DNA from: Rikenellaceae bacterium
GTDB lineage: Bacteria > Bacteroidota > Bacteroidia > Bacteroidales > UBA932
Reading direction: 5' to 3'
Assembly: GCA_900771335.1 (NCBI GenBank)
Contig: CAAGNP010000012.1
Location: 62,350 to 126,349 of the forward strand
Length of the DNA: 64,000 nucleotides
The stretch's first letter is position 1, and every line of letters begins with the position of its first letter. Below, in pieces: positions 1 to 64,000 of the stretch. The notes below the pieces were generated by a model. The model searched no databases. It worked only from the letters and a program-made list of their open reading frames with translations, and was not told the DNA's origin. The translations under genes were made by a program, and so were the position numbers.

Positions 1-1
1 C

Positions 2-301
2 CCCACTGAATGGAAATATTTGGGCGACAAGCCTGCCATTATAGACTTTTACGCCAGCTGGTGCGGACCATGCAAGATGGTAGCCCCTATCCTGGAAGAA
101 CTTGCTGCTGAATACGGAGACAGCATCGTAATATACAAGGTCAATACTGAAAAGGAGCAGGAGCTATCTGCAGCCTTCGGTATCAGATCCATCCCTACCA
201 TCATATTTGCCCCCATGAAGGGCAATCCACAAGTGGCCCAGGGTGCGATGGGTAAAGCTGAGTTCAAAAAACTTATTGATGAAATATTACTAAACAAATA
301 A
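2..301 (+). CDS. trxA: Thioredoxin, 5' end cut by window edge
   Basis: The frame is open from nt 2 (PTEWKYLGDKPAIIDFYASWCGPCK). It has the canonical WCGPC active site. The TTG at nt 20 in the ORF track is not the true start. Confidence 0.9.
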   Translation, partial: PTEWKYLGDKPAIIDFYASWCGPCKMVAPILEELAAEYGDSIVIYKVNTEKEQELSAAFGIRSIPTIIFAPMKGNPQVAQGAMGKAEFKKLIDEILLNK

Positions 302-304
302 ATT

Positions 305-640
305 ATGGACAGATTGCGCAAAATTAGAGAAATCCAACATGCCATTTCTCATGCTGAACACGCATTTAACGAGAAATATGGTCTTTGCTTCAACGAGGCT
401 ATGCTTCTATGCTACTTGAGAGAGACCAATAAGCCTATTACATCTGGAGAGATCAGTGACCTTCTTGTATTGAGTCACTCAAATACATCCAAGATCATCT
501 CCTCTACAGAAGACAAAGGTCTTATCCACAGAGAGCTTGGCCACGAAGACAAAAGACACATGTATTTCAACCTTACACCAAAGGGTGAAGAGGTACTGAA
601 CTCTATCGATTGCTCAATCCTGGAGATTCCAGAACTATAG
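305..640 (+). CDS. Small MarR-like winged-helix transcriptional regulator
   Basis: 111-aa ORF starting 4 nt after the trx stop. The helix-turn-helix plus wing pattern (ITSGEISDLLVLSHSNTSKIISSTEDKGLIHRE...DKRHMYFNLTPKGEEV) resembles short MarR-family proteins. Confidence 0.55.
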   Translation: MDRLRKIREIQHAISHAEHAFNEKYGLCFNEAMLLCYLRETNKPITSGEISDLLVLSHSNTSKIISSTEDKGLIHRELGHEDKRHMYFNLTPKGEEVLNSIDCSILEIPEL

Positions 641-664
641 AACACAAACATAAATGAAAATGAA

Positions 665-705
665 AAGGGGCTGAGCGGTATTATCCGTCAGCCCCTTTGT
701 CTTTT
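665..705. terminator. Bidirectional rho-independent terminator
   Basis: Stem AAGGGGCTGA(G)CGG / CCGTCAGCCCCTT with loop TATTAT. An A-run lies upstream and TTTGTCTTTT downstream. It sits between the convergent regulator gene and tRNA-Pro. Confidence 0.7.
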
Positions 706-780
706 GGTCGGAAAGAGGCGACTCGAACGCCCGACCCCTACGTCCCGAACGTAGTGCGCTACCAACTGCGCTACTTTCCG
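705..780 (-). tRNA. tRNA-Pro (anticodon CGG), CCA encoded
   Basis: The reverse complement folds as a cloverleaf: acceptor CGGAAAG/CTTTCCG, D stem GCGC/GCGC, anticodon stem CTACG/CGTAG with loop TTCGGGA, T arm GGGCG-TTCGAGT-CGCCT, discriminator A, then CCA. Confidence 0.85.
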
Positions 781-787
781 AAAAAAT

Positions 788-816
788 AAGGTGACTCTAT
801 GGTCACCTTTATTTTT
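788..816. terminator. Hairpin with flanking A-run and T-run between the two tRNA-Pro genes
   Basis: Stem AAGGTGAC / GTCACCTT with a 6-nt loop, preceded by AAAAAA and followed by TTTATTTTT. On the minus strand the T-run runs straight into the 5' end of the downstream tRNA. Confidence 0.5.
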
Positions 817-817
817 G

Positions 818-891
818 TCGGGATGAGATGACTCGAACATCCGACCCCCACGTCCCTAACGTGGTGCGCTAGCCAACTGCGCCACATCCCG
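818..891 (-). tRNA. tRNA-Pro-like, anticodon reads AGG, no encoded CCA
   Basis: Cloverleaf: acceptor CGGGATG/CATCCCG, D stem GCGC/GCGC, anticodon stem CCACG/CGTGG with loop TTAGGGA, T arm GGATG-TTCGAGT-CATCT, discriminator A, then CAA. Confidence 0.75.
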
Positions 892-901
892 AAATGGACC
901 G

Positions 902-909
902 CAAAGGTA
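902..909 (-). promoter_or_regulatory. Bacteroidota -7 box (TACCTTTG) for the tRNA-Pro genes
   Basis: The minus strand reads TAccTTTG, 11 nt upstream of the tRNA 5' end. Confidence 0.5.
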
Positions 910-941
910 AGAATTAATTTTTAATAGCAAACTATTTTTAA

Positions 942-949
942 TACTTTTG
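942..949 (+). promoter_or_regulatory. -7 box (TACTTTTG) for the SGNH hydrolase gene
   Basis: TAnnTTTG match 22 nt upstream of the ATG at 971. Confidence 0.5.
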
Positions 950-970
950 GGGTAGCAAAACAAAACGTAT

Positions 971-1699
971 ATGAAATCACTAAAAACTTTTCTCGCGATA
1001 GCAGTACTTGGATTTGCTATCTCATTTACTGCCAACGGACAAACCAAAGACTGGGCTAAATTTTCACGCTATGCAGACAAAAACACCGCCCAAACAGGCA
1101 AAGTGGATGTAGTATTTATGGGGGACTCTAACACCGAGATCTGGTATCGTGATCATCCTGCGTTTTTTGACCACAACAATTTTGCTGCACGCGGCATCTC
1201 AGGTCAGACTACAGCCGAAATGCTGTGCCGCTTCAGACCTGATGTCATAGAACTCAAACCCAAAGTGGTGGTATTTTGCGGAGGGACAAATGATGTAGCC
1301 CAAAACCTTGGATACATCTCGGTAGACAATATAATGGACAACATAGAATCGATGTATCAGCTTGCAAAATGCAATAAGATAGATTTTGTCATCATCTCTA
1401 TCCACCCCTCTGCAGGATTCTCATGGAGAAAGGATTTTGACCCTATCCCTATGATACAGGAGTGCAATGCTCGCCTCCAGGAATTTGCCAAGGCGAATAA
1501 AATTCCATATGTGGACTCGTACTCCAGATTTGCAGATGAGACCTTCGCATTCCCCAAGCCATACAGCTATGACGGCGTACATTTTACCAGCTATGGTTTC
1601 ACATTCCTGGAAGAGATGGTAATAGAGGTTCTTTCCAAAGAGCTGAAAAAGAAAAAAGGTGATTTTTACAAATCACCTTCTGAAGAACCTGTTCTATAA
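971..1699 (+). CDS. Secreted SGNH/GDSL-family hydrolase (acetylesterase-like)
   Basis: Has a signal peptide and SGNH blocks FMGDSNTE (I), GGTNDV (III) and DGVHFT (V). Confidence 0.85.
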   Translation: MKSLKTFLAIAVLGFAISFTANGQTKDWAKFSRYADKNTAQTGKVDVVFMGDSNTEIWYRDHPAFFDHNNFAARGISGQTTAEMLCRFRPDVIELKPKVVVFCGGTNDVAQNLGYISVDNIMDNIESMYQLAKCNKIDFVIISIHPSAGFSWRKDFDPIPMIQECNARLQEFAKANKIPYVDSYSRFADETFAFPKPYSYDGVHFTSYGFTFLEEMVIEVLSKELKKKKGDFYKSPSEEPVL

Positions 1700-1707
1700 T
1701 TGTTTGA

Positions 1708-2796
1708 TTACTCTCCTCTGAAGCGACGAGCCTGCTCCTGGATAAGTTCCTTATCCTCGAAGTAGTTGATTCTCATCGAACGGCGCACATCCTCAAGTGT
1801 TGCAGCTGCCACTGCGCGTGCTTCATCGCAACCTTTCTTGAGAATATCATAAACCATAGGTATATCTTTTTCAAACTCTTTGCGGCGTGCTCTGATAGGT
1901 TCAAGCATCTCCTGCAGGATAGAGTTAAGGAATTTCTTCACTTTCACATCACCAAGACCACCTCTGCGGTAGTGGTCTTTAACCTCGTCTAGATTTGCAT
2001 AATCAGGCCAGTATGCAGCAAAGTGCTCAGGACGGCAGAACGCGTCAAGATAAGTGAATACTGTATTCCCCTCCACTTTACCAGGATCCTCCACGCGAAG
2101 GTGGTTAGGATCGGTAAACATGCTCATTACCCTCTTGCGCACATCTTCAGCTGTATCTGAAAGATAGATGCAGTTGTTAAGTGATTTTGACATCTTAGCC
2201 TTGCCGTCTGTACCAGGGAGGCGAAGACATGCAGAGTTGTCCGGAAGGAGAATCTCCGGCTCCACAAGTGTATCACCGTATACAGAATTGAACTTGCGCA
2301 CTATCTCACGGGTCTGCTCGATCATAGGCTCCTGATCTTCACCCACAGGTACTGTAGTAGCCTTGAAAGCTGTAATGTCTGCAGCCTGGCTGATAGGGTA
2401 AGTAAAGAATCCTACCGGAATACTGGTCTCGAAGTTTCTCATCTGTATCTCTGTCTTCACTGTAGGGTTTCTCTGAAGTCGTGATACAGTCACAAGATTC
2501 ATATAGTAGAAAGAGAGTTCGCAAAGCTCCGGCACCATAGACTGGATGAAGATGGTACTTTTGGTTGGATCTATTCCACAAGAGAGGTAATCAAGTGCCA
2601 CCTCTATTATATTCTGACGCACTTTTTCAGGATTGTCCGCATTGTCAGTAAGGGCCTGGGCATCCGCAATCATGATGAAAATCTTCTCAAACTCACCTGA
2701 ATTCTGAAGTTCTACCCTTCTTCCCAAAGAGCCTACGAAGTGGCCCAAATGCAAACGACCGGTTGGACGGTCACCTGTAAGAATTATTTTTCCCAT
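1708..2796 (-). CDS. trpS: Tryptophan--tRNA ligase
   Basis: Class I motifs GRLHLGHF and KMSKS. The start was moved to the ATG at 2796 ([13 protein letters not shown]). Confidence 0.93.
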
Positions 2797-2875
2797 ATAT
2801 ACTTTCAAATATTTGTGCAAATATAGCAAAAGGATTAAGTCTAAAGGTTAAATTTGTACTCCTAATCAAATTTTT

Positions 2876-4450
2876 ATGAAAAAGCTCCTTACAATCATCA
2901 CCATTCTGACCATATCCACTATGGGATACGGCCAATTGAAGCACAACTCCAAAAAGCCCATGGACCCTGCCACACTGCCTGTTGCGGAGAATCTCAAAGG
3001 GACAGTCATCACTGACACTATGGACTTCTCACTCATATACCCATCCACCAAAAGGAAAATACAGGTTTTCGTACCAAAACAATACGACGGAAGGACCCCG
3101 GCCTGTCTGGTAGTTGGGCTGGACGGGAATCTCTTCGGAGCCATAACGGTAATTGACAACCTCATACAGACAGGAGAGATGCCAGTAACAATCGGCATAT
3201 TCCTCGATCCCGGTGTAAGTTACCACCCCGACGGCTCTGTCGCACGATACAACAGAAGCAATGAATTTGACAGGACAGACAGACTTTTCGCCACATTCCT
3301 GGAGCAGGAGGTGATCCCGTTTGTGGAGCAGATGTCCACCCCTGACGGAAGGGAGATAAAGATATCCAGAGACCCCAACGACAGGGCAATAACCGGTGCG
3401 AGCAGCAGCGGCATTGCAGCTTTTACCGTAGCCTGGGAGCGTCCGGATCTGTTTAGTAGAGTCTACAGCTCTGTGGGGACATTCGTCGCAATGCGAGGGG
3501 GCAATGAGTACCCTGCCATCATCCGCAAAAGCGAGCCCAAGCCACTTAGAATCTACCTGCAGGATGGGGCCAACGACACATGGAACCATATATTCGGCGA
3601 CTGGTGGGAGTACAATCAGCTGATGGAGAGCGCTCTCAATTATGCCGGCTACGAGGTTATGAACAGATGGGACAAAGGGACACACAGCATAAAATACGGC
3701 ACTATAGCCTACCCTGATGCCATGCGCTGGCTTTGGAGGGGGTGGCCCCAAAGGGTGGAGTGCGGAAGCACTATGAACGAGATGATCACATCTGTAGTGG
3801 ATCCGGAATCCAAATGGGAAGAGCTGGTACTTCTGGAGGGGAGCGGCTACGGAGACATATCCGCATCATCCTCTGGCCTTATGGATGGGACACGCCCCCC
3901 GAAAGAGCTCAAAAACTCACTTTATACCACCCTGCCACTCCCGGATGGCAATGCATATGCTTCTACCAAAGATGGGGATATATGGTATTACAATGCTGAA
4001 AATAAAAAATGGAGACAGATGTACACTGTGGAGAATGGAGGTCCCCAAATGGCAATATATCCCGACCACAGACTTCTCGTGACTTCAGAAAAGAATTCAG
4101 ACTGGCTCATCAGCTATATAATACGCCCCGATGGTGAACTGTATGCGGGCCAGAGATTCTACTGGCTGCACAACACCTCAAACCATTCACAGTGCCGGAC
4201 AGGAAATATGGTATTCGACACCAACGGCAATCTCTATGTGGCTACATACATGGGGGTACAAATATGTGACCAGAACGGTCGTGTGAGGGGAATACTTTCA
4301 CTTCCAGGGGGACCGGTAGAGGAGTTGTGGTTTGTCGGCGATATCCTTATGGTAAAGAGCGGTGGCAGGATCTACTCGCGTAAACTCCTTACCACCGCCC
4401 ATCAAAGTAACCATGCCCCTATCGAAGTCAAATCGCAGGGGCAAGGGTAA
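2876..4450 (+). CDS. Secreted esterase (enterochelin-esterase-like alpha/beta hydrolase) fused to an SMP-30/gluconolactonase-like beta-propeller region
   Basis: Has a signal peptide. The N-terminal half carries VFVPKQYDG...VVGLDG and the nucleophile elbow GASSSG. The C-terminal half has propeller-like repeats (DGNAYASTKDGDIWYY, FDTNGNLYVATYMG). Confidence 0.65.
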   Translation: MKKLLTIITILTISTMGYGQLKHNSKKPMDPATLPVAENLKGTVITDTMDFSLIYPSTKRKIQVFVPKQYDGRTPACLVVGLDGNLFGAITVIDNLIQTGEMPVTIGIFLDPGVSYHPDGSVARYNRSNEFDRTDRLFATFLEQEVIPFVEQMSTPDGREIKISRDPNDRAITGASSSGIAAFTVAWERPDLFSRVYSSVGTFVAMRGGNEYPAIIRKSEPKPLRIYLQDGANDTWNHIFGDWWEYNQLMESALNYAGYEVMNRWDKGTHSIKYGTIAYPDAMRWLWRGWPQRVECGSTMNEMITSVVDPESKWEELVLLEGSGYGDISASSSGLMDGTRPPKELKNSLYTTLPLPDGNAYASTKDGDIWYYNAENKKWRQMYTVENGGPQMAIYPDHRLLVTSEKNSDWLISYIIRPDGELYAGQRFYWLHNTSNHSQCRTGNMVFDTNGNLYVATYMGVQICDQNGRVRGILSLPGGPVEELWFVGDILMVKSGGRIYSRKLLTTAHQSNHAPIEVKSQGQG

Positions 4451-4454
4451 TCAT

Positions 4455-5972
4455 TTATTTCACTTTCTTGAAGTCTCCGATAGGGTCATTGACATCGAAA
4501 GTAAGAGACTGCACTTTTTTGTTCTTGGCTGTGAAGATCAGGTCAAATGTACCGCTTCCCGGCTGGAAGAATGTGAATACATCCCCATTCTTATGGGTTA
4601 GAGGGCTGTCCACTTTATTGAGATTGAAGTAGAGCTGTCCATCTTTTTCGTACACTTTGGCATTGCCCCATACATCCTGGTAATATGTACCTACATATGC
4701 TTTGTTTGGAAGTGGAGCCACAGGTGTTACCTCCTCCTCTTCCTCCTCATCATCAGAGAAGAGATCCTCTTTATACTCAGCAAGGTACTCATCGAAGTAT
4801 GCCGATTTCTTATTGCCATAATATCTCTCGATAAGGTCGCGCGCAATGGCAGATTGTGGATCAGAGCTGCTGCCGTTGTTTGTAAGGAACACAAAACCGA
4901 GATTAAGGTCCGGAACCATACCCACAAGTGCTGTGTAGCCGTAAGCAAGACCTGTATGGCGGATATATTTGCCCCTTCTGTTGTGCTCGATAGTCCACCC
5001 TTGAGCATAGTTGCAGAGTCTTTCATCACTGCATGATGTGATGGTTTGTGGATAAAAAAGCATGTCGTGGTTCTCGCGTGAAATGACCTCCTTACCATTG
5101 AACTCACCATGGGCAAGGTTCATTTTCACCCAGTTAGCCATATCTTCCACTGTCGAGATAACGAAACCTGCAGGTGCTACAGCCGACAGCCATGTGAAGG
5201 CGTCCTGCTTGTCTGTACGTGGCACTACTGTGATTTCGTCAGCATCCTCAGCTTTGCGCATACGGTAGCCCTGAGCCAGATTCTCGGCTGTGAAGAATGA
5301 TACATTGCCTGTGGTACTGTTTTTCATCTCAAGAGGGGTGAAAATTCTCTCTACGATAGCCTCATCCCAGCTTTTGCCTGTATATTTCTCGATAATTTTG
5401 GCAGATACAGTATACATTTCATTGTTATATGCATATTTGGTGCGGAAGCTGTATGTGGGTCTTACCACTGCGAACAGCTTGTAAAGGTCATCGCGGTCAT
5501 ATCCCCAAGCAGGAAAATCGTCAAGCGCATAGCTCTTCCATCCTGTATGGTGTGACATAATCTCACGAACCTGGAAGTTTTCTGTAACCCATGGATCGTA
5601 AAGTCTGAAGTCGGGAAGATACTGTTTTACGGGTGCATCCCATTTGATCTCAGGATAGTCATCCATAACTGTAGCAAGAAGACCTGCTGTAATGGCTTTA
5701 GATGTGGATGCAATGACAAATTTTGTCTGTGGGGTAACAGGAACTGCTGCATTGACAGAGTCGCCCAGATGTGCCTTGCCGAAGCCTTGCATGAAGACCA
5801 CTTCTCCATCTTTGACCACTGCCACGGCCATACCTGGCACTTTCCACTCATCGATGGCCCTCTGGCACATCTTGTCAAATCCCTTAGGGATAGATTTGTA
5901 ATACTTGGCTGCAGGATCGCTGTTGCAGGAGATCAACGCAACAAGCGACAACAATAGAAAGAATTTTTTCAT
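4455..5972 (-). CDS. Serine hydrolase, beta-lactamase/transpeptidase-like (class C fold) lipoprotein with DUF3471-like C-terminus
   Basis: SxxK motif STSKAIT and lipobox LISC. The start was moved to MKKFFLLL (ATG at 5972). Confidence 0.8.
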   Translation of the reverse strand: MKKFFLLLSLVALISCNSDPAAKYYKSIPKGFDKMCQRAIDEWKVPGMAVAVVKDGEVVFMQGFGKAHLGDSVNAAVPVTPQTKFVIASTSKAITAGLLATVMDDYPEIKWDAPVKQYLPDFRLYDPWVTENFQVREIMSHHTGWKSYALDDFPAWGYDRDDLYKLFAVVRPTYSFRTKYAYNNEMYTVSAKIIEKYTGKSWDEAIVERIFTPLEMKNSTTGNVSFFTAENLAQGYRMRKAEDADEITVVPRTDKQDAFTWLSAVAPAGFVISTVEDMANWVKMNLAHGEFNGKEVISRENHDMLFYPQTITSCSDERLCNYAQGWTIEHNRRGKYIRHTGLAYGYTALVGMVPDLNLGFVFLTNNGSSSDPQSAIARDLIERYYGNKKSAYFDEYLAEYKEDLFSDDEEEEEEVTPVAPLPNKAYVGTYYQDVWGNAKVYEKDGQLYFNLNKVDSPLTHKNGDVFTFFQPGSGTFDLIFTAKNKKVQSLTFDVNDPIGDFKKVK

Positions 5973-6027
5973 AGATATCTGATATTTGAATTGATTTTCC
6001 ATTTGAGTATCCACAAAGTTATGCAAA

Positions 6028-6067
6028 CTTGCCTATCTTTGCAAAAACTTGCCTATCTTTGCAAAAA
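6028..6067 (+). repeat. Perfect 20-bp tandem duplication carrying two -7 promoter boxes
   Basis: CTTGCCTATCTTTGCAAAAA occurs twice (6028-6047 and 6048-6067). Each copy contains TATCTTTG (6034-6041 and 6054-6061). Confidence 0.9.
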
Positions 6068-6080
6068 CACTTCAATACTT

Positions 6081-6560
6081 ATGAAAATGGAAAACGAAAT
6101 TACAATCAAAGATATCAGATCTACACGCTTTGTATGGGATAGAATGTCCAATGTGACAACTGCTATGGCTGTTATTGGTGTACTCGGAATCTCCATCTTC
6201 ATGATTCTGCAAATCAAGACAGAGGGGTGTCAAATGCTTATCGGAGTAGCTGTTCTCGTACTCACAATGGCTGGTCTTGCCACTTTCACCCCCCTGGGTC
6301 TTACTGTCGATGATGAGTACATCGTAATCAACAAACTGGTGGGAAAGGTAATAATAAATAAAAAGGAGATCACTTCCATACAGCCGGTGGAAGGGAAGCT
6401 GGTACGCCGCTCCGGTCGCCTGGCTGGAAGCAATGGAGGCTTCGGCTATTGGGGTAAATACCGCCACCGTACTATCGGATCATATAGCCTTTACGCTACC
6501 AACCTTGAGAGACTTGTCATGATAGAGACAGACAGAAAGAAATATATCATAAACTACTGA
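6081..6560 (+). CDS. Membrane protein with bacterial PH-like (bPH/YdbS-like) domain
   Basis: Two TM helices are followed by a small beta-rich domain (IVINKLVGKVIINKKEITSIQPVEG). The start was set at ATG 6081, downstream of the duplicated promoter. Confidence 0.45.
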   Translation: MKMENEITIKDIRSTRFVWDRMSNVTTAMAVIGVLGISIFMILQIKTEGCQMLIGVAVLVLTMAGLATFTPLGLTVDDEYIVINKLVGKVIINKKEITSIQPVEGKLVRRSGRLAGSNGGFGYWGKYRHRTIGSYSLYATNLERLVMIETDRKKYIINY

Positions 6561-6567
6561 TAAAAAA

Positions 6568-6592
6568 AGCACAGGGCCCTTAACCCTGTGCT
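6568..6592 (-). terminator. Rho-independent terminator for the downstream peroxiredoxin gene
   Basis: 9-bp stem AGCACAGGG/CCCTGTGCT. On the minus strand it is followed by a T-run (plus-strand A7 at 6562-6568). Confidence 0.65.
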
Positions 6593-6615
6593 GTCAATAA
6601 CCAATCACTTTAAAT

Positions 6616-7341
6616 CTAGATTCCGAGCTCTTTCTCTACTGTCTCTTTGGAGAGTTTTTTGGTGCAGAAGAACCAGTCATGGCAGTGAACGTCTTCATCG
6701 CTGCTCTCCATCCTATCCTTTGCCACTCCGCAAGATCCCGCTGTAGGCACTATCACATCATCTCCCGGTCTCCAGTCTGCCGGCATTGCCACACCGAACT
6801 TGTCTGCTGCCTGAAGGGCTATGATAACCCTCTTGATCTCATCAAAATTGCGCCCGAGAACTATAGGATAATACATTATAGTGCGGATCCTGTCTTGTGG
6901 GTCGATAAAGAAGACCGCCCTCACTGCTGCTGTCTCATTATCTCCAGGATGGATCATTCCGTACAGGGAAGCGACATCTGTCTTTATATCCACTATCAGC
7001 GGGAACTTGACCTCCACATCTTTCATCCCCTTCCAGTTGATCTTCTCCTTAATAGTCCTGAGCCATGCAATGTGGCTATACAGTCCATCTACCGAGAGAC
7101 CTACAAGCTGGGTATTGAGAGCCTCAAACTCCTTGGCCATACTTGCAAAAGTCATGAACTCTGAAGTACATACCGGGGTAAAATCTGCAGGGTGGCTGAA
7201 AAGGATTTTCCACTTACCCTTAAAGTCTCCGGGGAAATTGATTTCACCTTGGGTGGTTACAGCCTTGAAAGAGGGTGCCAAATCGCCGATACGGGGCATT
7301 GGTTTATATATATTCTGGTTTGAAATATTATTGTGTTCCAT
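6616..7341 (-). CDS. Peroxiredoxin, Prx6 (1-Cys-type) subfamily, copy 1
   Basis: Peroxidatic motif DFTPVCTSEF and a C-terminal CHDWFFC pair. Confidence 0.9.
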   Translation of the reverse strand: MEHNNISNQNIYKPMPRIGDLAPSFKAVTTQGEINFPGDFKGKWKILFSHPADFTPVCTSEFMTFASMAKEFEALNTQLVGLSVDGLYSHIAWLRTIKEKINWKGMKDVEVKFPLIVDIKTDVASLYGMIHPGDNETAAVRAVFFIDPQDRIRTIMYYPIVLGRNFDEIKRVIIALQAADKFGVAMPADWRPGDDVIVPTAGSCGVAKDRMESSDEDVHCHDWFFCTKKLSKETVEKELGI

Positions 7342-7384
7342 ATTCTTATATTTTTAAATTGTTATTACTTCGTTTTATGTATTG

Positions 7385-7392
7385 CAAAAGTA
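7385..7392 (-). promoter_or_regulatory. -7 box (TACTTTTG) for peroxiredoxin copy 1
   Basis: Minus-strand TAnnTTTG about 45 nt upstream of the ATG at 7341. Confidence 0.45.
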
Positions 7393-7472
7393 CTGCCGTA
7401 TTTTTATTTACACAAACGATACAATCTATAAGAATATTGACGCAATCAATATTTATCCAACCTTTCGCCCCC

Positions 7473-8150
7473 CTATAGCTTCTTGGAACACAAGTACCAT
7501 TCGTGGCACTTTAACCCCTCCTCTGCCACACGCTCCTTGGCCTCATCAGTGGTAATAGGGTAATGGAGCACTACATCTTTTCCAGGCTCCCAATTGGCCG
7601 GCATTGCCACTCCGTGGGCATCTGAGGTCTGAAGACCTATTATGACCCTCTTGATCTCTTCAAAGTTGCGGCCCAGATTGAGGGGATAATATATGATGGC
7701 ACGGATCTTATCTGCAGGATCGATAAAAAATACTGCACGAATACAGGCATTGTTGCTCTCTCCCGGCATTATCATTCCGTATAAGGTAGAGACATTTTTG
7801 CTCAAATCGACGATGATAGGGAAGCCTATCTCCACATTTTTCGCCCCCTCCCACTCTATCTTCTCCTGAATATTCCTTACCCATGCAATGTGGCTGCTGA
7901 GGCTGTCGACAGAAAGACCCACTATCTGGGTATTGAGCGCCTCAAACTCTTTCTGCATATTGGCAAAAGCGATAAACTCTGTGGTGCATACAGGGGTAAA
8001 ATCTGCAGGGTGGCTGAAAAGGATCTTCCATTTTCCCGCATAATCTCCGGGGAAGTTCAATTTTCCGTGGGTGGTCATCGCCCTGAACTCTGGGGCCTGG
8101 TCCCCAATTCGGGGCATAGACCACTGAATAGAAGTGTTTTGTGTATCCAT
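7473..8150 (-). CDS. Peroxiredoxin, Prx6 (1-Cys-type) subfamily, copy 2
   Basis: DFTPVCTTEF and a C-terminal CHEWYLC. By eye it is roughly two-thirds identical to copy 1. Confidence 0.9.
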   Translation of the reverse strand: MDTQNTSIQWSMPRIGDQAPEFRAMTTHGKLNFPGDYAGKWKILFSHPADFTPVCTTEFIAFANMQKEFEALNTQIVGLSVDSLSSHIAWVRNIQEKIEWEGAKNVEIGFPIIVDLSKNVSTLYGMIMPGESNNACIRAVFFIDPADKIRAIIYYPLNLGRNFEEIKRVIIGLQTSDAHGVAMPANWEPGKDVVLHYPITTDEAKERVAEEGLKCHEWYLCSKKL

Positions 8151-8180
8151 GATAGAAAATTTAAGTCAAATGCATATAGA

Positions 8181-8188
8181 CAAAGTTA
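8181..8188 (-). promoter_or_regulatory. -7 box (TAACTTTG) for peroxiredoxin copy 2
   Basis: Minus-strand TAnnTTTG 31 nt upstream of the ATG at 8150. Confidence 0.45.
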
Positions 8189-8257
8189 GCAAAAATTGTA
8201 GTTTTTGGGAGATTTGAGAAAAATCCTTACCTTGGTAGGATAATTAATCCGGATAAG

Positions 8258-8995
8258 ATGGCACCACTATCGGCAAACAAAATAAAATATATACGCTCAT
8301 TGGGGCAGAAAAAGTTCAGGGACGAATATGGTCTTTTCGTGGCTGAGGGGGAGAAAATTGTAGCTGAGGCCAAAGCTTCAGGATACCATATAGAAGAGAT
8401 TTACCACGCTGATGAGATAGGGAGCGAAACCATGTCCAGGATATCAAATCTGGCATCCCCATCTCCGGTACTGGCAGTAATACGCAAACCTGAATTTCGG
8501 GCTGAGGATATTCTTAACAATCTGAACTCAGAAAAAAAAGGTCTATATCTGGCCCTCGATGGGGTAAAAGACCCCGGGAACCTCGGTACTATAATAAGGG
8601 TGGCTGACTGGTTCGGAGTGGATTCGATCTTCGCCAGTCCCGGCACCGTCGAAGTATATAACCCGAAAGTGGTTCAGGCCACTATGGGGGCCATCTTCAG
8701 AAAACAGGTCATATATACGGATCTTCCGGATCTGTGCAGAAGATTCATATCAGCATCCCTCCCTGTATATGGGACCTTCCTTGATGGCAAAAACATGTAC
8801 GATTCCCTCAAGCATGATGAAAAACATGGTCTTATAGTTATGGGGAGCGAATCATTCGGTATATCCGACCAGCTCAGGGAACTCATCAGTCACAAACTCT
8901 ACATTCCACCCTATCCTGCCGATGCCAGTACATCAGAATCCCTGAATGTAGCCATCGCTACAGCTATCATTTGCGCTGAATTCAGAAAACATTAA
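8258..8995 (+). CDS. TrmH/SpoU-family RNA 2'-O-methyltransferase
   Basis: SPOUT motifs are present (LDGVKDPGNLGTIIRVADWFG, GSESFGIS, ESLNVAIATAI). Confidence 0.85.
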   Translation: MAPLSANKIKYIRSLGQKKFRDEYGLFVAEGEKIVAEAKASGYHIEEIYHADEIGSETMSRISNLASPSPVLAVIRKPEFRAEDILNNLNSEKKGLYLALDGVKDPGNLGTIIRVADWFGVDSIFASPGTVEVYNPKVVQATMGAIFRKQVIYTDLPDLCRRFISASLPVYGTFLDGKNMYDSLKHDEKHGLIVMGSESFGISDQLRELISHKLYIPPYPADASTSESLNVAIATAIICAEFRKH

Positions 8996-9005
8996 AATTA
9001 TAAAT

Positions 9006-10172
9006 ATGAGAATCCTAAGATACTTGATGGCGTCCCTGTACGCCGTAGCAGTTTTGGCTGCAACATCATGTGCCCCCTCGCCGGAGAAGGCAGCCCAAAA
9101 GGAGTTTGAAGAGATTATGCTTCGCAATAAGGCCACCGGTCTTGCAGTAGTGGCAGTCAAAGATGGGCAGATAGTTTATGACAGGACTTTTGGCTACCGC
9201 GACCTGGAGAGACAGGAGCCCTGGGAGAAAGATGATGTTCTGCGCATCGCCTCGATCTCAAAATCATTTACCGCTACAGCTATCCTTCAACTTGTAGAAC
9301 AGGGCAAACTCTCTCTCGATGCCGATGTATCGGATCTGATGGGCTTTACCATCAGGAACCCTCACCATCCCGAGGTCCCCATCACCGTGAAGATGCTCCT
9401 CTCACATACATCAAGTATGAGCGATGCCAACGGCTACTTCTCATTTGACTATCTTCACCGCGAAAAATCACCCACCTGGCAAAAGGCGTGGAACAAATAC
9501 AAACCCGGAACAGGATACCAATACTGCAATTTGGGATTCAACACCCTCGGAGCCATTATTGAGAAAGTGAGTGGTGTGCGCTTCGACAAGTACATCAGCG
9601 AAAACATCCTCAAGCCTCTTGGAGTATATGCCAATCACAATGTATGCGAGCTAGACTCCACCAGATTTGTAAAGATATACACATACAGAGCCAAGGACAG
9701 CACACACAGATGGACCAGAACAGCATATGACCTGGATAAAAAGGCTCTTGACGAGTACACCATGGGATACTCCACAGCCATCTTCTCCCCTACAGGCGGA
9801 CTTAAGATCTCTGCCTCTGATCTGGCTAAGGTGATGCAGATGCACATGAACCTCGGCTCAAAAGATGGGGTAAAGATCCTCGAATCCAAGAGCTCCGAAC
9901 TTATGCAGTCTGCCCTTACCCTCACAGACCATCCAGACGAGGCATATGGTATGGCCATCATCCGCACCAATGACCTTCTTAAAGGGGTACGCCTGGTAGG
10001 ACACGACGGACTTGCTCTGGGCGCATACACAGCCATGTACTGGCATCCTGTAGAAAATTATGGCTTCGTAGTCATGACAAATGGCTGCACAGGTGCATCT
10101 GATAACCATATTTTCGCCAATATCCTCTGCGAATCCGTAGAGTGCCTTTACAAACATTTCATCGAAAAATAA
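9006..10172 (+). CDS. Serine hydrolase, beta-lactamase-family lipoprotein
   Basis: SxxK motif ASISKSFTA and lipobox ATSC. Confidence 0.8.
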   Translation: MRILRYLMASLYAVAVLAATSCAPSPEKAAQKEFEEIMLRNKATGLAVVAVKDGQIVYDRTFGYRDLERQEPWEKDDVLRIASISKSFTATAILQLVEQGKLSLDADVSDLMGFTIRNPHHPEVPITVKMLLSHTSSMSDANGYFSFDYLHREKSPTWQKAWNKYKPGTGYQYCNLGFNTLGAIIEKVSGVRFDKYISENILKPLGVYANHNVCELDSTRFVKIYTYRAKDSTHRWTRTAYDLDKKALDEYTMGYSTAIFSPTGGLKISASDLAKVMQMHMNLGSKDGVKILESKSSELMQSALTLTDHPDEAYGMAIIRTNDLLKGVRLVGHDGLALGAYTAMYWHPVENYGFVVMTNGCTGASDNHIFANILCESVECLYKHFIEK

Positions 10173-10186
10173 GCTACCTTAATATC

Positions 10187-11095
10187 ATGAGTTACTTCAC
10201 TAAAGAAAAACTTTTTTCTAAAGAATTTTTCATAACATATGCCTGGCTTGCAGGGGGATGTTTCCTCTTTGCTTTGGGCAATGTGCTATTTGCAGAACCT
10301 TACGGATTTGCCCCGGGAGGAACATACGGACTATCTATCGTTTTCCACCACCTCTTCGGATGGAGGACAGAGGTCGCCGCATTGAGTATGGATATTCCAC
10401 TGCTTATTATCGGATTCCTATTCCTGGGAGGGAAGTTCGGAATAAAGACAGTAGTCTGCACCTTCATGATACCCGTCTTTATGGGTCTAATCCACAAATT
10501 TTACGGCTTCGATGCCCTTCTGGAGCCCGGAATCAGTGATGTGGCACTACTGGAAGAACAACTCCTCTCATCTATATTCGGCGGTATAGTATATGGTGTC
10601 GGTCTGGGTATGATTTTCAAATCACGCGCCACCTCAGGGGGAAGCGACATCATCTCCATGATTCTTCACAAATACACCCATATTTCACTTGGCACACTGG
10701 TTATCATCGTGGACTGCCTTATCACACTTACCACTGTGATAGCTTTCGGCGACTGGAGGCTTCCGATGTACTCATGGATCCTTATTTTCATTGAGGGGAA
10801 GGTTATAGACCTGGTGGTAGATGGTGCGAATGTCCACAAAACCATGATGATAATATCTGATAAGACTGAAGAGGTAAGGAAAATCATCATTGAAGATATC
10901 GGACGTGGTGCCACCCTGTTCAACTGCGAAGGGGGATATAAAGGTAACTGCCGAAGAATTATATACACTGTGGTCACCCGAAGGGAGGCCGCCATCCTGC
11001 GTCACAGGATAAATGAGATCGACCCGAAGGCCTTCATAAACATAATAGATTCGAAAGAGATCTTAGGAAACGGCTTCAAACCATTGGAAGAATAG
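10187..11095 (+). CDS. YitT-family membrane protein (DUF2179 C-terminal domain)
   Basis: Multi-TM N-terminus plus a C-terminal soluble domain (MMIISDKTEEVRKIIIEDIGRGATLF...). The start was set at ATG 10187. Confidence 0.75.
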   Translation: MSYFTKEKLFSKEFFITYAWLAGGCFLFALGNVLFAEPYGFAPGGTYGLSIVFHHLFGWRTEVAALSMDIPLLIIGFLFLGGKFGIKTVVCTFMIPVFMGLIHKFYGFDALLEPGISDVALLEEQLLSSIFGGIVYGVGLGMIFKSRATSGGSDIISMILHKYTHISLGTLVIIVDCLITLTTVIAFGDWRLPMYSWILIFIEGKVIDLVVDGANVHKTMMIISDKTEEVRKIIIEDIGRGATLFNCEGGYKGNCRRIIYTVVTRREAAILRHRINEIDPKAFINIIDSKEILGNGFKPLEE

Positions 11096-11097
11096 AA

Positions 11098-11136
11098 AAC
11101 CGGCCCTGTCAATCGAGACGGGGCCGGTTCATTTTT
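11098..11136. terminator. Bidirectional terminator between convergent genes
   Basis: Stem AACCGGCCCTGTC / GACGGGGCCGGTT with one G-T pair. AAAA lies upstream and TTTTT downstream. Confidence 0.75.
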
Positions 11137-11150
11137 ATATCGGGAGCAGA

Positions 11151-13181
11151 TTACCAGATAATCACCCTCTCCTCCACAGGAAGGAACATGGCACCATCTG
11201 TAATGCCGAATGCCTTGTGGAACGACTCGATATTGCGCAGGGTAGCATTTACACGGTTTTTGCCAAGTGAGTGTACATCCACTTTTGTAAGGCGTGCAGC
11301 CTCCTCGTCGCGGATATTCTGACCCCAGATGGTAGCGTAAGAGAGGTAGAATCTCTGATCTGCAGTAAAGCCATCTACAGGTGCAGGCTCACCCTTACCC
11401 TCGAATGAGTTGTGAAGGGCTGTATAAGCTACTCGAAGACCACCCTGGTCAGCGATATTCTCACCAAGCGAAAGGGCCCCGTCTGCCATCACTGCAGGCT
11501 GGTCACCTTTTGCAGGGAGGATCTCGATCTTGTTGAATTGCTCTACAAGGACATCTGTACGAACCTTGAATGCTGCAGCATCCTCTTCTGTCCACCAGTT
11601 GTTCATATTACCATCCTTATCGAACTGGCGACCCTGGTCATCGAAGCCGTGAGTCATTTCGTGGCCGATAACCACGCCGATAGCACCATAGTTTACAGCA
11701 TCATCAGCAGCCGAATTGTAGAATGGTGGCTGAAGGATAGCTGCAGGGAAGCAGATCTCATTGGTGGTAGGGTTGTAGTATGCATTCACAGTCTGTGGAG
11801 ACATGAACCACTTGGTGCGGTCCACCTCTTTGCCGAGTTCTGAAAGATTGTCGGCGGTATACCATGCTGTTGCACGCTTGATGTTCTCCCAATAAGACAC
11901 AGATGGGTCTATAGTCAGAGACGAATAGTCTTTCCATGTATCGGGATAACCGATCTTCACAGTAAATGTATTGAGCTTCTCCATTGCCTTAGCTTTGGTA
12001 ACATCCGACATCCACTCAAGGGCCTGGATATGCTGACCAAGTGCTGTCTGAAGATTCTTCACCATTTGAGTCATACGCACCTTGTCGCTCTCAGGGAAGT
12101 ATTTCTTCACATAGATCTCACCCACTGCCTCACCCAAAAGATTGTTAGGTACAGCCATGGCACGTTTCCATCTTGGACGCATCTCCTGCTGGCCAGACAT
12201 CTGACGGCCGAAGAAATCAAAGTATGCAGCATAGAGTTCGTCACCGGTATAACCTGCTGCGCTTGATATCACACTTGCAGCCATATATGCCTTCACTGTC
12301 TCGATATCCTCTTTAGCAAAAAGCTTGAACACTACATCCAAAACCTCTGGCTGACCTACGATTATCTTGTCGAACTCACCGATACCCATTTGTGAGAAAT
12401 ATGCAGCCCAGTCAAATTTTGAGTAGCGTTTGAGGAATTGGGCTTTGGTCATAGGGTTGTAGTTTGCAGGGACGTCACGAAGCTCTACATTTGAGCGGAA
12501 AGCCTTTGCCATCTTGGTCTCGAATGCCAATACCTTCTCTGCCTTGGCTGCAGCATCTTCCCAGCCAAGCATAGAGAACGCTTTGGTAAGCCATTGGGTA
12601 TAGCCCTCGCGTTTTGTTTTGTTCTCCGCATCCAGATAATAGTCACGATTGCCCATTCCAAGTCCTGACTGGTCGATATAAAGGACATTGATATTGCTGT
12701 TAAGCAAATCTGCACTTACATATACACCAAAAAGTGGATTGCCTGCATAAGTGTGGATAAGTGCTGTAGCGGTAGCCAGTTGTGAAAGCTCCTTGGCAGC
12801 CATAAGTCTCTCCACATCACTCTTTACAGGGGCAATACCTTCATTATTCAGACGCGCAGAGTCCAGACCCATAGTGTATAGATCCGCGATCTTCTGATCT
12901 ACTGTTCCTGCCTCGAACTCTGAGCCGGCGATAGATGCGAAAAGTTCGTTGAGACGGATCTCATTATTCTCGCGAAGCTGGTCAAAGGTGCCGTAGCGGG
13001 CAAATTCTGGTTTCAATGGATTTTTTGCCTGCCAGCCACCTGTGGCATACTGGTAAAAATCCTCATTAAGAGCAACACTCTCATCGAAGTTGGCTCTGTC
13101 GATAGCAGGTACACCTGCCTGTTTGGTATTACAACTTGCCATAAGAGCAATAGTTGAAAGGGTTAGTAATAACTTTTTCAT
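11151..13181 (-). CDS. pepO: M13-family zinc metallopeptidase (PepO / endothelin-converting-enzyme-like) lipoprotein
   Basis: HEMTHGFD (HExxH) and ENIADQGG motifs, with lipobox MASC. The start was set at MKKLLL (13181). Confidence 0.9.
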   Translation of the reverse strand: MKKLLLTLSTIALMASCNTKQAGVPAIDRANFDESVALNEDFYQYATGGWQAKNPLKPEFARYGTFDQLRENNEIRLNELFASIAGSEFEAGTVDQKIADLYTMGLDSARLNNEGIAPVKSDVERLMAAKELSQLATATALIHTYAGNPLFGVYVSADLLNSNINVLYIDQSGLGMGNRDYYLDAENKTKREGYTQWLTKAFSMLGWEDAAAKAEKVLAFETKMAKAFRSNVELRDVPANYNPMTKAQFLKRYSKFDWAAYFSQMGIGEFDKIIVGQPEVLDVVFKLFAKEDIETVKAYMAASVISSAAGYTGDELYAAYFDFFGRQMSGQQEMRPRWKRAMAVPNNLLGEAVGEIYVKKYFPESDKVRMTQMVKNLQTALGQHIQALEWMSDVTKAKAMEKLNTFTVKIGYPDTWKDYSSLTIDPSVSYWENIKRATAWYTADNLSELGKEVDRTKWFMSPQTVNAYYNPTTNEICFPAAILQPPFYNSAADDAVNYGAIGVVIGHEMTHGFDDQGRQFDKDGNMNNWWTEEDAAAFKVRTDVLVEQFNKIEILPAKGDQPAVMADGALSLGENIADQGGLRVAYTALHNSFEGKGEPAPVDGFTADQRFYLSYATIWGQNIRDEEAARLTKVDVHSLGKNRVNATLRNIESFHKAFGITDGAMFLPVEERVIIW

Positions 13182-13196
13182 TATATTGAACAATTG

Positions 13197-13568
13197 TTAT
13201 TTAGACATAAACTCTATCACTGTACCCTCTGCTCTATAAGTCACTTGGGTATATACACCAAGGAAAGTTTTGCAGTAAGTCTTGACAGTAATATTAATAA
13301 GTGCTTGTGAACCTTGAAGATTTGCTTTAGCAGTAAGTTCTGCTACAGCGTTAGCCTCAAGAGATTTTTTATTCAATCCGCCAATACCGAAAATATAGGT
13401 TTGTGAAACCTCTGCTGATACAGTATTAACAACTTTGAAATTGTCTTGAGATAGAACAACAGTAGTCTCATTAAGGTTTGCATTTGATGTCATAGGTATA
13501 GAAACTCCACAACTTGTCACCAAAAGAGCTGCTGCAAAAAGTGTCACGATAAGTTTAATGATTTTCAT
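13197..13568 (-). CDS. Small lipoprotein of unknown function
   Basis: Signal peptide with lipobox VTSC. The stop lies 15 nt upstream of the pepO start at 13181 (3 nt from the alternative ATG at 13193), so it is probably co-transcribed. Confidence 0.6.
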   Translation of the reverse strand: MKIIKLIVTLFAAALLVTSCGVSIPMTSNANLNETTVVLSQDNFKVVNTVSAEVSQTYIFGIGGLNKKSLEANAVAELTAKANLQGSQALINITVKTYCKTFLGVYTQVTYRAEGTVIEFMSK

Positions 13569-13661
13569 AACTGAAACCTTGTAAAATTAATTGATTTACG
13601 AATTTTAAGCCGCAAAGGTAAAAAAAATCTCCACTCCTCAGAACTGAACAAATGTGATTTT

Positions 13662-14526
13662 ATGAATATGTATCGCCATTATTGCAGAAATGATGAAACT
13701 ATATTTTTAAATTTCAATGAGGATTTCCAAAATTCAGTTTTTATTTCTCAGTCTCAACACCATAGCCTTGGTTTTGCGACACATATACCCGATTATTGTG
13801 ACGATTATTTTTGTTCTAAACCTTTAATAGTATCGCAAAACAAATCCATCAAACTGGACCTCAGATGTGAAGATGAGGATGGTACTTCTTTCATCATAGA
13901 TGATGCAGAAGTACGATCAGGAAAATTTCTTCAAAAGGTGTGTATCCTACAGTTCTAAAGTGTACGACATCAAAAACACAAAAGGGGACAGAGATTATGA
14001 TATCCCTCCGGTATATCTGATAGGTATTCTGGCTGTGGATTGCTTTGAAAGAAGTTCCGAATGGTGGAGAGGGAGATTTATATCCGACTACACTTTCAGA
14101 GAAAAATCTACAGGAGAGATAGTTTGTGAGACTATTTCTCTTATCTTTGTAGAACTGAAGAGGTTTGACAAGCCCCTTGAAGAGTGTAAGGACATTATAG
14201 ACAAATGGTGTTATGCACTAAAATATATGTCCAGACTGGATGAACTCCCTTCTGAATTACAGAACAGGGTATTCAAGAAACTCTTCAAAGCTGCTGAAAT
14301 CGCCCACTTCAGTACTGAAAAACGTAATATATACCAACACGAGATGATTACCGAAAGAGACGAAATCAATATCCGCAGAACAGCTGAAAAGAGAGCTCGT
14401 GCTGAAGGTCGTACTGAAGGAAGACTTGAAGTGTCTAAAAAAATGATTGAAAACGGTATGTCCATCGATGAAGTTGTCAAATATACCGGTATCCCTATAG
14501 AAGAGATCTCTTCTGAAATAGAATAG
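13662..14526 (+). pseudogene. Rpn / PD-(D/E)XK nuclease-family transposase-like gene, frameshifted
   Basis: Two overlapping ORFs sit in different frames. The family core LDLRCEDEDGTSFII(E)MQKYDQENFFKR is split by one extra nt near 13899-13902, with a TAG at 13897 in the downstream frame. The C-terminus (AEKRARAEGRTEGRLEVSKKMIENGMSIDEVVKYTGIPIEEI) is typical of the family. The N-terminus is not recognisable. Confidence 0.6.
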
Positions 14527-14581
14527 TATTAGCACTTCTGAGAAGGGTCAATGAATTAATGATTTGCTGGAGCTACATGGC

Positions 14582-14657
14582 AAAGGGATTGGGGCTCTGC
14601 CATTCCCTAAAGGGATTGAGGCTCTGCCATTCCCTAAAGGGACTGGGCCTCCGGCAG
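14582..14657. repeat. 27-bp tandem repeat, 2.8 copies, each unit a potential hairpin
   Basis: The units are AAAGGGATTGGGGCTCTGCCATTCCCT, AAAGGGATTGAGGCTCTGCCATTCCCT and a partial AAAGGGACTGGGCCTCCGGCAG. AGGGATTG and CATTCCCT are near-complementary. Confidence 0.85.
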
Positions 14658-14719
14658 TTAAGAACAATTTTTCTGGCCTCACTATTATATAATTATTTGC
14701 TTCATCAAGAAGACATTGA

Positions 14720-14727
14720 TAACTTTG
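14720..14727 (+). promoter_or_regulatory. -7 box (TAACTTTG) for the orphan 159-aa gene
   Basis: TAnnTTTG 26 nt upstream of the ATG at 14753. Confidence 0.45.
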
Positions 14728-14752
14728 TTGCCGTAAATAATATCTCATAATT

Positions 14753-15232
14753 ATGGAGACAGAGTATTGGGTGGATGAGGAGTTCGGGGAACGTCTCATG
14801 ATAAGCATTAAAGCTGATTTAAAAGATTTGAATAGCAATATTAGGGCTGCCAAAGCTATTCTAAGCTCATACTATGAAGTAAGCATCCGAATTAACCCAC
14901 ACTCATACGCTTTTGGGCACAAGAATCCTGAGTACACAATATGTGAAATACTGGGTGACAGAAAAGGTATCATGAGTGAAAAAGGGGTTACTGCCGGATT
15001 CAAGTCTGCCAAAAAACAAGGGTGCAAAATTGTCGTCATAGATCTTGATGAAAATGTTATGCACCTTGACTCATTCTCGCTATCCAAATATATATCAAGA
15101 AGGAAGTATGACTTTACATCAGGTATGATTACGGATTGCTATGTCGTATTTAATGGAAAATCGGTAAGACTCAACGCCAGATATCAAACCAGAAGGGAAA
15201 TTGAGAGTAAACTTGAAACACTAAGGCCGTAA
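14753..15232 (+). CDS. Hypothetical protein (orphan, 159 aa)
   Basis: Clean ATG ORF with its own -7 box and a 12-bp perfect hairpin spanning the stop codon. No family was recognised. It has a weak PD-(D/E)XK-like pattern (NPEYTICEILGDRKG). Confidence 0.55.
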   Translation: METEYWVDEEFGERLMISIKADLKDLNSNIRAAKAILSSYYEVSIRINPHSYAFGHKNPEYTICEILGDRKGIMSEKGVTAGFKSAKKQGCKIVVIDLDENVMHLDSFSLSKYISRRKYDFTSGMITDCYVVFNGKSVRLNARYQTRREIESKLETLRP

Positions 15233-15252
15233 GCTATTAACTTACGGCCTTA
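15222..15252. terminator. 12-bp perfect hairpin overlapping the stop codon of the orphan gene
   Basis: TAAGGCCGTAAG-ctattaa-CTTACGGCCTTA. Only a weak U-tract follows on either strand. Confidence 0.5.
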
Positions 15253-15384
15253 TAAAATTAGACGGCTGCGGAGCTTGATGTTATCTCGCCTATATGCAAC
15301 TCTCATCTTCTCTTGCAAAAATAAATATTTATCAACAACAAACAAAATATTGGTCAACATAGGTGGATTGTGCTCGCACTGCAT

Positions 15385-15432
15385 GCTGGCATTCCCTCAC
15401 GCTCCCGCGGAGTCCGGTCAGAGCCAGATGCA
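15385..15432. repeat. 48-bp direct repeat, copy A
   Basis: GCTGGCATTCCCTCACGCTCCCGCGGAGTCCGGTCAGAGCCAGATGCA. It is identical to 15680-15727 except at one position (A15411 vs G15706). Confidence 0.9.
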
Positions 15433-15640
15433 ATACGAACGGCATGTTCTATAGTTGCTCACATCTTCCAAGAAAGTAGTATCTTCCAAGAGAGTGGCGC
15501 AGTGAATGCACTCCAGAGGGTCCTACAGTGTGGTTATGATGCGCCACTCGTAGGGTTTCTTTACGGGTGGTGCAAGAGATGTGGTCTGGATGATGATGTG
15601 GTGGGTATTTGGTGCGCCACTGTCTTGAGATGGAGAAAAA

Positions 15641-15692
15641 GCGGGATTGAGCCGCTGGCATTCCCTGCGGGATTGGGCCGCTGGCATTCCCT
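15641..15692. repeat. 26-bp tandem repeat (2 copies), related to the 27-bp units at 14582
   Basis: GCGGGATTGAGCCGCTGGCATTCCCT / GCGGGATTGGGCCGCTGGCATTCCCT. These share the GGGATTGRG...CATTCCCT core with the upstream array. Confidence 0.85.
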
Positions 15693-15727
15693 CACGCTCC
15701 CGCGGGGTCCGGTCAGAGCCAGATGCA
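15680..15727. repeat. 48-bp direct repeat, copy B
   Basis: See copy A. Its 5' end overlaps the second 26-bp unit. Confidence 0.9.
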
Positions 15728-15844
15728 TTGCTAACAACTTATTTTGGGCCACTTAGAATATTTCTCACATACAGCTCAGATGCCTACGGCATCCGCGGCA
15801 TTTTCTGTTTATCACATCGCTCGAGCAAGCTCGGCGCTGCTATA

Positions 15845-15876
15845 AACAAAAAACGCCCAGTGCTTCGCACTGAGCT
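15845..15876 (-). terminator. Possible second minus-strand terminator
   Basis: Short stem CAGTGC/GCACTG. On the minus strand it is followed by GGCG and then TTTTTTGTTT. Confidence 0.35.
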
Positions 15877-15899
15877 GCATGTTCGAATCCCTCTCGAAA

Positions 15900-15927
15900 C
15901 AAAAAAGCCGATGCGTTTGCATCGGCT
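15900..15927 (-). terminator. Rho-independent terminator of tRNA-Ser
   Basis: Stem AGCCGATGC/GCATCGGCT with loop GTTT. A minus-strand T6 run follows directly, 4 nt after the tRNA 3' end. Confidence 0.8.
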
Positions 15928-15930
15928 TTG

Positions 15931-16015
15931 CGGAGAGAGAGGGATTCGAACCCCCGAACCCGTTAAGGTCAACGGTTTTCAAGACCGCCGCATTCGACCA
16001 CTCTGCCATCTCTCC
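15931..16015 (-). tRNA. tRNA-Ser (anticodon UGA), long variable arm, no encoded CCA
   Basis: The reverse complement is GGAGAGATGGCAGAGTGGTCGAATGCGGCGGTCTTGAAAACCGTTGACCTTAACGGGTTCGGGGGTTCGAATCCCTCTCTCTCCG. The acceptor is GGAGAGA/TCTCTCC, the anticodon loop is CTTGAAA, and the discriminator is G. Confidence 0.9.
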
Positions 16016-16033
16016 ATTTCCCGTTTGGGACTG

Positions 16034-16041
16034 CAAAAGTA
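16034..16041 (-). promoter_or_regulatory. -7 box (TACTTTTG) for tRNA-Ser
   Basis: Minus-strand TAnnTTTG 19 nt upstream of the tRNA 5' end. Confidence 0.5.
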
Positions 16042-16074
16042 GAAATAATTCTCTATTCTGCAAAAAATATTGCA

Positions 16075-16695
16075 TTATTTTTCAGAAAAGAATTTCCAGT
16101 GAAATATTAAAAGGTAAAATGCACCTACTGTTATGCACGAATCTGCGAAGTTGAAGATAGGTCTGAAGAATACCAGACTGTCTCCACCTATAAATGGAAC
16201 CCACTCCGGCCATGTGGTGTCAATCAATGGGAAGAAGAGCATATCCACCACTTTTCCCAAGAAAAATGGAGCATATCCCCCACCCTCCGGAAGGAACTGT
16301 GCTACTTGCAGCATAGTTGACTCTCCAAACAGAATACCGTAAAACATGCAGTCCAGGATATTGCCCAGAGCACCTACCATTACCATCATTATACCTACAC
16401 AGACCCCCATTGGGACCTCGGAACCTTTCTTCAGCAGTTTTCTAAGGTAGATGATCATCACTATCACCAGAACGATTCTAAGAATAGTAAGGAAATATTT
16501 CCCTATGCTTCCGCCGAACTCCATTCCGAACGCCATCCCTGGGTTCTCTATAAAAAGAATTTGGAACCAATCCCCCAAGACAGAGATTGATTCCCCTATA
16601 GTCATATTGGTTTTGACCAGGATTTTGGATACCTGGTCAATAACCAATAATATTGCCGCTATAATTGTTAGTTTATGACCTCTATTGAGTGCCAT
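16075..16695 (-). CDS. lspA: Lipoprotein signal peptidase II
   Basis: Four-TM protein with the conserved IFNFADS Asp motif, in the ileS-lspA operon context. Confidence 0.9.
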
Positions 16696-16703
16696 TCTAT
16701 CTA

Positions 16704-17111
16704 TTATTTGTTCGAGTTTAGTTTTGCCTCCACTGACAATGTAGCGTGTGGCACCAATTTCAATCTCTCCTTAGGGATAAGCTTGCCGGTCTCCCTGCAA
16801 ACGCCATAAGTTTTGTTCTCAATACGGATTAGGGCCGCTTCAAGTGACTGGATAAATTTAGCCTGTCTTTGAGCCAATTGTCCACTCTCCTCTTTTGACA
16901 ATGCAGATGCTCCCTCTTCCAATACTTTAAATGTAGGTGAAGTATCCTCAGTGTCATTGCTGGTACTGTGGGTTACAGCTGCCTTAAGGTGAGCATAGTC
17001 ATCTCTCGCTTTCTCGAGCTTCTGAAGGATCAACTCCTTGAACTCCTGTAGTTCTTCATCGCTATAGCGTACCTTTTCTAGAACTTGATCGCTGTTGTTA
17101 CTAGTAGCCAT
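16704..17111 (-). CDS. DksA/TraR-family protein (zinc finger degenerate)
   Basis: Coiled-coil N-terminus plus a C-terminal YGVCRETGKLIPKERL segment. Only one Cys of the usual C4 set is visible. Confidence 0.7.
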   Translation of the reverse strand: MATSNNSDQVLEKVRYSDEELQEFKELILQKLEKARDDYAHLKAAVTHSTSNDTEDTSPTFKVLEEGASALSKEESGQLAQRQAKFIQSLEAALIRIENKTYGVCRETGKLIPKERLKLVPHATLSVEAKLNSNK

Positions 17112-17174
17112 AATTATTATATTTTATTATTAAGAATATGTAAATATAGTAATTTTTTTACATATTTCTTATTG

Positions 17175-20100
17175 TTAGGACATTTTATTAACATCAATCT
17201 TTATAGTTGCATCACCCCACTCTACATCCTTTCCATCTGTCAAACCCTCAACAAGTTCTATAGAAAGGGCAAGAGTCTGGGCACATACATACTCTGAGAA
17301 CATCTGCAAAGAGTCTGCCACATCTTCATTGGACTCGATACGTACCTTGATTTTGTCGGTCACCTCGAAGTCACACTCTTTTCTCAAATTCTGGATTCTG
17401 TTGATCAGCTCACGGGCTGTACCCTCTTTTCTTAGCTCATCGGTAATGGTTACATCAAGGGCTACAGTCAGTTTGCCTTCGGTAGAAACCAACCATCCTG
17501 GCATATCCTCAGAGGTTATTTCATAGTCGGCAGCCTCAAGAACCACATCGCCTGATGGCAATGCCAAGGTGTAGCTTTGCTCTGCAAGACCTGCAAGTTC
17601 AATAGCGGTAATCATCTCCTGAGATAGCTCTCCGAATGCAGCAGCAATCTCTTTCATCTGTTTGCCATACTTCTTGCCAAGTACCTTGAATACAGGCTTG
17701 ATCTTCTTGGTGATAAGACCTGTGGTATCTTTGATGAATTCCACCTCTTTCACATTGACCTCATTGAGAACAAGTGATTTGATCTTCTCGAATTGCTCTT
17801 CGATCTTAGGATCAAGGACAGGGATAATCATTTTGGCAAGAGGCTGACGCACTTTGATATTGACTTTTCTACGAAGTGCCAGTACCATTGAAGAGCTCCT
17901 CTGTGCAAGTTCCATTCTCTCCTCAAGATCTTTGTCTATATATTTCTCTTCGCATGAAGGCATCATTACGAAGTGTACAGACTCTTCATTATAACGTCCG
18001 GACACGGCATTCAAGTCAGCAAACAATCTGTCCATATAGAATGGTGCGATAGGTGCTGCAAGGATAGCCACTGTCTCAAGTGCAGAGTAAAGTGTCTGAT
18101 ATGCAGCAAGCTTATCATCATTCATCTCACCACCCCAGAATCTCTTACGGTTAAGTCTCACATACCAGTTACTTAGATGGTCACATACAAAGTCCTGAAT
18201 CATACGGCCTGCAGTGGTCACATCGTAGTTTTCGTAGCAGTTTTTCACATCTTTGATCAGACTGTTCATTAATGAGATGATCCATCTGTCGATCTCAGGT
18301 CTCTTCTCTACAGGGACCTCAGCCGCTTTAGCGTCGAAACTGTCAACATTTGCATACAATGCAAAGAACGAGTAGGTGTTGTAAAGTGTTCCGAAGAATT
18401 TTCTCCTCATCTCATCCACTCCAGCCTCATCAAACTTAAGGTTATCCCATGGTTGTGCATTGGTAAGCATATACCATCTTAGTGAGTCTGCACCATATTG
18501 GTCCAAAGCCTTGAATGGATCCACTGCGTTGCCAAGTCTCTTGGACATCTTGTTTCCGTTCTTGTCAAGGACAAGACCATTTGAGACTACAGTTTTATAT
18601 GCACATTTGTCGCTAACCATAGTATTGATAGCGTGTAGTGTAAAGAACCATCCGCGTGTCTGGTCCACACCCTCTGCAATGAAATCGGCTGTCTGGCCGA
18701 AAGCCTCTTCGCCAAGTTTGGCAAGACCTTCTTGCGCGTAAGGCATTGCACCTGAATCAAACCATACGTCGATAAGGTCTGTCTCCCTTACCATCTTCTT
18801 GCCTGACTCAGAAACAAGGATATAATTGTCTACGTAAGGTCTGTGAAGATCGATCTTGTCGTAGTTCTCTTTACTCATATCAGCTGGATCAAAACCTTTC
18901 TCTTTAAGAGGGTTTGATGCCATGAAACCTGCTGCCACAGATTTCTCAAGTTCAGCATAAAGCTCTGCTACAGAACCGATACATTTCTCTTCAGCACCAT
19001 CTTCACTTCTCCAGATAGGAAGTGGGGTACCCCAATATCTGCTTCGGGACAAGTTCCAGTCCTGCAAGTTTTCAAGCCATTTGCCGAAACGGCCTGTACC
19101 TGTAGATTCAGGTTTCCATTGGATGGTCTTATTCAATTCCACCATTCTGTCCTGAACAGCAGTGGTCTTGATGAACCAGGAATCAAGAGGATAATACAGG
19201 ATAGGTTTGTCGGTTCTCCAGCAGTGTGGATAATTGTGGACATGTTTCTCAATCTTGAACGCTTTGTTCTCCTGCTTAAGCATAACGCAGATATCCACAT
19301 CAAGTGTAGGGGTATCTTCGGTAGCTTCGCTATCGTAAGCATTCTTCACATATCTGCCTGAGAATTGAGCGTAGCTCTGCTCATCCACATTTGTTTTCAC
19401 AAATTCAGGATCCATATCCTCAATACGGTACATTCTTCCTGCTTTGTCCACTTGAGCCTGACGTACACCTTGGGCATCAACCACCACAAGAGGTGGAACC
19501 CCTGCAGCTTTTGCCACCTTGTTATCGTCAGCACCAAATGTAGGTGCAATATGAACGATACCTGTACCATCTTCTGTGGTCACATAGTCACCAGGAATCA
19601 CTTTGAAAGCGCCTGCCTCAGGTCTCACCCAAGGGATCAGCTGCTTATATGAGATTCCGCATAGTTCAGGTCCCATCAAAGGCTCACCAACTACCTCCCA
19701 AGGAATAAGTTTGTCACCTTGCTTGTAATCAGCCATTGCCACCTCTGCCGCTTTAGGGCTGAAATGTGCATTAAGCAGAGCCTCCGCCACTACATAAAGG
19801 GCAGGGATACCTGTATAAGGGTTAAATGATTTGACAGTCAAATATTTGATCTTAGGACCAACGCACAATGCAGTATTTGAAGGGAGGGTCCAAGGGGTTG
19901 TGGTCCAAGCCAAGAAATAGACAGGAAGTTCGCCTGCTCTTGAGAAGAGCACATCTGATTTCTCGTCTTTGACAACTTCAAACTGGGCAACACAAGTGGT
20001 ATCCTTAACATCACGATAGCAACCTGGCTGGTTAAGCTCGTGTGTACTCAAACCTGTACCCGCTGCTGGTGAGTATGGTTGGATGGTATAACCTTTATAT

Positions 20101-20615
20101 AGAAGCCCTTTGTCATAAATCTTCTTCAACAGATACCAAAGTGTCTCGATATATCTGTTATCGTAGGTAATATATGGATCATCCATATCTACCCAATAAC
20201 CGATCTGCTCAGTAAGTGCCATCCACTCCTGAGTATATTTCATCACCTCTTTGCGGCAAGTATCATTATACTCCTCCACGGTAATGGTTTTTCCTATATC
20301 ATCTTTGGTGATACCAAGCATCTTCTCCACACCCAACTCCACTGGAAGACCATGTGTGTCCCAACCTGCTTTTCTCTCTACCAAATAACCTGTCTGACTC
20401 TTGTATCTGCAGAATACATCTTTGATACTGCGGGCCATCACGTGGTGGATACCGGGCATACCGTTTGCCGAAGGGGGACCTTCAAAAAATACAAATTTAG
20501 GGCACCCTTTTCTTGCCTCAAGGGACTTGCCAAAGATGTTATTCTTTTTCCATTTATCTAGTACTGCACGATTTACATCGACTAGATCCAAACCTTTATA
20601 CTCTGCGAACTTCAT
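17175..20615 (-). CDS. ileS: Isoleucine--tRNA ligase
   Basis: 1146 aa with a HIGH-type motif (PSANGMPGIHHV) and a KMSKS motif (NKMSKRLGN). Confidence 0.95.
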   Translation of the reverse strand: MKFAEYKGLDLVDVNRAVLDKWKKNNIFGKSLEARKGCPKFVFFEGPPSANGMPGIHHVMARSIKDVFCRYKSQTGYLVERKAGWDTHGLPVELGVEKMLGITKDDIGKTITVEEYNDTCRKEVMKYTQEWMALTEQIGYWVDMDDPYITYDNRYIETLWYLLKKIYDKGLLYKGYTIQPYSPAAGTGLSTHELNQPGCYRDVKDTTCVAQFEVVKDEKSDVLFSRAGELPVYFLAWTTTPWTLPSNTALCVGPKIKYLTVKSFNPYTGIPALYVVAEALLNAHFSPKAAEVAMADYKQGDKLIPWEVVGEPLMGPELCGISYKQLIPWVRPEAGAFKVIPGDYVTTEDGTGIVHIAPTFGADDNKVAKAAGVPPLVVVDAQGVRQAQVDKAGRMYRIEDMDPEFVKTNVDEQSYAQFSGRYVKNAYDSEATEDTPTLDVDICVMLKQENKAFKIEKHVHNYPHCWRTDKPILYYPLDSWFIKTTAVQDRMVELNKTIQWKPESTGTGRFGKWLENLQDWNLSRSRYWGTPLPIWRSEDGAEEKCIGSVAELYAELEKSVAAGFMASNPLKEKGFDPADMSKENYDKIDLHRPYVDNYILVSESGKKMVRETDLIDVWFDSGAMPYAQEGLAKLGEEAFGQTADFIAEGVDQTRGWFFTLHAINTMVSDKCAYKTVVSNGLVLDKNGNKMSKRLGNAVDPFKALDQYGADSLRWYMLTNAQPWDNLKFDEAGVDEMRRKFFGTLYNTYSFFALYANVDSFDAKAAEVPVEKRPEIDRWIISLMNSLIKDVKNCYENYDVTTAGRMIQDFVCDHLSNWYVRLNRKRFWGGEMNDDKLAAYQTLYSALETVAILAAPIAPFYMDRLFADLNAVSGRYNEESVHFVMMPSCEEKYIDKDLEERMELAQRSSSMVLALRRKVNIKVRQPLAKMIIPVLDPKIEEQFEKIKSLVLNEVNVKEVEFIKDTTGLITKKIKPVFKVLGKKYGKQMKEIAAAFGELSQEMITAIELAGLAEQSYTLALPSGDVVLEAADYEITSEDMPGWLVSTEGKLTVALDVTITDELRKEGTARELINRIQNLRKECDFEVTDKIKVRIESNEDVADSLQMFSEYVCAQTLALSIELVEGLTDGKDVEWGDATIKIDVNKMS

Positions 20616-20656
20616 ATAGTTTTAAATTTTAACTTGCGAAGATACGAAAAGATAAT

Positions 20657-20664
20657 TATATTTG
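20657..20664 (+). promoter_or_regulatory. -7 box (TATATTTG) for cvpA
   Basis: TAnnTTTG 22 nt upstream of the ATG at 20686. Confidence 0.45.
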
Positions 20665-20685
20665 AGAAAAATTGGACTTAGAACT

Positions 20686-21180
20686 ATGAGTATTATCGAT
20701 ATTATCATCCTGATCCCTTTTGCTTTTGCACTATATAAGGGCATTTCAAACGGATTTGTAGGTCAAGTTGCAGGTATCAGCGGCATCGTATTGGGTATCA
20801 TCCTCGGCAGCAGATTTTCCGCACTCCTATCTTCCTACGTAGCCCAATGGATCAGTGCCAGCGAGGCTGTCATCAAAATCATATCCTTTGCAATTATCAT
20901 CGTGGCAGTTATACTTTTGGCCAACATTCTGTCCAAACTCATTGAAAAACTGTTCTCGCTTGTAATGTTGGGATGGCTCAACAAACTGCTCGGAGTCCTG
21001 TTGGCATTTGCCGGCACAGCTTTTATTGTAGGATCTGTCATTGCACTTATCTCATATATAAACGAGAGCTGGTTCACCATTATTCCTGCATCCAAGATTG
21101 AGGAATCCGTCCTATACCACCCTCTGGAGGACCTTGTGAATATGATTTTCCCATATTTCCAAAATTTCTTCACCAAGTAG
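20686..21180 (+). CDS. cvpA: CvpA-family membrane protein
   Basis: Four-TM protein starting MSIIDIIILIPFAFALYKG, the typical CvpA N-terminus. The start was set at ATG 20686. Confidence 0.8.
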   Translation: MSIIDIIILIPFAFALYKGISNGFVGQVAGISGIVLGIILGSRFSALLSSYVAQWISASEAVIKIISFAIIIVAVILLANILSKLIEKLFSLVMLGWLNKLLGVLLAFAGTAFIVGSVIALISYINESWFTIIPASKIEESVLYHPLEDLVNMIFPYFQNFFTK

Positions 21181-21218
21181 GAACACCCCACCGGAATTTT
21201 AAAATTTTTCCAGAATAA

Positions 21219-21268
21219 GACGATTTTTACAACAGATGCAGATGTTGTAGAAATCGTCAAACTTTTTT
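21219..21268 (+). terminator. Strong rho-independent terminator after cvpA
   Basis: 16-bp stem GACGATTTTTACAACA / TGTTGTAGAAATCGTC (one mismatch) with an 8-nt loop, followed by AAACTTTTTTATT. Confidence 0.8.
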
Positions 21269-21280
21269 ATTGCCATCTCC

Positions 21281-21288
21281 TAAGTTTG
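21281..21288 (+). promoter_or_regulatory. -7 box (TAAGTTTG) heading the GG-peptide export locus
   Basis: TAnnTTTG 20 nt upstream of the smORF ATG at 21309 and just downstream of the cvpA terminator. Confidence 0.5.
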
Positions 21289-21308
21289 CCCTCGAAAAGA
21301 GACGAGGT

Positions 21309-21449
21309 ATGAAAAATTTGAGGAGAGAGATATTGGAGAGTGTCGGCAGAATATTGCCGGAGTTCAGCCCGAACCTGCTCATAGCTTATATTGTTTCCCT
21401 CTGCCTGGCCTCCGCTCTTTTCATTATCCTATCAATCGTAGTGTTATGA
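21309..21449 (+). CDS. 46-aa tail-anchored small membrane protein (below the ORF-track cutoff)
   Basis: Hand translation gives MKNLRREILESVGRILPEFSPNLLIAYIVSLCLASALFIILSIVVL. The C-terminal 25 residues are hydrophobic. The stop overlaps the ABC start in an ATGA (21446-21449). Confidence 0.5.
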   Translation: MKNLRREILESVGRILPEFSPNLLIAYIVSLCLASALFIILSIVVL

Positions 21450-23578
21450 GCAGAATAATGAAAATACGCCAATTGGACAAGCATGACTGCGGAGCGGCAT
21501 GCCTGGCATCCATCTCATCATACTACGGACTGACTATACCCGTTACAGAGATCAGACAAAAATGCAATACCGGCCTAGAGGGGACAAACATAGGGGGGAT
21601 TGTCCGAGCTGCAACATCTTTACAGCTCGAAGCTCACGCTTATAAATCTTCAACACCTTGCTATACATCAAAACATCTTTCAGAAATCCCCCTCCCCTCT
21701 ATTCTCCACTTCAGAAACACTGAAGGGTGGCTGCATTTCGTGGTGCTATACAAAGTAACAGAGAAACATATCCATATAATGGACCCTTCAGACGGAGAGG
21801 TGCACAAGCTTAATGAGAAGGAATTCTCTGAGGCTTGGACAGGCTACATTATAACTGTATCACCCCGGGAAGGTTTTCTCAAAGGGGACACTACTACCCC
21901 ATTCATCAAAAGGGTAATCGGACTGGTTTCACTCTACAGGAAGGAGATAATACCATCTCTGATAGGATCTATGATATATGTACTGATAGGGCTAAGTATC
22001 TCCATATTCTTACAGAACATCATAGACAATATCATTCCGAACAGGGACACTTACACCTTCGGATGGTACTCTTTAGGGATAGGGATACTGATAGCTCTGT
22101 CGGTATTCATAGGGTATATCCGGTCTGTTCTCACCATTCGTGGGAGCATCAAAATAGATGGGACACTGATTTTGGGATACATATATCACATCCTCCGCCT
22201 CCCCTTGGCATTTTTCCATGAAAGGAGTACCGGAGACATAAATTCAAGGGTGAATGATGTTTACAGAATCAGGGCTTTTGTCTCAGGGAAACTCATTATG
22301 ATCTCAATATCTGTAGTCGCACTGATATTGTCATTCATACTTCTGTTTACCTTCTATTGGAAGCTGGCTGCCCTGACTATGGGGTTCATCCCCCTCTATG
22401 CGATTCTCTATTTCATTGCCGACAAGAGGAACAAGAAGAACAATAAAAGGATTATTGAGGCATCTGCCATTTTTGAGAACAGCACGATCGGGAGCATCAC
22501 ATCCATTGAGACGGCCAAATACTTTTCATCAGAGGAGCTTTTCTACAAAAAAGTGGAGGGTAAATATACCGATATGGCCCACAAACTTTTTTATGGTGGA
22601 AAGAGCAATGCAAAAATTCATCTGATGATAGACACAGTCACACAGATGCTCTCATTTATCACCATCATCCTGGGAACACTGTTCGTTCTGAATGGAGAGC
22701 TTACCACAGGGGAACTGGTCTCATTCTACACCATCTCCAGTTTCTTCACATCTCCACTCTCAATCCTCATAGAGAGCACCTACGAGCTAAATGATGCCAA
22801 GATAGCGGCTCAGAGGGTATTTGAGATTCTCGATTTGAAGGAGGAGTTCATTTGTGATAAAGAGAGGATACCGGTGCCCCCTGCCTCGGGGGATATAACC
22901 TTCAAAAATATCTCATTCCGCTATCCGGGGAAAAGAAACCTCTTCCAAAACCTTAACCTTACTATCCATCAGGGGGCGATAACATCGGTAATTGGGGACA
23001 ATGGGTGCGGCAAAAGTACCATTGCATCGCTTTTAATGCGGGGGTACCTCCCCACAGAGGGGTCAATAGAGATAGATGGGACAAATATAAACGACATAGA
23101 TATTCAGGAGTGGCGCAAACACATATCAATCATCCCACAAAAGGAGAGTTTGTTTGATGGAACCGTACTGGATAATATTGTGCTTGGAGATTGGAGCAAG
23201 GGCATTGACAATGTGCTGGAGACATGTGAATATGTCGGGATGATTGATTTTTTCAAACAACACCCAAAAGGGTTGCAGACGCGGGTAGGTGAACAGGGGA
23301 AGTACCTGTCCTCTGGGGAGAGGAGCAAAATATCCCTCGCCAGGGCAATAATACGCCAACCCAGGATTCTGATTATGGATGAGGTGACATCCCACCTCGA
23401 CTCAGAATCGGCATCCAGAATATATGAGATCTCCCGGGAACTCACCTCCAAAGGGGTAACAATTCTAAACATTACCCATGATAAGAGGTTTCTGGAGTAT
23501 TCAGACTATATAGTAGATCTTAATAAATGTGTACACAACGGTGAAGAGCGCACACCTGAAAGTTGCACTCAAGCTTAA
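21446..23578 (+). CDS. Peptidase C39 domain-containing ABC exporter (bacteriocin/GG-leader peptide processing and export)
   Basis: The N-terminal C39 domain has the QLDKHDCGAAC catalytic Cys, a later His (WLHFVVLY) and Asp (IMDPSD). A six-TM domain follows. The NBD has Walker A GDNGCGKST, signature LSSGE and Walker B ILIMDE. Confidence 0.92.
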   Translation: MSRIMKIRQLDKHDCGAACLASISSYYGLTIPVTEIRQKCNTGLEGTNIGGIVRAATSLQLEAHAYKSSTPCYTSKHLSEIPLPSILHFRNTEGWLHFVVLYKVTEKHIHIMDPSDGEVHKLNEKEFSEAWTGYIITVSPREGFLKGDTTTPFIKRVIGLVSLYRKEIIPSLIGSMIYVLIGLSISIFLQNIIDNIIPNRDTYTFGWYSLGIGILIALSVFIGYIRSVLTIRGSIKIDGTLILGYIYHILRLPLAFFHERSTGDINSRVNDVYRIRAFVSGKLIMISISVVALILSFILLFTFYWKLAALTMGFIPLYAILYFIADKRNKKNNKRIIEASAIFENSTIGSITSIETAKYFSSEELFYKKVEGKYTDMAHKLFYGGKSNAKIHLMIDTVTQMLSFITIILGTLFVLNGELTTGELVSFYTISSFFTSPLSILIESTYELNDAKIAAQRVFEILDLKEEFICDKERIPVPPASGDITFKNISFRYPGKRNLFQNLNLTIHQGAITSVIGDNGCGKSTIASLLMRGYLPTEGSIEIDGTNINDIDIQEWRKHISIIPQKESLFDGTVLDNIVLGDWSKGIDNVLETCEYVGMIDFFKQHPKGLQTRVGEQGKYLSSGERSKISLARAIIRQPRILIMDEVTSHLDSESASRIYEISRELTSKGVTILNITHDKRFLEYSDYIVDLNKCVHNGEERTPESCTQA

Positions 23579-23588
23579 CATCAACATT

Positions 23589-23780
23589 ATGGAAGAGAAA
23601 AATTCAATGGGAAAGAACTGGGTAGAGCTGAGCACTTCCGAGGCAGAGGCAGTCAGAGGTGGAATCGGGTTAGGAAACATCAAACATCTGTTAAAGTTGA
23701 TTGGAAGTTTGTTCAACTTCGCCCACGACTATTATGAAGACTTCAAGCGTGGCTACGAAAATGGGTGGAATCTGTTCTAA
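23589..23780 (+). CDS. Double-glycine-leader precursor peptide A (alternative start 23607)
   Basis: M(EEKNSM)GKNWVELSTSEAEAVRGG | IGLGNIKHLLKLIGSLFNFAHDYYEDFKRGYENGWNLF. The GG codons are at 23658-23663. It starts 10 nt after the ABC stop. Confidence 0.75.
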   Translation: MEEKNSMGKNWVELSTSEAEAVRGGIGLGNIKHLLKLIGSLFNFAHDYYEDFKRGYENGWNLF

Positions 23781-23794
23781 AAAAGGGGGATATT

Positions 23795-23977
23795 ATGTAC
23801 AAGAATTTTATAGCATTGACCGAGGATGAATTATACGACATATACGGAGGGAGATCGGAAGATATGGCTGACATAGTTGAATTTATCGGTATGGGATTCG
23901 GGATTATTGCCAAACTTATAGACAAGATCAAATCGGCATTCAAGGATGCCCAGAAAAAACCTGCACAGGCACAATAA
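23795..23977 (+). CDS. Double-glycine-leader precursor peptide B
   Basis: MYKNFIALTEDELYDIYGG | RSEDMADIVEFIGMGFGIIAKLIDKIKSAFKDAQKKPAQAQ. The GG codons are at 23846-23851. The stop overlaps the OMP start (TAATG). Confidence 0.75.
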   Translation: MYKNFIALTEDELYDIYGGRSEDMADIVEFIGMGFGIIAKLIDKIKSAFKDAQKKPAQAQ

Positions 23978-25197
23978 TGGAGAGGATTGCCACCTTAATG
24001 TTCTTGCTTCTGCTTCATGCCTCTCCACTTTTGTGCTCCGGTCAAAATATATGGACATTGGATATGTGCATAGAATATGGTCTTGAGCACAATCTGGATA
24101 TAGAGTATAGCAGAATTACCTCTATTCAGGCCAAAAATGAACTGATCAGGTCCAGACTGGAGTATTTGCCCACCCTAAATGGGACAGCGGCACTGAGTAT
24201 CCATCCTGAGTCTCAGTTCACCCCATCAATAGGTATGTCATCCATACTGTTTGACGGAATGAGAAGATACAACAGCACTAAGAGCCTGAAGACATCATTT
24301 GAGATATCTGAGGTGGAGAGTGAGAGGATCAGAAACGAACTCTCTATCTCCATAACCAAAGCATATTTGGATGTACTACTCTCCATAGAGCTGGAGAGGG
24401 TAGCAAAGGAGAGTTACAGAACTATTGAGGAGCAATGCCTTAAGCAGAAAATACTTTTCGAATCGGGGAAGAGCACATACTCATCCCTATTGGAGATGGA
24501 ATCACAAAAATCTTTGGAGAAGGTGGAGCTGGTCAACTCACATAACGTTTTATCAATAAACCTCATATCATTAACACACTTGATGAACCTCCCCTTCTCT
24601 GAGGATTTCTTCATATCAGACCAGCTGGTGGAGAACATGCCGCTTATAGAGTGGTCAGATATAGAGAGGATATATAAATCTGCACTCTCCCTACCCTACA
24701 TAAGATCAGCTGAACTTGGCGTTATCCAAAAGGGATATGACATGAAGATAGCTGCAGGTGGAATATCTCCCACTATCTCCATAGATATGATATACAACCT
24801 CAAGATGGACATCAACCAAATAGGGCTGACGGTGATAATACCCATTTTCAACAAAGGCCAAACACTGACATCGGTCAAAAACGCCACTTATGAGTACAGA
24901 AAATCTGAAATTGAACTGCAAAGGAGGCATCAGGAACTCTACAAGGATATCCAACATAGGGTACAGGAGGCCATATCATACTACCATGGGCATATGGCAG
25001 CCATTGACCGGCTCAACGCTGCCCGAACAGCCTATGAAACTATCAGAGAGAAGTTCGAAGTGGGGCTTGTATCACCAAACGATTACATCAGAGCCAGGAA
25101 TGATCTGTATGAGGCATCTTCCCAATCCATACAGACCAAATACAGATATTTGTTTCAAATCAAAATTCTAGATTTATACCAAGGTGAAGCCAGGTAA
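23977..25197 (+). CDS. TolC-family outer membrane efflux protein
   Basis: Has a signal peptide and two repeats of the TolC-type coiled-coil/beta pattern (LEYLPTLNG..., YRYLFQIKILDLYQG). Confidence 0.85.
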   Translation: MERIATLMFLLLLHASPLLCSGQNIWTLDMCIEYGLEHNLDIEYSRITSIQAKNELIRSRLEYLPTLNGTAALSIHPESQFTPSIGMSSILFDGMRRYNSTKSLKTSFEISEVESERIRNELSISITKAYLDVLLSIELERVAKESYRTIEEQCLKQKILFESGKSTYSSLLEMESQKSLEKVELVNSHNVLSINLISLTHLMNLPFSEDFFISDQLVENMPLIEWSDIERIYKSALSLPYIRSAELGVIQKGYDMKIAAGGISPTISIDMIYNLKMDINQIGLTVIIPIFNKGQTLTSVKNATYEYRKSEIELQRRHQELYKDIQHRVQEAISYYHGHMAAIDRLNAARTAYETIREKFEVGLVSPNDYIRARNDLYEASSQSIQTKYRYLFQIKILDLYQGEAR

Positions 25198-26338
25198 AAT
25201 AAAGATAAGATGGTGGTATTACCCCTCCGCTTTCCTTCTACTCATTATAGTCTTACTAAGTGGAGGGGATGAAGGGACTGCAGTGTATGTGTCCACCCCG
25301 GAAATAACCGACATCTCCGAGAGTATCCCGGCAAACGGGAAGGTTCGCCCTGTATCGGAGGTCCATATCAGCCCTGATGTTTCCGGGGAGATAATAGAGA
25401 TCCTTTTTGAGGAGGGTATGGCTGTACAAAAGGGGGATCTCCTCATCAAAATCAAACCTGACATTTACATATCCATCCTGGACCAGGCAATGGCCACATT
25501 CAAAGCGACCAAAGCGCAATATGCACAGCAGGAGGCAACACTTGAGAGGGCAAAGGTGCAGTTTGAAAGATACTCCACCCTCCTGGAGAAGAGGGCCATT
25601 TCACTCGCAGAATATGAGGAGGCCAAGATAGATTACACGATTGCCCTGAAAGGGCTTGAAACCTCCAAATATCAGATCCAAAGTGCTCAGGCAGGGGTTA
25701 GAGAGGCTCAGGAGAATCTCTCCAAAACAGCAATATACTCACCTATGGATGGGGTTATCACCAAGCTGCTTGTGGAGAAGGGGGAACGTGTAGTGGGTAC
25801 ATCCCAAATGGCAGGCACAGAGATAATGAGGATATCTGATATGACCCATATGGAGGTGGTGGTGGATGTCAATGAAAATGATATTGCCAGGATAACCAGA
25901 GGGGACAGTGTGGAGATAGTATTTGACGCACTCAGACATGAGCTTTTCCAGGGAATCGTCACTAAAATAGCCAACTCATCCAAAAGTCTGGGATATAGTG
26001 CCGATCAGGTGGCATCTTTCGAGGTGAACATTCTCATTATTGGGGGGAGTGAACATTTGAGACCAGGAATGTCTGCATCTGTTACTATAAACACAGAAAA
26101 AAAAGAGAACATTATTACTGTACCTCTTCGGTGTATAAATCCAAATGGTTGTATATTTGTAGTCTCAAATGACCGGACTACGGTTCAGCAGAGAAGTATC
26201 ATCACCGGTATACAGGATATCCATCGGATAGAGATAATAGAGGGTATCGGACCGGATGAGGAGATTGTAATAGGGCCACATGAAGCCATAAACAAAAATT
26301 TGACCGACAATGGAAAAATATTTATTGATAGAGACTAG
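25184..26338 (+). CDS. HlyD-family membrane fusion (periplasmic adaptor) protein
   Basis: N-terminal TM anchor, a lipoyl-like segment (VSGEIIEILFEEGMAVQKGDLLIKI), a coiled coil and beta-barrel segments. It has a GTG start with a 14-nt overlap with the OMP gene. Confidence 0.85.
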   Translation: MKPGKIKIRWWYYPSAFLLLIIVLLSGGDEGTAVYVSTPEITDISESIPANGKVRPVSEVHISPDVSGEIIEILFEEGMAVQKGDLLIKIKPDIYISILDQAMATFKATKAQYAQQEATLERAKVQFERYSTLLEKRAISLAEYEEAKIDYTIALKGLETSKYQIQSAQAGVREAQENLSKTAIYSPMDGVITKLLVEKGERVVGTSQMAGTEIMRISDMTHMEVVVDVNENDIARITRGDSVEIVFDALRHELFQGIVTKIANSSKSLGYSADQVASFEVNILIIGGSEHLRPGMSASVTINTEKKENIITVPLRCINPNGCIFVVSNDRTTVQQRSIITGIQDIHRIEIIEGIGPDEEIVIGPHEAINKNLTDNGKIFIDRD

Positions 26339-27008
26339 CACAGACGCATGTTCTGCAGCTATCGCCGAAGGGGAAAAAATTATAGCATCCGAGTATATTC
26401 AGGAATATAAGTCCCATGCCAGATTACTTGTACCTATGGTCGAAAAGCTGCTGAAAAAGGCAAGCATCTCCCTCTCGGAATGCTCAGCTGTAGCGGTAAG
26501 CGAGGGTCCGGGATCATATACCGGATTAAGGGTCGGAGTCTCTTCTGCCAAAGGGTTGTGCTATGGGGCAGGAATTCCTTTGTTGGGAATACCCACCCTC
26601 GACATCCTGGCCCAGATGGGTATTGAGAAGACAAATACCGCCAACAGCGTCATCGTCCCAATGCTCGACGCAAGGAGAATGGAGGTCTATTGCGCCTCAT
26701 ACGACCATCTCGGCAGAAGAATCTCGGATATAAAAGCTGAGATTCTGGGTGAAAACAGCTTTGAGGATCTTTTCGCCCAATACGACCAGGTTATCTTCAT
26801 CGGGGATGGCGCAGAGAAGTTCGAAGTGTGCCTCGATGAGGCCAAAAAGGGGAAGTCCACCATCATAGGGTGCAGACCGGATGCCAGATACATGGTCAAT
26901 CCCGCTATTGATGCATACAAAAAAGAAGAGTTCAAAGATATTGCATACTTTGAACCCTTCTATCTTAAAGATTTCGTGGCAGGTGTAAGTAAGAAATCTC
27001 TTATCTGA
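26310..27008 (+). CDS. tsaB: tRNA t6A37 biosynthesis protein TsaB
   Basis: MEKYLLIETSTDACSAAI and GPGSYTGLRVG motifs. The start overlaps the adaptor gene end by 29 nt. Confidence 0.9.
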   Translation: MEKYLLIETSTDACSAAIAEGEKIIASEYIQEYKSHARLLVPMVEKLLKKASISLSECSAVAVSEGPGSYTGLRVGVSSAKGLCYGAGIPLLGIPTLDILAQMGIEKTNTANSVIVPMLDARRMEVYCASYDHLGRRISDIKAEILGENSFEDLFAQYDQVIFIGDGAEKFEVCLDEAKKGKSTIIGCRPDARYMVNPAIDAYKKEEFKDIAYFEPFYLKDFVAGVSKKSLI

Positions 27009-28146
27009 CGAGTCTCGAAATCACCTTTTCCAATTTTGACATATCGAAAACATCTTTGTCCACGATATCACCTTTCTTGTCGATGATATAAAGGGTAGGG
27101 ATGTTGGTAATATTGTAAAGATTCAATGTTCCTGACATATTGCCCGGGTCACATACACTTACCCATTCAAGACCTTGTGCCTTAACCTGGCTTGCCCACG
27201 CTGTCTTGTCTGTATCGGCACACACCTGATAAACCTCAAGACCTCTGTTTTTGTATTTGTCATACAACTCCTTCAACTCAGCATTGAAGATTTTGTGTGT
27301 AGGCTCTGTAGTAGACCAGAAGGAGAGGATAATTACTTTACCGTCAAGCTCTGACAAGTTCCTTACCTTCGCATTTACATCATAAAGGCTGATATCAGGG
27401 TGGCTCATTTCAGATGCGTTGTCGATTTTGGTTCCAAAATAGATATATTGCTCCCTCTGCTTGATATCATCAGCCAAAGATGACACATATGGAGAGTTTG
27501 GATATACTACACTTAGAGAGTCGTACACTTTTTTGAAGATGAACACATCATTGATGTCTCCATACACAGGAAGCGCCTCTGAGAACTTCTGATAAAGTAC
27601 AGGGATAACTGAGATGGATTTGGAGTTATTGATAAGATATTTTGTAGAGTTCTGTTTATGTTGGACGAAAAGTTTTGTCAGCTCAGTAGTGAGTTCTCTT
27701 GCCTTTTTGTCATTTTTTGCCTGCTGGGCAGCATCCAGTTCATTGAAAAGGTTGTACACTTTTGTCAAAACCTCTTCTTGGGATCTCTCCCACTCGGCAT
27801 ATTTTACAGCCTCTTCTGATCCCTCAACGGTAGATATTCCATCCTTGGATACATTTACAGACAGCTTGTCTCCCTCCTGAAGGACTACAGATGCCATTTT
27901 CTTACCATCGTTAAGGAAATAGTAGAAATCAGGCGATCCCGGCTGGCAATTTGCCCCAAACTGAGTCTTCTCCCCTTTCACATATATGGTATCTACCACA
28001 TAAATTCTATTGATAGAAAGTTTGGTAACGATAATTTCTGTACTGTCGGCAGCACCCTCTACATTGAAGGTCACTTTTGCATTATATTTTTGTGAACATG
28101 ATGCCGCTACAACAAGTGCGAAGAATAGTAGTGCAATTTTTTTCAT
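27001..28146 (-). CDS. TlpA-like thioredoxin-fold lipoprotein lacking the CxxC motif (DUF4369-like N-terminus)
   Basis: Lipobox AASC. The C-terminal Trx fold (KVIILSFWSTTEPTHKIF...NIPTLYIIDKKG) has STTEPTH where WCxPC is expected. Confidence 0.7.
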   Translation of the reverse strand: MKKIALLFFALVVAASCSQKYNAKVTFNVEGAADSTEIIVTKLSINRIYVVDTIYVKGEKTQFGANCQPGSPDFYYFLNDGKKMASVVLQEGDKLSVNVSKDGISTVEGSEEAVKYAEWERSQEEVLTKVYNLFNELDAAQQAKNDKKARELTTELTKLFVQHKQNSTKYLINNSKSISVIPVLYQKFSEALPVYGDINDVFIFKKVYDSLSVVYPNSPYVSSLADDIKQREQYIYFGTKIDNASEMSHPDISLYDVNAKVRNLSELDGKVIILSFWSTTEPTHKIFNAELKELYDKYKNRGLEVYQVCADTDKTAWASQVKAQGLEWVSVCDPGNMSGTLNLYNITNIPTLYIIDKKGDIVDKDVFDMSKLEKVISRLVR

Positions 28147-28149
28147 CGG

Positions 28150-28545
28150 TTATTCAAATGATAATGATATTTTCTCTGCAATTTCTTTAAATGTATCTGG
28201 AGTAAGTGACAGTTTGGCCTTTCTGAAATCCATATCCCCCTCTGACTGTAGAGGTACAAGATGGATATGGGCATGAGGAACTTCCATACCCAACACAGCC
28301 ACACCTACCCTCTTGCAAGGGATAGCCTTCTTGATGGCAGCAGCCACCCTTTTGGCGAATAAAAAGAGTTCCTGATACTCCTTATCCTCTATGTCGAAGA
28401 TATAATCTGTCTCTTGTTTGGGTATAACCAATGTATGCCCCTGTGCAAGTGGATTGATATCGAGGAATGCATAGAATTTGTCACTCTCTGCCACCTTGTA
28501 GGATGGTATCTCTCCGTTGACGATACGTGTAAAAATTGTTGCCAT
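28150..28545 (-). CDS. HIT-family (histidine triad) protein
   Basis: HAHIHLVP triad, 131 aa. Confidence 0.9.
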   Translation of the reverse strand: MATIFTRIVNGEIPSYKVAESDKFYAFLDINPLAQGHTLVIPKQETDYIFDIEDKEYQELFLFAKRVAAAIKKAIPCKRVGVAVLGMEVPHAHIHLVPLQSEGDMDFRKAKLSLTPDTFKEIAEKISLSFE

Positions 28546-28554
28546 GTGCTATGA

Positions 28555-29025
28555 TTAAATAGAGATATCCAACACTTCGAATTTAAGTACACCTGACGGC
28601 ACCTGGACCTCCACTACATCACCTTTCTTTCTTCCGATGAGTGCTTTACCGATAGGTGTTGCAGCTGCAAGCTTGCCCTCTCTGAAGTTAGCCTCACTTT
28701 CACCCACCAATGTATACTCTACAACGGTATTGTTGATAAGGTTTTTAAGTTTTACCTTGTTCAACATCTGGATTTGCTCGGTATTGATGCGTGACTCATC
28801 GATCACCCTTGCATTAGCGATGGTATTCTCAAGTTTTGATATTTTCAACTCAAGCAGACCTTGTGCCTCCTTAGCTGCATCGTATTCTGCATTCTCAGAC
28901 AGGTCACCTTTATCTCTTGCCTCAGCAATCTGCTTTGAGATTACTGGTCTTTGGGCGATCAGCTGTGCCAATTCACCTTTTAGTTTCTCCAGCCCTTCAG
29001 CCGTTACATAATGAATTTCAGACAT
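28555..29025 (-). CDS. greA: Transcription elongation factor GreA
   Basis: N-terminal coiled coil with DLSENAEYDAAKE, plus the C-terminal globular domain. Confidence 0.92.
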   Translation of the reverse strand: MSEIHYVTAEGLEKLKGELAQLIAQRPVISKQIAEARDKGDLSENAEYDAAKEAQGLLELKISKLENTIANARVIDESRINTEQIQMLNKVKLKNLINNTVVEYTLVGESEANFREGKLAAATPIGKALIGRKKGDVVEVQVPSGVLKFEVLDISI

Positions 29026-29050
29026 AATATTTTTTAATCTTTATTTCAAA

Positions 29051-29407
29051 TCAATACTCTTTATATTTAGGGCTCATCACCTCTGAATAGATGATCAGCT
29101 TCCTCTTTTCCTCTTTGGACATCCCCTTCCCCACTTTCACCTCATCCTCTTCATTCTGTACATTTTTCACTTTAGGCTCTGCCTCTTTGGGGACAACTCT
29201 TGTCTTTACAACAGGTCTGGCATAAATCTCCTTCTCCGGCTCCGCTTCGGGCTCAAGCTGGTCTTCGCCCAAACCCAGCTCTGACAAAAACTCCTGAAAG
29301 TCGCTTTTGTCCTGTTTCGACTGTGTCTTCATTTTATTCTTTCCCAAGACTAATGGTAAAATAAAAAAAGCCACCATCGTGAGAACCGATATCCAAGATC
29401 CTTCCAT
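29051..29407 (-). CDS. Hypothetical membrane-anchored, charged low-complexity protein
   Basis: One N-terminal TM helix followed by a K/E-rich tail. No family was recognised. Confidence 0.45.
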   Translation of the reverse strand: MEGSWISVLTMVAFFILPLVLGKNKMKTQSKQDKSDFQEFLSELGLGEDQLEPEAEPEKEIYARPVVKTRVVPKEAEPKVKNVQNEEDEVKVGKGMSKEEKRKLIIYSEVMSPKYKEY

Positions 29408-29439
29408 GCTGCCTAAAGTTTATGTACAAATGTACTAAA

Positions 29440-30321
29440 TTATGGTTTGATAACAAACTCCTTGTCTTTGGTAATTTGCTCCTTCAACTGGTCCATTGAA
29501 GCAAATTTCCTTTCATCTCTGATTTTTGCTACAAATTCTATGCTCATTTCCAAGCCATAGATATCCTCGTCAAAATTCAGAATATGTGTCTCTATTGTTC
29601 TGCTCTGATTCTCCCCCACTGTAGGTCTATTTCCGATATTGCAAATACCCTTATAGTCCCTTCCCAATACATGCACATCCACAAGATAGACACCATTTGC
29701 CGGAACCAGCTTCAACGGTTCGTAGAGCTCCATGTTCGCAGTAGGGAAACCGATAGTCCTCCCAAGCTGCTTGCCTGAAACCACCACTCCGTGCAGAAGA
29801 TATTTGTATCCCAGCAACTCTGATGCCCCCTTGACATCTCCATCCAGAAGTGCCGCCCTGATTTTGGTCGAGCTGACCATCTTCTCACCCAAATGGACCT
29901 CTTCTACACGAATGGTCTCAATTCCAAGTGAGGCAGCGATCTCCCGCATCTCTTCCTGTGTCTGAAGGGATGAGTTTCCCAATCTGTGGTCATACCCTAT
30001 GACAAGTGTGGAGACATTGAATTTTTTTATAAGATACTCCTCCATAAACTCCTTGGTAGAGAGTTTACTGAACTCTCTGGAGAAATTGACAACATGGAAG
30101 TTGTCAATCCCCAGTGAGAGTACCCTTTGTTTTTTCTCTTCAAGAGAGTTCAATAATCTTAATGTATGTGCATCCTGCTGCAGTACAGTCCTAGGATGAG
30201 GCCAGAAAGTGATTACAGCACTCTCCATCTGTCTCTCGGCAGCTATCTGAAGCAGACTGTTGAGAACAGCGCGGTGCCCACCATGCACCCCATCAAAGAA
30301 ACCGGTAGCTGCTACAACCAT
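29440..30321 (-). CDS. ribF: Bifunctional riboflavin kinase / FMN adenylyltransferase
   Basis: GFFDGVHGGH at the N-terminus and GFPTAN in the kinase half. Confidence 0.9.
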   Translation of the reverse strand: MVVAATGFFDGVHGGHRAVLNSLLQIAAERQMESAVITFWPHPRTVLQQDAHTLRLLNSLEEKKQRVLSLGIDNFHVVNFSREFSKLSTKEFMEEYLIKKFNVSTLVIGYDHRLGNSSLQTQEEMREIAASLGIETIRVEEVHLGEKMVSSTKIRAALLDGDVKGASELLGYKYLLHGVVVSGKQLGRTIGFPTANMELYEPLKLVPANGVYLVDVHVLGRDYKGICNIGNRPTVGENQSRTIETHILNFDEDIYGLEMSIEFVAKIRDERKFASMDQLKEQITKDKEFVIKP

Positions 30322-33300
30322 CTTACAAGTTCGAAATCTTGACGGTGAGGAAGTTTGTCACTCTTGGCAAAAATTCTACCTGCAATCTGGTATGCACCTG
30401 TAGTATTTGGAACGATAGTCGAAGAGTATGTTGCCACACCATTTTCAATCTTCTCAAAATCAAATGTGTAAACGCCCTCTTTAACATATCTTCCTTTGGC
30501 ATTCTGACGTGCATATACCAACTCAAATCCGATATCATTAGGATCCATATCACCTACGAATACTGAGATATATGATTTGAACTCTTTACCAAGAAGCAAT
30601 TGTCCTTGGGCATCGTTCATGAAGTTCGATTCACGGATCTCAAGTTGCTCCCAACCTTTACGCATTTTTCTCTTCCATAGTGCGATCTCTCTTGCCTCAG
30701 CGTAATCAGATGCGATAAGTTTGCCTGCTCTTGCTGCAAGTGGTTTGTAATATTTATCAATATAATCGTTGAACATTCTGTTGGTAGTGAAGTCGCATGC
30801 TACCTTGGCAATACAGTTCTTGATGATCTTGATCCACTCTGTAGGGATACCTGTCACAGGGTTTACATCATAGTATGTAGGTGCGATTTCACTCTCAATA
30901 ATATTGTAGATGGTAGCTGCATCCAATTCATCCTGGAAGTTCTGGTCATCGTATGTTCTCTCTTGTGGAAGAGCCCAACCAGCACCCTCTTTGTAACCTT
31001 CTACCCACCATCCGTCAAGTACAGAGAAGTGCATTACACCGTTCATAGCAGCTTTCTCTCCTGATGTACCAGAAGCTTCAAGTGGTCTTGTAGGGTTGTT
31101 CATCCATACGTCCACACCTTGAACAAGATATTTTGCGATGTTGATATCGTAGTTAGGGACGAATACGATCTTACCGATAAACTGAGGCATCTTGGAGATA
31201 TCTACAATCTTCTTGATCAAATCGCTGCCGGCCTTGTCTGCAGGGTGAGCTTTACCTGCGAATAGGAATTGAACAGGTCTCTTAGGATTGTTTACAATAG
31301 CAGAAAGTCTGTCCAAGTCTCTGAATAGAAGGTGTGCTCTCTTATATGTAGCAAAACGTCTTGCAAAACCGATGGTCAAAACGTCGTCTCTAAGTGTTCT
31401 CTTGATCTCTACGATATGTTGTGGAGAGTAGTGGCTTGAAACTGTAGGGTCAGAAAGTTGTTTCTTGACAGCCTTGATAAGTCTCTGACGAAGTTCCTGA
31501 CGAACACTCATAATCTCGGCATCTTTCACCTCATAGATACCGTTGAAGCACTCTTTGTCGTATTTGTGTGTTTTGAATTCGTCACCGAAAACTCTGGCGT
31601 GGATCTCTTTCCATTGTGGAGCAGTCCATGTAGGATAGTGAACACCATTGGTTACATAACCTACGTGGTTCTCTTCAGGAAGGTAACCTGGCCACATGCT
31701 AGCCAAGATATCCTGACTCACTTTACCGTGTAGCCAGCTCACACCGTTAACCTCTTGAGAGATGTTGCAAGCAAGATTACTCATAGAGAATTTCTCATTC
31801 TGATCGTATGGGTTATTCTTACCTAGGGACATAAGTGTATCCCAACCAATTTTCAATCTCTCTGGATAGTGTGAGATATATTTTCTCAATAGATCCTCAT
31901 GGAATGCATCGTGACCTGCAGGTACAGGGGTATGTGTAGTGAATAGAGATGAAGCTCTAACTACCTCCAATGCTTCGTCATAAGATAGGTTATCATTGTT
32001 GATATACTCTCTTAGTCTCTCAAGACCGGTAAATGCAGCGTGACCCTCGTTGCAGTGGTATACATCTGCATCAAGACCCAAAGCACGCATTGCTCTGATA
32101 CCACCGACACCTAGAAGAAGCTCCTGTTTCAAACGGTTCTCCCAATCGCCACCATATAGATGGTAGGTAACCTGACGATCCTCTGGAAGGTTTGCATCGT
32201 AATCAGTATCCAACAAGTAAAGCTCAGTTCTACCTACATCCACTCTCCAAAGTCTTGCGTAGATATTTCTGCCAGGGAATGCTACAGAGATGGTAACCCA
32301 TTTGTCCTCTGCGTCTCTCACTGGAACTGCAGGTATTTTCATGAAGTCCTGAGGTTCGTAGTCAGCGATCTGATCACCGTAACCTGAAAGTTTCTGATTG
32401 AAGTAACCATATCTGTAAAGGAGACCGATACCGATCATGTTAACATTAAGGTCACTTGACTCTTTCAAATAGTCACCAGCCAAGATACCAAGACCACCAG
32501 AATAGATCTTAAGTGATGCGTCAAGACCATACTCCATACAGAAGTATGCAATCGATGCACCCTCACGGTGATTCTTAGCCTCCATATACTCATTGAACAA
32601 AGCTGCCACTTTATCCAATTGGCGTACGAATTTCTCGTTTTTCTCCAATTGTTGGTACTGTTCATATGATAGATGGTCTAGAAGTGCTATAGGGTTACGT
32701 CCCAATGCTACCCACAACTCTTTGTCAATGCTCTTAAACAAATCCATCGCTTCCTGGTTCCAGCACCACCATAGATTCTTAGAGATTATATCAAGATATT
32801 TCAATCTCTCTGGTATGTTCCTTGTCACCAAAACTCTGTTCCAGGAAGGTGTTCCTACGTCAATTTTCTTGTATGTCATATTTTTTATATTGTTTTTTTC
32901 AGGGAATTTCCCTTTTCTTTCTATTACTCTTTCTATTGCCAAAGAGTATGCCTCTTTGTAAAATTTCAAATGGTTTTTCCACAATGCTATCTCCGATACA
33001 GATTTGGCATTGTCTCTATATTTTTTCTGCTCTTTTTCGCTTAGAGAAGATATCTCCACGATCTTTTCACAGACACCATCCACCACCTCCGAGTAGTTGG
33101 ACTCACCCCTTTCGAGGACAGAGATTCCCGGATGGTCTTTGGTGTAGTACTCATTTACCCATAGACCAAAACCGGCAAGTGTCGTAGTGACTGTTGGTAC
33201 CTTAAATGCCAATGACTCAAGAGGTGTATAACCCCATGGCTCATAGTATGAAGGAAATACCGACAGATCAAGACCCGACAGAAGCTGATAGTATGGAAGG

Positions 33301-34547
33301 TTGAATACGCCATCATTACCATTCAGATAGGATGGGATGAAAAGCAGCCTTACATTCTTATTGGATCTGTTGTTCAGACCCAACGCTCCCATTCTACAGA
33401 GGACAGGGTCGTTTTCAGGATACTGCAAATTGTGTGAGGTGTGGGTGGTATAGTCGCTCTCCTTGCCCCCAAGTTTGGCCACAAGCTCCTTGTCATATCC
33501 GTTGATCCCTGCAGGGACAAGAATAAAGCCCAGGATCGTCCTTCCTTCATATGAAGAGTTCTCCAATTGGGCAAGAGAATCCACGAATATGTCTATACCT
33601 TTGTTCTTATATTCGTATCTCCCTCCGATTCCGACCAGCACGGGATTTTCAAATACCTCCCCTGTCATAGCCTGAGCCACCTCAATAAGCTTCGCTCTAC
33701 CCTCTTTCTGGTATTTAACGAACTCTTCGGATCCAGGGACAATGGTATCTTCGAAGCCGTTTGGTGTCACAAGATCCACATCCTTGCTAAGGAATCTTGA
33801 ACACTCCTTGGCAGTAAGGTCGCTGACGGTGGTAAATACATCCGCATTGTGCGCAGCACACTTCTCCAATGAGTGCTTCGCTGCCACATTCAACTCTCTA
33901 GCCTTCTGATCTCCGTCTACAATATCAATGACATCGTAAAGCTTGATATTGTTGTATGCAAGGCTACGCCCCAATGTGGTGGCGTGGGTGGTAAACGCTG
34001 TCGCAACAGGGAGTGGTGTCTGCTTCAGATACAATACGCCGGCACCTGTCATCCATTCGTGGAACTGGGCCACCACCTTCTGGCTTGGAAGGAGATTGAA
34101 GTTTATAAAACTCTCGATAACCCTACCGGCTGCATATCCGAACAGAGCCGATTCTACATAGTCCCAGCCACCACTCAGGGAATCAAGATGATACTTCTCC
34201 CAAAACTCTGAGAGAATTTCATTTTTCCTGGTGATGTACTGCGAAAAATCTACTAAAAATGCTATTGGTTTCCCCTGTACATTCCATCTACCTACCCTCA
34301 CTCTGATACCCTCCTGGGCAGCAGAGACCCTCCATGTTCTATATAGGAGCGGATCTTCAGTGAATTCGGGGTTCTGGGTGGTATCCATCCAGACATCGGG
34401 ACCAATGAAGATTTGCTCCTGATTGATCCCTTCTGCCATACCGATGGATTTGGTAGCAATCACGGTGTGGATACCCCCCACTTTATTGCATACCTCCCAA
34501 CTAACCTCGAACAAGTAGTCGGGGCTAATCAACTTTTTCTGCTTCAT
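30312..34547 (-). CDS. Fusion protein: GT3 (eukaryote-type) glycogen synthase + GT35 alpha-glucan phosphorylase
   Basis: The N-terminus has the GT3 hallmark FEVSWEVCNKVGGIHTV. The C-terminal ~850 aa have the phosphorylase PLP-lysine block EASGTSGEKAAMNG. It is a single uninterrupted 1411-aa ORF. Confidence 0.85.
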   Translation of the reverse strand: MKQKKLISPDYLFEVSWEVCNKVGGIHTVIATKSIGMAEGINQEQIFIGPDVWMDTTQNPEFTEDPLLYRTWRVSAAQEGIRVRVGRWNVQGKPIAFLVDFSQYITRKNEILSEFWEKYHLDSLSGGWDYVESALFGYAAGRVIESFINFNLLPSQKVVAQFHEWMTGAGVLYLKQTPLPVATAFTTHATTLGRSLAYNNIKLYDVIDIVDGDQKARELNVAAKHSLEKCAAHNADVFTTVSDLTAKECSRFLSKDVDLVTPNGFEDTIVPGSEEFVKYQKEGRAKLIEVAQAMTGEVFENPVLVGIGGRYEYKNKGIDIFVDSLAQLENSSYEGRTILGFILVPAGINGYDKELVAKLGGKESDYTTHTSHNLQYPENDPVLCRMGALGLNNRSNKNVRLLFIPSYLNGNDGVFNLPYYQLLSGLDLSVFPSYYEPWGYTPLESLAFKVPTVTTTLAGFGLWVNEYYTKDHPGISVLERGESNYSEVVDGVCEKIVEISSLSEKEQKKYRDNAKSVSEIALWKNHLKFYKEAYSLAIERVIERKGKFPEKNNIKNMTYKKIDVGTPSWNRVLVTRNIPERLKYLDIISKNLWWCWNQEAMDLFKSIDKELWVALGRNPIALLDHLSYEQYQQLEKNEKFVRQLDKVAALFNEYMEAKNHREGASIAYFCMEYGLDASLKIYSGGLGILAGDYLKESSDLNVNMIGIGLLYRYGYFNQKLSGYGDQIADYEPQDFMKIPAVPVRDAEDKWVTISVAFPGRNIYARLWRVDVGRTELYLLDTDYDANLPEDRQVTYHLYGGDWENRLKQELLLGVGGIRAMRALGLDADVYHCNEGHAAFTGLERLREYINNDNLSYDEALEVVRASSLFTTHTPVPAGHDAFHEDLLRKYISHYPERLKIGWDTLMSLGKNNPYDQNEKFSMSNLACNISQEVNGVSWLHGKVSQDILASMWPGYLPEENHVGYVTNGVHYPTWTAPQWKEIHARVFGDEFKTHKYDKECFNGIYEVKDAEIMSVRQELRQRLIKAVKKQLSDPTVSSHYSPQHIVEIKRTLRDDVLTIGFARRFATYKRAHLLFRDLDRLSAIVNNPKRPVQFLFAGKAHPADKAGSDLIKKIVDISKMPQFIGKIVFVPNYDINIAKYLVQGVDVWMNNPTRPLEASGTSGEKAAMNGVMHFSVLDGWWVEGYKEGAGWALPQERTYDDQNFQDELDAATIYNIIESEIAPTYYDVNPVTGIPTEWIKIIKNCIAKVACDFTTNRMFNDYIDKYYKPLAARAGKLIASDYAEAREIALWKRKMRKGWEQLEIRESNFMNDAQGQLLLGKEFKSYISVFVGDMDPNDIGFELVYARQNAKGRYVKEGVYTFDFEKIENGVATYSSTIVPNTTGAYQIAGRIFAKSDKLPHRQDFELVRWL

Positions 34548-34565
34548 AAAAAGGTTAAAATCCGT

Positions 34566-35765
34566 TTATCCCAATCTTAGCTTTCTCTCAATACGGATTG
34601 TCAAGTCACTTAGAACATTCATATAGTTGATGAATGCCTCATATGGTGTGTCGTAAGGATTGAAGTATGTATGAACTGCTCCATCAGAGAAGAACTTGGT
34701 ACACATATAGTAGAAGTGGTCACTCTCCTGAAGTTTCATATAATCCTTGGTGATCTTGTCGTCTTGAAGGGCCAATACTCTATCGCTCAGGTCATACAAT
34801 TTGCTGAATGCTTCGTTCTGAAGCTCGTTTCCTAGCCAAGCAGATGTGTCTCTCTCCTCATCTGCCCAAGAGATTGAGAATGGTACATTAATAGGTGATA
34901 CTGCGTCGTGTTTCTTGATAGCCTCTGAAGGGGTTACAAACTCTACATTTGCTTTGTTTATAAGGGCTTCAGGAAGTGCTCTCATGAAATCAAAGATACC
35001 GCTTGCTGCACTCTGGTGCTCACCGAATGTCTCATAATCCATAAACAGGTTGATGATCTCATCTTTAGATGCCTGGTCAGCTACCCATGATGCGAACTTG
35101 TCAGTGTCCAAAGGCCACTCGTTCCAACCTTTATCTGAGAATCTGAATGCGATATCATCACTCAAAGTGAAGTTTCTAAGAAGAACTTTCAACTTTGGAT
35201 TGTTTGCATTTGAATATACATAGTTAGGTGATTTCCAACCAAGGATGTGTTTTGCACCCTCAGTCAACATCCCTTTGAATCCAAGTTTGTAAACCATCTC
35301 ACCGATCTCGTCAGAGTAGATAAGCTCAGTATTTCTGAAGCATTTTGGCTTTTTGCCGAAATGTTTCTCAATAGCTTTGCTGTGAAGTTCTACCTGTTTC
35401 TTGAACTCATCTTTGGATACCAGTGATGCCAGCGAGTGGGTATAGGTCTCTGCCAAGAACTCTACACAACCTGTCGCTGCAAGAGCTTTGAAGCTGTCCA
35501 ATACCTCAGGAGCATATTGCTCAAACTGCTCGATGGCAGAACCAGAGATAGAGTATGCAATCTTGAATGATTTGCCAAGTTTGTTGATATTCTCAAGCAT
35601 AATGGCATTCATAGGAAGGTAGCATTTCTCAGCCACTCTTCTTACGATGGTTCTGTTTGAGAAATCGTCGAAATAGTGAGAATCTTTTCCGATGTCGAAG
35701 AATCTGTATTGTCTTAGACGATCAGGTTGGTGTACCTGGAAGTACAAACAAATTGAAGGTTTCAT
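34566..35765 (-). CDS. Glycoside hydrolase family 57 protein
   Basis: N-terminal ICLYFQVHQPDRL block typical of GH57, in a glycogen cluster context. Confidence 0.8.
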   Translation of the reverse strand: MKPSICLYFQVHQPDRLRQYRFFDIGKDSHYFDDFSNRTIVRRVAEKCYLPMNAIMLENINKLGKSFKIAYSISGSAIEQFEQYAPEVLDSFKALAATGCVEFLAETYTHSLASLVSKDEFKKQVELHSKAIEKHFGKKPKCFRNTELIYSDEIGEMVYKLGFKGMLTEGAKHILGWKSPNYVYSNANNPKLKVLLRNFTLSDDIAFRFSDKGWNEWPLDTDKFASWVADQASKDEIINLFMDYETFGEHQSAASGIFDFMRALPEALINKANVEFVTPSEAIKKHDAVSPINVPFSISWADEERDTSAWLGNELQNEAFSKLYDLSDRVLALQDDKITKDYMKLQESDHFYYMCTKFFSDGAVHTYFNPYDTPYEAFINYMNVLSDLTIRIERKLRLG

Positions 35766-35777
35766 ATGTAGTAATTT

Positions 35778-37064
35778 TTATTTCAATGCTAATTCATAAA
35801 TATGTTTCATCTTAGCTGCTGCGTGATCCCATTTAAGGGCGTTCACCTCATCATAACCCTTATCAGCAGCCATTTGTGCAAGGGCAGGATATTGTAGCAG
35901 GCCATACATTGCATCTGCAAGTGCGTCCACATCCCAGAAGTCCACCTTGATGGAGTATTTCAACACCTCGGCTACACCCGACTGTTTTGAAATGATGGTA
36001 GGTACGCCTGTGATCATAGCCTCAAGAGGTGAGATACCGAATGGCTCAGATACAGAAGGCATCACATACACATCAGAGTACGCGAACATCTTCTGGACAT
36101 CTGCACCTCTAAGGAATCCTGTAAAGTGGAACTTGTCAGAGATACCCAACTTGGCCACCTGTCTGATACTGCGGTTGAGAAGGTCGCCGCTACCCGCCAT
36201 TACGAAACGGACATTAGAGCATCTTTTCAAAACCTTGTTGGCAGCTTCGATGAAGTATTCAGGACCTTTCTGGAAGGTGATACGGCCAAGGAAGGTCACC
36301 ACTTTCTCATCCACGCTCCTCTCTACCTGCATCTGTTTCCTGTCGGCAAAGTCTACTGCATTGTGTACAGTAAACACTTTGTCAGGATTGATACCATATT
36401 TATTGATTACGATATTACGGGTAAGGTTACTTACAGTAATAACCTTGTCAGCCTCCCTCATACCCATTTGCTCGATAGCAAATACCTGGGTGTTCACATT
36501 CTCGCCGGTCCTGTCGAACTCAGTAGCGTGAACATGGATTACAAGAGGTTTACCCGATATTCTCTTGGCAGCGATACCGGCCATATATGTAAGCCAGTCA
36601 TGTGCGTGAATAACATCGAACTCATCTTTATGTTGAGCTGCTATCTCACCACCCACCATGGCATATCTTGATATCTCCTCCATCAAGTTTGTGCCATACT
36701 TGCCTGAGAATTTATATTTCTGTTTGAAATTTACTTTGAAATCTTCGATTTGGGATTTCTGGTCCTTAGATGACATCTCTGTGAATTTTACAGGATCCAT
36801 ATAAGGCACCATGTTGGTCCCTACGCGAAGGAATTGAACCCTCTCAAGAAACTCTTTTGGGTTCCTTACCACATCACTTACTTCGACATCACTCGCATTA
36901 AGAATTCTGGTATAGGTCTGATCTTCATCTCCGGATGCCGAAGGCATTACAAACAGTGTATCCACACCGTTGTTTGCCAAACCTTTAACTATACCGTAGC
37001 AAGCGGTTCCGAGACCACCTGCAATATGGGGAGGAAACTCCCAACCAAACATAAGTACTCTCAT
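35778..37064 (-). CDS. GT4-family glycosyltransferase (glycogen-synthase-like)
   Basis: FGWEFPPHIAGGLG N-terminus and the E-x7-E region SEPFGISPLEAMITGVP. Confidence 0.8.
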   Translation of the reverse strand: MRVLMFGWEFPPHIAGGLGTACYGIVKGLANNGVDTLFVMPSASGDEDQTYTRILNASDVEVSDVVRNPKEFLERVQFLRVGTNMVPYMDPVKFTEMSSKDQKSQIEDFKVNFKQKYKFSGKYGTNLMEEISRYAMVGGEIAAQHKDEFDVIHAHDWLTYMAGIAAKRISGKPLVIHVHATEFDRTGENVNTQVFAIEQMGMREADKVITVSNLTRNIVINKYGINPDKVFTVHNAVDFADRKQMQVERSVDEKVVTFLGRITFQKGPEYFIEAANKVLKRCSNVRFVMAGSGDLLNRSIRQVAKLGISDKFHFTGFLRGADVQKMFAYSDVYVMPSVSEPFGISPLEAMITGVPTIISKQSGVAEVLKYSIKVDFWDVDALADAMYGLLQYPALAQMAADKGYDEVNALKWDHAAAKMKHIYELALK

Positions 37065-37067
37065 AAC

Positions 37068-39002
37068 CTAGTCGTTTTTAAATTTAGCAATAATATGTTT
37101 AGCTCTCAAGATCTCTGAGATGGCACCTGTGTGGCAAATTGCTCCGTGAGGTACATACTCAGGGTCACCATTGTAAAGTTCTGAGATAGAACCGATACCG
37201 TGAATGTTCATATCAGCCTCATATGCATTTACAAGTTCTTCAGCTTGAGAGATGAATGCTCCACCGAAAAGTTTTAGTGAAGATTCGATATAGAAGCAGA
37301 TCATCCATGGACGGGTACATCCCTGGTGATGTGCATGGTCTCTCTGGTTCTGGTTACCCTCATATACACCTTTATATAATGGGTTCTTAGGTGACAGGGT
37401 TCTGAGACCTCTTGAGGTAAGAAGCTCACGATTGATGCTTCTCAAAACATTTGCTTTTACCTCTTCTGATACAGGTGAGTACTCAAGGGCACAAGCAAAC
37501 ACCTGGTTTGGTCTTGTGAACTTGTTCTGACCCTGCTCGTCAACATAGTCAGCAAGATGAGCTCTCTCCTCTACCCAGAACATATTGTAGTAGTTTTTCT
37601 CGATTTTCTCTTTTACATCCATCCAAGCATATACGGTCTTTCCACCTTTACCATACTTGGTCTCATTTTCGATAAGGTAGCAAAGGGCATTGTACCAAAG
37701 TGCGTTGGTCTCTACCTGATAACCACCTCTCTCTGCGATAGGACGGCTGTCGCTACCATAAGCATTCATCCAGCTTAGTGCCACTCCGTTCATCTTGGTC
37801 CAAAGCATGCCGTTATCTTTATTAAGGTGAACACCCATTCTGCCACCCTCGATAAAGCTGTCGGCAACCTTCTTAAGAACGGTTTTGAATTTGTCCCAAG
37901 CACCTTGTGCATCACCAGTGAATGCTGCATATTGTTGTGCTACCCAGAACATCCAAAGTGCAGCCTCTGCCTGACGTGAGCCATTGTAAAGCTGATTTTG
38001 GTAAATCTTGATGGTAGTTTTAAGAATCTTGTCAAATGTAGCTACATCTCCATCTGCAAATAGTGTCAGACCAGGTAGTGAGATAAGGGTCTCTCTAAGA
38101 CCTTTGCTCTCCCAAGAATAACCTGAAAGGATCTCTGTACCTTTAGGGGTCTTAACGATGAAATCTTTGGCAGCGATCTTCAAGCAAGCATCATAATCAG
38201 ATCTGCTTGGAGCATTCTTCACTTCCTTGTCGTACAATTTCTTAAGACCTTTTGTAGATACTTCTGATGTAGATACTGAAAGGATTATTGATTCACCCGC
38301 TGCGATAGGCATCTCGAATACACCTGGAACGAAAAGATCCTCCTTGTATTCAAAACCACGTCTCTGCTCATCGCTGTACACTACATCTTTGTACCAGTCA
38401 GGATTGTGAAGATAATCACTGTCCTTGCTCAATTGGAGGTGAAGTGTAGGGAAACCTTCATACATCTTGTAGCTTGCGCCATTGTCTACAATGCCGTAGT
38501 TGGTTGATGCCTGAGGGTTTTGTTGGGTTAGTGTGTGAACCTCTCTGAACGCCATGAATGGTTTAAGACGGAGAGAAGTTTGTGAATGGGCCTGAACCAA
38601 TGTGTATTTGATAAGCAGCTGCTCTTTTCCTTTGACGAAAATCATAGATTTTCTGAAGATCATGCCGCCTACCCTATACTCTATAGTACATTCCTTGTCG
38701 AATTGGAAGTCAACGATGTATTTATGACCTCTTGGCTCATAAATCTTACCGTAGCTTCTGATTCCAAGGTTAAACTCTTTTTCATGTTGAATAAGGGTCT
38801 CGTCAACTGATGAAAGAAGAATGTGGTTTACTCCACCGAACTCTTCGATGGGCATTACAAACAATCCATGGTACTTTCTAGTATTACAACCGACGATAGT
38901 GGTATTGCAATAACCACCGGTTCCGTTGGCTAGAACTACCTCTTTAGGTAACGAGTACTCAAGATTAACTAGTTCCTCTTGATTAAATTTTAAATAAGAC
39001 AT
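37068..39002 (-). CDS. Glycogen debranching enzyme-like (N-terminal GDE domain + amylo-alpha-1,6-glucosidase domain)
   Basis: 644 aa with a (alpha/alpha)6-type C-terminal half (ALWMFWVAQQY, ALSWMNAY, ETNALWYNAL, SISELYNGDP). Confidence 0.75.
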   Translation of the reverse strand: MSYLKFNQEELVNLEYSLPKEVVLANGTGGYCNTTIVGCNTRKYHGLFVMPIEEFGGVNHILLSSVDETLIQHEKEFNLGIRSYGKIYEPRGHKYIVDFQFDKECTIEYRVGGMIFRKSMIFVKGKEQLLIKYTLVQAHSQTSLRLKPFMAFREVHTLTQQNPQASTNYGIVDNGASYKMYEGFPTLHLQLSKDSDYLHNPDWYKDVVYSDEQRRGFEYKEDLFVPGVFEMPIAAGESIILSVSTSEVSTKGLKKLYDKEVKNAPSRSDYDACLKIAAKDFIVKTPKGTEILSGYSWESKGLRETLISLPGLTLFADGDVATFDKILKTTIKIYQNQLYNGSRQAEAALWMFWVAQQYAAFTGDAQGAWDKFKTVLKKVADSFIEGGRMGVHLNKDNGMLWTKMNGVALSWMNAYGSDSRPIAERGGYQVETNALWYNALCYLIENETKYGKGGKTVYAWMDVKEKIEKNYYNMFWVEERAHLADYVDEQGQNKFTRPNQVFACALEYSPVSEEVKANVLRSINRELLTSRGLRTLSPKNPLYKGVYEGNQNQRDHAHHQGCTRPWMICFYIESSLKLFGGAFISQAEELVNAYEADMNIHGIGSISELYNGDPEYVPHGAICHTGAISEILRAKHIIAKFKND

Positions 39003-39016
39003 TTGATATATCGATA

Positions 39017-40990
39017 TTATCTAATTTTTTCCAATACTACTGCGCTTCTGCTCGGGAGATACAAAGAAAGTTTGTCACCTCCATCTTTCCTTATTGTATG
39101 GTGGTGAACACTATCATCTATCCTGCCAAAACCGTCATATTTTTTGGCATCCGAACTTAAAGCTACCCGATACTCTCCGGCTGGTGCGCAGAATTCAAAA
39201 TCTGTGAAAGAGTGTACCGAATTAAAATTGAGCGCAAAGATAAATCTTCCTCTCACAAAAATCAAAACTTTTTGTGAATCGGATACATATAATTGCATCG
39301 GAGTCTGCCTCAACACTTTTCCACCACTTATCACATGGATCATATCCCTGTCAAAATCGACCAGCGCCTTGTAGTGAAGATCGGGATTGTCCTTGAGGCT
39401 CCATTGCCTTCTGGCGTGCTTATGCGACCAGTTGTTCCCCTCTCGTGGGAAATCAATCCACTCGGGGTGTCCGAACTCATTTCCCATGAAGGTAAGATAG
39501 CCGTCACCTGCCGTGGCTATCGTCACAAGCCTTATCATCTTATGGAGTGCAAGTCCCCTCTCCACCAGCGGATGACGGGAAGCCTTATCCATACTGAAAT
39601 ACATCTCCTTATCTATAAGCCTGAAAATGACTGTTTTGTCTCCCACCATAGCCTGGTCATGACACTCCACATAACTGATGGTCTTCTCGTCTTTTCTCTT
39701 ATTGGTAAGCTCATAGTACATACCCCCCATACTCCAGTCCTCCTCTCGGACATCCTTGATCCATTTGATCCAATTGTCCGGAACGCCCATACTCATCCTG
39801 AAGTCAAAGCCCCAGCCACACTGCGATATCGGGGCTGCGAGCCCGGGCATACCGCTCATCTCCTCAGCGATGGTGAAGGCATCCCCATTGAGTTCCTTTA
39901 TCATAATATTTGCCAGGCCAAGATATACCAGCGCATCCACATCCTGTCCTCCGTCATAATATGCATCGTACGAGCAGAAGTCCCTACCCAGACCATGGTC
40001 ATAGTAAAGCATACTGGTCACTCCGTCAAATCTGAAACCGTCCAGATGGTACTCTTCCATCCAGAATTTGAGATTTGAGAGGAGGAAATGGACCACAGCA
40101 TCCTTTCCATAGTCAAAGCACCTCGAATTCCAGGCAGGGTGCTTGCCTCTATCCCCTGCATGGAAATAGAGATCCTCGGTGCCGTCAAATTTGCCCAGCC
40201 CCTCGATCTCATTTGACACAGCGTGCGAGTGTACCACGTCCATAATGACCGCAATACCGTAGCCGTGTGCCTCGTCCACAAGCTGCTTGAACTCATCCGG
40301 CGTACCGAAGCGCGAACTCACAGCGAAGAAGTTTGCCACCTGATACCCGAAAGAGCCGTAGTACGGGTGCTCCTGAAGTGCCATTATCTGAATGGTATTG
40401 TACCCGAGCTCAGCAATATATGGCAGGACATTCTCCCTGAACTCATTGAAAGTGCCCACCTTCTCCTCCTCCACACCCATTCCGATATGCACCTCATAGA
40501 TGAGCGGATTCTTAAACTCCCTTGTATATCTCTTTTTCCACTTGTATTTTCTGGATGGTGCCCATACCTGTGCAGAGAAGAGTTTTGTCTGCTCATCCTG
40601 CACACACCTTGTAGCATAGGATGGGAGCCTCTCCCCTGACCCTCCGGGCCACTCGATTATATATCTGTACAGCATCTCATGCCTGAGCTCCTTCTCTGGA
40701 ACCCTGAGCTCCCAGTTGCCCTCCGACAACCTGGTGAATGCATATTTCTGATCCTTCTGCCAAGAGTTGTGTTCACCTATAAGGTATATGGCAGTGGCAT
40801 TTGGAGCCCACTCCCTGAAAACCCACTCCTTCCCCTCTTTGTGAAGCATATAGTAAAGATGGTTATTGACATTTGAAGATATCTTCCCATCCTTACCCAT
40901 TAAATCCTGTCTTCTGTTAATCAGCATCTGATACCTGTCGGTAATGACCCTTTTGAACGGCATCAAATAAGAATCTGAATCAAAAATCAT
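39017..40990 (-). CDS. glgB: 1,4-alpha-glucan branching enzyme, GH13 (eukaryote-like subfamily)
   Basis: GH13 regions DVVHSH, DGFRFDGVTSM, AEEMSG and YVECHDQAMVGDKT, plus FMGNEFGHPEW. Confidence 0.9.
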   Translation of the reverse strand: MIFDSDSYLMPFKRVITDRYQMLINRRQDLMGKDGKISSNVNNHLYYMLHKEGKEWVFREWAPNATAIYLIGEHNSWQKDQKYAFTRLSEGNWELRVPEKELRHEMLYRYIIEWPGGSGERLPSYATRCVQDEQTKLFSAQVWAPSRKYKWKKRYTREFKNPLIYEVHIGMGVEEEKVGTFNEFRENVLPYIAELGYNTIQIMALQEHPYYGSFGYQVANFFAVSSRFGTPDEFKQLVDEAHGYGIAVIMDVVHSHAVSNEIEGLGKFDGTEDLYFHAGDRGKHPAWNSRCFDYGKDAVVHFLLSNLKFWMEEYHLDGFRFDGVTSMLYYDHGLGRDFCSYDAYYDGGQDVDALVYLGLANIMIKELNGDAFTIAEEMSGMPGLAAPISQCGWGFDFRMSMGVPDNWIKWIKDVREEDWSMGGMYYELTNKRKDEKTISYVECHDQAMVGDKTVIFRLIDKEMYFSMDKASRHPLVERGLALHKMIRLVTIATAGDGYLTFMGNEFGHPEWIDFPREGNNWSHKHARRQWSLKDNPDLHYKALVDFDRDMIHVISGGKVLRQTPMQLYVSDSQKVLIFVRGRFIFALNFNSVHSFTDFEFCAPAGEYRVALSSDAKKYDGFGRIDDSVHHHTIRKDGGDKLSLYLPSRSAVVLEKIR

Positions 40991-41003
40991 ATCGTATTGA
41001 CTG

Positions 41004-41198
41004 TTAAATATTTTCCAATATATCTTTCACTTGACATTCGCTTTCGCGCAGTTTTGCCCTGCACAGGGCTAGCAAAGCGACAGCCCTCCCGACATCCTTT
41101 GAGACCTCCGAAAGGGATTTGTTGGGATCCTCGATCCCCTCCACCAGTTTTTCGAGCTCCGCTACCAGCTCCTCGTAACTTTTGTTCTTATCTTCCAT
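41004..41198 (-). CDS. xseB: Exodeoxyribonuclease VII small subunit
   Basis: 64 aa (MEDKNKSYEELVAELEKLVEGIEDPN), located downstream of xseA. The start was set at ATG 41198. Confidence 0.85.
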   Translation of the reverse strand: MEDKNKSYEELVAELEKLVEGIEDPNKSLSEVSKDVGRAVALLALCRAKLRESECQVKDILENI

Positions 41199-41208
41199 AA
41201 TCTGAAAT

Positions 41209-42402
41209 TTACCTTTTAACGACCTCCTCAACCCTGCAATCCACCTCTCCATCCTTCAGGACAAGCTTCACCACACTTCCACATTGCACCTGCTCCACAG
41301 AGCTCACCCTTTTACCATCCACCTCTGCTACGCAATATCCACCCCCCAACAATACGGAAGGATCCCCTTTCATCACCCTCTGCTCAAATAGCGCCAATCT
41401 GTTGCCACGGGCAATATAAACATTGCGGAGCGAATGCTCCAGCCTCTGCCGGAGGGAATCCAGTCTATTGCCTGCCGAGGCAAACTTATGGTTCATGGCC
41501 AATGCAAGTCTCGAAGCCAATGAGGCAATCATCGCATCCTCGGATGCAAAAATATCAAGCAGGTAATCTGCCAATGCGGTCGGGGTCTTGACGCTGATGC
41601 AAGCCACCATATCGCAGATGTGGTAATCCTGATCGTGCCCCACTGCCATCATCACCGGAAGCGGGAACTGCGCCACGTTTGCGCACAAATCATAATCATC
41701 AAAGCAAGCCAGATCGGTCGCAGAGCCGCCTCCTCTCAGGATCAGCACCGCATCGAACCTCTCCGTCCCGCTCTCCACATCCTCCAGCACAGACTCAAGG
41801 GCACCGATAATCCCTGCCGGCGCTCCACTCCCCTGCATTGGGGACGAATATAACTTTGTATAAAAAGTGAAATGGTACTCATTCTCGTGCAGATGACGCA
41901 TAAAATCGCGATAGCCTGCCGCAGTTTCTGACGAAATGACTGCAAAATTTCTGGGTAGCGCGGGGAGCTCAAGTGTGGCATTCATCTCAAACATCCCCTC
42001 TTCTTTGAGCCTTTTGATCACCTCCCTGCGGCGAAGCTCCGCCTCACCTACGGTAAAAGAGGGATCAATGTCATATACAATGAGGCTCAATCCGTACAAC
42101 TCGGAATATTGGACCTGAGCCTTTACCAAAATGGACATCCCGGGGGAGATCTCGCTACCAGTAGCACTTACGAAATAGGGCCTGAGCACTCTCCACGAAG
42201 AACTCCAGATTACCGCATGCCCCTTCGCACGTATATCACCCTCAGAATCACCCTTATCTATAAGATCTATGTAGCAATGGCCTGAATAATTGGCCTTAAT
42301 GGCACTCACCTCAGCTTTAACCCAATACTGACGGGGAAAACCCTCCTCCAAGCATCTCTTGATGCGTTTCTGCAAATCATATAGACTTATCCCTTCGTTC
42401 AT
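41209..42402 (-). CDS. xseA: Exodeoxyribonuclease VII large subunit
   Basis: OB-fold N-terminus (YWVKAEVSAIKANYSGHCYIDL) and the catalytic region RGGGS. Confidence 0.9.
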   Translation of the reverse strand: MNEGISLYDLQKRIKRCLEEGFPRQYWVKAEVSAIKANYSGHCYIDLIDKGDSEGDIRAKGHAVIWSSSWRVLRPYFVSATGSEISPGMSILVKAQVQYSELYGLSLIVYDIDPSFTVGEAELRRREVIKRLKEEGMFEMNATLELPALPRNFAVISSETAAGYRDFMRHLHENEYHFTFYTKLYSSPMQGSGAPAGIIGALESVLEDVESGTERFDAVLILRGGGSATDLACFDDYDLCANVAQFPLPVMMAVGHDQDYHICDMVACISVKTPTALADYLLDIFASEDAMIASLASRLALAMNHKFASAGNRLDSLRQRLEHSLRNVYIARGNRLALFEQRVMKGDPSVLLGGGYCVAEVDGKRVSSVEQVQCGSVVKLVLKDGEVDCRVEEVVKR

Positions 42403-42452
42403 GTCTACAAATGTAAGAAATTTTTTCTATTTTTGCGACCAAAATAGAGGCA

Positions 42453-43049
42453 ATGAGGATAACCAAAGCAACTTTCGCCGGCAGCAGCCAAAAATTGGAT
42501 CAGAGACCAAAACTGAGGGCTCCTGAATTTGCATTTATCGGGAGGTCAAATGTAGGGAAATCCTCACTCATAAATATGCTTTGTGAGCAGAGAAAACTGG
42601 CCCACACCTCAGCCACCCCCGGCAAGACCAAGCTCGTCAACCACTTCTACATCAATGACCAATGGTACTTGGTGGACTTGCCCGGATACGGATACGCCAA
42701 AATTTCCAAAAAGAAAACTGACAAACTATCAGACATAATAACCCACTACATCTGCAAATCCGAAGAGCTCGTAAACCTCTTTGTCCTGCTGGACTCACGC
42801 CACGACATACAGAAGATCGATCTGGAATTCATGATGAAACTGGGTGAACTGGGGATCCCATTCTCCATCATCTTCACCAAAGGGGACAAACTTGGGACAA
42901 ACGCCCGTGCAGCCCAGATCGAGAAAAACAAGAAAGCCCTTCTCGAATACTGGGAAGAACTGCCACCTGTATTTGTCTCTTCGGCCGAGACAGGTCTGGG
43001 AAAAGAAGAAATACTTGACTACATAGACACTACTCTAAAAACTTTATAA
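42453..43049 (+). CDS. engB: Ribosome biogenesis GTP-binding protein YsxC/EngB
   Basis: G1 GRSNVGKSS, G3 DLPGYG and G4 TKGDK. A -7 box TATTTTTG lies at 42428-42435. Confidence 0.9.
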   Translation: MRITKATFAGSSQKLDQRPKLRAPEFAFIGRSNVGKSSLINMLCEQRKLAHTSATPGKTKLVNHFYINDQWYLVDLPGYGYAKISKKKTDKLSDIITHYICKSEELVNLFVLLDSRHDIQKIDLEFMMKLGELGIPFSIIFTKGDKLGTNARAAQIEKNKKALLEYWEELPPVFVSSAETGLGKEEILDYIDTTLKTL

Positions 43050-43052
43050 CCT

Positions 43053-44003
43053 ATGGATCACAAACATACCATCAAAATTTTCTCTTGTAGAGGATCAAGA
43101 TATCTTGCAGAAAAAATAGCAAGATCTCTAAACATGGAGCTTGGCAAATCTATCGTTACAGACTTCAGCGACGGAGAGTTCCAACCAGCATTTGACGAAT
43201 CTGTACGCGGCGCCACTGTATTTATCGTCCAATCTACATTCCCACCTATCGACAACCTCTTCGAACTGCTTCTGATGATCGACGCAGCCAAGAGAGCTTC
43301 TGCCTATAAGGTGATCGCCGTTATGCCATATTTCGGCTGGGCAAGACAGGACAGAAAGGACCGTCCAAGAGTCTCTATCGGAGCCAAATTGGTAGCTAAC
43401 CTTCTTCACGCTGCAGGATGCGACAGAGTTATGACCGCTGACCTTCACGCTGACCAAATCCAAGGTTTCTTTGATTTCCCGGTAGACCACGTATATGCAA
43501 GCTCACTCTTCTTGCCTTATATGAGAAGCCTGAACTTGGAAAACCTCTCTATCGCAGCACCTGATATGGGTGGTGCCAAAAGGGCAAATGCATACTCACG
43601 CGTACTTGGATGTCCACTTATCGTATGCCACAAATCGAGAGAGAGAGCCAATGTAGTAGGCTCAATGACCGCTATCGGTGAAGTAGAGGGTAGAAACATC
43701 ATCATCGTGGATGATATGATCGATACCGCAGGCACCATCGCTAAAGCAGCTGATATGCTTATGGAAAAAGGTGCACTCAGTGTTCGCGCATTGGCTACAC
43801 ACCCTGTATTCTCAGGTCAGGCATATGAGAAAATTGCAAATTCTGCCCTTTGCGAAGTGGTAGTATCAGACACTATTCCATTGAGAGCACGTCCGGATCA
43901 GGATACATCCAAGATCAAAGTGCTTTCAGTAGCTGATATCTTTGCTGATATCATCAATAAAGTATACAACTACGAGCCAATCAGCCCAAGTTTCATTTTC
44001 TAA
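43053..44003 (+). CDS. prs: Ribose-phosphate pyrophosphokinase
   Basis: DLHADQIQGFF and the PRPP loop IIVDDMIDTAGT. Confidence 0.93.
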   Translation: MDHKHTIKIFSCRGSRYLAEKIARSLNMELGKSIVTDFSDGEFQPAFDESVRGATVFIVQSTFPPIDNLFELLLMIDAAKRASAYKVIAVMPYFGWARQDRKDRPRVSIGAKLVANLLHAAGCDRVMTADLHADQIQGFFDFPVDHVYASSLFLPYMRSLNLENLSIAAPDMGGAKRANAYSRVLGCPLIVCHKSRERANVVGSMTAIGEVEGRNIIIVDDMIDTAGTIAKAADMLMEKGALSVRALATHPVFSGQAYEKIANSALCEVVVSDTIPLRARPDQDTSKIKVLSVADIFADIINKVYNYEPISPSFIF

Positions 44004-44007
44004 GACA

Positions 44008-44847
44008 ATGAAAACTTTTGACTACTCTATAGAGGAGATCCACAGGACTCTTGTCACTTCACTCCGTGACTTCTTCGCCAAATGCGGGCAGAAGAGGGCC
44101 GTTCTCGGCCTTTCCGGAGGTATTGACTCAGCTGTGGTAGCTGCCCTGGCGGTAGAAGCATTAGGTAAAGAGAATGTGTGTGGCATCATGATGCCATCAC
44201 AATTCTCTACCGTTCACTCCCTTACCGACGCTGTCGATTTGGCAAACAACCTCGATATGGAATATATGGTAGTCCCTATCGAGAAGATGTACATGAGGGC
44301 CATGAGAGACCTTGAGCCTATCTTCAAGGGGGACAACTCCTGGGACAACACTCAAGAGAACATCCAGGCCAGAATCAGAGGAATGATCGTAATGGCATAC
44401 TCCAACAGACACGGAGCACTTGCCCTCAACACATCAAACAAAAGTGAATTGGCAATGGGTTACGGCACCCTTTATGGAGACTTGGCAGGTGCCCTTATGG
44501 TTATTGCCGACATATACAAAATCCAGGTATATGATCTGGCCCGCTACATAAACAGGGAGAGGACCATTATCCCTGTCTCCACTATCACAAAAGCGCCGTC
44601 AGCCGAATTGCGCCACGACCAGAAAGACACAGACACTCTACCTGAGTACGCCATCCTAGACCCTGTCCTCCATGCACTTATCGAAGAGGGCAAGACCAAA
44701 GAGGAGCTTGTCGCTGAGGGTGAAGATGAGGCCCTTATCGACAGAATACTCACATTGAAAGCCAGAAGTGCTTTTAAGGTTCACCAGATGGCACCGGTAA
44801 TTAAAGTGAGTGAAAAGCCGATACATTACTCACAAAAATGGGTATAA
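44008..44847 (+). CDS. nadE: NH3-dependent NAD+ synthetase
   Basis: PP-loop SGGIDSAV. The start was set at ATG 44008 (MKTFDYSIEEI). Confidence 0.88.
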   Translation: MKTFDYSIEEIHRTLVTSLRDFFAKCGQKRAVLGLSGGIDSAVVAALAVEALGKENVCGIMMPSQFSTVHSLTDAVDLANNLDMEYMVVPIEKMYMRAMRDLEPIFKGDNSWDNTQENIQARIRGMIVMAYSNRHGALALNTSNKSELAMGYGTLYGDLAGALMVIADIYKIQVYDLARYINRERTIIPVSTITKAPSAELRHDQKDTDTLPEYAILDPVLHALIEEGKTKEELVAEGEDEALIDRILTLKARSAFKVHQMAPVIKVSEKPIHYSQKWV

Positions 44848-44854
44848 GTAAAAT

Positions 44855-45133
44855 ATGAAAGTAATAATTGCAGCTCTGATATTCCTGGGGATTGCCATCT
44901 TTCTGATGTGCTTTAATATAATATTCAGAGGAACCGATTTCCCTGACACAGAGATATCTCATAACAAAGAGATGAGGAAGCGCGGCATCATCTGCGCCAA
45001 AGAGGATGAGCTCCGCACCTGGAGAAAAAAGGTTAAAAACGACAAGAGGGGCTGCGATGATGACTTTTGCGTAAGCTGCAACGAAATATGTGCAGCAAAA
45101 ACCATAATGAAAGAAAAGGAGAATAAGAAATGA
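44855..45133 (+). CDS. Small membrane protein with a C-terminal Cys cluster
   Basis: One N-terminal TM helix and a [14 protein letters not shown] cluster. The stop overlaps the der start (ATGA). Confidence 0.5.
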
Positions 45134-46437
45134 GTTTATTAGCCATCGTAGGACGCCCTAATGTGGGAAAATCCACCCTATTCAACAGACTTGTAGGGAT
45201 GAGACAAGCCATAGTAGACGAGACTGCCGGTGTCACCAGAGACAGACACTACGGCAGATGTGAATGGTGCGGTCACGAATTCTCTGTAGTGGATACAGGT
45301 GGATATACGTCCAATTCAGATGACATCTTTGAAGGGGAGATAAGAAAACAGGTAAGCATAGCGATACAGGAGGCCGATGCCATTCTATTTATGGTAGAGG
45401 TGGGAACAGGCATTACAGACTACGACTCTGAGATAGCTGAGATCCTCAGACAATCCAAAAAACCTGTAATACTTGCAGTAAACAAAGTAGACTCTGCTGC
45501 CAAACAATACGACGCATACGAATTCTACTCTCTTGGATTGGGCGAGATCTGGAGTATCTCATCATCCAATGGAAGCGGCACAGGTGACCTTTTGGATGAG
45601 ATAGTCCGTATCCTTCCAAAAGAGGAGGTGGCCGAGGACCCACACGCAGGAATCCCAAGGGTAGCCATTGTCGGAAAACCCAATGTGGGCAAATCATCTC
45701 TGACCAATGCCCTTTTGGGTGAAGACAGAAACATCGTTACCCCTATAGCCGGCACCACACGTGACTCTGTCGAGTCCCATTACAACAAATTCGGACACGA
45801 ATTCATATTGGTGGACACAGCAGGTCTGAGAAAAAAGACCAAAGTGAAAGAGGATCTGGAATTCTACTCTGTGATGCGCTCTATCAGAGCCATCGAACAC
45901 TCTGACATCTGTATCCTTATGGTAGATGCACAGACAGGTATAGAAGCTCAGGACCTTGCCATCTTCAACCTTATCAACAAAAACAAGAAAGGGTGCGTAG
46001 TGGTAGTAAACAAATGGGACACCATCGAGAAAGGGAACAATACCATGAAAGAGTATACAGAGGTTATCAAACAGCGCCTCTCACCTTTCAATGACCTTCC
46101 GATCATCTTCACCTCTGTAATCAACAAGCAGAGGATTCTGGATGTATTGGATGCCACAGCCAAAGTATACGAGAACTTCTCCCAAAAGATCCCTACATCA
46201 AAACTCAACGAGGCCATGCTTCCTGAGATTGAGAATTACCCTCCACCTGCTACAAAAGGCAAATACATTAAGATCAAATTCATCACACAGCTCCCTACCC
46301 AGAGCCCATCATTCGCATTCTTCTGTAATTTGCCACAATACATCAAGGACCCTTACAAGAGGTTCCTGGAGAATAAACTAAGAAGCTATTTTGATTTCAC
46401 AGGATGTCCCATCCAAATATATATGAGACAAAAATAA
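45130..46437 (+). CDS. der: Ribosome biogenesis GTPase Der (EngA)
   Basis: Two tandem GTPase domains (GRPNVGKST and GKPNVGKSS) plus a KH-like C-terminus. Confidence 0.93.
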
Positions 46438-46454
46438 AGAATTAGAGTAGTGAA

Positions 46455-46847
46455 TCATTCTTTTTCGATGGAGAGTTGCTGGATATAATTCCCTCTCTCC
46501 GTCGTTTTTACAAATATAGTCACCTTAAATCTGTTTCCACCCCCCTCCAGCTGGCCTATGGCATATACCATGGGATAGACTCCGCTTTTGTGCACAATCT
46601 CAAATGACCTGGGGGTATAGTCTGAGAAAAATTTCCTCATTATCTGTTTGGCCTGATTTCTGCTACAGTTGTTTCTGTTACCAAACATTACCAGTTCTAT
46701 ATTTTCCGAGAACCAGGCAGAGAGGTTTGAAGCATTCCCCTTTTCCAGATATTTGGAGATTGGCACGAAGACATCGCTCTTTTGTGACTGTGACGCAGCC
46801 ACAAAAGAGAAGGCACAAAGTGATAATATAAGGAGACAATATCTCAT
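46455..46847 (-). CDS. DUF4783-like secreted protein
   Basis: Signal peptide followed by an SnoaL-like small domain pattern (LEKGNASNLSAWFSENIEL...QAKQIMRKFF). The start was set at 46847. Confidence 0.55.
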   Translation of the reverse strand: MRYCLLILSLCAFSFVAASQSQKSDVFVPISKYLEKGNASNLSAWFSENIELVMFGNRNNCSRNQAKQIMRKFFSDYTPRSFEIVHKSGVYPMVYAIGQLEGGGNRFKVTIFVKTTERGNYIQQLSIEKE

Positions 46848-46943
46848 TATTGCTTTTTCAAATTTTACTACAATAATCAAGCCACACAAATGTTTCGGTA
46901 ATTAATCAAATCGTACTATATTTGTGTACAAACTTGTAATGAT

Positions 46944-47417
46944 ATGAAGATAACACTCCTTACAGTCGGAAAAACCACTTTCCCTTTTGTTAAAGAAGGG
47001 TGCGACATCTTCATAAAGAGGATAAAACATTACACCACATTTGAATCGATAGAGATTCCTGAGCTGAAGAACACCTCTTCCCTTTCCAAGGAGCAGATCA
47101 AAGAGAGAGAGGGGGAATTGATTCTCAAGCACATCAAAAACACAGACAAAGTCATCTTGCTGGACGAGAGGGGCAAGAGCTTCTCCTCTATAGAGTGGTC
47201 CAGGGCAATAGAGAAAGAGACCACATCGGGGACCAGATCCCTAATCTTCATAGTGGGTGGAGCATATGGATTCTCCAAAGAGATTTACGATAGGGCTGAC
47301 TCCAAACTTTCTCTCTCCACCATGACTTTCTCTCACCAGATAATCAGACTGTTCTTTATCGAGCAGCTATATAGGGCATTTACCATAATTAAAGGGGAAC
47401 CGTATCACAATGAGTAA
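46944..47417 (+). CDS. rlmH: 23S rRNA (pseudouridine1915-N3)-methyltransferase RlmH
   Basis: 157-aa SPOUT protein (FIVGGAYGFS...LSLSTMTFSHQ). Confidence 0.9.
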   Translation: MKITLLTVGKTTFPFVKEGCDIFIKRIKHYTTFESIEIPELKNTSSLSKEQIKEREGELILKHIKNTDKVILLDERGKSFSSIEWSRAIEKETTSGTRSLIFIVGGAYGFSKEIYDRADSKLSLSTMTFSHQIIRLFFIEQLYRAFTIIKGEPYHNE

Positions 47418-50400
47418 AAGGTGGAACAACATATCAGCCTTCGTCAGGAAGAACCTCGCAGCCATACTTGGGGTTCTGTCACTTGTATTTTTCTTCCTTT
47501 CATTTATCCAGTACCACTATGAGACCCCTAAAGAAGAGGCTGAACAGCTGCAGAAGAGGCTGAACATAAGGATAGGGATAATGGACGATTATGCCAGAAA
47601 AGCCCTTGACACACCATCAGATGAATGGCCCGGCCTGTTCAACTTTCCCGATGACATGGTGCTGTACAAATATGTATCCGACACTATCCAGTCATGGGCA
47701 AACCTCTTCCCAATACACAATGACCTTGTAGACAAAGTACCTTCCCGCTACATTTTTCATGACCTTGCCAATACGAATCCGTTCAACACCAGGCTTCCAT
47801 ACCTCCACCCTGAGGCTCAATATGTAAACTTGGGCAACTGCTGGTATGTGGTAAAGACTTACAGTCGGGATGATTCCAAAGTTATAGCGGGCATATTCAT
47901 CAACTCCGAATACCTCTCCCAGAACAATATCCTCCAGAATGTTGTAAATGAGAAATTGAAGCTCGACGACCAGTATGAGGTCGTCCCTATAGGGAGGGAT
48001 GATTCCAATGTGGTATCCACCCGTGACGGCGAACCGCTATTCTCCATCATCCGCACTGTAAACACATACAACAGTTCACCTTACACTATGTTGAGATGGC
48101 TCTCCATCCTCTTCATAGGTTTTGCTTTGTTCTCCTACCACTTCAAGACCAGGACAAGCAAATCCCTCCTTATCACACTGTGTTCATTGCTGGCGTTGAG
48201 AATAGTAGCATTCACCATATCCAAACTGACCTTCCAGAACATAGAGTTTTTCACACCTCTGCTATATGCGGACGGTACCCTTTTCAACTCGTTGGGAGCC
48301 ATTATCATAAACCACATCTTCATGTTCCTGGACATTTTGGCCATATATATGATGAGGATATGGATTATCAAAAACATCAAACACTCTACAGAGATAGCCA
48401 GAAAAATAAAACTCTCCATTGTCACTCTGGCCCCCCTGTTCATCTTCTGCTACATCCATTTTACACTCAAGTCCCTGATCCTCAACTCCAGCATCGATCT
48501 TGAGCTGTACAACATCCAGGGTATAACCATCTATACGATAGTTTCGTTCTTCTCATATTCGCTCCTGTTTGCGGCCCTGCTTCTGTCCCTACAGTTTGTG
48601 GCCCTGGCATACGACATGAAACGGAACATATCGCTACTCTCCAACAGGGGTATTCTGGTCTACCTGATATTCATATCCATCTACAGTGTGGTATGCGTGG
48701 CAAATTATGGTTTTACCAAAGAGTACGAAAGGAACAGATCCATCACAAACAAACTGGCAATAGACAGGGATCTTGACCTGGAGCTCCACCTCAGGTCCAT
48801 GGAGAAGCTTATCCAGGAAGACCCCATCATCAATCTGGTCATATCTGTACCCAACAGCGGAGAACTTATCAAAAGCAGACTTGAAGAGCTCTACTTCTGG
48901 AGCATAATCAACAAATATGACATCCGTATCACGGTCTGCAAACCTCATGACCTGCTACAGATAGACAGCCACTCAAAACCTGTGGACTGCTTCACATTCT
49001 TCAGAAAAGAGATAGTGGAAAAATACGGTTTGCTCCTCGGTCCAAGGTCAAACTTCTACTCCCTGAACAATAACAACAGCTTCATCAACTACTTCGGGCA
49101 GTTCACATACATAAAGGACTTCAGTCTGTATAACCTTTACATCGAAATAGACTCCAAAAAGATCAATGAGTCATTCGGATATCCGAGTGACATGCTCGAT
49201 TCACGGGCACTGAGCAGACGCAGTCTGCCAAACATCTACTCGTACGCCAAATATTATGAAAACAAACTGGTGGCGTATGACGGCAAATACAACTATCCGC
49301 TGATAAATGAGAAGGAGTACAAAGAGAGGTATTCACACCACAGATCCAACGGATATGTACATTTCGTAAACAAAACATCTCCAGAGGGATTTGTAATAGT
49401 ATCCAGAAGGACACGCTCCCTGATCCCTTACCTGGTGACATTCTCATACCTCTTCATCTTCTATGCCGCTATAACTTTCTTCATGCTCCGGTTCAAGAGG
49501 GACAAAAAAAGGGAAAGCAGCAAGAAACCCTTCAAGTCATTCCGAAACAAGATTACCACACTGATCACATCTTCTTTGGTAGTGGCCATTGCCCTGGTAT
49601 GTACTGGAAGCATCATCTTCATTATAGAGGTATTTGATGAAAACAACATCTCCATCATGGAGGACAAACTCAACTCCATTCAGACCTCTGTGTCAGAATT
49701 GTGCAAATATGCCAACAATCCACAGGACATCGTGACCGTGGATATTGTATCTGAGCTCAAGGATATTGCACTCAACACCCAGATCGACATAAACCTTTAC
49801 AACCCTTCCGGCAAACTTATCACATCTACCAAGGATGAAGTTTTCAGCCAGTATCTGATCAGTACCCGTATCAATCCGAAGGCATACAAGGCACTTATTA
49901 TCAACAATGAGAAGCAATTGATAGAAAAAGAGACGATTGCCACATTGGAATACTTCTCTCTTTATGCACCTATTTTCAATATCAACGGCAAATTCATTGC
50001 CATATTGAATATCCCATATTTCCTGGACACTTCTCAGGTCAAGGAGGACGCCACCCCCATTATTGCCACCATAATAAACCTCTTCCTATTGCTGATACTG
50101 GCCTCACTTGCAGTGAGCAGCGTCCTGTCAAATTCCATTGCGAAGCCGGTAGTGATGATCAGTAAAAAGATGCAGGAGCTTGATATTACCCAGAAAGGGG
50201 AACATATATCGTATAGCGGAAATGATGAGCTTGGGGCACTTGTAAACGCATACAACAACATGGTGGATGACCTCGAAGAGAGTACGCGCAAACTTGCTGA
50301 AACCGAAAGGGAGCAGGCGTGGAAAGAGATGGCCAGACATATTGCCCACGAGATCAAGAACCCTCTGACCCCGATGCAGCTCACCATCCAGCACCTTGTA

Positions 50401-50982
50401 AGATTGAAGCAGCAGGATGTTCCAAATTGGGAAGAGAAATTCTATGCCGCATCATCTTCTCTTCTGGAACAGATAAATATTCTGTCGCAGACCGCCTCCG
50501 AATTCTCAAGCTTCGCCAAATTCTACAATGAGGACAGCAGGGTATTCGATTTGAAAGGGCTCATCCAGGACCAACTTATGTTTTTCGACAATAGGGACAA
50601 CATCCGCTTTGAGTTTGTAACCACAATCGGGCAGGCAGATGTCCTGGCAAAAAAAGACCAGATAACCAGGGTTCTTGTCAACCTGATAAGCAATGCCATT
50701 CAAGCACTGGAAGCTCTGGATGGCGGTATCATCAGAGTATCCCTCACCTCTACAGGGAGATCATACTCTGTTTCCATTGAGGACAATGGTGAAGGGGTAA
50801 AGGATGAGAACCTGTATAAATTATTCAAGCCCAACTTTACCACCAAAAGCAGCGGCACAGGATTGGGCTTGGCTATATGCAAAAGTATTATCGATCAGAG
50901 CAATGGTGAGATCTCTTACCGCAGGTCCAACCTTGGCGGTGCCAGTTTCTCATTCACACTCCCTATCTATCAGCAGGGATAG
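47410..50982 (+). CDS. Large multi-TM sensor histidine kinase (NtrY-like transmitter)
   Basis: 1190 aa with many TM helices in two blocks. H-box ARHIAHEIKNPLTPM, N-box LISNAIQA, and G-boxes DNGEGV and GTGLGLAI. Confidence 0.85.
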   Translation: MSKRWNNISAFVRKNLAAILGVLSLVFFFLSFIQYHYETPKEEAEQLQKRLNIRIGIMDDYARKALDTPSDEWPGLFNFPDDMVLYKYVSDTIQSWANLFPIHNDLVDKVPSRYIFHDLANTNPFNTRLPYLHPEAQYVNLGNCWYVVKTYSRDDSKVIAGIFINSEYLSQNNILQNVVNEKLKLDDQYEVVPIGRDDSNVVSTRDGEPLFSIIRTVNTYNSSPYTMLRWLSILFIGFALFSYHFKTRTSKSLLITLCSLLALRIVAFTISKLTFQNIEFFTPLLYADGTLFNSLGAIIINHIFMFLDILAIYMMRIWIIKNIKHSTEIARKIKLSIVTLAPLFIFCYIHFTLKSLILNSSIDLELYNIQGITIYTIVSFFSYSLLFAALLLSLQFVALAYDMKRNISLLSNRGILVYLIFISIYSVVCVANYGFTKEYERNRSITNKLAIDRDLDLELHLRSMEKLIQEDPIINLVISVPNSGELIKSRLEELYFWSIINKYDIRITVCKPHDLLQIDSHSKPVDCFTFFRKEIVEKYGLLLGPRSNFYSLNNNNSFINYFGQFTYIKDFSLYNLYIEIDSKKINESFGYPSDMLDSRALSRRSLPNIYSYAKYYENKLVAYDGKYNYPLINEKEYKERYSHHRSNGYVHFVNKTSPEGFVIVSRRTRSLIPYLVTFSYLFIFYAAITFFMLRFKRDKKRESSKKPFKSFRNKITTLITSSLVVAIALVCTGSIIFIIEVFDENNISIMEDKLNSIQTSVSELCKYANNPQDIVTVDIVSELKDIALNTQIDINLYNPSGKLITSTKDEVFSQYLISTRINPKAYKALIINNEKQLIEKETIATLEYFSLYAPIFNINGKFIAILNIPYFLDTSQVKEDATPIIATIINLFLLLILASLAVSSVLSNSIAKPVVMISKKMQELDITQKGEHISYSGNDELGALVNAYNNMVDDLEESTRKLAETEREQAWKEMARHIAHEIKNPLTPMQLTIQHLVRLKQQDVPNWEEKFYAASSSLLEQINILSQTASEFSSFAKFYNEDSRVFDLKGLIQDQLMFFDNRDNIRFEFVTTIGQADVLAKKDQITRVLVNLISNAIQALEALDGGIIRVSLTSTGRSYSVSIEDNGEGVKDENLYKLFKPNFTTKSSGTGLGLAICKSIIDQSNGEISYRRSNLGGASFSFTLPIYQQG

Positions 50983-52126
50983 CGTAAGTGATTACATCGT
51001 CTCTGGTGATGACACCATTCGAAAGAATAAGGAGACGCTCCACCACATTGCGGAGCTCTCTGATGTTTCCGCTCCAGCCATACTGCATCAGTTCCTCCAC
51101 AGCATCCTTCTCGATCTTCATCACAGGCTTGCCGTTCTCAGCAGATATCTGTTTGATGAAGTGGTTTACCAGTAATGGGATATCCTCCTTTCTATCAGCC
51201 AACGATGGCAGGTGGATTATGATGACGCTGAGCCTGTGGTAAAGGTCCTCACGGAAGGTCCCTTTGGCAATCTCCTCTTTAAGGTTTTTGTTGGTAGCAG
51301 CCACTACCCTTACATCCACCTCTATATCCTTGTCACTGCCCACTCTTGTGAGTTTGTGTTCCTGAAGGACCCTGAGGACTTTTGCCTGGGCAGCCAGACT
51401 CATGTCTCCTATCTCATCCAGGAACAGTGTCCCCCCATTGGCCTGCTCAAATTTCCCTTTGTGCTGCTTGATGGCTGAAGTAAATGCACCTTTTTCATGG
51501 CCGAAAAGCTCGCTCTCAATAAGTTCACTCGGGATAGCGGCGCAGTTGACCTCAATAAATGGTGCTGACACTCTATTGCTCAATTCGTGCAGCCATCTGG
51601 CCACCAGCTCCTTGCCTGTACCGTTTGAGCCGGTAATCAGTACTCTGGCATCGGTGGGCGCTACCCTCTCTATCATCCCCTTTACTTTAGTAATGGAGGC
51701 AGATTCTCCCACTATCTCCTGAACCTTGGAGATCTTTCTCTTCAAGGTTTTGGTCTCTTTTACAAGTTCTCTCTTGTCTGTGGCGTTCTTGAGGGTGATA
51801 AGGATTCTGTTCAGATCCAAAGGCTTCTGAATGAAGTCATAGGCCCCCTTCTTGATACAATCTACAGCTGTATCGATGTCCCCATGTCCGGACATCATGA
51901 TGATAGTGGATTCGCATCCACCCTGCACAAGCTTGTCCAGCAGCTCCTTCCCATCCATATTGGGCATCTTGATGTCACAGAAAATGGCATCGTACTGCGC
52001 AGCCTGAGCCTTCTCCACCCCCTCTGCACCATCTGATGCCAGGGTTATCTCATGTCCTTCAAATTCCAGAATCTCTTTGAGGGTATTCCTGATACTCCTC
52101 TCATCATCAACAACAAGTATTTTCAT
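50963..52126 (-). CDS. Sigma-54-dependent response regulator (REC + AAA+), no C-terminal HTH
   Basis: REC domain (ILVVDDE...DIKMP), Walker A GSNGTGKE, GAFTSA loop (variant of GAFTGA) and WSGNIRELRN. The protein ends about 20 aa after the AAA+ lid. Confidence 0.85.
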   Translation of the reverse strand: MKILVVDDERSIRNTLKEILEFEGHEITLASDGAEGVEKAQAAQYDAIFCDIKMPNMDGKELLDKLVQGGCESTIIMMSGHGDIDTAVDCIKKGAYDFIQKPLDLNRILITLKNATDKRELVKETKTLKRKISKVQEIVGESASITKVKGMIERVAPTDARVLITGSNGTGKELVARWLHELSNRVSAPFIEVNCAAIPSELIESELFGHEKGAFTSAIKQHKGKFEQANGGTLFLDEIGDMSLAAQAKVLRVLQEHKLTRVGSDKDIEVDVRVVAATNKNLKEEIAKGTFREDLYHRLSVIIIHLPSLADRKEDIPLLVNHFIKQISAENGKPVMKIEKDAVEELMQYGWSGNIRELRNVVERLLILSNGVITRDDVITYAIPADR

Positions 52127-52222
52127 ATCGGCAAATTTATACTACAAAGATAAGACAGAAAAACCAATCCACATACACTCTGCAAAATATAAGCCATATA
52201 TTGAAGATTGCTTTCATTTTTC

Positions 52223-52230
52223 TACCTTTG
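52223..52230 (+). promoter_or_regulatory. -7 box (TACCTTTG) abutting the cmk start codon
   Basis: TAnnTTTG ends 7 nt before the ATG at 52238. Confidence 0.4.
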
Positions 52231-52237
52231 TATCCAA

Positions 52238-52927
52238 ATGGATACACAAAAGATTATCATAGCTATTGATGGCTACTCTTCGACCGGGAAGAGTACTTTC
52301 GCCAAGCTTGTGGCGGCGAAGTTGGGTTATGTCTATATCGACACTGGAGCTCTGTATAGAGCAATGACCTTATGTGCCATCAAGAATGGCATTATCGACC
52401 ACGAGAACAATATCGACCACGATCTGCTACAGAGAACTCTCCCAAATACCGTTGTCGAATTCCGCCCTACAGGTGAGAATGGGAAAAGTGAGACATATCT
52501 CAATGGCGAGAATGTGGAGAAAGAGATTCGCGGACTGGAGATTGCGAATAAGGTGAGCCACATTGCAGCAGTACCTGCAGTAAGAAACTTTGTAGACTCC
52601 ATGCTCAGAGTCTATGGGGAGAAAAAAGGTGTGGTAATGGACGGACGCGACATCGGCACAGCTGTATTTCCCAATGCCGAGCTGAAAATCTTCATGACAG
52701 CCGACCCACAGATAAGAGCACAGAGAAGATATAATGAGATGGTGGCAAAGGGTGAAAATCCCAACATGGAAGAGGTCCTGAAAAATCTTCTTGAACGTGA
52801 TTACATAGACACCCATCGTGAGACTGCCCCCCTGACCCAGGCACCCGATGCTGTCCTTCTGGACAATAGCCATATGACCCTGGATGAGCAAATGGAGTGG
52901 GTTCTAAACATCCTCAGCAAGCTATGA
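52238..52927 (+). CDS. cmk: Cytidylate kinase
   Basis: P-loop IAIDGYSSTGKST. The start was set at ATG 52238. Confidence 0.9.
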   Translation: MDTQKIIIAIDGYSSTGKSTFAKLVAAKLGYVYIDTGALYRAMTLCAIKNGIIDHENNIDHDLLQRTLPNTVVEFRPTGENGKSETYLNGENVEKEIRGLEIANKVSHIAAVPAVRNFVDSMLRVYGEKKGVVMDGRDIGTAVFPNAELKIFMTADPQIRAQRRYNEMVAKGENPNMEEVLKNLLERDYIDTHRETAPLTQAPDAVLLDNSHMTLDEQMEWVLNILSKL

Positions 52928-53811
52928 GAGTAGAGATTGACCAACATTCAGGGTGTTGCAATGGTGTCCGCCGCGCCATTGAACAGGCCGAGCAGGTCCT
53001 GGCTCAAAACGGGGCACTCTATTCACTTGGAGCCATCGTCCACAACGAGACAGAGATGGACCGACTCCGCCACAAAGGGTTATCCACCATCGGCTACGAA
53101 GACCTGAAAAATCTTAAGGACACAGTGGTACTTTTCCGTGCACACGGAGAGCCTCCCGCTGTCTACAATATCGCCAAAGGGAACAACATTGAGATCATCG
53201 ACTGCACATGTCCGGTGGTGCTTCAGCTGCAGAAGAAAATTGCATCTACATATCTGGAAATATCTCCACTCGGAGGGCAGATAGTCATATTCGGGAAAAA
53301 AGGGCACGCAGAGGTCAATGGACTTGTAGGACAAGTGGATGGCAATGCCATCGTCGTGGAGAAGGTAGAAGATATCCTGCAAATGCTCTCAGAAGGGACC
53401 ATCGACCCCACAAGACCCATAGCCCTCTTCTCCCAGACCACCAAAGACCCTGACCAGTACACAAAACTCGGGGAACTGATCAGAGAGGCTGTCACCAATG
53501 CCTCCGGCAATGATTCCCAACTCTCCGTCTTCAACACCATCTGCCGTCAGGTCTCCTCACGCCATCCGAACCTCATCGAGTTTGCAAAGGGGCATACCGT
53601 CATCATCTTCGTCTGTGGAAAGGAGAGTTCCAACGGAAAGATCCTCTCCCAGCTCTGTGCAAGCGTGAACCCCCGCACTTACTCTGTGGAACACCACAAT
53701 GAGATAGACCCTCAATGGTTTAGCCCGGATGACTTCATAGGTATATGCGGTGCTACATCGACCCCTAAATGGCAGCTTGAAGAGGTGGCAAATTATCTTA
53801 AGAATTTATAG
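52924..53811 (+). CDS. ispH: 4-hydroxy-3-methylbut-2-enyl diphosphate reductase
   Basis: LytB pattern with the conserved Cys ligands (GCCNGV, DCTCP). ATGA overlap with cmk. Confidence 0.9.
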   Translation: MRVEIDQHSGCCNGVRRAIEQAEQVLAQNGALYSLGAIVHNETEMDRLRHKGLSTIGYEDLKNLKDTVVLFRAHGEPPAVYNIAKGNNIEIIDCTCPVVLQLQKKIASTYLEISPLGGQIVIFGKKGHAEVNGLVGQVDGNAIVVEKVEDILQMLSEGTIDPTRPIALFSQTTKDPDQYTKLGELIREAVTNASGNDSQLSVFNTICRQVSSRHPNLIEFAKGHTVIIFVCGKESSNGKILSQLCASVNPRTYSVEHHNEIDPQWFSPDDFIGICGATSTPKWQLEEVANYLKNL

Positions 53812-53829
53812 TGTTCTACAATTTTTGTA

Positions 53830-53837
53830 TATCTTTG
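53830..53837 (+). promoter_or_regulatory. -7 box (TATCTTTG) for efp
   Basis: TAnnTTTG 40 nt upstream of the ATG at 53877. Confidence 0.5.
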
Positions 53838-53876
53838 CGCCCAAATCGAAAATTAAATAAACAATAATTATATTTT

Positions 53877-54443
53877 ATGGCAACAACAGCTGATTTCAAA
53901 AACGGACTTTATTTCAAATATGACGGCAAACCAGTATCTATCATCTGGTTCCAACACGTAAAACCTGGTAAAGGTCCAGCTTTCGTTAAAACAAAACTTC
54001 GTAACCTTGAGAACGGTAAAATCCTTGACAGAACTTTCACTGCAGGTGAGAAAATCGAGCTTATCAACGTAGAGAGAAGACCTTACCAATACCTTTACAA
54101 AGATGATATGGGCTTCAACTTCATGCACAGTGAGACTTTCGAGCAAATCTCTCTACAAGAGGACCTTGTAGACAACGCTGACCTTATGAAAGAGGGTCAG
54201 TCAGTAGAGATGATGTTCCTTGCTGACGAAGAGAGATGTCTTACTTGCGAGCTTCCTAAATATGTAGAGATGGAAGTTACCTACACTGAGCCAGCTGTTA
54301 AAGGTGACACCGCTTCTACCAACGCACTTAAATCTTGTACCCTTGAGACAGGTGCTGAGATCATGGTTCCTCTATTCATCAACCAAGGTGACAGAATCAG
54401 AGTAAACACTGAAGATCGTTCATACGGTGAACGCGTTAGATAG
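53877..54443 (+). CDS. efp: Elongation factor P
   Basis: 188 aa with the KPGKGPAFVKTKLRNL loop region. Confidence 0.95.
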   Translation: MATTADFKNGLYFKYDGKPVSIIWFQHVKPGKGPAFVKTKLRNLENGKILDRTFTAGEKIELINVERRPYQYLYKDDMGFNFMHSETFEQISLQEDLVDNADLMKEGQSVEMMFLADEERCLTCELPKYVEMEVTYTEPAVKGDTASTNALKSCTLETGAEIMVPLFINQGDRIRVNTEDRSYGERVR

Positions 54444-54460
54444 TATCTAATCTCTATCAC

Positions 54461-55960
54461 ATGAGAAACATATTCATCATAATTGTAATGTCCATAATCG
54501 TATCCGGTTGTGGACATTCTTTGTCTAAAGCAGACCTAAGCGATGCCAATATTGAAAAAGTGATCGCTGCCGGAAATTTCACCGAAGCAGAGAAACTTAT
54601 CAAGATGAAAATCGCTACTGAAGAACTGACCCCTGCCCAAGTATGGGACCTCAACTTCAAAATCGAAGTTATGGATCGTATCCGCCAGGATTTCAGCAGA
54701 GACGACTCCACTGTATTTGCACAACTTCAGAAATACTACCCTGAGGTGACCCGTGAGCAGATGGCAAAATGGGAAGAGAAACTTATCCTTGAGTCTATGA
54801 CCATTGACGGAGAGAAGAGATATTTCAGAAACTCTGCCCGCAATGTATTCAGAATCGACGAAGAGGCTGAAGCTCTTTACAACAAGACCCACCCGTACTC
54901 ACCTGATCCACTTGACACATTTGTAGACGAATCTGTAACAAAAGTTCTCAAGAGCTCACGCAAAACCGGCAAAGCACTCGTAGAGCCAGAAAAACTCAAG
55001 ATCCGCTACTCTATCTCTGTCAAACCAGATGAGGTACCTGCAGGCGAAATGGTAAGGGTTTGGATGCCATATCTTCAAAACGAAGATATGTACAAAAACA
55101 TCAAACTTCTCGCTACATCACAGCCTGACTACATCATCGCTCCAGAAGGCCATGCTCACAGAAGCATCTATATGGAGAAGGTGGCTGAGGCCGGCAAACG
55201 TACAGAATTCTGGTATGAGATGTCATTCACTGCATACCACAAATTCAACGATTTTGAACCGGAGGATGTAAAACCTTACGACACTGAAAGTGAACTTTAC
55301 AAGACATTCACAGCCGAAAGAGCACCTCATATCGTATTCAGCGACAGAATCAAAAACATCACCGATTCTCTTGTAAAGGGTGAGACCAACCCTTACCTGA
55401 AATCTGTAAGAATCTTCGACTGGATTTGTGACCACTTCCCTTGGGCAAGTGCCAGAGAGTACTCAACTCTTGACAACATCCCTGAATATGTCATCACCAA
55501 TGACCACGGTGACTGCGGTCAGGTAGGTCTACTGTTCATCACCATGGCCAGATGCGCAGGTATCCCTGCCAAATGGGAGAGCGGATGGATGCTTCACCCT
55601 ATGGAGATCAACCTTCACGACTGGGTAAGAGTCTACTATGAAGGTATCGGCTGGGTAGGTGTTGACCCTTCATTCGGTAGAGTGATCCTTAAAGATGAGC
55701 TTGAGCACAATGCTCCTCGCGGCAGAGTCATCACCAGTGCTGACAAATCAAGACTTGACAGCGACTACTTCTACTTCTACACTCACGGTATGGATGCATG
55801 GAGATTTATCGTAAACACCGACTACTCACAGCCTCTATACCCTGCCAAAACATATCCACGAAGCGAGACCGTCGACTTCCAGAGAGGAGAAGTCGAGTGG
55901 AGAGGCGGAAACCTCTACTTCGGCCGCTGGAACTACGATATGGAACTTGAAGTTCTATAG
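54461..55960 (+). CDS. Transglutaminase-like cysteine protease-fold lipoprotein
   Basis: Lipobox VSGC and transglutaminase core DHGDCGQVGLLFITMARCAGIPAKW...HDW. Confidence 0.75.
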   Translation: MRNIFIIIVMSIIVSGCGHSLSKADLSDANIEKVIAAGNFTEAEKLIKMKIATEELTPAQVWDLNFKIEVMDRIRQDFSRDDSTVFAQLQKYYPEVTREQMAKWEEKLILESMTIDGEKRYFRNSARNVFRIDEEAEALYNKTHPYSPDPLDTFVDESVTKVLKSSRKTGKALVEPEKLKIRYSISVKPDEVPAGEMVRVWMPYLQNEDMYKNIKLLATSQPDYIIAPEGHAHRSIYMEKVAEAGKRTEFWYEMSFTAYHKFNDFEPEDVKPYDTESELYKTFTAERAPHIVFSDRIKNITDSLVKGETNPYLKSVRIFDWICDHFPWASAREYSTLDNIPEYVITNDHGDCGQVGLLFITMARCAGIPAKWESGWMLHPMEINLHDWVRVYYEGIGWVGVDPSFGRVILKDELEHNAPRGRVITSADKSRLDSDYFYFYTHGMDAWRFIVNTDYSQPLYPAKTYPRSETVDFQRGEVEWRGGNLYFGRWNYDMELEVL

Positions 55961-55986
55961 TCACACGCGACATACTATTGCCCACA

Positions 55987-56017
55987 AAAGCCTCCGACTC
56001 CCCGGAGGCTTTTTTTT
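55987..56017 (+). terminator. Rho-independent terminator
   Basis: Stem AAAGCCTCCG/CGGAGGCTTT with a 6-nt loop, followed by a T-run. Confidence 0.8.
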
Positions 56018-56347
56018 GCCCCCTCATCTTCACCCCGAACAACACGCCCCTTCACCCTGAACAACACCCTCCCTGTAACGACTCGCACATTGCGTCAGCA
56101 ACTAACTGATATTCAACTACTTCCCATACCTGAGGGTGGGTAAAATCACCCACCCTCGCACCCAGGATATTGCTGAGTATCAACGAGTTACTGACGCAAA
56201 AATCGGACTGACAGTATGCAGACTGACAGGCAACCAGAAGAGAATGATCAGAAGAGAATGACCAGAAGAGAACAGCCCGCAAACAGGATTTGCAGGAATA
56301 TGGGTATGCCGGGTGAACAGGTGTGACACCTAGCCACCACCGTGAAT

Positions 56348-56968
56348 TTACAGTTTGTGGATGACGTTGATTCCGTCGCGGATAGGGATAATCACATTAT
56401 CTACGCGGGTATCCTCCTGCACCATCTTATTGAAGGCTATGATGGACTGCGTCTGTGCATCCTTTGGGGGATTGTCAAGTAGAACCTTGCCACTCCACAG
56501 AACATTGTCGGCAAGGATGTAGCCACCCTGACGGACTTTATCGAAAACAAGATCGTAATACTGGATATACTCCCTTTTGTTGGCATCGATATATACGATG
56601 TCATACATCTTGTAGAGGGTGGGGATTATCTTTTTGGCATCGCCTATATGAAGATGGGCTATATCTTCCCTCCCGGGGACATCAATAAGGCCGGCCCTTC
56701 TGAAACCACCTCTGATGATATCCTCCAACTCATCGTAGACCTCTATGGTATCGACAGATCCACCCTCCTGAAGCCCCCTCGAAAGACAGATGGTAGAGTA
56801 CCCGGTAAAGGCTCCTAGCTCCAGGATATTGGTCGGGCGCACCATCAGTGAGAATGCCTGAAGGAGCCTCCCCTGCTCACCGTTGGAGAGCATTCTTGCC
56901 TGTTTGGTACAGAGATTGGTCTGTCTCTCCACCCACTCCAGTGCTTTATTGAGAAGTTGAGCATCCAT
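56348..56968 (-). CDS. Class I SAM-dependent O-methyltransferase (caffeoyl-CoA OMT-like)
   Basis: Motif I ILELGAFTGYS and the DANKREY metal/substrate block. Confidence 0.85.
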   Translation of the reverse strand: MDAQLLNKALEWVERQTNLCTKQARMLSNGEQGRLLQAFSLMVRPTNILELGAFTGYSTICLSRGLQEGGSVDTIEVYDELEDIIRGGFRRAGLIDVPGREDIAHLHIGDAKKIIPTLYKMYDIVYIDANKREYIQYYDLVFDKVRQGGYILADNVLWSGKVLLDNPPKDAQTQSIIAFNKMVQEDTRVDNVIIPIRDGINVIHKL

Positions 56969-56971
56969 ATT

Positions 56972-58210
56972 TTACATATAGGTTAATCTGCATAGTTTTT
57001 CCGGGGCAAATATCTCGTTTGCCACCTCCTGTACATCAGAAGCTGTCACCGCCTCAATCAACTCCCTCATCTTCCCTGTGCCGATAACCTCCCTGAATAC
57101 CAGGAGGCTCTTCCCCATTGAGAGGCATTGCGCTTCACTATTGTCAGAAGATATGGCAAGCTGGCCAAGGAGCTGTTTCTTGGCACTCTTAAGAGCTCTG
57201 TCCGACATGGGCGCGCTCCTGAATTTTTCGAGTTCCCCCTCCACAAGTCTGACACATTTGTCATAGTACTGCCTGTCACAGCCAAAATAGATCGAGACCA
57301 TTCCCGTATCCGAATATTGGCAGTAGGTAGCATCGACATTGTAGACAAGGGCATTTTTCTCCCGAAGAATAGTATTGAGTTTTGAATTTGCAGCCGGACC
57401 TCCAAGGATATTTACAAGTAGAATCAGAGCTATCCTCTTTTTATCGTAGTAGGGGTAGGCACGAGCCCCGATAATGCAGTGGGTCTGATGCCCTTTCCTG
57501 TTTACCACTTTATTGAAAGGGGCAATATCTCCCATACGGGGCGGAATCTTGAACTCCGCCTGCCCCGACTGAGTGGCCTCCATTGCCTCTGGTGCATATT
57601 TTAGAAGAGCTTTGCGGAGCAGTTCACGTACCTTCTCCTCTTTCGCATCAGCCACTACGGTAAATGCCATGTTGCCGAGGGTAAAATGGGTGCTGACATA
57701 GTCGTGAAGCTCCTGCACACCGATTTTTTTGAGGGTTCTGGTCTTTCCGAGGACTGGCATCGACAGATTTGTCCCTTCGAAAAGGAGCTCCTCAAAATCG
57801 TCATATATCTGATCGGATGGGGAATCCTTATAGGTAATTATCTCATCCAGCACCACAGCCTTCTCCTTCTCCAGCTCCTTTGAGGAGAATTTTGGGCAGA
57901 ATGCAAGCTCTACGAGCAATCCTATTGCCCTGGAGAGATCCTCTTTGAGGACGGTAGAATGGATGACAATCTCCTCCTTCGTGGTAAACGCATTGAGCTC
58001 CCCTCCAAGTTTTTCGATATAGGAATTGATGCTCGATGCCGATTTGTACTCTGTCCCTTTGAAGATCATGTGCTCGGTAAGATGGGCAATACCGCCGAAT
58101 GTCTGGTCTTCGCGGCGGGTACCGCAACGGATGGACAGGGCGCAATATGCCACAGGAGAGGCACTTTTCTTGAAAAGGAACTGCAGACCCTTGAAATCTA
58201 TCTCACCCAT
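56972..58210 (-). CDS. M16-family (pitrilysin/insulinase-like) peptidase
   Basis: Inverted zinc motif HLTEH followed by ...E further on. 412 aa. Confidence 0.85.
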   Translation of the reverse strand: MGEIDFKGLQFLFKKSASPVAYCALSIRCGTRREDQTFGGIAHLTEHMIFKGTEYKSASSINSYIEKLGGELNAFTTKEEIVIHSTVLKEDLSRAIGLLVELAFCPKFSSKELEKEKAVVLDEIITYKDSPSDQIYDDFEELLFEGTNLSMPVLGKTRTLKKIGVQELHDYVSTHFTLGNMAFTVVADAKEEKVRELLRKALLKYAPEAMEATQSGQAEFKIPPRMGDIAPFNKVVNRKGHQTHCIIGARAYPYYDKKRIALILLVNILGGPAANSKLNTILREKNALVYNVDATYCQYSDTGMVSIYFGCDRQYYDKCVRLVEGELEKFRSAPMSDRALKSAKKQLLGQLAISSDNSEAQCLSMGKSLLVFREVIGTGKMRELIEAVTASDVQEVANEIFAPEKLCRLTYM

Positions 58211-58222
58211 AGAAGGAACAGT

Positions 58223-59080
58223 TTAGAATGAGTATGGAGCAGCTATCTTTTTGTAATCTTCAGGTGTGAATCCTACTCCGAATTTACCCATCATCTTATG
58301 TTTCTTGTACAGGAACAGCTCCCTGGTATCTGTGCTGATAAGCATTTTGAAGCAATATGCACCCTTCTGGTTGACACTTGGAGATATGACAATGGCTACC
58401 AGTGTCTCCTTGTCCCAATCCTTGATCGCCCTCTCCTTCTCATCTTTTGACACAAGTTTGGCTTTACCCTTGAAATCCTCATCAAGCATCTCCTGAGTCA
58501 CTTCGAAATCGAAATCCTCCTTGCAGAAAAGAATGGTTCTGCCGCTTGCCTCATTCATATTGTCTGAATAAGCGCTTATACCTATGACAGATGACAACTT
58601 TTTCTCCTGAATCTTGACAACATGTGACTGGATGATGTTTATAAATGGGGCAAGATATGCGAAAGAGTCCCCCGAATCGTCATCCAATGTGCGATAAGGC
58701 AACGATAGCACCTCCGGCATACGATTCAACCCTTTAACAGCATCCTCTGATCCCCTTATTAGGGTAAGGAACTCCATGGAAGGCTCCTTCTCCTTGCTGA
58801 ACTGGCCATCTACCCTCATCAGAAAGTAATAGCTTGTATCGCATTTTATCTCCTCAAATTTATCCATAGGGCAGATCTCAAATGGAGAGAGATACCAGTA
58901 TTTCTTCACTGCATCGATAAGCATTATATCATCCAGAGAGTGGTTCCCTTTGACTACCACCTGAGTAGTTCTCTTGTCAAAATTCTTCAAATCATCCTTT
59001 TTCTGGAAAATGTTCTTCACCTGCGCAGAGAGTGACAAGGTAAGGAGAACCGATACTGACAGTGTTATAAACTTCTTCAT
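58223..59080 (-). CDS. Hypothetical secreted protein
   Basis: Has a signal peptide (start set at MKKFITLSV, 59080). No family was recognised. Probably co-transcribed with the M16 peptidase. Confidence 0.5.
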   Translation of the reverse strand: MKKFITLSVSVLLTLSLSAQVKNIFQKKDDLKNFDKRTTQVVVKGNHSLDDIMLIDAVKKYWYLSPFEICPMDKFEEIKCDTSYYFLMRVDGQFSKEKEPSMEFLTLIRGSEDAVKGLNRMPEVLSLPYRTLDDDSGDSFAYLAPFINIIQSHVVKIQEKKLSSVIGISAYSDNMNEASGRTILFCKEDFDFEVTQEMLDEDFKGKAKLVSKDEKERAIKDWDKETLVAIVISPSVNQKGAYCFKMLISTDTRELFLYKKHKMMGKFGVGFTPEDYKKIAAPYSF

Positions 59081-59131
59081 GATAATACACATTTTAGTGG
59101 TGCAAAAATAGCAATTAATATGAATTATTTG

Positions 59132-59139
59132 TACTTTTG
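59132..59139 (+). promoter_or_regulatory. -7 box (TACTTTTG) abutting the dnaX start codon
   Basis: TAnnTTTG ends 6 nt before the ATG at 59146. Confidence 0.45.
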
Positions 59140-59145
59140 TGAGAT

Positions 59146-60900
59146 ATGGAACAATTCATAGTATCAGCCAGAAAATATCGTCCCAACTCATTTGAGTCGT
59201 TGATAGGACAAGAGAACATCGCCAAAACCCTGAAGAACTCCATTCTTCGCGGACAGTTGGCCCATGCCTATCTTTTTTGCGGTCCAAGGGGTGTCGGCAA
59301 GACCACCTCTGCGAGGATTTTTGCCAAATCGATAAACTGCCTCAACCCATCGGAGGACATGGAGCCATGCGGCCAATGCGAGTCATGTCTCTCATTCTCA
59401 GAAGGGAGGTCCTACTGCATACATGAATTGGATGCAGCATCCAACAACTCTGTAGACGATATCCGTAACCTCACAGAGATGGTGCGCATCCCACCCCAAA
59501 TAGGCAAATACAGCGTATACATCATCGATGAGGTACACATGCTCTCGGCCGCTGCATTCAACGCCTTCCTGAAGACACTTGAGGAGCCACCTGCATACGC
59601 CATCTTCATCCTGGCCACTACAGAGAAACACAAGATCCTCCCCACTATCCTATCGAGGTGCCAAACCTACGATTTCAACAGGATCTCGATCCCCGACATG
59701 GTAAAAAACCTCTCCGACATAGCGGAGAAAGAGGGGGTCAGAATAGAGGAGGATGCTCTCCACATTCTGGCTCAGAAGGCTGACGGAGCGATGCGCGACG
59801 CCCTTACCCTATTCGACCAGACCGTAGCATTCTGCGGAAAGGACATCAAATATGACCAGGTTATAGCAAACCTCAACATCCTTGACTACGAATACTACTT
59901 CAGACTGATTGACCATTTCATCGGCGCAGATTACACCTCTGCCCTGCTGATTTTCGATGAGATCCTTTCAAAAGGTTTCAACGCCCTCCATTTCATTTCC
60001 GGGCTAAGTTCCCATTTGAGAGACCTTATCGTCTGCAGAAAAGAGGCTTCGGAGTCATTATTGCAGCTCCCTACCTCACTCGTCAAAAGATACAAAGAAC
60101 AATCCGCCAACTGTTCAGTTCCTTTCCTCTACGAGGCGCTGAACATCACAACCAATTGTGAGTCGGCATACAGGCAAAGCGGAAACCAGAGGCTGCTCAT
60201 CGAGTTCACATTGATGAAGCTCTCGTTCCTTATCCAGGGTGTAGGGGCAATACAGCCCGTCGCCCCTATATCTGCACCTGCAACAGCTGTGCCATCGCAG
60301 CCGGCACCCGCTGTCAAACCTGCACCTGCTCCTGCACCTGCTGTTCAAGTGGAACCGGCAGCACCAGCACCAGTGCCAACACCTGCTCCAGCTCCAGCAG
60401 AGGCACCGGCACCCAAAACGGCACCTAAAACCGGTGGTCTTTCATTGAAGGATATGCTGATGAAAGCTGAGAAGAGAGCACAGGGGATAGAGGTGGCCAC
60501 AGAGACCGAATCGGGAGAGAAACCATTCACTATGGAGGAGTTCATGGTAGCATGGAAAGAGCTGATAGAGGGGGAAAAGGAGGCCAAAAGGACATCACTT
60601 GCCATAACTTTGGAACAATATACCCCTATCCTGCTTGAAGACGGCCTGACTGTCGAGTTTTATGTAAGCAATGACGCCCAGAAGGGATGGATAGAGGAAA
60701 AGAGGCTTCTGAAGATGATTTCCCAGATGAGAGGAAAACTCCACAACAAGAAGATGAATCTCAAAGTGGAGGTAAAAGAGTCACCTGTAGGGGACAACTC
60801 TCCCAAATTGTACACCAACAGAGACAAGGGGGAATTCCTTTTGAAGGAGCATGAGGCCGTAAGGGATTTGGCCCAAAAATTAGAACTTGACATCAAATAG
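59146..60900 (+). CDS. dnaX: DNA polymerase III subunit gamma/tau
   Basis: Walker [10 protein letters not shown], zinc module CGQCESC and SRC motif. There is a Pro/Ala-rich linker at about 60240-60420. Confidence 0.93.
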
Positions 60901-60904
60901 AGAC

Positions 60905-61681
60905 ATGAGACTATATAGCGAAAATCTGGTTAAGAAATATGGCGCCAGGACAGTGGTAAAAGGGGTATCAATAGAGGTACACCAAGGTGAAATCGTGGGT
61001 TTGCTTGGACCTAACGGCGCTGGCAAGACCACAAGTTTCTATATGATAACCGGACTCATCAAACCCAACGAGGGGAGGATTTTCCTGGAAGATGAAGACG
61101 GCTCTACTGAAGAGATAACCAAACTCCCCATGTACATGAGGGCGAAGAAAGGTCTTGGCTATCTGGCACAGGAGGCATCTGTATTCAGAAAGATGAGCGT
61201 AGAGGACAACATCATGTCTGTCATGGAGTTGTCCGACCTTACCAGACAGCAGAGAAAAGAGAGGCTCGAATCACTTATCGACGAGTTCAGACTACACAAA
61301 GTGAGGAAGAGTCTGGGTGTACAGCTCTCCGGTGGCGAGAGACGCAGGTGCGAGATTGCCAGAGCCCTGGCGATCGACCCAAAATTCATACTTCTTGACG
61401 AACCTTTCGCCGGAGTAGACCCCATCGCAGTGGAGGACATCCAGCACATTATCGCCAAACTCAAATACAAGAATATCGGTGTCATCATCACCGACCACAA
61501 TGTCCACGAGACACTTGCCATTACAGACAGGGCATATCTTCTGTATGAAGGCACCATACTGGAAAGCGGCACAGCTGAGATGCTTGCCAATAACCCTGAA
61601 GTGCGCCGCAAATACCTGGGACAGAACTTCGAGCTCCGCAAAGCGGTCCTTCGTGAGAAAACAGAGGAAGAAGAGGAATAA
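60905..61681 (+). CDS. lptB: LPS export ABC transporter ATP-binding protein LptB
   Basis: [17 protein letters not shown] and [12 protein letters not shown]. The start was set at ATG 60905. Confidence 0.88.
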
Positions 61682-61719
61682 TCTCCGGACCCGGGAAACC
61701 ATAGTAGAGAAAGAGATAC

Positions 61720-63060
61720 CTACTCTTCCACCAGAACCCTTACAGACTTGTTGAAATACTCCATGGCAGCAAAGTGATTGATCGCTTTGTGTGTCTCCTC
61801 CTTTGCTTTATTGAAATCACCCATCTTATCCTTTGGCACAGGGACAGCAGGTGGCATCTTCATAGTTAGAGGGTTGATGGGCGATCCGTTTTTCCATACA
61901 CGGAAATCCAGGTGAGGTCCTGTAGAGCGGCCGGTACTGCCAACATAGCCAATTACCTGCCCTTGCTTGACGCGTGTACCCACAGCGATACCCTTTCCAT
62001 ATTTTGAAAGATGAAGATATGCCGATGTATATACAGAATTGTGCTTGATTTTCACAGTGTGGCCTCCGGCACCTTTGTAGCCTTTCTCCACCACTACCCC
62101 ATCTCCGATACTCACCACCGGTGTGCCGGTCGGGGCAGCATAGTCTATACCTGTGTGCGGCTGCACTTTTCGTGTCACAGGGTGCCTTCTGGCATAAGTG
62201 AATCCTGAGCTGATTCTCTTGTAGTTGAGCGGAGCCTTGAGGAAAGCCTTACGCATGCTCTCACCCTTCTCATTCCAATACTCATTGCCCTGATCATCCA
62301 GCACATAGTGATATGCCTGATATTTGTTCCCGGCATGGGTAAACTCGGCATATTTTACATTTCCAATATCCAGCACATTCCCTTTATAGCTCATCACCTC
62401 ATACAAGGCTTTGAACGAATCCCCCCGCTGGAGACCGAAAAAGTCGATACTCCACGCGTAGATGTCCGAAAGACTGAGGGCCAGAAGCGGTGTCACGCCC
62501 GCTTTCTGAAGATCGGCCCATAGGGAGGTATTGATAGTCACCTCAGCATAGTGAAGTGTGGTTTCGATCTCTTTTTCGTGTATGGCTACAGTGAGTGAAT
62601 CCTTCAGACCGAATACCACAAACGAGTGCGCATCTTTCTCATATACAAGATAATCAAGACGTGCAGAGGAATCTTTCGAAGTGTATGTATGATACTCGTT
62701 CCCTACCCTGATCTGCCTTACATCAAAGACCCCTTTACATTTCTGTGTCAAATCATACACCACTTTGGCCGGGACACCATTCTTGTCAAGGATAGTGGAG
62801 AAAAACTCTCCTTTACCCACTTTATGCTCTTCCACATCATAAAGTGCAATAGGAATCCCGTACTCATAGATGGTCGTATCAGCACTTTCTGACACCACCT
62901 CCTGGGATACCCTCTCCCTATTCACCTCCAAAGGGGATATAAGGAAGAAAATGATTACCGCCAGGGCCACTCCCAGCACTATAAGAAACCACTTCAAGAA
63001 GTTTTTATTCAAGAATATAGAACGTAAAGAATCTTTGAATTCGTCTGTAAAAATCTGCAT
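61720..63060 (-). CDS. M23-family metallopeptidase, membrane-anchored
   Basis: N-terminal TM helix, with HTGIDYAAPTGTPV and GSTGRSTGPHLDF motifs. Confidence 0.88.
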   Translation of the reverse strand: MQIFTDEFKDSLRSIFLNKNFLKWFLIVLGVALAVIIFFLISPLEVNRERVSQEVVSESADTTIYEYGIPIALYDVEEHKVGKGEFFSTILDKNGVPAKVVYDLTQKCKGVFDVRQIRVGNEYHTYTSKDSSARLDYLVYEKDAHSFVVFGLKDSLTVAIHEKEIETTLHYAEVTINTSLWADLQKAGVTPLLALSLSDIYAWSIDFFGLQRGDSFKALYEVMSYKGNVLDIGNVKYAEFTHAGNKYQAYHYVLDDQGNEYWNEKGESMRKAFLKAPLNYKRISSGFTYARRHPVTRKVQPHTGIDYAAPTGTPVVSIGDGVVVEKGYKGAGGHTVKIKHNSVYTSAYLHLSKYGKGIAVGTRVKQGQVIGYVGSTGRSTGPHLDFRVWKNGSPINPLTMKMPPAVPVPKDKMGDFNKAKEETHKAINHFAAMEYFNKSVRVLVEE

Positions 63061-63105
63061 AACAGTGAGGGTAATTTATTCTGTCACGAAAGTAATCTAT
63101 TTTTT

Positions 63106-63161
63106 TGGAAAATTGACAATAAATTGTGGAAAACTTTGTAACAATTTGGAATGAAATGGAA
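63106..63161 (+). promoter_or_regulatory. Four phased TGGAA(A/T) direct repeats, candidate MraZ operator
   Basis: TGGAA occurs at 63106, 63127, 63147 and 63157 (spacings 21, 20 and 10 bp). It lies directly upstream of the -7 box TATCTTTG (63172-63179) and mraZ. Confidence 0.4.
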
Positions 63162-63171
63162 AATTAATAGC

Positions 63172-63179
63172 TATCTTTG
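63172..63179 (+). promoter_or_regulatory. -7 box (TATCTTTG) of the mraZ-rsmH (dcw) operon
   Basis: TAnnTTTG 35 nt upstream of the ATG at 63214. Confidence 0.5.
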
Positions 63180-63213
63180 CATTCACTAAATAGGTAAAAA
63201 GGCAAGATCAGAA

Positions 63214-63657
63214 ATGGTAAAATTTGTAGGTGAATATAAAGCTAAGCTTGATGACAAGGGGAGATTGGTATTTCCCTCTGCATTCAAGGCACTTATGGGC
63301 GAGGAGACCCCCCGTTTCGTAGTGAAGCAGGACCTGTTTTCCGACTGCCTCTCCATTTACACCTATTCAGAGTGGGAACGCCAATCCGAAGAGATCAAAT
63401 CTAAGCTAAACTTCTTCAACAAAGAGCACAGCAGATTTTGGAGAGCTTACATGGACAACAGAGCTCTCATCGAGCCAGATGGAAAACTTGGAAGAATCAC
63501 CATCCCCAAATATCTATTGGACAAGATAAAAGTGGACAAAGAGGTCATTTTCAGCGGAAATGACCACAAGATAGAGCTTTGGGCCAAAGAATTGTTCGAA
63601 TCGAGCAAGATGGCGGATGACGAATTTGTTTCATTGGCAGAAAAGATTTTAGGATAA
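63214..63657 (+). CDS. mraZ: Transcriptional regulator MraZ
   Basis: Two MraZ repeats (DDKGRLVFPS and DGKLGRITIPK). Confidence 0.92.
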   Translation: MVKFVGEYKAKLDDKGRLVFPSAFKALMGEETPRFVVKQDLFSDCLSIYTYSEWERQSEEIKSKLNFFNKEHSRFWRAYMDNRALIEPDGKLGRITIPKYLLDKIKVDKEVIFSGNDHKIELWAKELFESSKMADDEFVSLAEKILG

Positions 63658-64000
63658 TGTCTACTTACCACATACCGGTTCTACTTCACGAAAGTGTATC
63701 CGGACTTGACATCAAAGAGTCCGGCGTATATGTTGACGCCACCCTGGGGGGAGGTGGACACACCAGGGAAATCCTTTCCCATCTAGGACCCAAAGGGCGC
63801 CTCATGGTATTTGACCGTGACAGTGACGCCCTGGCAAACGCCCCCAAAGACGAAAGGATAATAGTAGTTCACAACAATTTCAGATACATACACCATTTCG
63901 TCCAGTACTACGGCTTCGAAGGGGTAGACGGAATCCTGGCAGACCTCGGAGTATCATCCCACCAGTTCGACACCTCCGAGAGGGGCTTCTCCTTCAGGTT
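63657..64000 (+). CDS. rsmH: 16S rRNA (cytosine1402-N4)-methyltransferase RsmH, 3' end beyond window
   Basis: Not in the ORF track because there is no stop in the window. Hand translation gives MSTYHIPVLLHESVSGLDIKESGVYVDATLGGGGHTREIL...DLGVSSHQFD. TAATG overlap with mraZ. Confidence 0.9.
   Translation, partial: MSTYHIPVLLHESVSGLDIKESGVYVDATLGGGGHTREILSHLGPKGRLMVFDRDSDALANAPKDERIIVVHNNFRYIHHFVQYYGFEGVDGILADLGVSSHQFDTSERGFSFR

Follow-up and report, generated by a model that had tools for sequence, protein, structure and literature searches.

A C39-type peptide export operon with two putative Gly-Gly-leader peptides recurs between cvpA and tsaB in Bacteroidales

What does a compact block of peptide export genes do between cvpA and tsaB, and how did it come to stand there? 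The question is raised by a 64,000-nt stretch of DNA (the window, below) from a gut Bacteroidales bacterium that has not been cultured and is represented solely by metagenome assemblies. A sequence-only reading had seen in this block a self-contained export locus that interrupts a housekeeping context. Our analysis favors, with moderate confidence, a vertically inherited chromosomal operon that has its own promoter and would export a fixed pair of unmodified, jointly acting, membrane-active peptides.

The block comprises six genes, all on the forward strand, in the order smORF, C39-ABC exporter (PCAT), peptide 1, peptide 2, outer-membrane channel (OEP), and periplasmic adaptor (MFP). The ORF coordinates agree with the composition and with all junctions described in the sequence-only reading, including the overlap of the last gene with tsaB. 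The flanking genes were identified by PF02674 (cvpA) and TIGR03725 (tsaB, 172 bits). The features are as follows.

21219-21268, + strand: intrinsic terminator of cvpA, with a 16-bp stem, an 8-nt loop, and a T-run (hairpin 21219-21258)
21281-21288, + strand: Bacteroidetes-type -7 promoter box TAAGTTTG (TAnnTTTG), ending 20 nt before the smORF ATG
21309-21449, + strand: smORF, ATG start, 46 aa; its stop overlaps the PCAT ATG at 21446 (ATGA)
21446-23578, + strand: PCAT, 710 aa; 10-nt gap to peptide 1
23589-23780, + strand: peptide 1 precursor, 63 aa; 14-nt gap to peptide 2
23795-23977, + strand: peptide 2 precursor, 60 aa; TAATG overlap with the OEP start
23977-25197, + strand: OEP, TolC-family outer-membrane channel, 406 aa; 14-nt overlap with MFP
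25184-26338, + strand: MFP periplasmic adaptor, GTG start, 384 aa; 29-nt overlap with tsaB
26152-26159, + strand: TATATTTG box inside the MFP gene, 158 nt before the tsaB ATG
26310-27008, + strand: tsaB (t6A synthesis), last gene of the co-oriented block and anchor of the conserved synteny

Judged by these junctions, every gene of the operon appears to be translationally coupled or nearly so. The cvpA terminator isolates the operon from cvpA, and its hairpin is retained in an alignment of genus-level relatives in which both arms have changed. TAnnTTTG is enriched in the window (87 matches observed, 39.5 expected); upstream of the operon it lies at -27 to -29 in all six genus-level loci, and its TTTG is invariant in all ten aligned loci. 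Both the isolation from cvpA and the separate promoter box that had been proposed are thus conserved in relatives. Position 21281, previously taken as the start of the locus, begins the promoter box and not a gene: for the smORF, ATG 21309 is the most likely start, in preference to TTG 21270. The TATATTTG box, for which a TAnnTTTG match occurs at exactly -158 from tsaB in the six genus-level loci despite saturated synonymous sites, is not present in more distant loci; it may serve tsaB as an internal promoter. ORF and domain inspection found neither a modification enzyme nor a regulator in or adjoining the operon, in agreement with the sequence-only reading, and no receptor or sulfotransferase linked to the locus was found. 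The closest histidine kinase gene lies some 20 kb from the operon and is not linked to it.

The PCAT contains the Pfam domains Peptidase_C39 (PF03412, 1.1e-33), ABC_membrane (PF00664, 8.5e-42), and ABC_tran (PF00005, 1.5e-31). Its residues Q9, C15, H97, and D113 align with their counterparts in PCAT1 (PDB 4RY2), which bears out the apparently complete catalytic set described earlier, and the Q-x5-C motif is retained in most PCATs of the clade scanned. Walker A reads GDNGCGKST and Walker B ILIMDE; the signature LSSGE (LSGGE across the clade) deviates from LSGGQ/LSxGQ. Of the two profiles named for this protein, that of the C39 peptidase matches, whereas NCBIfam TIGR01193 is the top-scoring model yet stays below its cutoff (422.2 vs. 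523.85 bits), and the protein is thus a divergent family member. Its best relatives of solved structure, PCAT1 of Clostridium thermocellum (4RY2, 3.6e-109) and ComA of Streptococcus (3.8e-98), match over the full length with the catalytic Cys, His, and Asp aligned, and differ from it in the LSxGQ-type signature and in its score under the TIGR01193 cutoff. As far as motifs can tell, the C39 protease site of the exporter is complete and its ABC core looks functional. The export machinery itself is of a known type.

The two small ORFs behind the PCAT gene were compared with a Gly-Gly leader defined as a stretch of 15-30 aa that closes with GG, carries Glu at -8 and hydrophobic residues at -4, -7, -12, and -15, and is encoded next to a PCAT. 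Peptide 1 has a 25-aa leader (…LSTSEAEAVRGG) with W11, L14, E18, A19, V22, G24, and G25 at the relevant positions, followed by a 38-aa mature amphipathic helix (hydrophobic moment 0.53-0.80) whose C-terminal end forms the motif Y..DF..G[YF]..GW, kept family-wide. An AlphaFold2 (AF2) model of the precursor consists of a short leader helix (16-22) and a long helix (28-62; pLDDT 71). The leader of peptide 2 has 19 aa (…LTEDELYDIYGG; F5, L8, E12, L13, I16, G18, G19); the 41-aa mature peptide begins with an acidic or polar segment, continues into a hydrophobic helix that carries a conserved [G/A]xxxG (GMGFG), and ends in a basic tail. A 19-residue window of peptide 2 has a Kyte-Doolittle hydrophobicity of about 1.5, and [G/A]xxxG occurs in 15 of 15 orthologues; the orthologues of peptide 1 contain no conserved GxxxG. 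Both leaders agree with the consensus and adjoin a PCAT gene, and GG is invariant across all orthologues of either peptide, so that their description as adjacent textbook Gly-Gly leaders is upheld. Neither mature peptide contains Cys. The mature peptides of the window have net charges of 0 and +1, their orthologues -4 to +5 (peptide 1) and 0 to +7 (peptide 2); membrane-active bacteriocins are usually strongly positively charged.

Both peptides are present, in the same order and adjoining the PCAT, in every locus recovered (L007-L022, L027, L028, L033, L102, L113, and L114). With synonymous sites saturated, the dN/dS values are 0.105 (peptide 1) and 0.119 (peptide 2). The mature parts (dN 0.125 and 0.150, respectively) evolve about 2.5 times slower than the leaders (0.35 and 0.34). 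In seven conspecific contigs peptide 1 shows zero nucleotide differences from the window, and its family comprises no more than 19 cluster representatives in a set of 1.84 billion proteins. Neither peptide matched Pfam, and in NCBIfam all matches were marginal, confined to the leader, and far below the cutoffs, among them the lactococcin G-beta/enterocin 1071B model (E 0.004-0.009). Beyond these leader-only matches, Pfam and NCBIfam revealed no sequence similarity to characterised bacteriocin families. The pair is thus previously unclassified, as expected from the earlier suggestion of a different peptide family. The invariant GG, the conserved mature parts, the dN/dS of about 0.1, and the conserved spacing show that both are genuine genes under purifying selection. 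That they are fortuitous ORFs within long intergenic spacers, with the ABC protein exporting some other cargo, has next to no probability: this idea has in its favor the small size of the ORFs and the lack of a family match, and nothing further, whereas protein-level conservation at saturated synonymous sites (dN/dS about 0.1-0.17 for the small ORFs), the leader consensus with its invariant GG, and the spacing all contradict it.

The smORF was recovered in most of the examined loci with the full cvpA-locus-tsaB arrangement (state A) and in L102. Its product has a polar N-terminal segment (motif V.G[MI]LP) and, by sequence prediction, a C-terminal transmembrane helix; P17 is nearly invariant, Y27 is invariant, dN/dS is 0.17, and neither Pfam nor NCBIfam yielded a match. 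It is a real gene under purifying selection that encodes a conserved small membrane protein. The earlier statement that the locus has no recognisable immunity gene holds next to the peptides, where none was found and where the TAATG junction between peptide 2 and OEP leaves no room, but it overlooked this conserved, PCAT-coupled smORF. The smORF, which lies upstream of the PCAT, is the sole immunity candidate; it may alternatively be an accessory subunit of the PCAT.

The OEP matches PF02321 with two repeats (2.6e-36) and shows weak similarity to TolC structures; its score against TIGR01844 (95.7 bits) is below the cutoff of 225. The adaptor, which bears an N-terminal membrane anchor, passes the RND_mfp model TIGR01730 (189 bits; cutoff 94.9) and fails the HlyD model TIGR01843 (64 bits; cutoff 208.65). 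MacA is its best solved relative (5NIK, 4e-25), and at 1e-5 it matched no HlyD chain among the solved structures. Consequently, the operon does contain a channel and an adaptor as proposed, but the adaptor is of the MacA/RND type and not HlyD-like. HlyD/CvaA-type adaptors are known partners of PCATs. According to Pfam, no FtsX or MacB_PCD protein is encoded in the operon. Positional orthologues of the adaptor precede tsaB in other Bacteroidota, and the tight MFP-tsaB junction is conserved across Bacteroidota.

The distribution of the locus bears on its origin. State A is found again in Bacteroidales with an IleRS 63-76% identical to that of the window, and none of the conspecific contigs that extend to the site lacks the locus. 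In many related Bacteroidales cvpA lies directly beside tsaB (state B). Many, more distant Bacteroidota carry OEP-MFP-tsaB without an adjoining PCAT (state C), and L102 carries PCAT-peptide-peptide-tsaB without OEP or MFP (state D). One of the organisms in the 63-76% IleRS range has the locus (L028) while its closest IleRS relatives do not, a pattern that loss fits better than gain. It is very improbable that the block is a mobile bacteriocin island that entered the cvpA-tsaB interval recently. The many direct cvpA-tsaB neighbors and the faster divergence of the export genes than of the flanking IleRS and HIT genes could be taken as signs of such an event. However, PCAT, OEP, and MFP diverge in step with their hosts, neither an integrase nor a transposase nor a repeat was found at the borders and no homologues on plasmids, the L028 pattern points the other way, and the identical site and gene order at 63-76% IleRS identity contradict recent arrival. 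The earlier wording that the locus "interrupts" its surroundings, read as an insertion, is misleading, and comparison of cvpA-tsaB synteny among relatives reveals a recurrent locus, clean losses, and partial forms instead. By this comparison both families of peptides are conserved, together with the smORF and the order of the genes, at one chromosomal site across deeply diverged Bacteroidales, and the locus is an old, stably inherited chromosomal fixture.

Several known systems resemble the locus in part. In ColV and other class II microcins, a Gly-Gly-leader peptide is cut by a C39 ABC exporter and passes through an adaptor and a TolC-type channel (PMC10352776; PMC12219008). The present operon shares with ColV of Enterobacteriaceae (CvaB, CvaA, TolC) the unmodified Gly-Gly-leader cargo and this set of components, but it has two substrates instead of one, a channel gene inside the operon, no immunity gene adjoining the peptides, and a chromosomal, fixed, ancient location, whereas the ColV type is plasmid- or island-borne; the peptide sequences share no similarity. 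The parallel to CvaAB/TolC drawn in the sequence-only reading is therefore apt for the TolC-family channel and fails for the adaptor, which is not of the HlyD/CvaA type. Class IIb bacteriocins of Firmicutes (lactococcin G, plantaricin EF/JK, enterocin 1071) are likewise encoded by two adjacent Gly-Gly-leader genes in one operon, with helical, amphipathic or hydrophobic mature parts of about 40 aa exported by a PCAT, and the GxxxG-like motif and subsequent basic tail of peptide 2 recall them. In contrast to these, the present locus belongs to a Gram-negative host and includes adaptor and channel genes, peptide 1 lacks a conserved GxxxG, the peptides of the window are nearly uncharged, no immunity gene follows them, and the HMM similarity is marginal and leader-only. 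Bacteroidetocins (class IIf) occur in the same bacterial order and are PCAT-dependent single peptides of about 40 aa (mature) with a 15-aa Gly-Gly leader and four Cys; their four-gene region includes genes for a thiol oxidoreductase and a 5-TM protein, and there are signs of horizontal spread, among them a region that two Bacteroides species share at 100% identity (PMC6671954). The peptides described here, two in number, with leaders of 25 and 19 aa, no Cys, no oxidoreductase, no 5-TM protein, adaptor and channel genes, and vertical inheritance, are clearly distinct from them, as had been anticipated from the missing Cys. With MacAB-TolC the operon shares an adaptor closest to MacA with an N-terminal helix as membrane anchor, but it lacks a MacB-type (FtsX) pump, and the PCAT is its sole inner-membrane transporter. 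RaxB/RaxX of Xanthomonas is a PCAT system with a non-bacteriocin, signal-type cargo. HetC of Nostoc is a further PCAT whose cargo is not a bacteriocin (PMC10986499). Both resemble the present locus as chromosomal PCATs with adaptor or channel partners and Gly-Gly-leader cargo, theirs being signals; their cargo sequences are unrelated, however, and no sulfotransferase, receptor, or regulator is linked here. A self-contained arrangement of PCAT, MFP, and OMP in Bacteroidales was previously noted for RiPP clusters (PMC10352776).

In the favored scenario, the PCAT would bind the leader helices, cleave after Gly25 of peptide 1 and Gly19 of peptide 2, and translocate the 38-aa amphipathic helix and the 41-aa peptide with its [G/A]xxxG helix and basic tail. 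The membrane-anchored MacA-like adaptor and the TolC-like channel would then carry both across the outer membrane, and the peptides would act together on a membrane or membrane protein, as class IIb bacteriocins or class II microcins do. Producer immunity, or an accessory function for the PCAT, would fall to the 46-aa tail-anchored smORF product. The adaptor, being MacA/RND and not of the PCAT-partnering HlyD/CvaA type, speaks against such a tripartite assembly, and the block might be composite: an older, tsaB-tied OEP-MFP efflux module would serve a different inner-membrane pump (MacB-like or other), while the PCAT would deliver the peptides no further than the periplasm or inner membrane, or use other partners. 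We consider this rather unlikely. The existence of states C and D implies that the PCAT-peptide and OEP-MFP modules can live apart, and in L082, as the only case, a MacB-type ABC/FtsX set lies beside the orthologous OEP-MFP. However, in the window and throughout the state-A loci OEP begins directly beside the stop of peptide 2 or overlaps it, and the OEP and MFP genes overlap, so that PCAT, peptides, OEP, and MFP would come from the same message in a fixed order, and the block encodes no other inner-membrane transporter. Moreover, a PCAT in a Gram-negative cell depends on an adaptor and a channel for export to the exterior, as in CvaAB-TolC (PMC10352776).

A joint membrane-active, bacteriocin- or microcin-like function is the most likely role of the pair and the least certain part of the proposal; antagonism by the peptides is unproven, and the deep vertical conservation may leave room for a non-antagonistic role. 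With the same machinery, the peptides could possibly represent a conserved, lineage-wide secreted or envelope factor under ordinary purifying selection and not a weapon; examples of such roles are signalling, surface or vesicle activity, and partnership with an envelope protein. Several observations point in this direction and against a weapon: the single chromosomal site across clades with IleRS 63-76% identical, with losses rather than patchy gains, and the presence in all conspecific contigs reaching it; a constraint on the mature peptides (dN 0.125-0.15) similar to that on tsaB (0.19), including the family-wide C-terminal motif of peptide 1; the nearly neutral peptides of the window, without an immunity gene after them or similarity to characterised bacteriocin families; the long evolutionary tight joining to the essential tsaB; and the precedent of HetC and RaxB/RaxX. 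On the other hand, a receptor kinase or regulator is absent from the operon and its vicinity, 38-41 aa would be long for pheromones, the hydrophobic [G/A]xxxG helix with basic tail of peptide 2 and the pairing of two peptides are typical of pore-forming two-peptide bacteriocins, and the clean loss of the whole locus in large Bacteroidales lineages indicates that it is dispensable. If this tentative alternative is true, the pair would be an ancient factor of a large uncultured gut Bacteroidales group with a physiological or signalling role, kept beside tsaB since before the lineages split and missing, through loss, from the branch represented by the cvpA-tsaB contigs, which come in part from human-gut metagenomes. 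PCAT export in Gram-negative bacteria would then have a conserved "housekeeping" use.

The peptide export locus between cvpA and tsaB is real and well delimited. It encodes an intact protease-exporter, all of its genes are translationally coupled, and it is isolated from cvpA.

Genes and control signals at the locus (window coordinates)
20662-21180, + strand: cvpA (ORF call)
21219-21268: cvpA-side hairpin (16-bp stem) followed by a T-run, between cvpA and the smORF
21281-21288: promoter box TAAGTTTG, its end 20 nt upstream of the smORF ATG
21309-21449, + strand: smORF, with ATG 21309 as the best start (ORF call)
21446-23578, + strand: PCAT, the 710-aa C39-ABC exporter (ORF call)
23589-23780, + strand: peptide 1, start set by the conserved MEEK… N-terminus
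23795-23977, + strand: peptide 2, start set by the conserved MYKN… N-terminus
23977-25197, + strand: OEP, the TolC-like channel, 406 aa (ORF call)
25184-26338, + strand: MFP, the adaptor, 384 aa (ORF call)
26310-27008, + strand: tsaB (ORF call)

The gene junctions described in the sequence-only reading were all correct, namely the ATGA overlap at 21446, the 10- and 14-nt gaps, the TAATG at 23977, the 14-nt overlap at 25184, and the 29-nt overlap of the last locus gene with tsaB. The ORF of peptide 1 can be extended upstream to a GTG within the 3' end of the PCAT gene (23529-23588), and starts of this kind are found in public gene calls of 79-83 aa (P0001, P0003); judged from the aligned sequences, the true start is likely the conserved MEEK at 23589. 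The terminator postulated to isolate the operon from cvpA is conserved among relatives: when the upstream regions of ten related loci were aligned, the hairpin was retained with both arms changed. The operon also has its own promoter box, as had been proposed. Because a sigma-70 promoter scan is uninformative for Bacteroidetes, the TAnnTTTG box was used in its place. TAnnTTTG is the Bacteroidetes -7 promoter element, and its roughly twofold enrichment in the window (87 matches versus 39.5 in shuffles) is as expected for such an element. Upstream of the operon it lies at -27 to -29 in six of six genus-level loci, and its TTTG is invariant in all ten aligned regions. A search of the whole window against Rfam found no RNA element at the locus; the sole matches in the 64 kb were two tRNA genes on the minus strand (708-780 and 15931-16015). 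A further TAnnTTTG box is situated within the adaptor gene (26152-26159), exactly at -158 from the tsaB ATG in six of six genus-level loci, and is kept despite saturated synonymous sites. This box may act as an internal promoter, making tsaB independent of the operon promoter.

The ABC protein contains Peptidase_C39, ABC_membrane and ABC_tran domains (Pfam). Its best NCBIfam model is TIGR01193, 'peptide cleavage/export ABC transporter', with 422 bits, under the curated cutoff of 524, and its best solved relatives are PCAT1 (4RY2, 3.6e-109) and ComA. The C39 catalytic set is complete, as the sequence had suggested, with Q9, C15, H97 and D113 aligning on the PCAT1 catalytic residues, and Walker A and B are normal. 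The ABC signature (23300-23345) reads LSSGE in the window and LSGGE throughout the syntenic clade, a change from Gln to Glu relative to LSGGQ; more distant Bacteroidota PCATs mostly retain LSGGQ (P0017-P0040 scanned). An exact-sequence look-up of the window's PCAT found no record. A water-buffalo colon MAG was the one close relative retrieved when a genome collection was scanned with this protein; the remaining matches were confined to the nucleotide-binding domain. The 599-aa PCAT call in the related contig L103 was considered as a pseudogene and rejected; it has no internal stop and thus reflects the gene caller's choice of start. The 406-aa OEP belongs to the TolC family of channels (PF02321, 2.6e-36). 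For the 384-aa adaptor, the designation 'HlyD-like' is valid at the superfamily level only, because the protein passes the RND-type model TIGR01730 (189 bits versus 94.9), fails the HlyD type I model (64 versus 208 bits), and has MacA proteins as its closest solved relatives (4e-25), with no HlyD chain among the matches. A PCAT paired with a MacA-type adaptor is also interesting from the viewpoint of transporter biology.

Neither of the peptides nor the smORF matches a family in Pfam or NCBIfam, so that the HMM search suggested earlier left both peptides unclassified; 20 diverse peptide 1 relatives scanned in the same manner gave marginal leader matches only. In a search of 5.8 billion proteins, peptide 1 was represented by 6 and peptide 2 by 10 clusters of 70-98% identity, with an invariant GG and strongly conserved mature parts. 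A peptide 1 profile retrieved just 19 proteins from 1.84 billion cluster representatives, all of 58-84 aa. These share a MEEK-type N-terminus, the leader pattern sE[LM]..[IV]RGG, and a mature part of about 38 aa with C-terminal Y..[DE][FIM]..GF..GW. Peptide 2 orthologues, taken from the loci, consist of the GG, a polar stretch of about eight residues, a hydrophobic helix that carries [G/A]xxxG in all 15 sequences, and a basic tail. Among six genus-level loci, where synonymous sites are saturated (pS ~0.7), peptide 1, peptide 2 and the smORF have dN/dS values of 0.105, 0.119 and 0.17, respectively; cvpA was left out, as a start-codon and frame problem makes its value unreliable. The dN values are 0.125 for mature peptide 1, 0.150 for mature peptide 2 and ~0.35 for the peptide leaders, and 0.19, 0.33, 0.36 and 0.55 for tsaB, MFP, PCAT and OEP, respectively. 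An equivalent of the smORF, 45-51 aa long, was recovered in most full loci examined and in the related contig L102. The family has a nearly invariant P17, an invariant Y27 and a C-terminal transmembrane helix, and its stop overlaps the PCAT start in the window and lies at or just before that start in most relatives. The idea that the small ORFs are spurious is contradicted and retains practically no credibility; by conservation and constraint they are real genes.

The locus proteins of the window are ~99% identical to those of the water-buffalo colon MAG 'Bacteroidales bacterium RGIG7513'. In all contigs with a homologue of either peptide, the gene order is IleRS(-)/cvpA/smORF/PCAT/peptide 1/peptide 2/OEP/MFP/tsaB/AhpC-TSA-like(-)/HIT(-)/GreA(-), and the locus order persists at PCAT identities of 38-47% (L019, L020, L021, and L113/L114, the latter labelled 'MAG: Rikenellaceae bacterium'). 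A metagenome scan anchored on TsaB, followed by tblastn with the window proteins, distinguished four states of this site.

States of the cvpA-tsaB site
State A: full locus; additional loci L022, L027, L028, L033
State B: cvpA followed directly by tsaB; 17 loci
State C: OEP-MFP-tsaB without PCAT or peptides; ~20 loci in more distant Bacteroidota
State D: cvpA-like/smORF-like/PCAT/peptide 1/peptide 2/tsaB without OEP-MFP; L102

According to IleRS identities, state A covers two deep clades. One comprises the window, L007, L019, L020 and L021, and L102 groups there as well; L028 belongs to the other, its IleRS being 76-77% identical to that of state-B or unassigned organisms (L039, L055) and only 63-67% identical to that of other state-A organisms. 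An old locus with repeated loss would be the simplest history. Rough TsaB and IleRS trees agree with it; these are neighbor-joining trees without support values, and the ancestry argument thus rests on the IleRS identity matrix. The synteny check did not bear out the notion of an insertion that interrupts a housekeeping context, since the same site is occupied across both IleRS clades. A recent mobile insertion is likewise contradicted and highly improbable. A plasmid collection contained chance-level matches only for peptide 1 (E 0.6, Ralstonia) and none for peptide 2. The sole mobile-element-like gene noticed in the window encodes a 208-aa PD-(D/E)XK 'transposase' family protein (PF12784; 13900-14526), ~7 kb from the locus and beyond IleRS.

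The name of cvpA ('colicin V production') invites a functional link to the operon, which we rejected. The conserved terminator separates the two, cvpA and tsaB remain adjacent in state B, where the locus is absent, no cvpA is called in L019, and in L021 a further gene separates cvpA from the locus. The position of cvpA (20662-21180) beside a ColV-like operon therefore looks like shared synteny rather than function. The role of CvpA in ColV secretion is itself without explanation (bioRxiv 10.1101/2020.09.25.314492).

At the species level, ten places encoding an identical HIT protein were recovered, and the locus is present in all that reach far enough. Seven of the ten are collinear with the window at ~96.8% nucleotide identity, and in all seven peptide 1 is nucleotide-identical. 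The export genes differ from these conspecific contigs by ~1% (PCAT, 15-26 of 2133 nt; peptide 1, 0). In tsaB, 116 of 699 nt differ (26310-28146 compared with L103-L108 and L111), and the TSA-like protein is just 92% identical to its counterpart in the related contig L001; the HIT protein beyond is 100% identical. A recombination patch seems to have replaced tsaB-TSA in the window strain, one of its breakpoints lying close to the 3' end of the adaptor gene. Farther downstream, a 1411-aa ORF (30312-34547) matches in length and position the fusion of glycogen synthase and glycogen phosphorylase domains that is annotated in every related locus; GH57, GT4 and debranching-enzyme genes follow it in a conserved glycogen cluster. 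The nearest sensor gene, for a 1190-aa histidine kinase with a weak Cache-like domain match (47410-50982), is ~20 kb off, with no indication that it is linked to the peptide locus.

The expectation of two substrates with consensus GG leaders was confirmed by the invariant GG and by the residues that precede it: W11, L14, E18, A19 and V22 ahead of G24-G25 in peptide 1, and F5, L8, E12, L13 and I16 ahead of G18-G19 in peptide 2. The exporter would cleave after G25 and G19. One product would be a 38-aa amphipathic helix (IGLGNIK…GWNLF); mature peptide 1 has a hydrophobic moment of 0.56, and the AF2 model of peptide 1 is a single long helix (28-62, pLDDT 71). The other, 41 aa long (RSEDMAD…AQAQ), would combine a near-transmembrane hydrophobic helix (Kyte-Doolittle 1.65 over 19 residues) with a GMGFG motif and a Lys-rich tail. 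Both would leave through the membrane-anchored MacA-like adaptor and then the TolC-like channel. Processing and export of the peptides are very probable. That the pair acts jointly on membranes as an antagonist has at best an even chance.

Alternatively, the channel and adaptor might form a more ancient module that works independently of the PCAT, as states C and D and the MacA type of the adaptor suggest. State C adaptors are 35-44% identical to that of the window (E-values 1e-75 to 1e-96), and the genes 5' of their OEP are unrelated or, in L082, encode a MacB-type pump. In L102 (6587-10217), which lacks channel and adaptor genes, tsaB directly follows the smORF-like gene, PCAT and both peptides; the peptide/PCAT and OEP/MFP modules are thus separable. 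However, peptide 2, OEP and MFP are coupled, and we regard an independent module as improbable. In many non-Bacteroidales Bacteroidota, TolC-like and MacA-like genes lie directly 5' of tsaB, usually with no adjoining inner-membrane pump (L041, L050, L058, L071, L073, L074, L082, L084, L086, L088, L090, L091, L095, L098-L101), in what looks like a phylum-wide conserved trio. A more serious rival to the antagonistic role is that the peptide pair is a conserved secreted factor without antagonistic activity. Every sampled conspecific has the locus, which is old and fixed; the mature peptides are constrained like a housekeeping gene and carry net charges of only 0 and +1 in the window; and the block has long been joined tightly to the essential gene tsaB, MFP and tsaB overlapping or lying at most 25 nt apart in states A and C. 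Moreover, no immunity gene was found 3' of the peptides, as the sequence-only reading had noted; the smORF 5' of PCAT is the sole candidate for immunity or an accessory subunit. Taken together, these observations make a non-antagonistic factor a rival to be taken seriously, if still somewhat unlikely.

To our knowledge, bacteroidetocins are the sole characterised family of unmodified Gly-Gly-leader peptides in Bacteroidales, thousands more being predicted only. They have a 15-aa leader and 42-aa mature peptides with four Cys, and their four-gene region includes a thiol oxidoreductase, a 5-TM protein and a PCAT, with no immunity found (PMC6671954). Neither the thiol oxidoreductase nor the 5-TM protein is present at the window locus, in keeping with the earlier view that its peptides differ from bacteroidetocins. 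Class II microcins use CvaAB-TolC-type export and have small membrane immunity proteins adjoining the toxin (PMC12219008). The export logic is the same, whereas the window locus differs in adaptor family, gene content and genomic setting. It resembles class II microcins and class IIb (two-peptide) bacteriocins in the strict gene pairing, in the lack of any modification or regulatory gene, which agrees with the sequence-only reading, and in the GxxxG-type motif of peptide 2 with its basic tail; peptide 1 has no conserved GxxxG. PCAT+MFP+OMP gene sets were previously recorded in Bacteroidales RiPP clusters (PMC10352776) and genome mining predicted 4,494 unique class II precursors in Bacteroidota (PMC12648112); systems of this kind are thus already known. 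In the open-access literature we found no paper on this locus or on any two-peptide system in Bacteroidota. What distinguishes the locus are two unclassified, always paired peptide families, a conserved micro-protein, a PCAT coupled to a MacA-type adaptor, and an unusually deep, vertical and site-fixed history.

The architecture itself is not new; what departs from the usual picture of bacteriocins is the evolutionary pattern. The locus keeps to a single chromosomal site, is inherited vertically across deep Bacteroidales lineages predominant in ruminant and hindgut samples, and has been lost cleanly elsewhere, an unusual setting for such genes. Should the peptide pair prove to be a toxin, it would, judging by the literature searched, be the first two-peptide bacteriocin of Bacteroidota and an example of a weapon kept as core genome. 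If it is not, the locus would point to a conserved PCAT export function not yet recognised.

Follow-up and report, generated by a model that had tools for sequence, protein, structure and literature searches.

Conserved pair of double-glycine precursors in a Bacteroidales tripartite export operon resembles a two-peptide bacteriocin

To our knowledge, two-peptide (class IIb) bacteriocins have so far been shown only in Gram-positive bacteria, and the only validated double-glycine (GG) leader toxins of Bacteroidales known to us are the bacteroidetocins, which are single-peptide, disulfide-bonded and mobile. GG leaders are also found on core-genome signals, as in ComC/ComAB and BlpC. Within Bacteroidota, GG-leader peptides associated with PCAT transporters are known or predicted in large numbers (PMC6671954, PMC12648112, PMC10352776). 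The locus described here had been called unusual for the phylum by a first-pass annotation; this does not hold for GG-leader export as such, whereas in the literature that we searched we found no report of strict two-peptide logic from Bacteroidota.

The window, by which we mean the whole 64-kb stretch of DNA analyzed, encodes two adjacent short precursors on the forward strand, pepA and pepB. The pepA ORF (23589–23780, 63 aa), supported as a coding sequence by HMMER and alignment, comprises a 25-aa leader (23589–23663) ending in AVRGG and a 38-aa core (23664–23777; IGLGNIKHLLKLIGSLFNFAHDYYEDFKRGYENGWNLF; ~4.5 kDa, net charge 0). After a gap of 14 nt follows pepB (23795–23977, 60 aa), with a 19-aa leader (23795–23851) ending in DIYGG and a 41-aa core (23852–23974; RSEDMADIVEFIGMGFGIIAKLIDKIKSAFKDAQKKPAQAQ; ~4.5 kDa, net charge +1); its stop codon overlaps the start codon of the OEP gene (TAATG). 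The two adjacent Cys-free GG-leader ORFs of the first-pass annotation were thus recovered in position and sequence, and neither mature core contains Cys. Its assignment of leader hydrophobic residues to −4, −12 and −15 also stood: the leaders read L(−12)STSE(−8)A(−7)EAV(−4)RGG in pepA and L(−12)TEDE(−8)L(−7)YDI(−4)YGG in pepB, both fitting an LSxxELxxIxGG-type consensus, with W or F at −15. A regular expression for this pattern, run in six frames over the whole window, matched pepA, pepB and one antisense ORF within a larger gene; because so few other matches were found, two adjacent ones directly 3' of a C39-ABC gene are not a matter of chance.

The proposed symmetry of two 19-aa leaders, by comparison, proved wrong. 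The MEEK/MDEK start of pepA at 23589 is kept throughout the family, whereas the Met at 23607 is variable among homologs (R/K/E/M/L), and we therefore place the pepA start at 23589, with a leader of 25 aa. Both leaders, at 25 and 19 aa, show the consensus hydrophobic pattern and lie within the class IIb range of 15–30 aa, and cleavage after the GG is predicted from sequence. These features support pepA and pepB as bona fide double-glycine precursors beside a PCAT that appears catalytically intact.

Both ORFs are short and are unannotated or 'hypothetical' in every source, which would fit spurious, untranslated frames in the ABC–OEP intergenic spacer, an outcome that the first-pass annotation had named as fatal to its proposal. 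Comparison across lineages leaves this explanation effectively refuted. The reading frames are free of frameshifts in 13 lineages, with the start codon and the GG site conserved, and in six lineages pN (0.11–0.12 in the cores vs ~0.27 in the leaders) lies far below a saturated pS of 0.66–0.91. Exhaustive HMMER searches recovered the pepA superfamily with E values down to 1e-32, and homologs formed 6 clusters for pepA and more than 30 for pepB. On this comparative evidence, pepA and pepB are translated and under purifying selection. A PCAT query over genome contigs returned one close relative only (MAG RGIG7513), and a metagenome scan with one family alignment returned 2 loci only.

The pair lies in an operon with the order smTM–PCAT–pepA–pepB–OEP–MFP. 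Immediately upstream in every locus is cvpA (20686–21180, +), a colicin V production protein homolog (Pfam PF02674, E = 5e-25), with its own transcript split off by a conserved terminator; its membership of the module is uncertain. The terminator-like hairpin (21219–21268, +; 16-bp stem and T-run) is kept in loci L001, L005, L012, L014, L016 and L018, its stem sequence varying from locus to locus. The module is likely transcribed from a Bacteroidetes-type −7 promoter box, TAAGTTTG (21281–21288, +), to which we assign this function from its sequence and position: the motif occurs 87 times in the window against 39.5 expected, TA[AT]GTTTG occurs at the same place in 7 loci, and no further + strand box was found between 21281 and 26152. 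The first gene, smTM (21309–21449, +), is a conserved tail-anchored membrane ORF of 46 aa (MKNLRREILESV...; 44–50 aa in the family) with a charged N-terminus and a single, C-terminal TM helix (Kyte-Doolittle, 19-residue window, 2.35–2.95), and its stop codon shares bases with the start codon of PCAT; it may encode an immunity or accessory protein.

The 710-aa PCAT (21446–23578, +) joins a C39 peptidase, an ABC transmembrane domain and an ATPase (PF03412, PF00664, PF00005). Its score against TIGR01193 (422 bits) is under the 523.85-bit cutoff. In the PDB, PCAT1 comes out as its best relative (4RY2, E = 4e-109), in an alignment that brings the DCGAACL, HFVV and DP motifs into register. Cys15, His97, Asp113, Walker A at 517 and Walker B at 641 are all present, and together with the domain order they identify the protein from its sequence as a PCAT. 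Downstream, the annotated tripartite exporter was substantiated by Pfam and TIGR models for both remaining genes. OEP (23977–25197, +) encodes an outer-membrane efflux protein of the TolC/OEP family (Pfam PF02321, E = 3e-36) and is the fastest-evolving gene of the neighbourhood, with 35–51% identity where IleRS shares 93–97%. MFP (25184–26338, +) encodes a periplasmic adaptor of the RND/MacA type (TIGR01730, 189 bits, above cutoff; Pfam HlyD_D23 and HlyD_3), scoring 64 bits against the HlyD-type model TIGR01843, below the 208-bit cutoff. It overlaps OEP by 14 nt and, at the 3' end of the operon, the housekeeping gene tsaB by 29 nt (26310–27008, +; t6A tRNA modification; TIGR03725, E = 1.5e-50). 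A possible internal promoter box was seen at 26152–26159. Domain scans of the ORFs revealed no modification enzyme encoded in or beside the operon, and Rfam returned two tRNAs only, with nothing inside the locus.

We found one A and one B gene in the same order in 13 of 13 sampled lineages, including pairs with as little as 34–45% identity to those of the window, and with no duplication, loss or swap of either partner. The two genes are always adjacent (12–35 nt apart) or overlapping (by 1–4 nt), as in the side-by-side genes of class IIb. Homologs lacking an exporter, which the first-pass annotation had taken as a sign of spurious ORFs, were not encountered: PCAT lies upstream wherever upstream sequence is visible. 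In the L025/L026 lineage, PCAT, A and B occur without OEP and MFP genes. Such strict pairing favors a two-peptide unit: over such depth, one would expect gains, losses or shuffling among redundant tandem bacteriocins.

This bears directly on the possibility that A and B are independent toxins, each a single-peptide bacteriocin of the class II microcin type that is active alone, with one exporter shared between them, in the manner of tandem microcin or blp genes. The GG-leader/PCAT/MFP/OEP logic is indeed that of class II microcins (PMC12219008; PMC10352776), the cores are unrelated, and many PCAT loci carry several substrates. We nevertheless consider it improbable, given the fixed one-to-one pairing at deep divergence, translational coupling in some lineages, a single candidate immunity ORF for two toxins, and the fact that GxxxG is the only invariant core feature of both peptides (Ala at one B position in one lineage).

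With respect to the cores themselves, the claim that they are unrelated holds in practice: alignment of A against B by hhalign gave a probability of 22%, most of it owed to the leader together with an 'IG' register, and paralogy of the two was not established. The GMGFG motif noted earlier in core B was likewise found, and core A, where it had been missed, carries a GxxxG of its own (GYENG), so that both peptides have the motif, as in class IIb. Among 22 sequences, G55 and G59 of the pepA GxxxG are the only invariant residues apart from the GG. In pepB, G36 never varies, and conservation reaches at least 90% at G32 and S21; in core numbering, G13xxxG17 is kept in 12 lineages, L030 among them, with Ala13 in one. 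The motif of core A lies in a polar context (RGYENGW).

Structure prediction, which had been proposed as a check, gave the expected picture for A and B singly: in AlphaFold2 models each precursor has a leader helix, a break at the GG and a single long amphipathic core helix (residues 28–57 of pepA, pLDDT ~90; residues 21–54 of pepB). The cores have hydrophobic moments of 0.5–0.65, and the hydrophobic segment of core B reaches ~1.65 on the Kyte-Doolittle scale. Across the family, mature peptides of 38–49 aa are near-neutral rather than cationic (pI 6–8.4 in most lineages), and the net charge summed over each A+B pair is always positive (+1 to +7). A single conserved helical face was rejected, as the conservation moment at 100 degrees was not significant (A, 539 of 5000 shuffles; B, 1533 of 5000). 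Core B displays an i/i+4 stripe of small residues, which we report descriptively. We also discarded the idea that the GWNLF C-terminus of core A acts as an OMP beta-signal or darobactin-like BamA mimic, because it is out of register and distant members have other tails (GQKLSQ, GWDLITSVKQ, GYNDNFD), as well as charge complementarity of the A and B halves, which was seen by inspection in the window pair but not in distant pairs.

Neither core matches a Pfam, NCBIfam or PDB family. Searches of 22 family members against Pfam and NCBIfam gave below-threshold matches only, to ComC, BlpC, lactococcin G-beta and other GG-leader peptide models. With known class IIb, microcin and bacteroidetocin cores we found no homology, the sub-threshold matches (E = 0.004–0.09) lying mainly over the leader where coordinates were shown. 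The match to NF038034 (lactococcin G-beta/enterocin 1071B; E = 0.004–0.009) scored 16 bits against a 37-bit cutoff and places the pair outside the described class IIb families by sequence; for pepB it covers residues 8–32, mostly leader, aligned to model positions 1–13. A Foldseek search of the pepA model against the PDB gave 0 hits, and PDB profile searches gave chance-level matches only.

We next consider inheritance. In all sampled lineages the module occupies the same core-genome site, between IleRS–CvpA and TsaB–Trx–HIT–GreA, down to ~73% IleRS identity (73–79% in the deepest lineages); the Trx-fold gene (27001–28146), on the opposite strand, belongs to this conserved housekeeping synteny. 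GC content is flat across the module, and no mobility or ICE genes were found next to it, the nearest being a transposase-family ORF ~7 kb upstream. Flat GC and conserved synteny led us to reject recent horizontal acquisition, and by the same comparisons the module has been inherited vertically with the core genome over family-level divergence and is not an accessory island. Such inheritance is atypical of bacteriocins, most of which belong to the accessory or mobile gene pool (e.g. PMC6671954).

This deep vertical inheritance makes a non-antagonistic role plausible. In that case, the same processing and export would deliver products acting on the producer or its kin, as a signal pair or as a small heterodimeric envelope or membrane component delivered periplasm-side by PCAT. 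Besides the fixed position, flat GC and physical overlap with tsaB, this alternative draws on the better conservation of the cores (~85% identity) than of the exporter (35–62%), on the near-neutral charge, and on the L025/L026 arrangement, which would fit peptides that act in the periplasm or at the inner membrane. In addition, the sole database matches are leader-level ones to pheromone models (ComC, 3e-05, and BlpC, 2e-04, for some family members; also VP1), and ComC/ComAB and BlpC provide a precedent. Several observations make it rather unlikely, however. No histidine kinase or response regulator was found in ORFs of at least 200 aa within ~20 kb on either side (~1 kb to 44 kb of the window), and we know of no peptide quorum sensing established in Bacteroidales. 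Long amphipathic or hydrophobic GxxxG helices of 38–49 aa are bigger and more membrane-like than typical pheromones, a simple signal needs no two different co-kept peptides, and most lineages retain a dedicated outer-membrane exit duct.

Our best reading, held at just short of even confidence, is that a Gram-negative tripartite system exports a two-peptide bacteriocin of class-IIb-like type. It is favored by the reality of the genes, the GG leaders, the PCAT/OEP/MFP set with intact protease and ATPase, 13/13 pairing, GxxxG invariance, helical propensity, the positive summed charge of each pair and the conserved small TM ORF, all read from sequence and its comparison, and is weakened by core-genome inheritance, near-neutral charge of the single peptides, the lack of OEP and MFP in one lineage, the polar surroundings of GxxxG in A, the non-significant helical-face test, and the lack of class IIb homology beyond the leader. 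Under the two-peptide bacteriocin reading, the precursors would be made in roughly equal amounts because their genes are adjacent and translationally close. Their amphipathic leader helices would dock in the C39 domain of PCAT, which would cut after Gly25 of pepA and Gly19 of pepB, and the unmodified, Cys-free peptides of ~4.5 kDa would exit through the PCAT/MacA-like adaptor/OEP conduit. Outside the cell each would form one long helix, A being amphipathic in its N-half and aromatic in its C-half, which ends in GxxxG-W, and B running from an acidic N-terminus through a hydrophobic GxxxG segment to a Lys-rich tail. The helices may then pack through GxxxG into a heterodimeric membrane-active unit, in Gram-negative terms a microcin, that damages competitors' membranes with synergy between its partners, and smTM, first in the operon, would be the candidate for self-immunity or an accessory function.

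More broadly, we tentatively suggest that pepA and pepB are an ancient, vertically inherited pair that co-diverged with its own PCAT in an uncultured family-level Bacteroidales lineage and acts as an obligate heterodimer, either the first diderm class-IIb-type bacteriocin or a new conserved exported two-peptide membrane or signalling unit. The pair comprises two new, uncatalogued peptide families, seemingly obligate partners, inside a complete Gram-negative export operon, and at 38 and 41 aa, unmodified and without Cys, the peptides are small enough for direct synthesis and testing. Should they act synergistically, the GxxxG helix–helix two-peptide mechanism would extend to diderms and to Bacteroidales of the ruminant and animal gut, and offer a source of narrow-spectrum peptides against gut Bacteroidales; should they not be antagonistic, such deep conservation in the core genome would suggest that PCAT-exported peptides serve Bacteroidales in a physiological role so far unrecognised. 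Either way, the finding that cvpA always sits next to a PCAT operon provides a new handle on this poorly understood gene.

Compared with described systems, the locus shares with the GG-leader pheromones (ComC/ComAB, BlpC/BlpAB) a core-genome location, a GG leader that in our pair is predicted to be cleaved by a PCAT, and leader-level profile matches. Those pheromones, however, are single peptides of ~17–27 aa encoded beside a cognate histidine kinase and response regulator, neither of which was found in the ORFs scanned here (~1 kb to 44 kb of the window). Bacteroidetocins ('class IIf'; PMC6671954, PMC8546649) come from the same phylum and are likewise unmodified GG-leader peptides; they require a PCAT, as is predicted for the pair. 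They differ in having 15–16-aa leaders and 2–4 (usually four) Cys with disulfides (PMC6671954), as opposed to leaders of 19 and 25 aa and window cores free of Cys, and in a locus of four genes, among them those for a 5-TM protein and a thiol oxidoreductase, without OEP or MFP, on ICEs or mobile regions of low GC; here, a tripartite exporter lies in the core genome, with a single-TM ORF and a Trx-fold gene on the opposite strand. Furthermore, bacteroidetocins are single peptides that target BamA and have no immunity known.

The class II microcins (MccV/colicin V, with CvaA–CvaB–TolC and Cvi immunity) are closer in export logic, being unmodified GG-leader peptides of <10 kDa, often non-cationic, in Gram-negative hosts that use a PCAT, an adaptor and an outer-membrane channel together with small membrane immunity proteins. 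The pair here shows the same combination of peptide type and predicted export route, with a candidate small membrane immunity ORF and a cvpA homolog next door. In contrast, those microcins are single-peptide toxins on Enterobacterales plasmids or islands, without a paired partner, GxxxG logic or homology to the pair, and they rely on a HlyD/CvaA-type adaptor, where ours is of the RND/MacA type, and on a TolC encoded elsewhere.

From the class IIb bacteriocins of Firmicutes (lactococcin G, plantaricin EF/JK, enterocin 1071; PMC2850506) the pair is set apart by its lack of sequence homology, the lactococcin G-beta model matching the leader only and below cutoff, by a diderm host with OEP and MFP genes, by near-neutral rather than typically cationic peptides, by a candidate immunity gene upstream of the transporter, and by a vertically inherited core-genome locus with no three-component regulator. 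The features found here nevertheless match those listed for the family (PMC2850506): two different precursor genes side by side in one operon, GG-type leaders within 15–30 aa (25 and 19 aa), unmodified mature peptides (38–41 aa) with amphipathic or hydrophobic helices and GxxxG in both, a dedicated C39-ABC transporter, and a small membrane ORF that could be the immunity gene.

Two adjacent precursor genes with double-glycine (GG) leaders, pepA (23589-23780, 63 aa) and pepB (23795-23977, 60 aa), were confirmed with the coordinates and sequences proposed in the first-pass annotation, and neither core, the mature part after the GG, contains a cysteine. As had been claimed, both leaders match the double-glycine consensus, with W at -15, L-12, E-8, A-7 and V-4 in pepA and F at -15, L-12, E-8, L-7 and I-4 in pepB. 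A six-frame regular-expression search of all 64 kb gave no match to this pattern beyond pepA, pepB and one antisense ORF within another gene. The leader length required correction: the earlier proposal of a start at 23607 gave both leaders an equal 19 aa, but homologs carry R, K, E, M or L at this Met position, and the entire pepA family keeps the MEEK/MDEK start at 23589. We therefore assign a 25-aa leader to pepA, and the symmetry is lost. Synonymous sites in the peptide genes are saturated across six lineages (pS 0.66-0.91), with non-synonymous divergence of 0.11-0.12 in the cores and ~0.27 in the leaders. Judged by sequence conservation, pepA and pepB are real genes, and spurious ORFs are excluded.

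The surrounding genes are co-oriented (+) and tightly packed. The exporter operon opens with smTM, a 46-aa membrane ORF (21309-21449) whose stop overlaps the start of PCAT, the 710-aa C39-peptidase ABC exporter (21446-23578). Gaps of 10 nt and 14 nt separate PCAT from pepA and pepA from pepB, respectively. The pepB stop overlaps the ATG (TAATG) of the gene directly after it, which encodes the outer-membrane efflux protein OEP (23977-25197); this in turn overlaps by 14 nt the gene for the periplasmic adaptor MFP (25184-26338), whose 3' end overlaps housekeeping tsaB (26310-27008) by 29 nt. Upstream of the module lies cvpA (20686-21180, +), a colicin V production protein homolog, preceded by ileS in divergent orientation. 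Downstream, the opposite strand carries genes for a Trx-fold lipoprotein and a HIT protein, greA, ribF and glycogen-metabolism genes. The last include one gene (30312-34547, -) that encodes glycogen synthase and glycogen phosphorylase domains in a single 1411-aa fusion; it is conserved in all related loci and adjoins GH57, GT4/starch-synthase, debranching-enzyme and branching-enzyme genes (34566-40990). Elsewhere in the window, tRNA genes at 708-780 (-) and 15931-16015 (-) are the sole Rfam matches, and a tandem pair of 1-Cys peroxiredoxin (AhpC/TSA) paralogs (6616-8150, -) lies near two serine beta-lactamase-fold genes (4455-6026 and 9006-10172).

A hairpin with a 16-bp stem, the apex ACAAC...GTTGT and a T-run follows cvpA (21219-21268) and is kept, with differing stem sequences, in six related loci. 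A Bacteroidetes -7 box, TAAGTTTG (21281-21288), stands 20 nt 5' of smTM, and in seven close loci a TA[AT]GTTTG box is conserved ~20 nt 3' of the hairpin; TAnnTTTG occurs in the window at twice the expected number (87 vs 39.5). Because hairpin and -7 box separate cvpA from the module, cvpA would form a separate transcript. The next plus-strand box does not occur before 26152, within the MFP gene and 5' of tsaB, and pepA and pepB are most likely co-transcribed with the exporter genes. The 26152 box, ~150 nt 5' of tsaB, could be an internal promoter. In the window and every related locus, the cvpA homolog lies immediately 5' of the peptide operon with its own terminator between, and its divergence is exporter-like (34-49% identity where IleRS shows 73-79%).

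The exporter itself appears competent. PCAT carries Peptidase_C39, ABC_membrane and ABC_tran domains (Pfam), with Cys15, His97, Asp113, Walker A (517) and Walker B (641) in place, and distant orthologs retain the catalytic Cys; among solved structures, PCAT1 (4RY2; E 4e-109) comes closest, and the DCGAACL, HFVV and DP motifs align between the two. MFP is of the RND/MacA type (TIGR01730, 189 bits, above cutoff), in contrast to the HlyD/CvaA-type adaptor usual in type I microcin secretion, an assignment that was rejected here at 64 bits vs a 208-bit cutoff. Very probably, the precursors are made, cut after the GG by the C39 domain and released through a PCAT/MFP/OEP conduit. No gene of the neighbourhood evolves faster than that for OEP (35-51% identity where IleRS shows 93-97%), which diverges more than the peptides it is predicted to export.

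In AlphaFold2 models built from shallow alignments, both peptides start with a short helix in the leader and, past a break at the GG, continue as one long core helix (residues 28-57 in A, pLDDT about 90; residues 21-54 in B, pLDDT about 80), with hydrophobic moments of 0.5-0.65. Core A is amphipathic in its N-half and aromatic and acidic in its C-half; core B runs from an acidic N-terminus through a hydrophobic segment (Kyte-Doolittle about 1.65) to a basic tail. Net charge is 0 for A and +1 for B in the window and ranges across lineages from -2 to +2 and from 0 to +6, respectively, each pair summing to a positive value. The GxxxG motif noted earlier in B is present, its core G13xxxG17 recurring in the related locus L030, and A, overlooked in that respect, has one too (G55/G59, as GYENG or GFKKG). 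In a 22-sequence alignment of the pepA superfamily, the leader GG and G55/G59 alone are invariant, and GxxxG is the most conserved feature of the family; in the pepB superfamily, GG and G36 are invariant and G32 and S21 at least 90% conserved. Neither core matches any Pfam, NCBIfam or PDB entry, and matches to lactococcin G-beta, ComC, BlpC and CTB models are all sub-threshold and, where coordinates are given, mainly over the leader. The profile-profile probability for A against B is just 22%, so the cores are effectively unrelated, as had been claimed. This comparison sets 'LIG' in core A and 'FIG' in core B in the same register, 13-14 residues past the GG, which hints weakly at a possible, very ancient paralogy of A and B.

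Word-based searches returned 6 pepA and >30 pepB clusters, every one of metagenome or MAG origin and annotated as 'hypothetical protein [Bacteroidales bacterium]'. When 1.84 billion representatives were searched exhaustively (HMMER) with the pepA profile, 19 matched at E < 1e-3. Nearly all of these are ~62 aa long, with a 24-25-aa MEEK...SEL..IRGG leader and a core ending in EYxxDFxRGFKKGW. Among species representatives, the sole close genome is RGIG7513, a water-buffalo colon MAG with a 99% identical PCAT. Context was compared in thirteen lineages of related loci (window/L006/L028; L001-4; L005; L012/13; L014/15; L016/17; L018; L020; L021; L022-24; L025/26; L027 and L030/31; L029). All thirteen encode one A followed by one B, an invariant 1+1 composition that speaks against two independent microcins, a reading we hold to be quite improbable. 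Homologs lacking an exporter, which the first-pass annotation would have taken as a sign of spurious ORFs, did not appear: PCAT is present wherever upstream sequence is visible. Every locus extending past PCAT has cvpA, and ileS where the contig reaches; every contig extending downstream has tsaB.

Identities to the window in close and distant lineages are 93-97% and 73-79% for IleRS, 55-62% and 34-46% for PCAT, 62-78% and 34-45% for pepA, and 72-77% and 33-44% for pepB; close lineages show 35-51% for OEP, 55-62% for MFP, 41-54% for smTM and ~85% for the peptide cores. GC is flat over module and flanks (0.41-0.47). A PD-(D/E)XK transposase-family ORF lies ~7 kb 5' of the module (13900-14526, +); it aligns only to model positions 73-226 of 229 and may be a fragment. 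The scanned ORFs of the window gave no other mobile-element match. The module thus reads as part of the core genome in an uncultured Bacteroidales clade of family level, long established there and passed on vertically; an accessory island was rejected on the fixed synteny and the flat GC. In the distant lineage L025/L026 (L025 5853-8504; JGI 3300014206 / NCBI MAG WCS34), smTM-PCAT-A-B is followed after a 100-nt gap by tsaB, and the OEP and MFP genes are absent. The minimal conserved unit is thus smTM, PCAT, A and B, and the outer-membrane part of the exporter would be dispensable or encoded elsewhere in that lineage. This lineage, together with the vertical core-genome inheritance, the near-neutral peptide charge and the physical fusion of the operon with tsaB, fits the main rival to antagonism, in which the two peptides would serve the whole lineage, for example as a signal or envelope component; no kinase or regulator was found nearby, however, peptides of this size and membrane-like character also count against it, and we consider it rather unlikely.

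smTM (MKNLRREILESV...TM in the window) is 44-50 aa long; its N-terminus is charged (E..S[VI]...[LI]P), and it ends in a TM helix (Kyte-Doolittle 2.35-2.95). Gene callers annotate it just sporadically; an ORF of this architecture precedes PCAT in 8/8 lineages examined, as in L001 (7718-7858), L005 (3685-3825), L018 (935-1069), L022 (5707-5850) and L025 (5587-5724). It is the sole candidate for an immunity or accessory protein.

Tentatively, we read the pair as a two-peptide bacteriocin that resembles class IIb and leaves the cell through a Gram-negative tripartite exporter, because the features of peptides and locus fit the published class IIb list (PMC2850506): A and B are strictly paired in one order over deep divergence, their genes are close or overlap, GxxxG is the sole invariant core feature of both peptides, the sequences are helical and of membrane type, and there is one small TM ORF. 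The original case for a two-peptide bacteriocin is supported in part: the pairing, the GG leaders with PCAT and the GxxxG motifs stand, and the equal 19-aa leaders fall away. As the peptides are short, unmodified and cysteine-free, direct experimental testing is straightforward.

GG-leader/PCAT peptides as such are already known in Bacteroidota. Predicted class II precursors have been reported by the thousands (PMC12648112), and RiPP clusters with PCAT, MFP and OMP have been described (PMC10352776). The bacteroidetocins, whose leaders measure 15 aa, contain four Cys and are encoded with a 5-TM protein and a thiol oxidoreductase; their loci lie on ICEs or mobile regions, and their target is BamA (PMC6671954, PMC8546649). 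Within the limited literature searched, we found no unmodified bacteriocin of the two-peptide type in Bacteroidota or in any other Gram-negative group. New relative to these systems are two uncatalogued peptide families locked as a pair, GxxxG defining each; an exporter operon of their own, whose fixed place in the core genome is conserved to family depth; a conserved mini-protein with a tail anchor; and the constant adjacency to cvpA.
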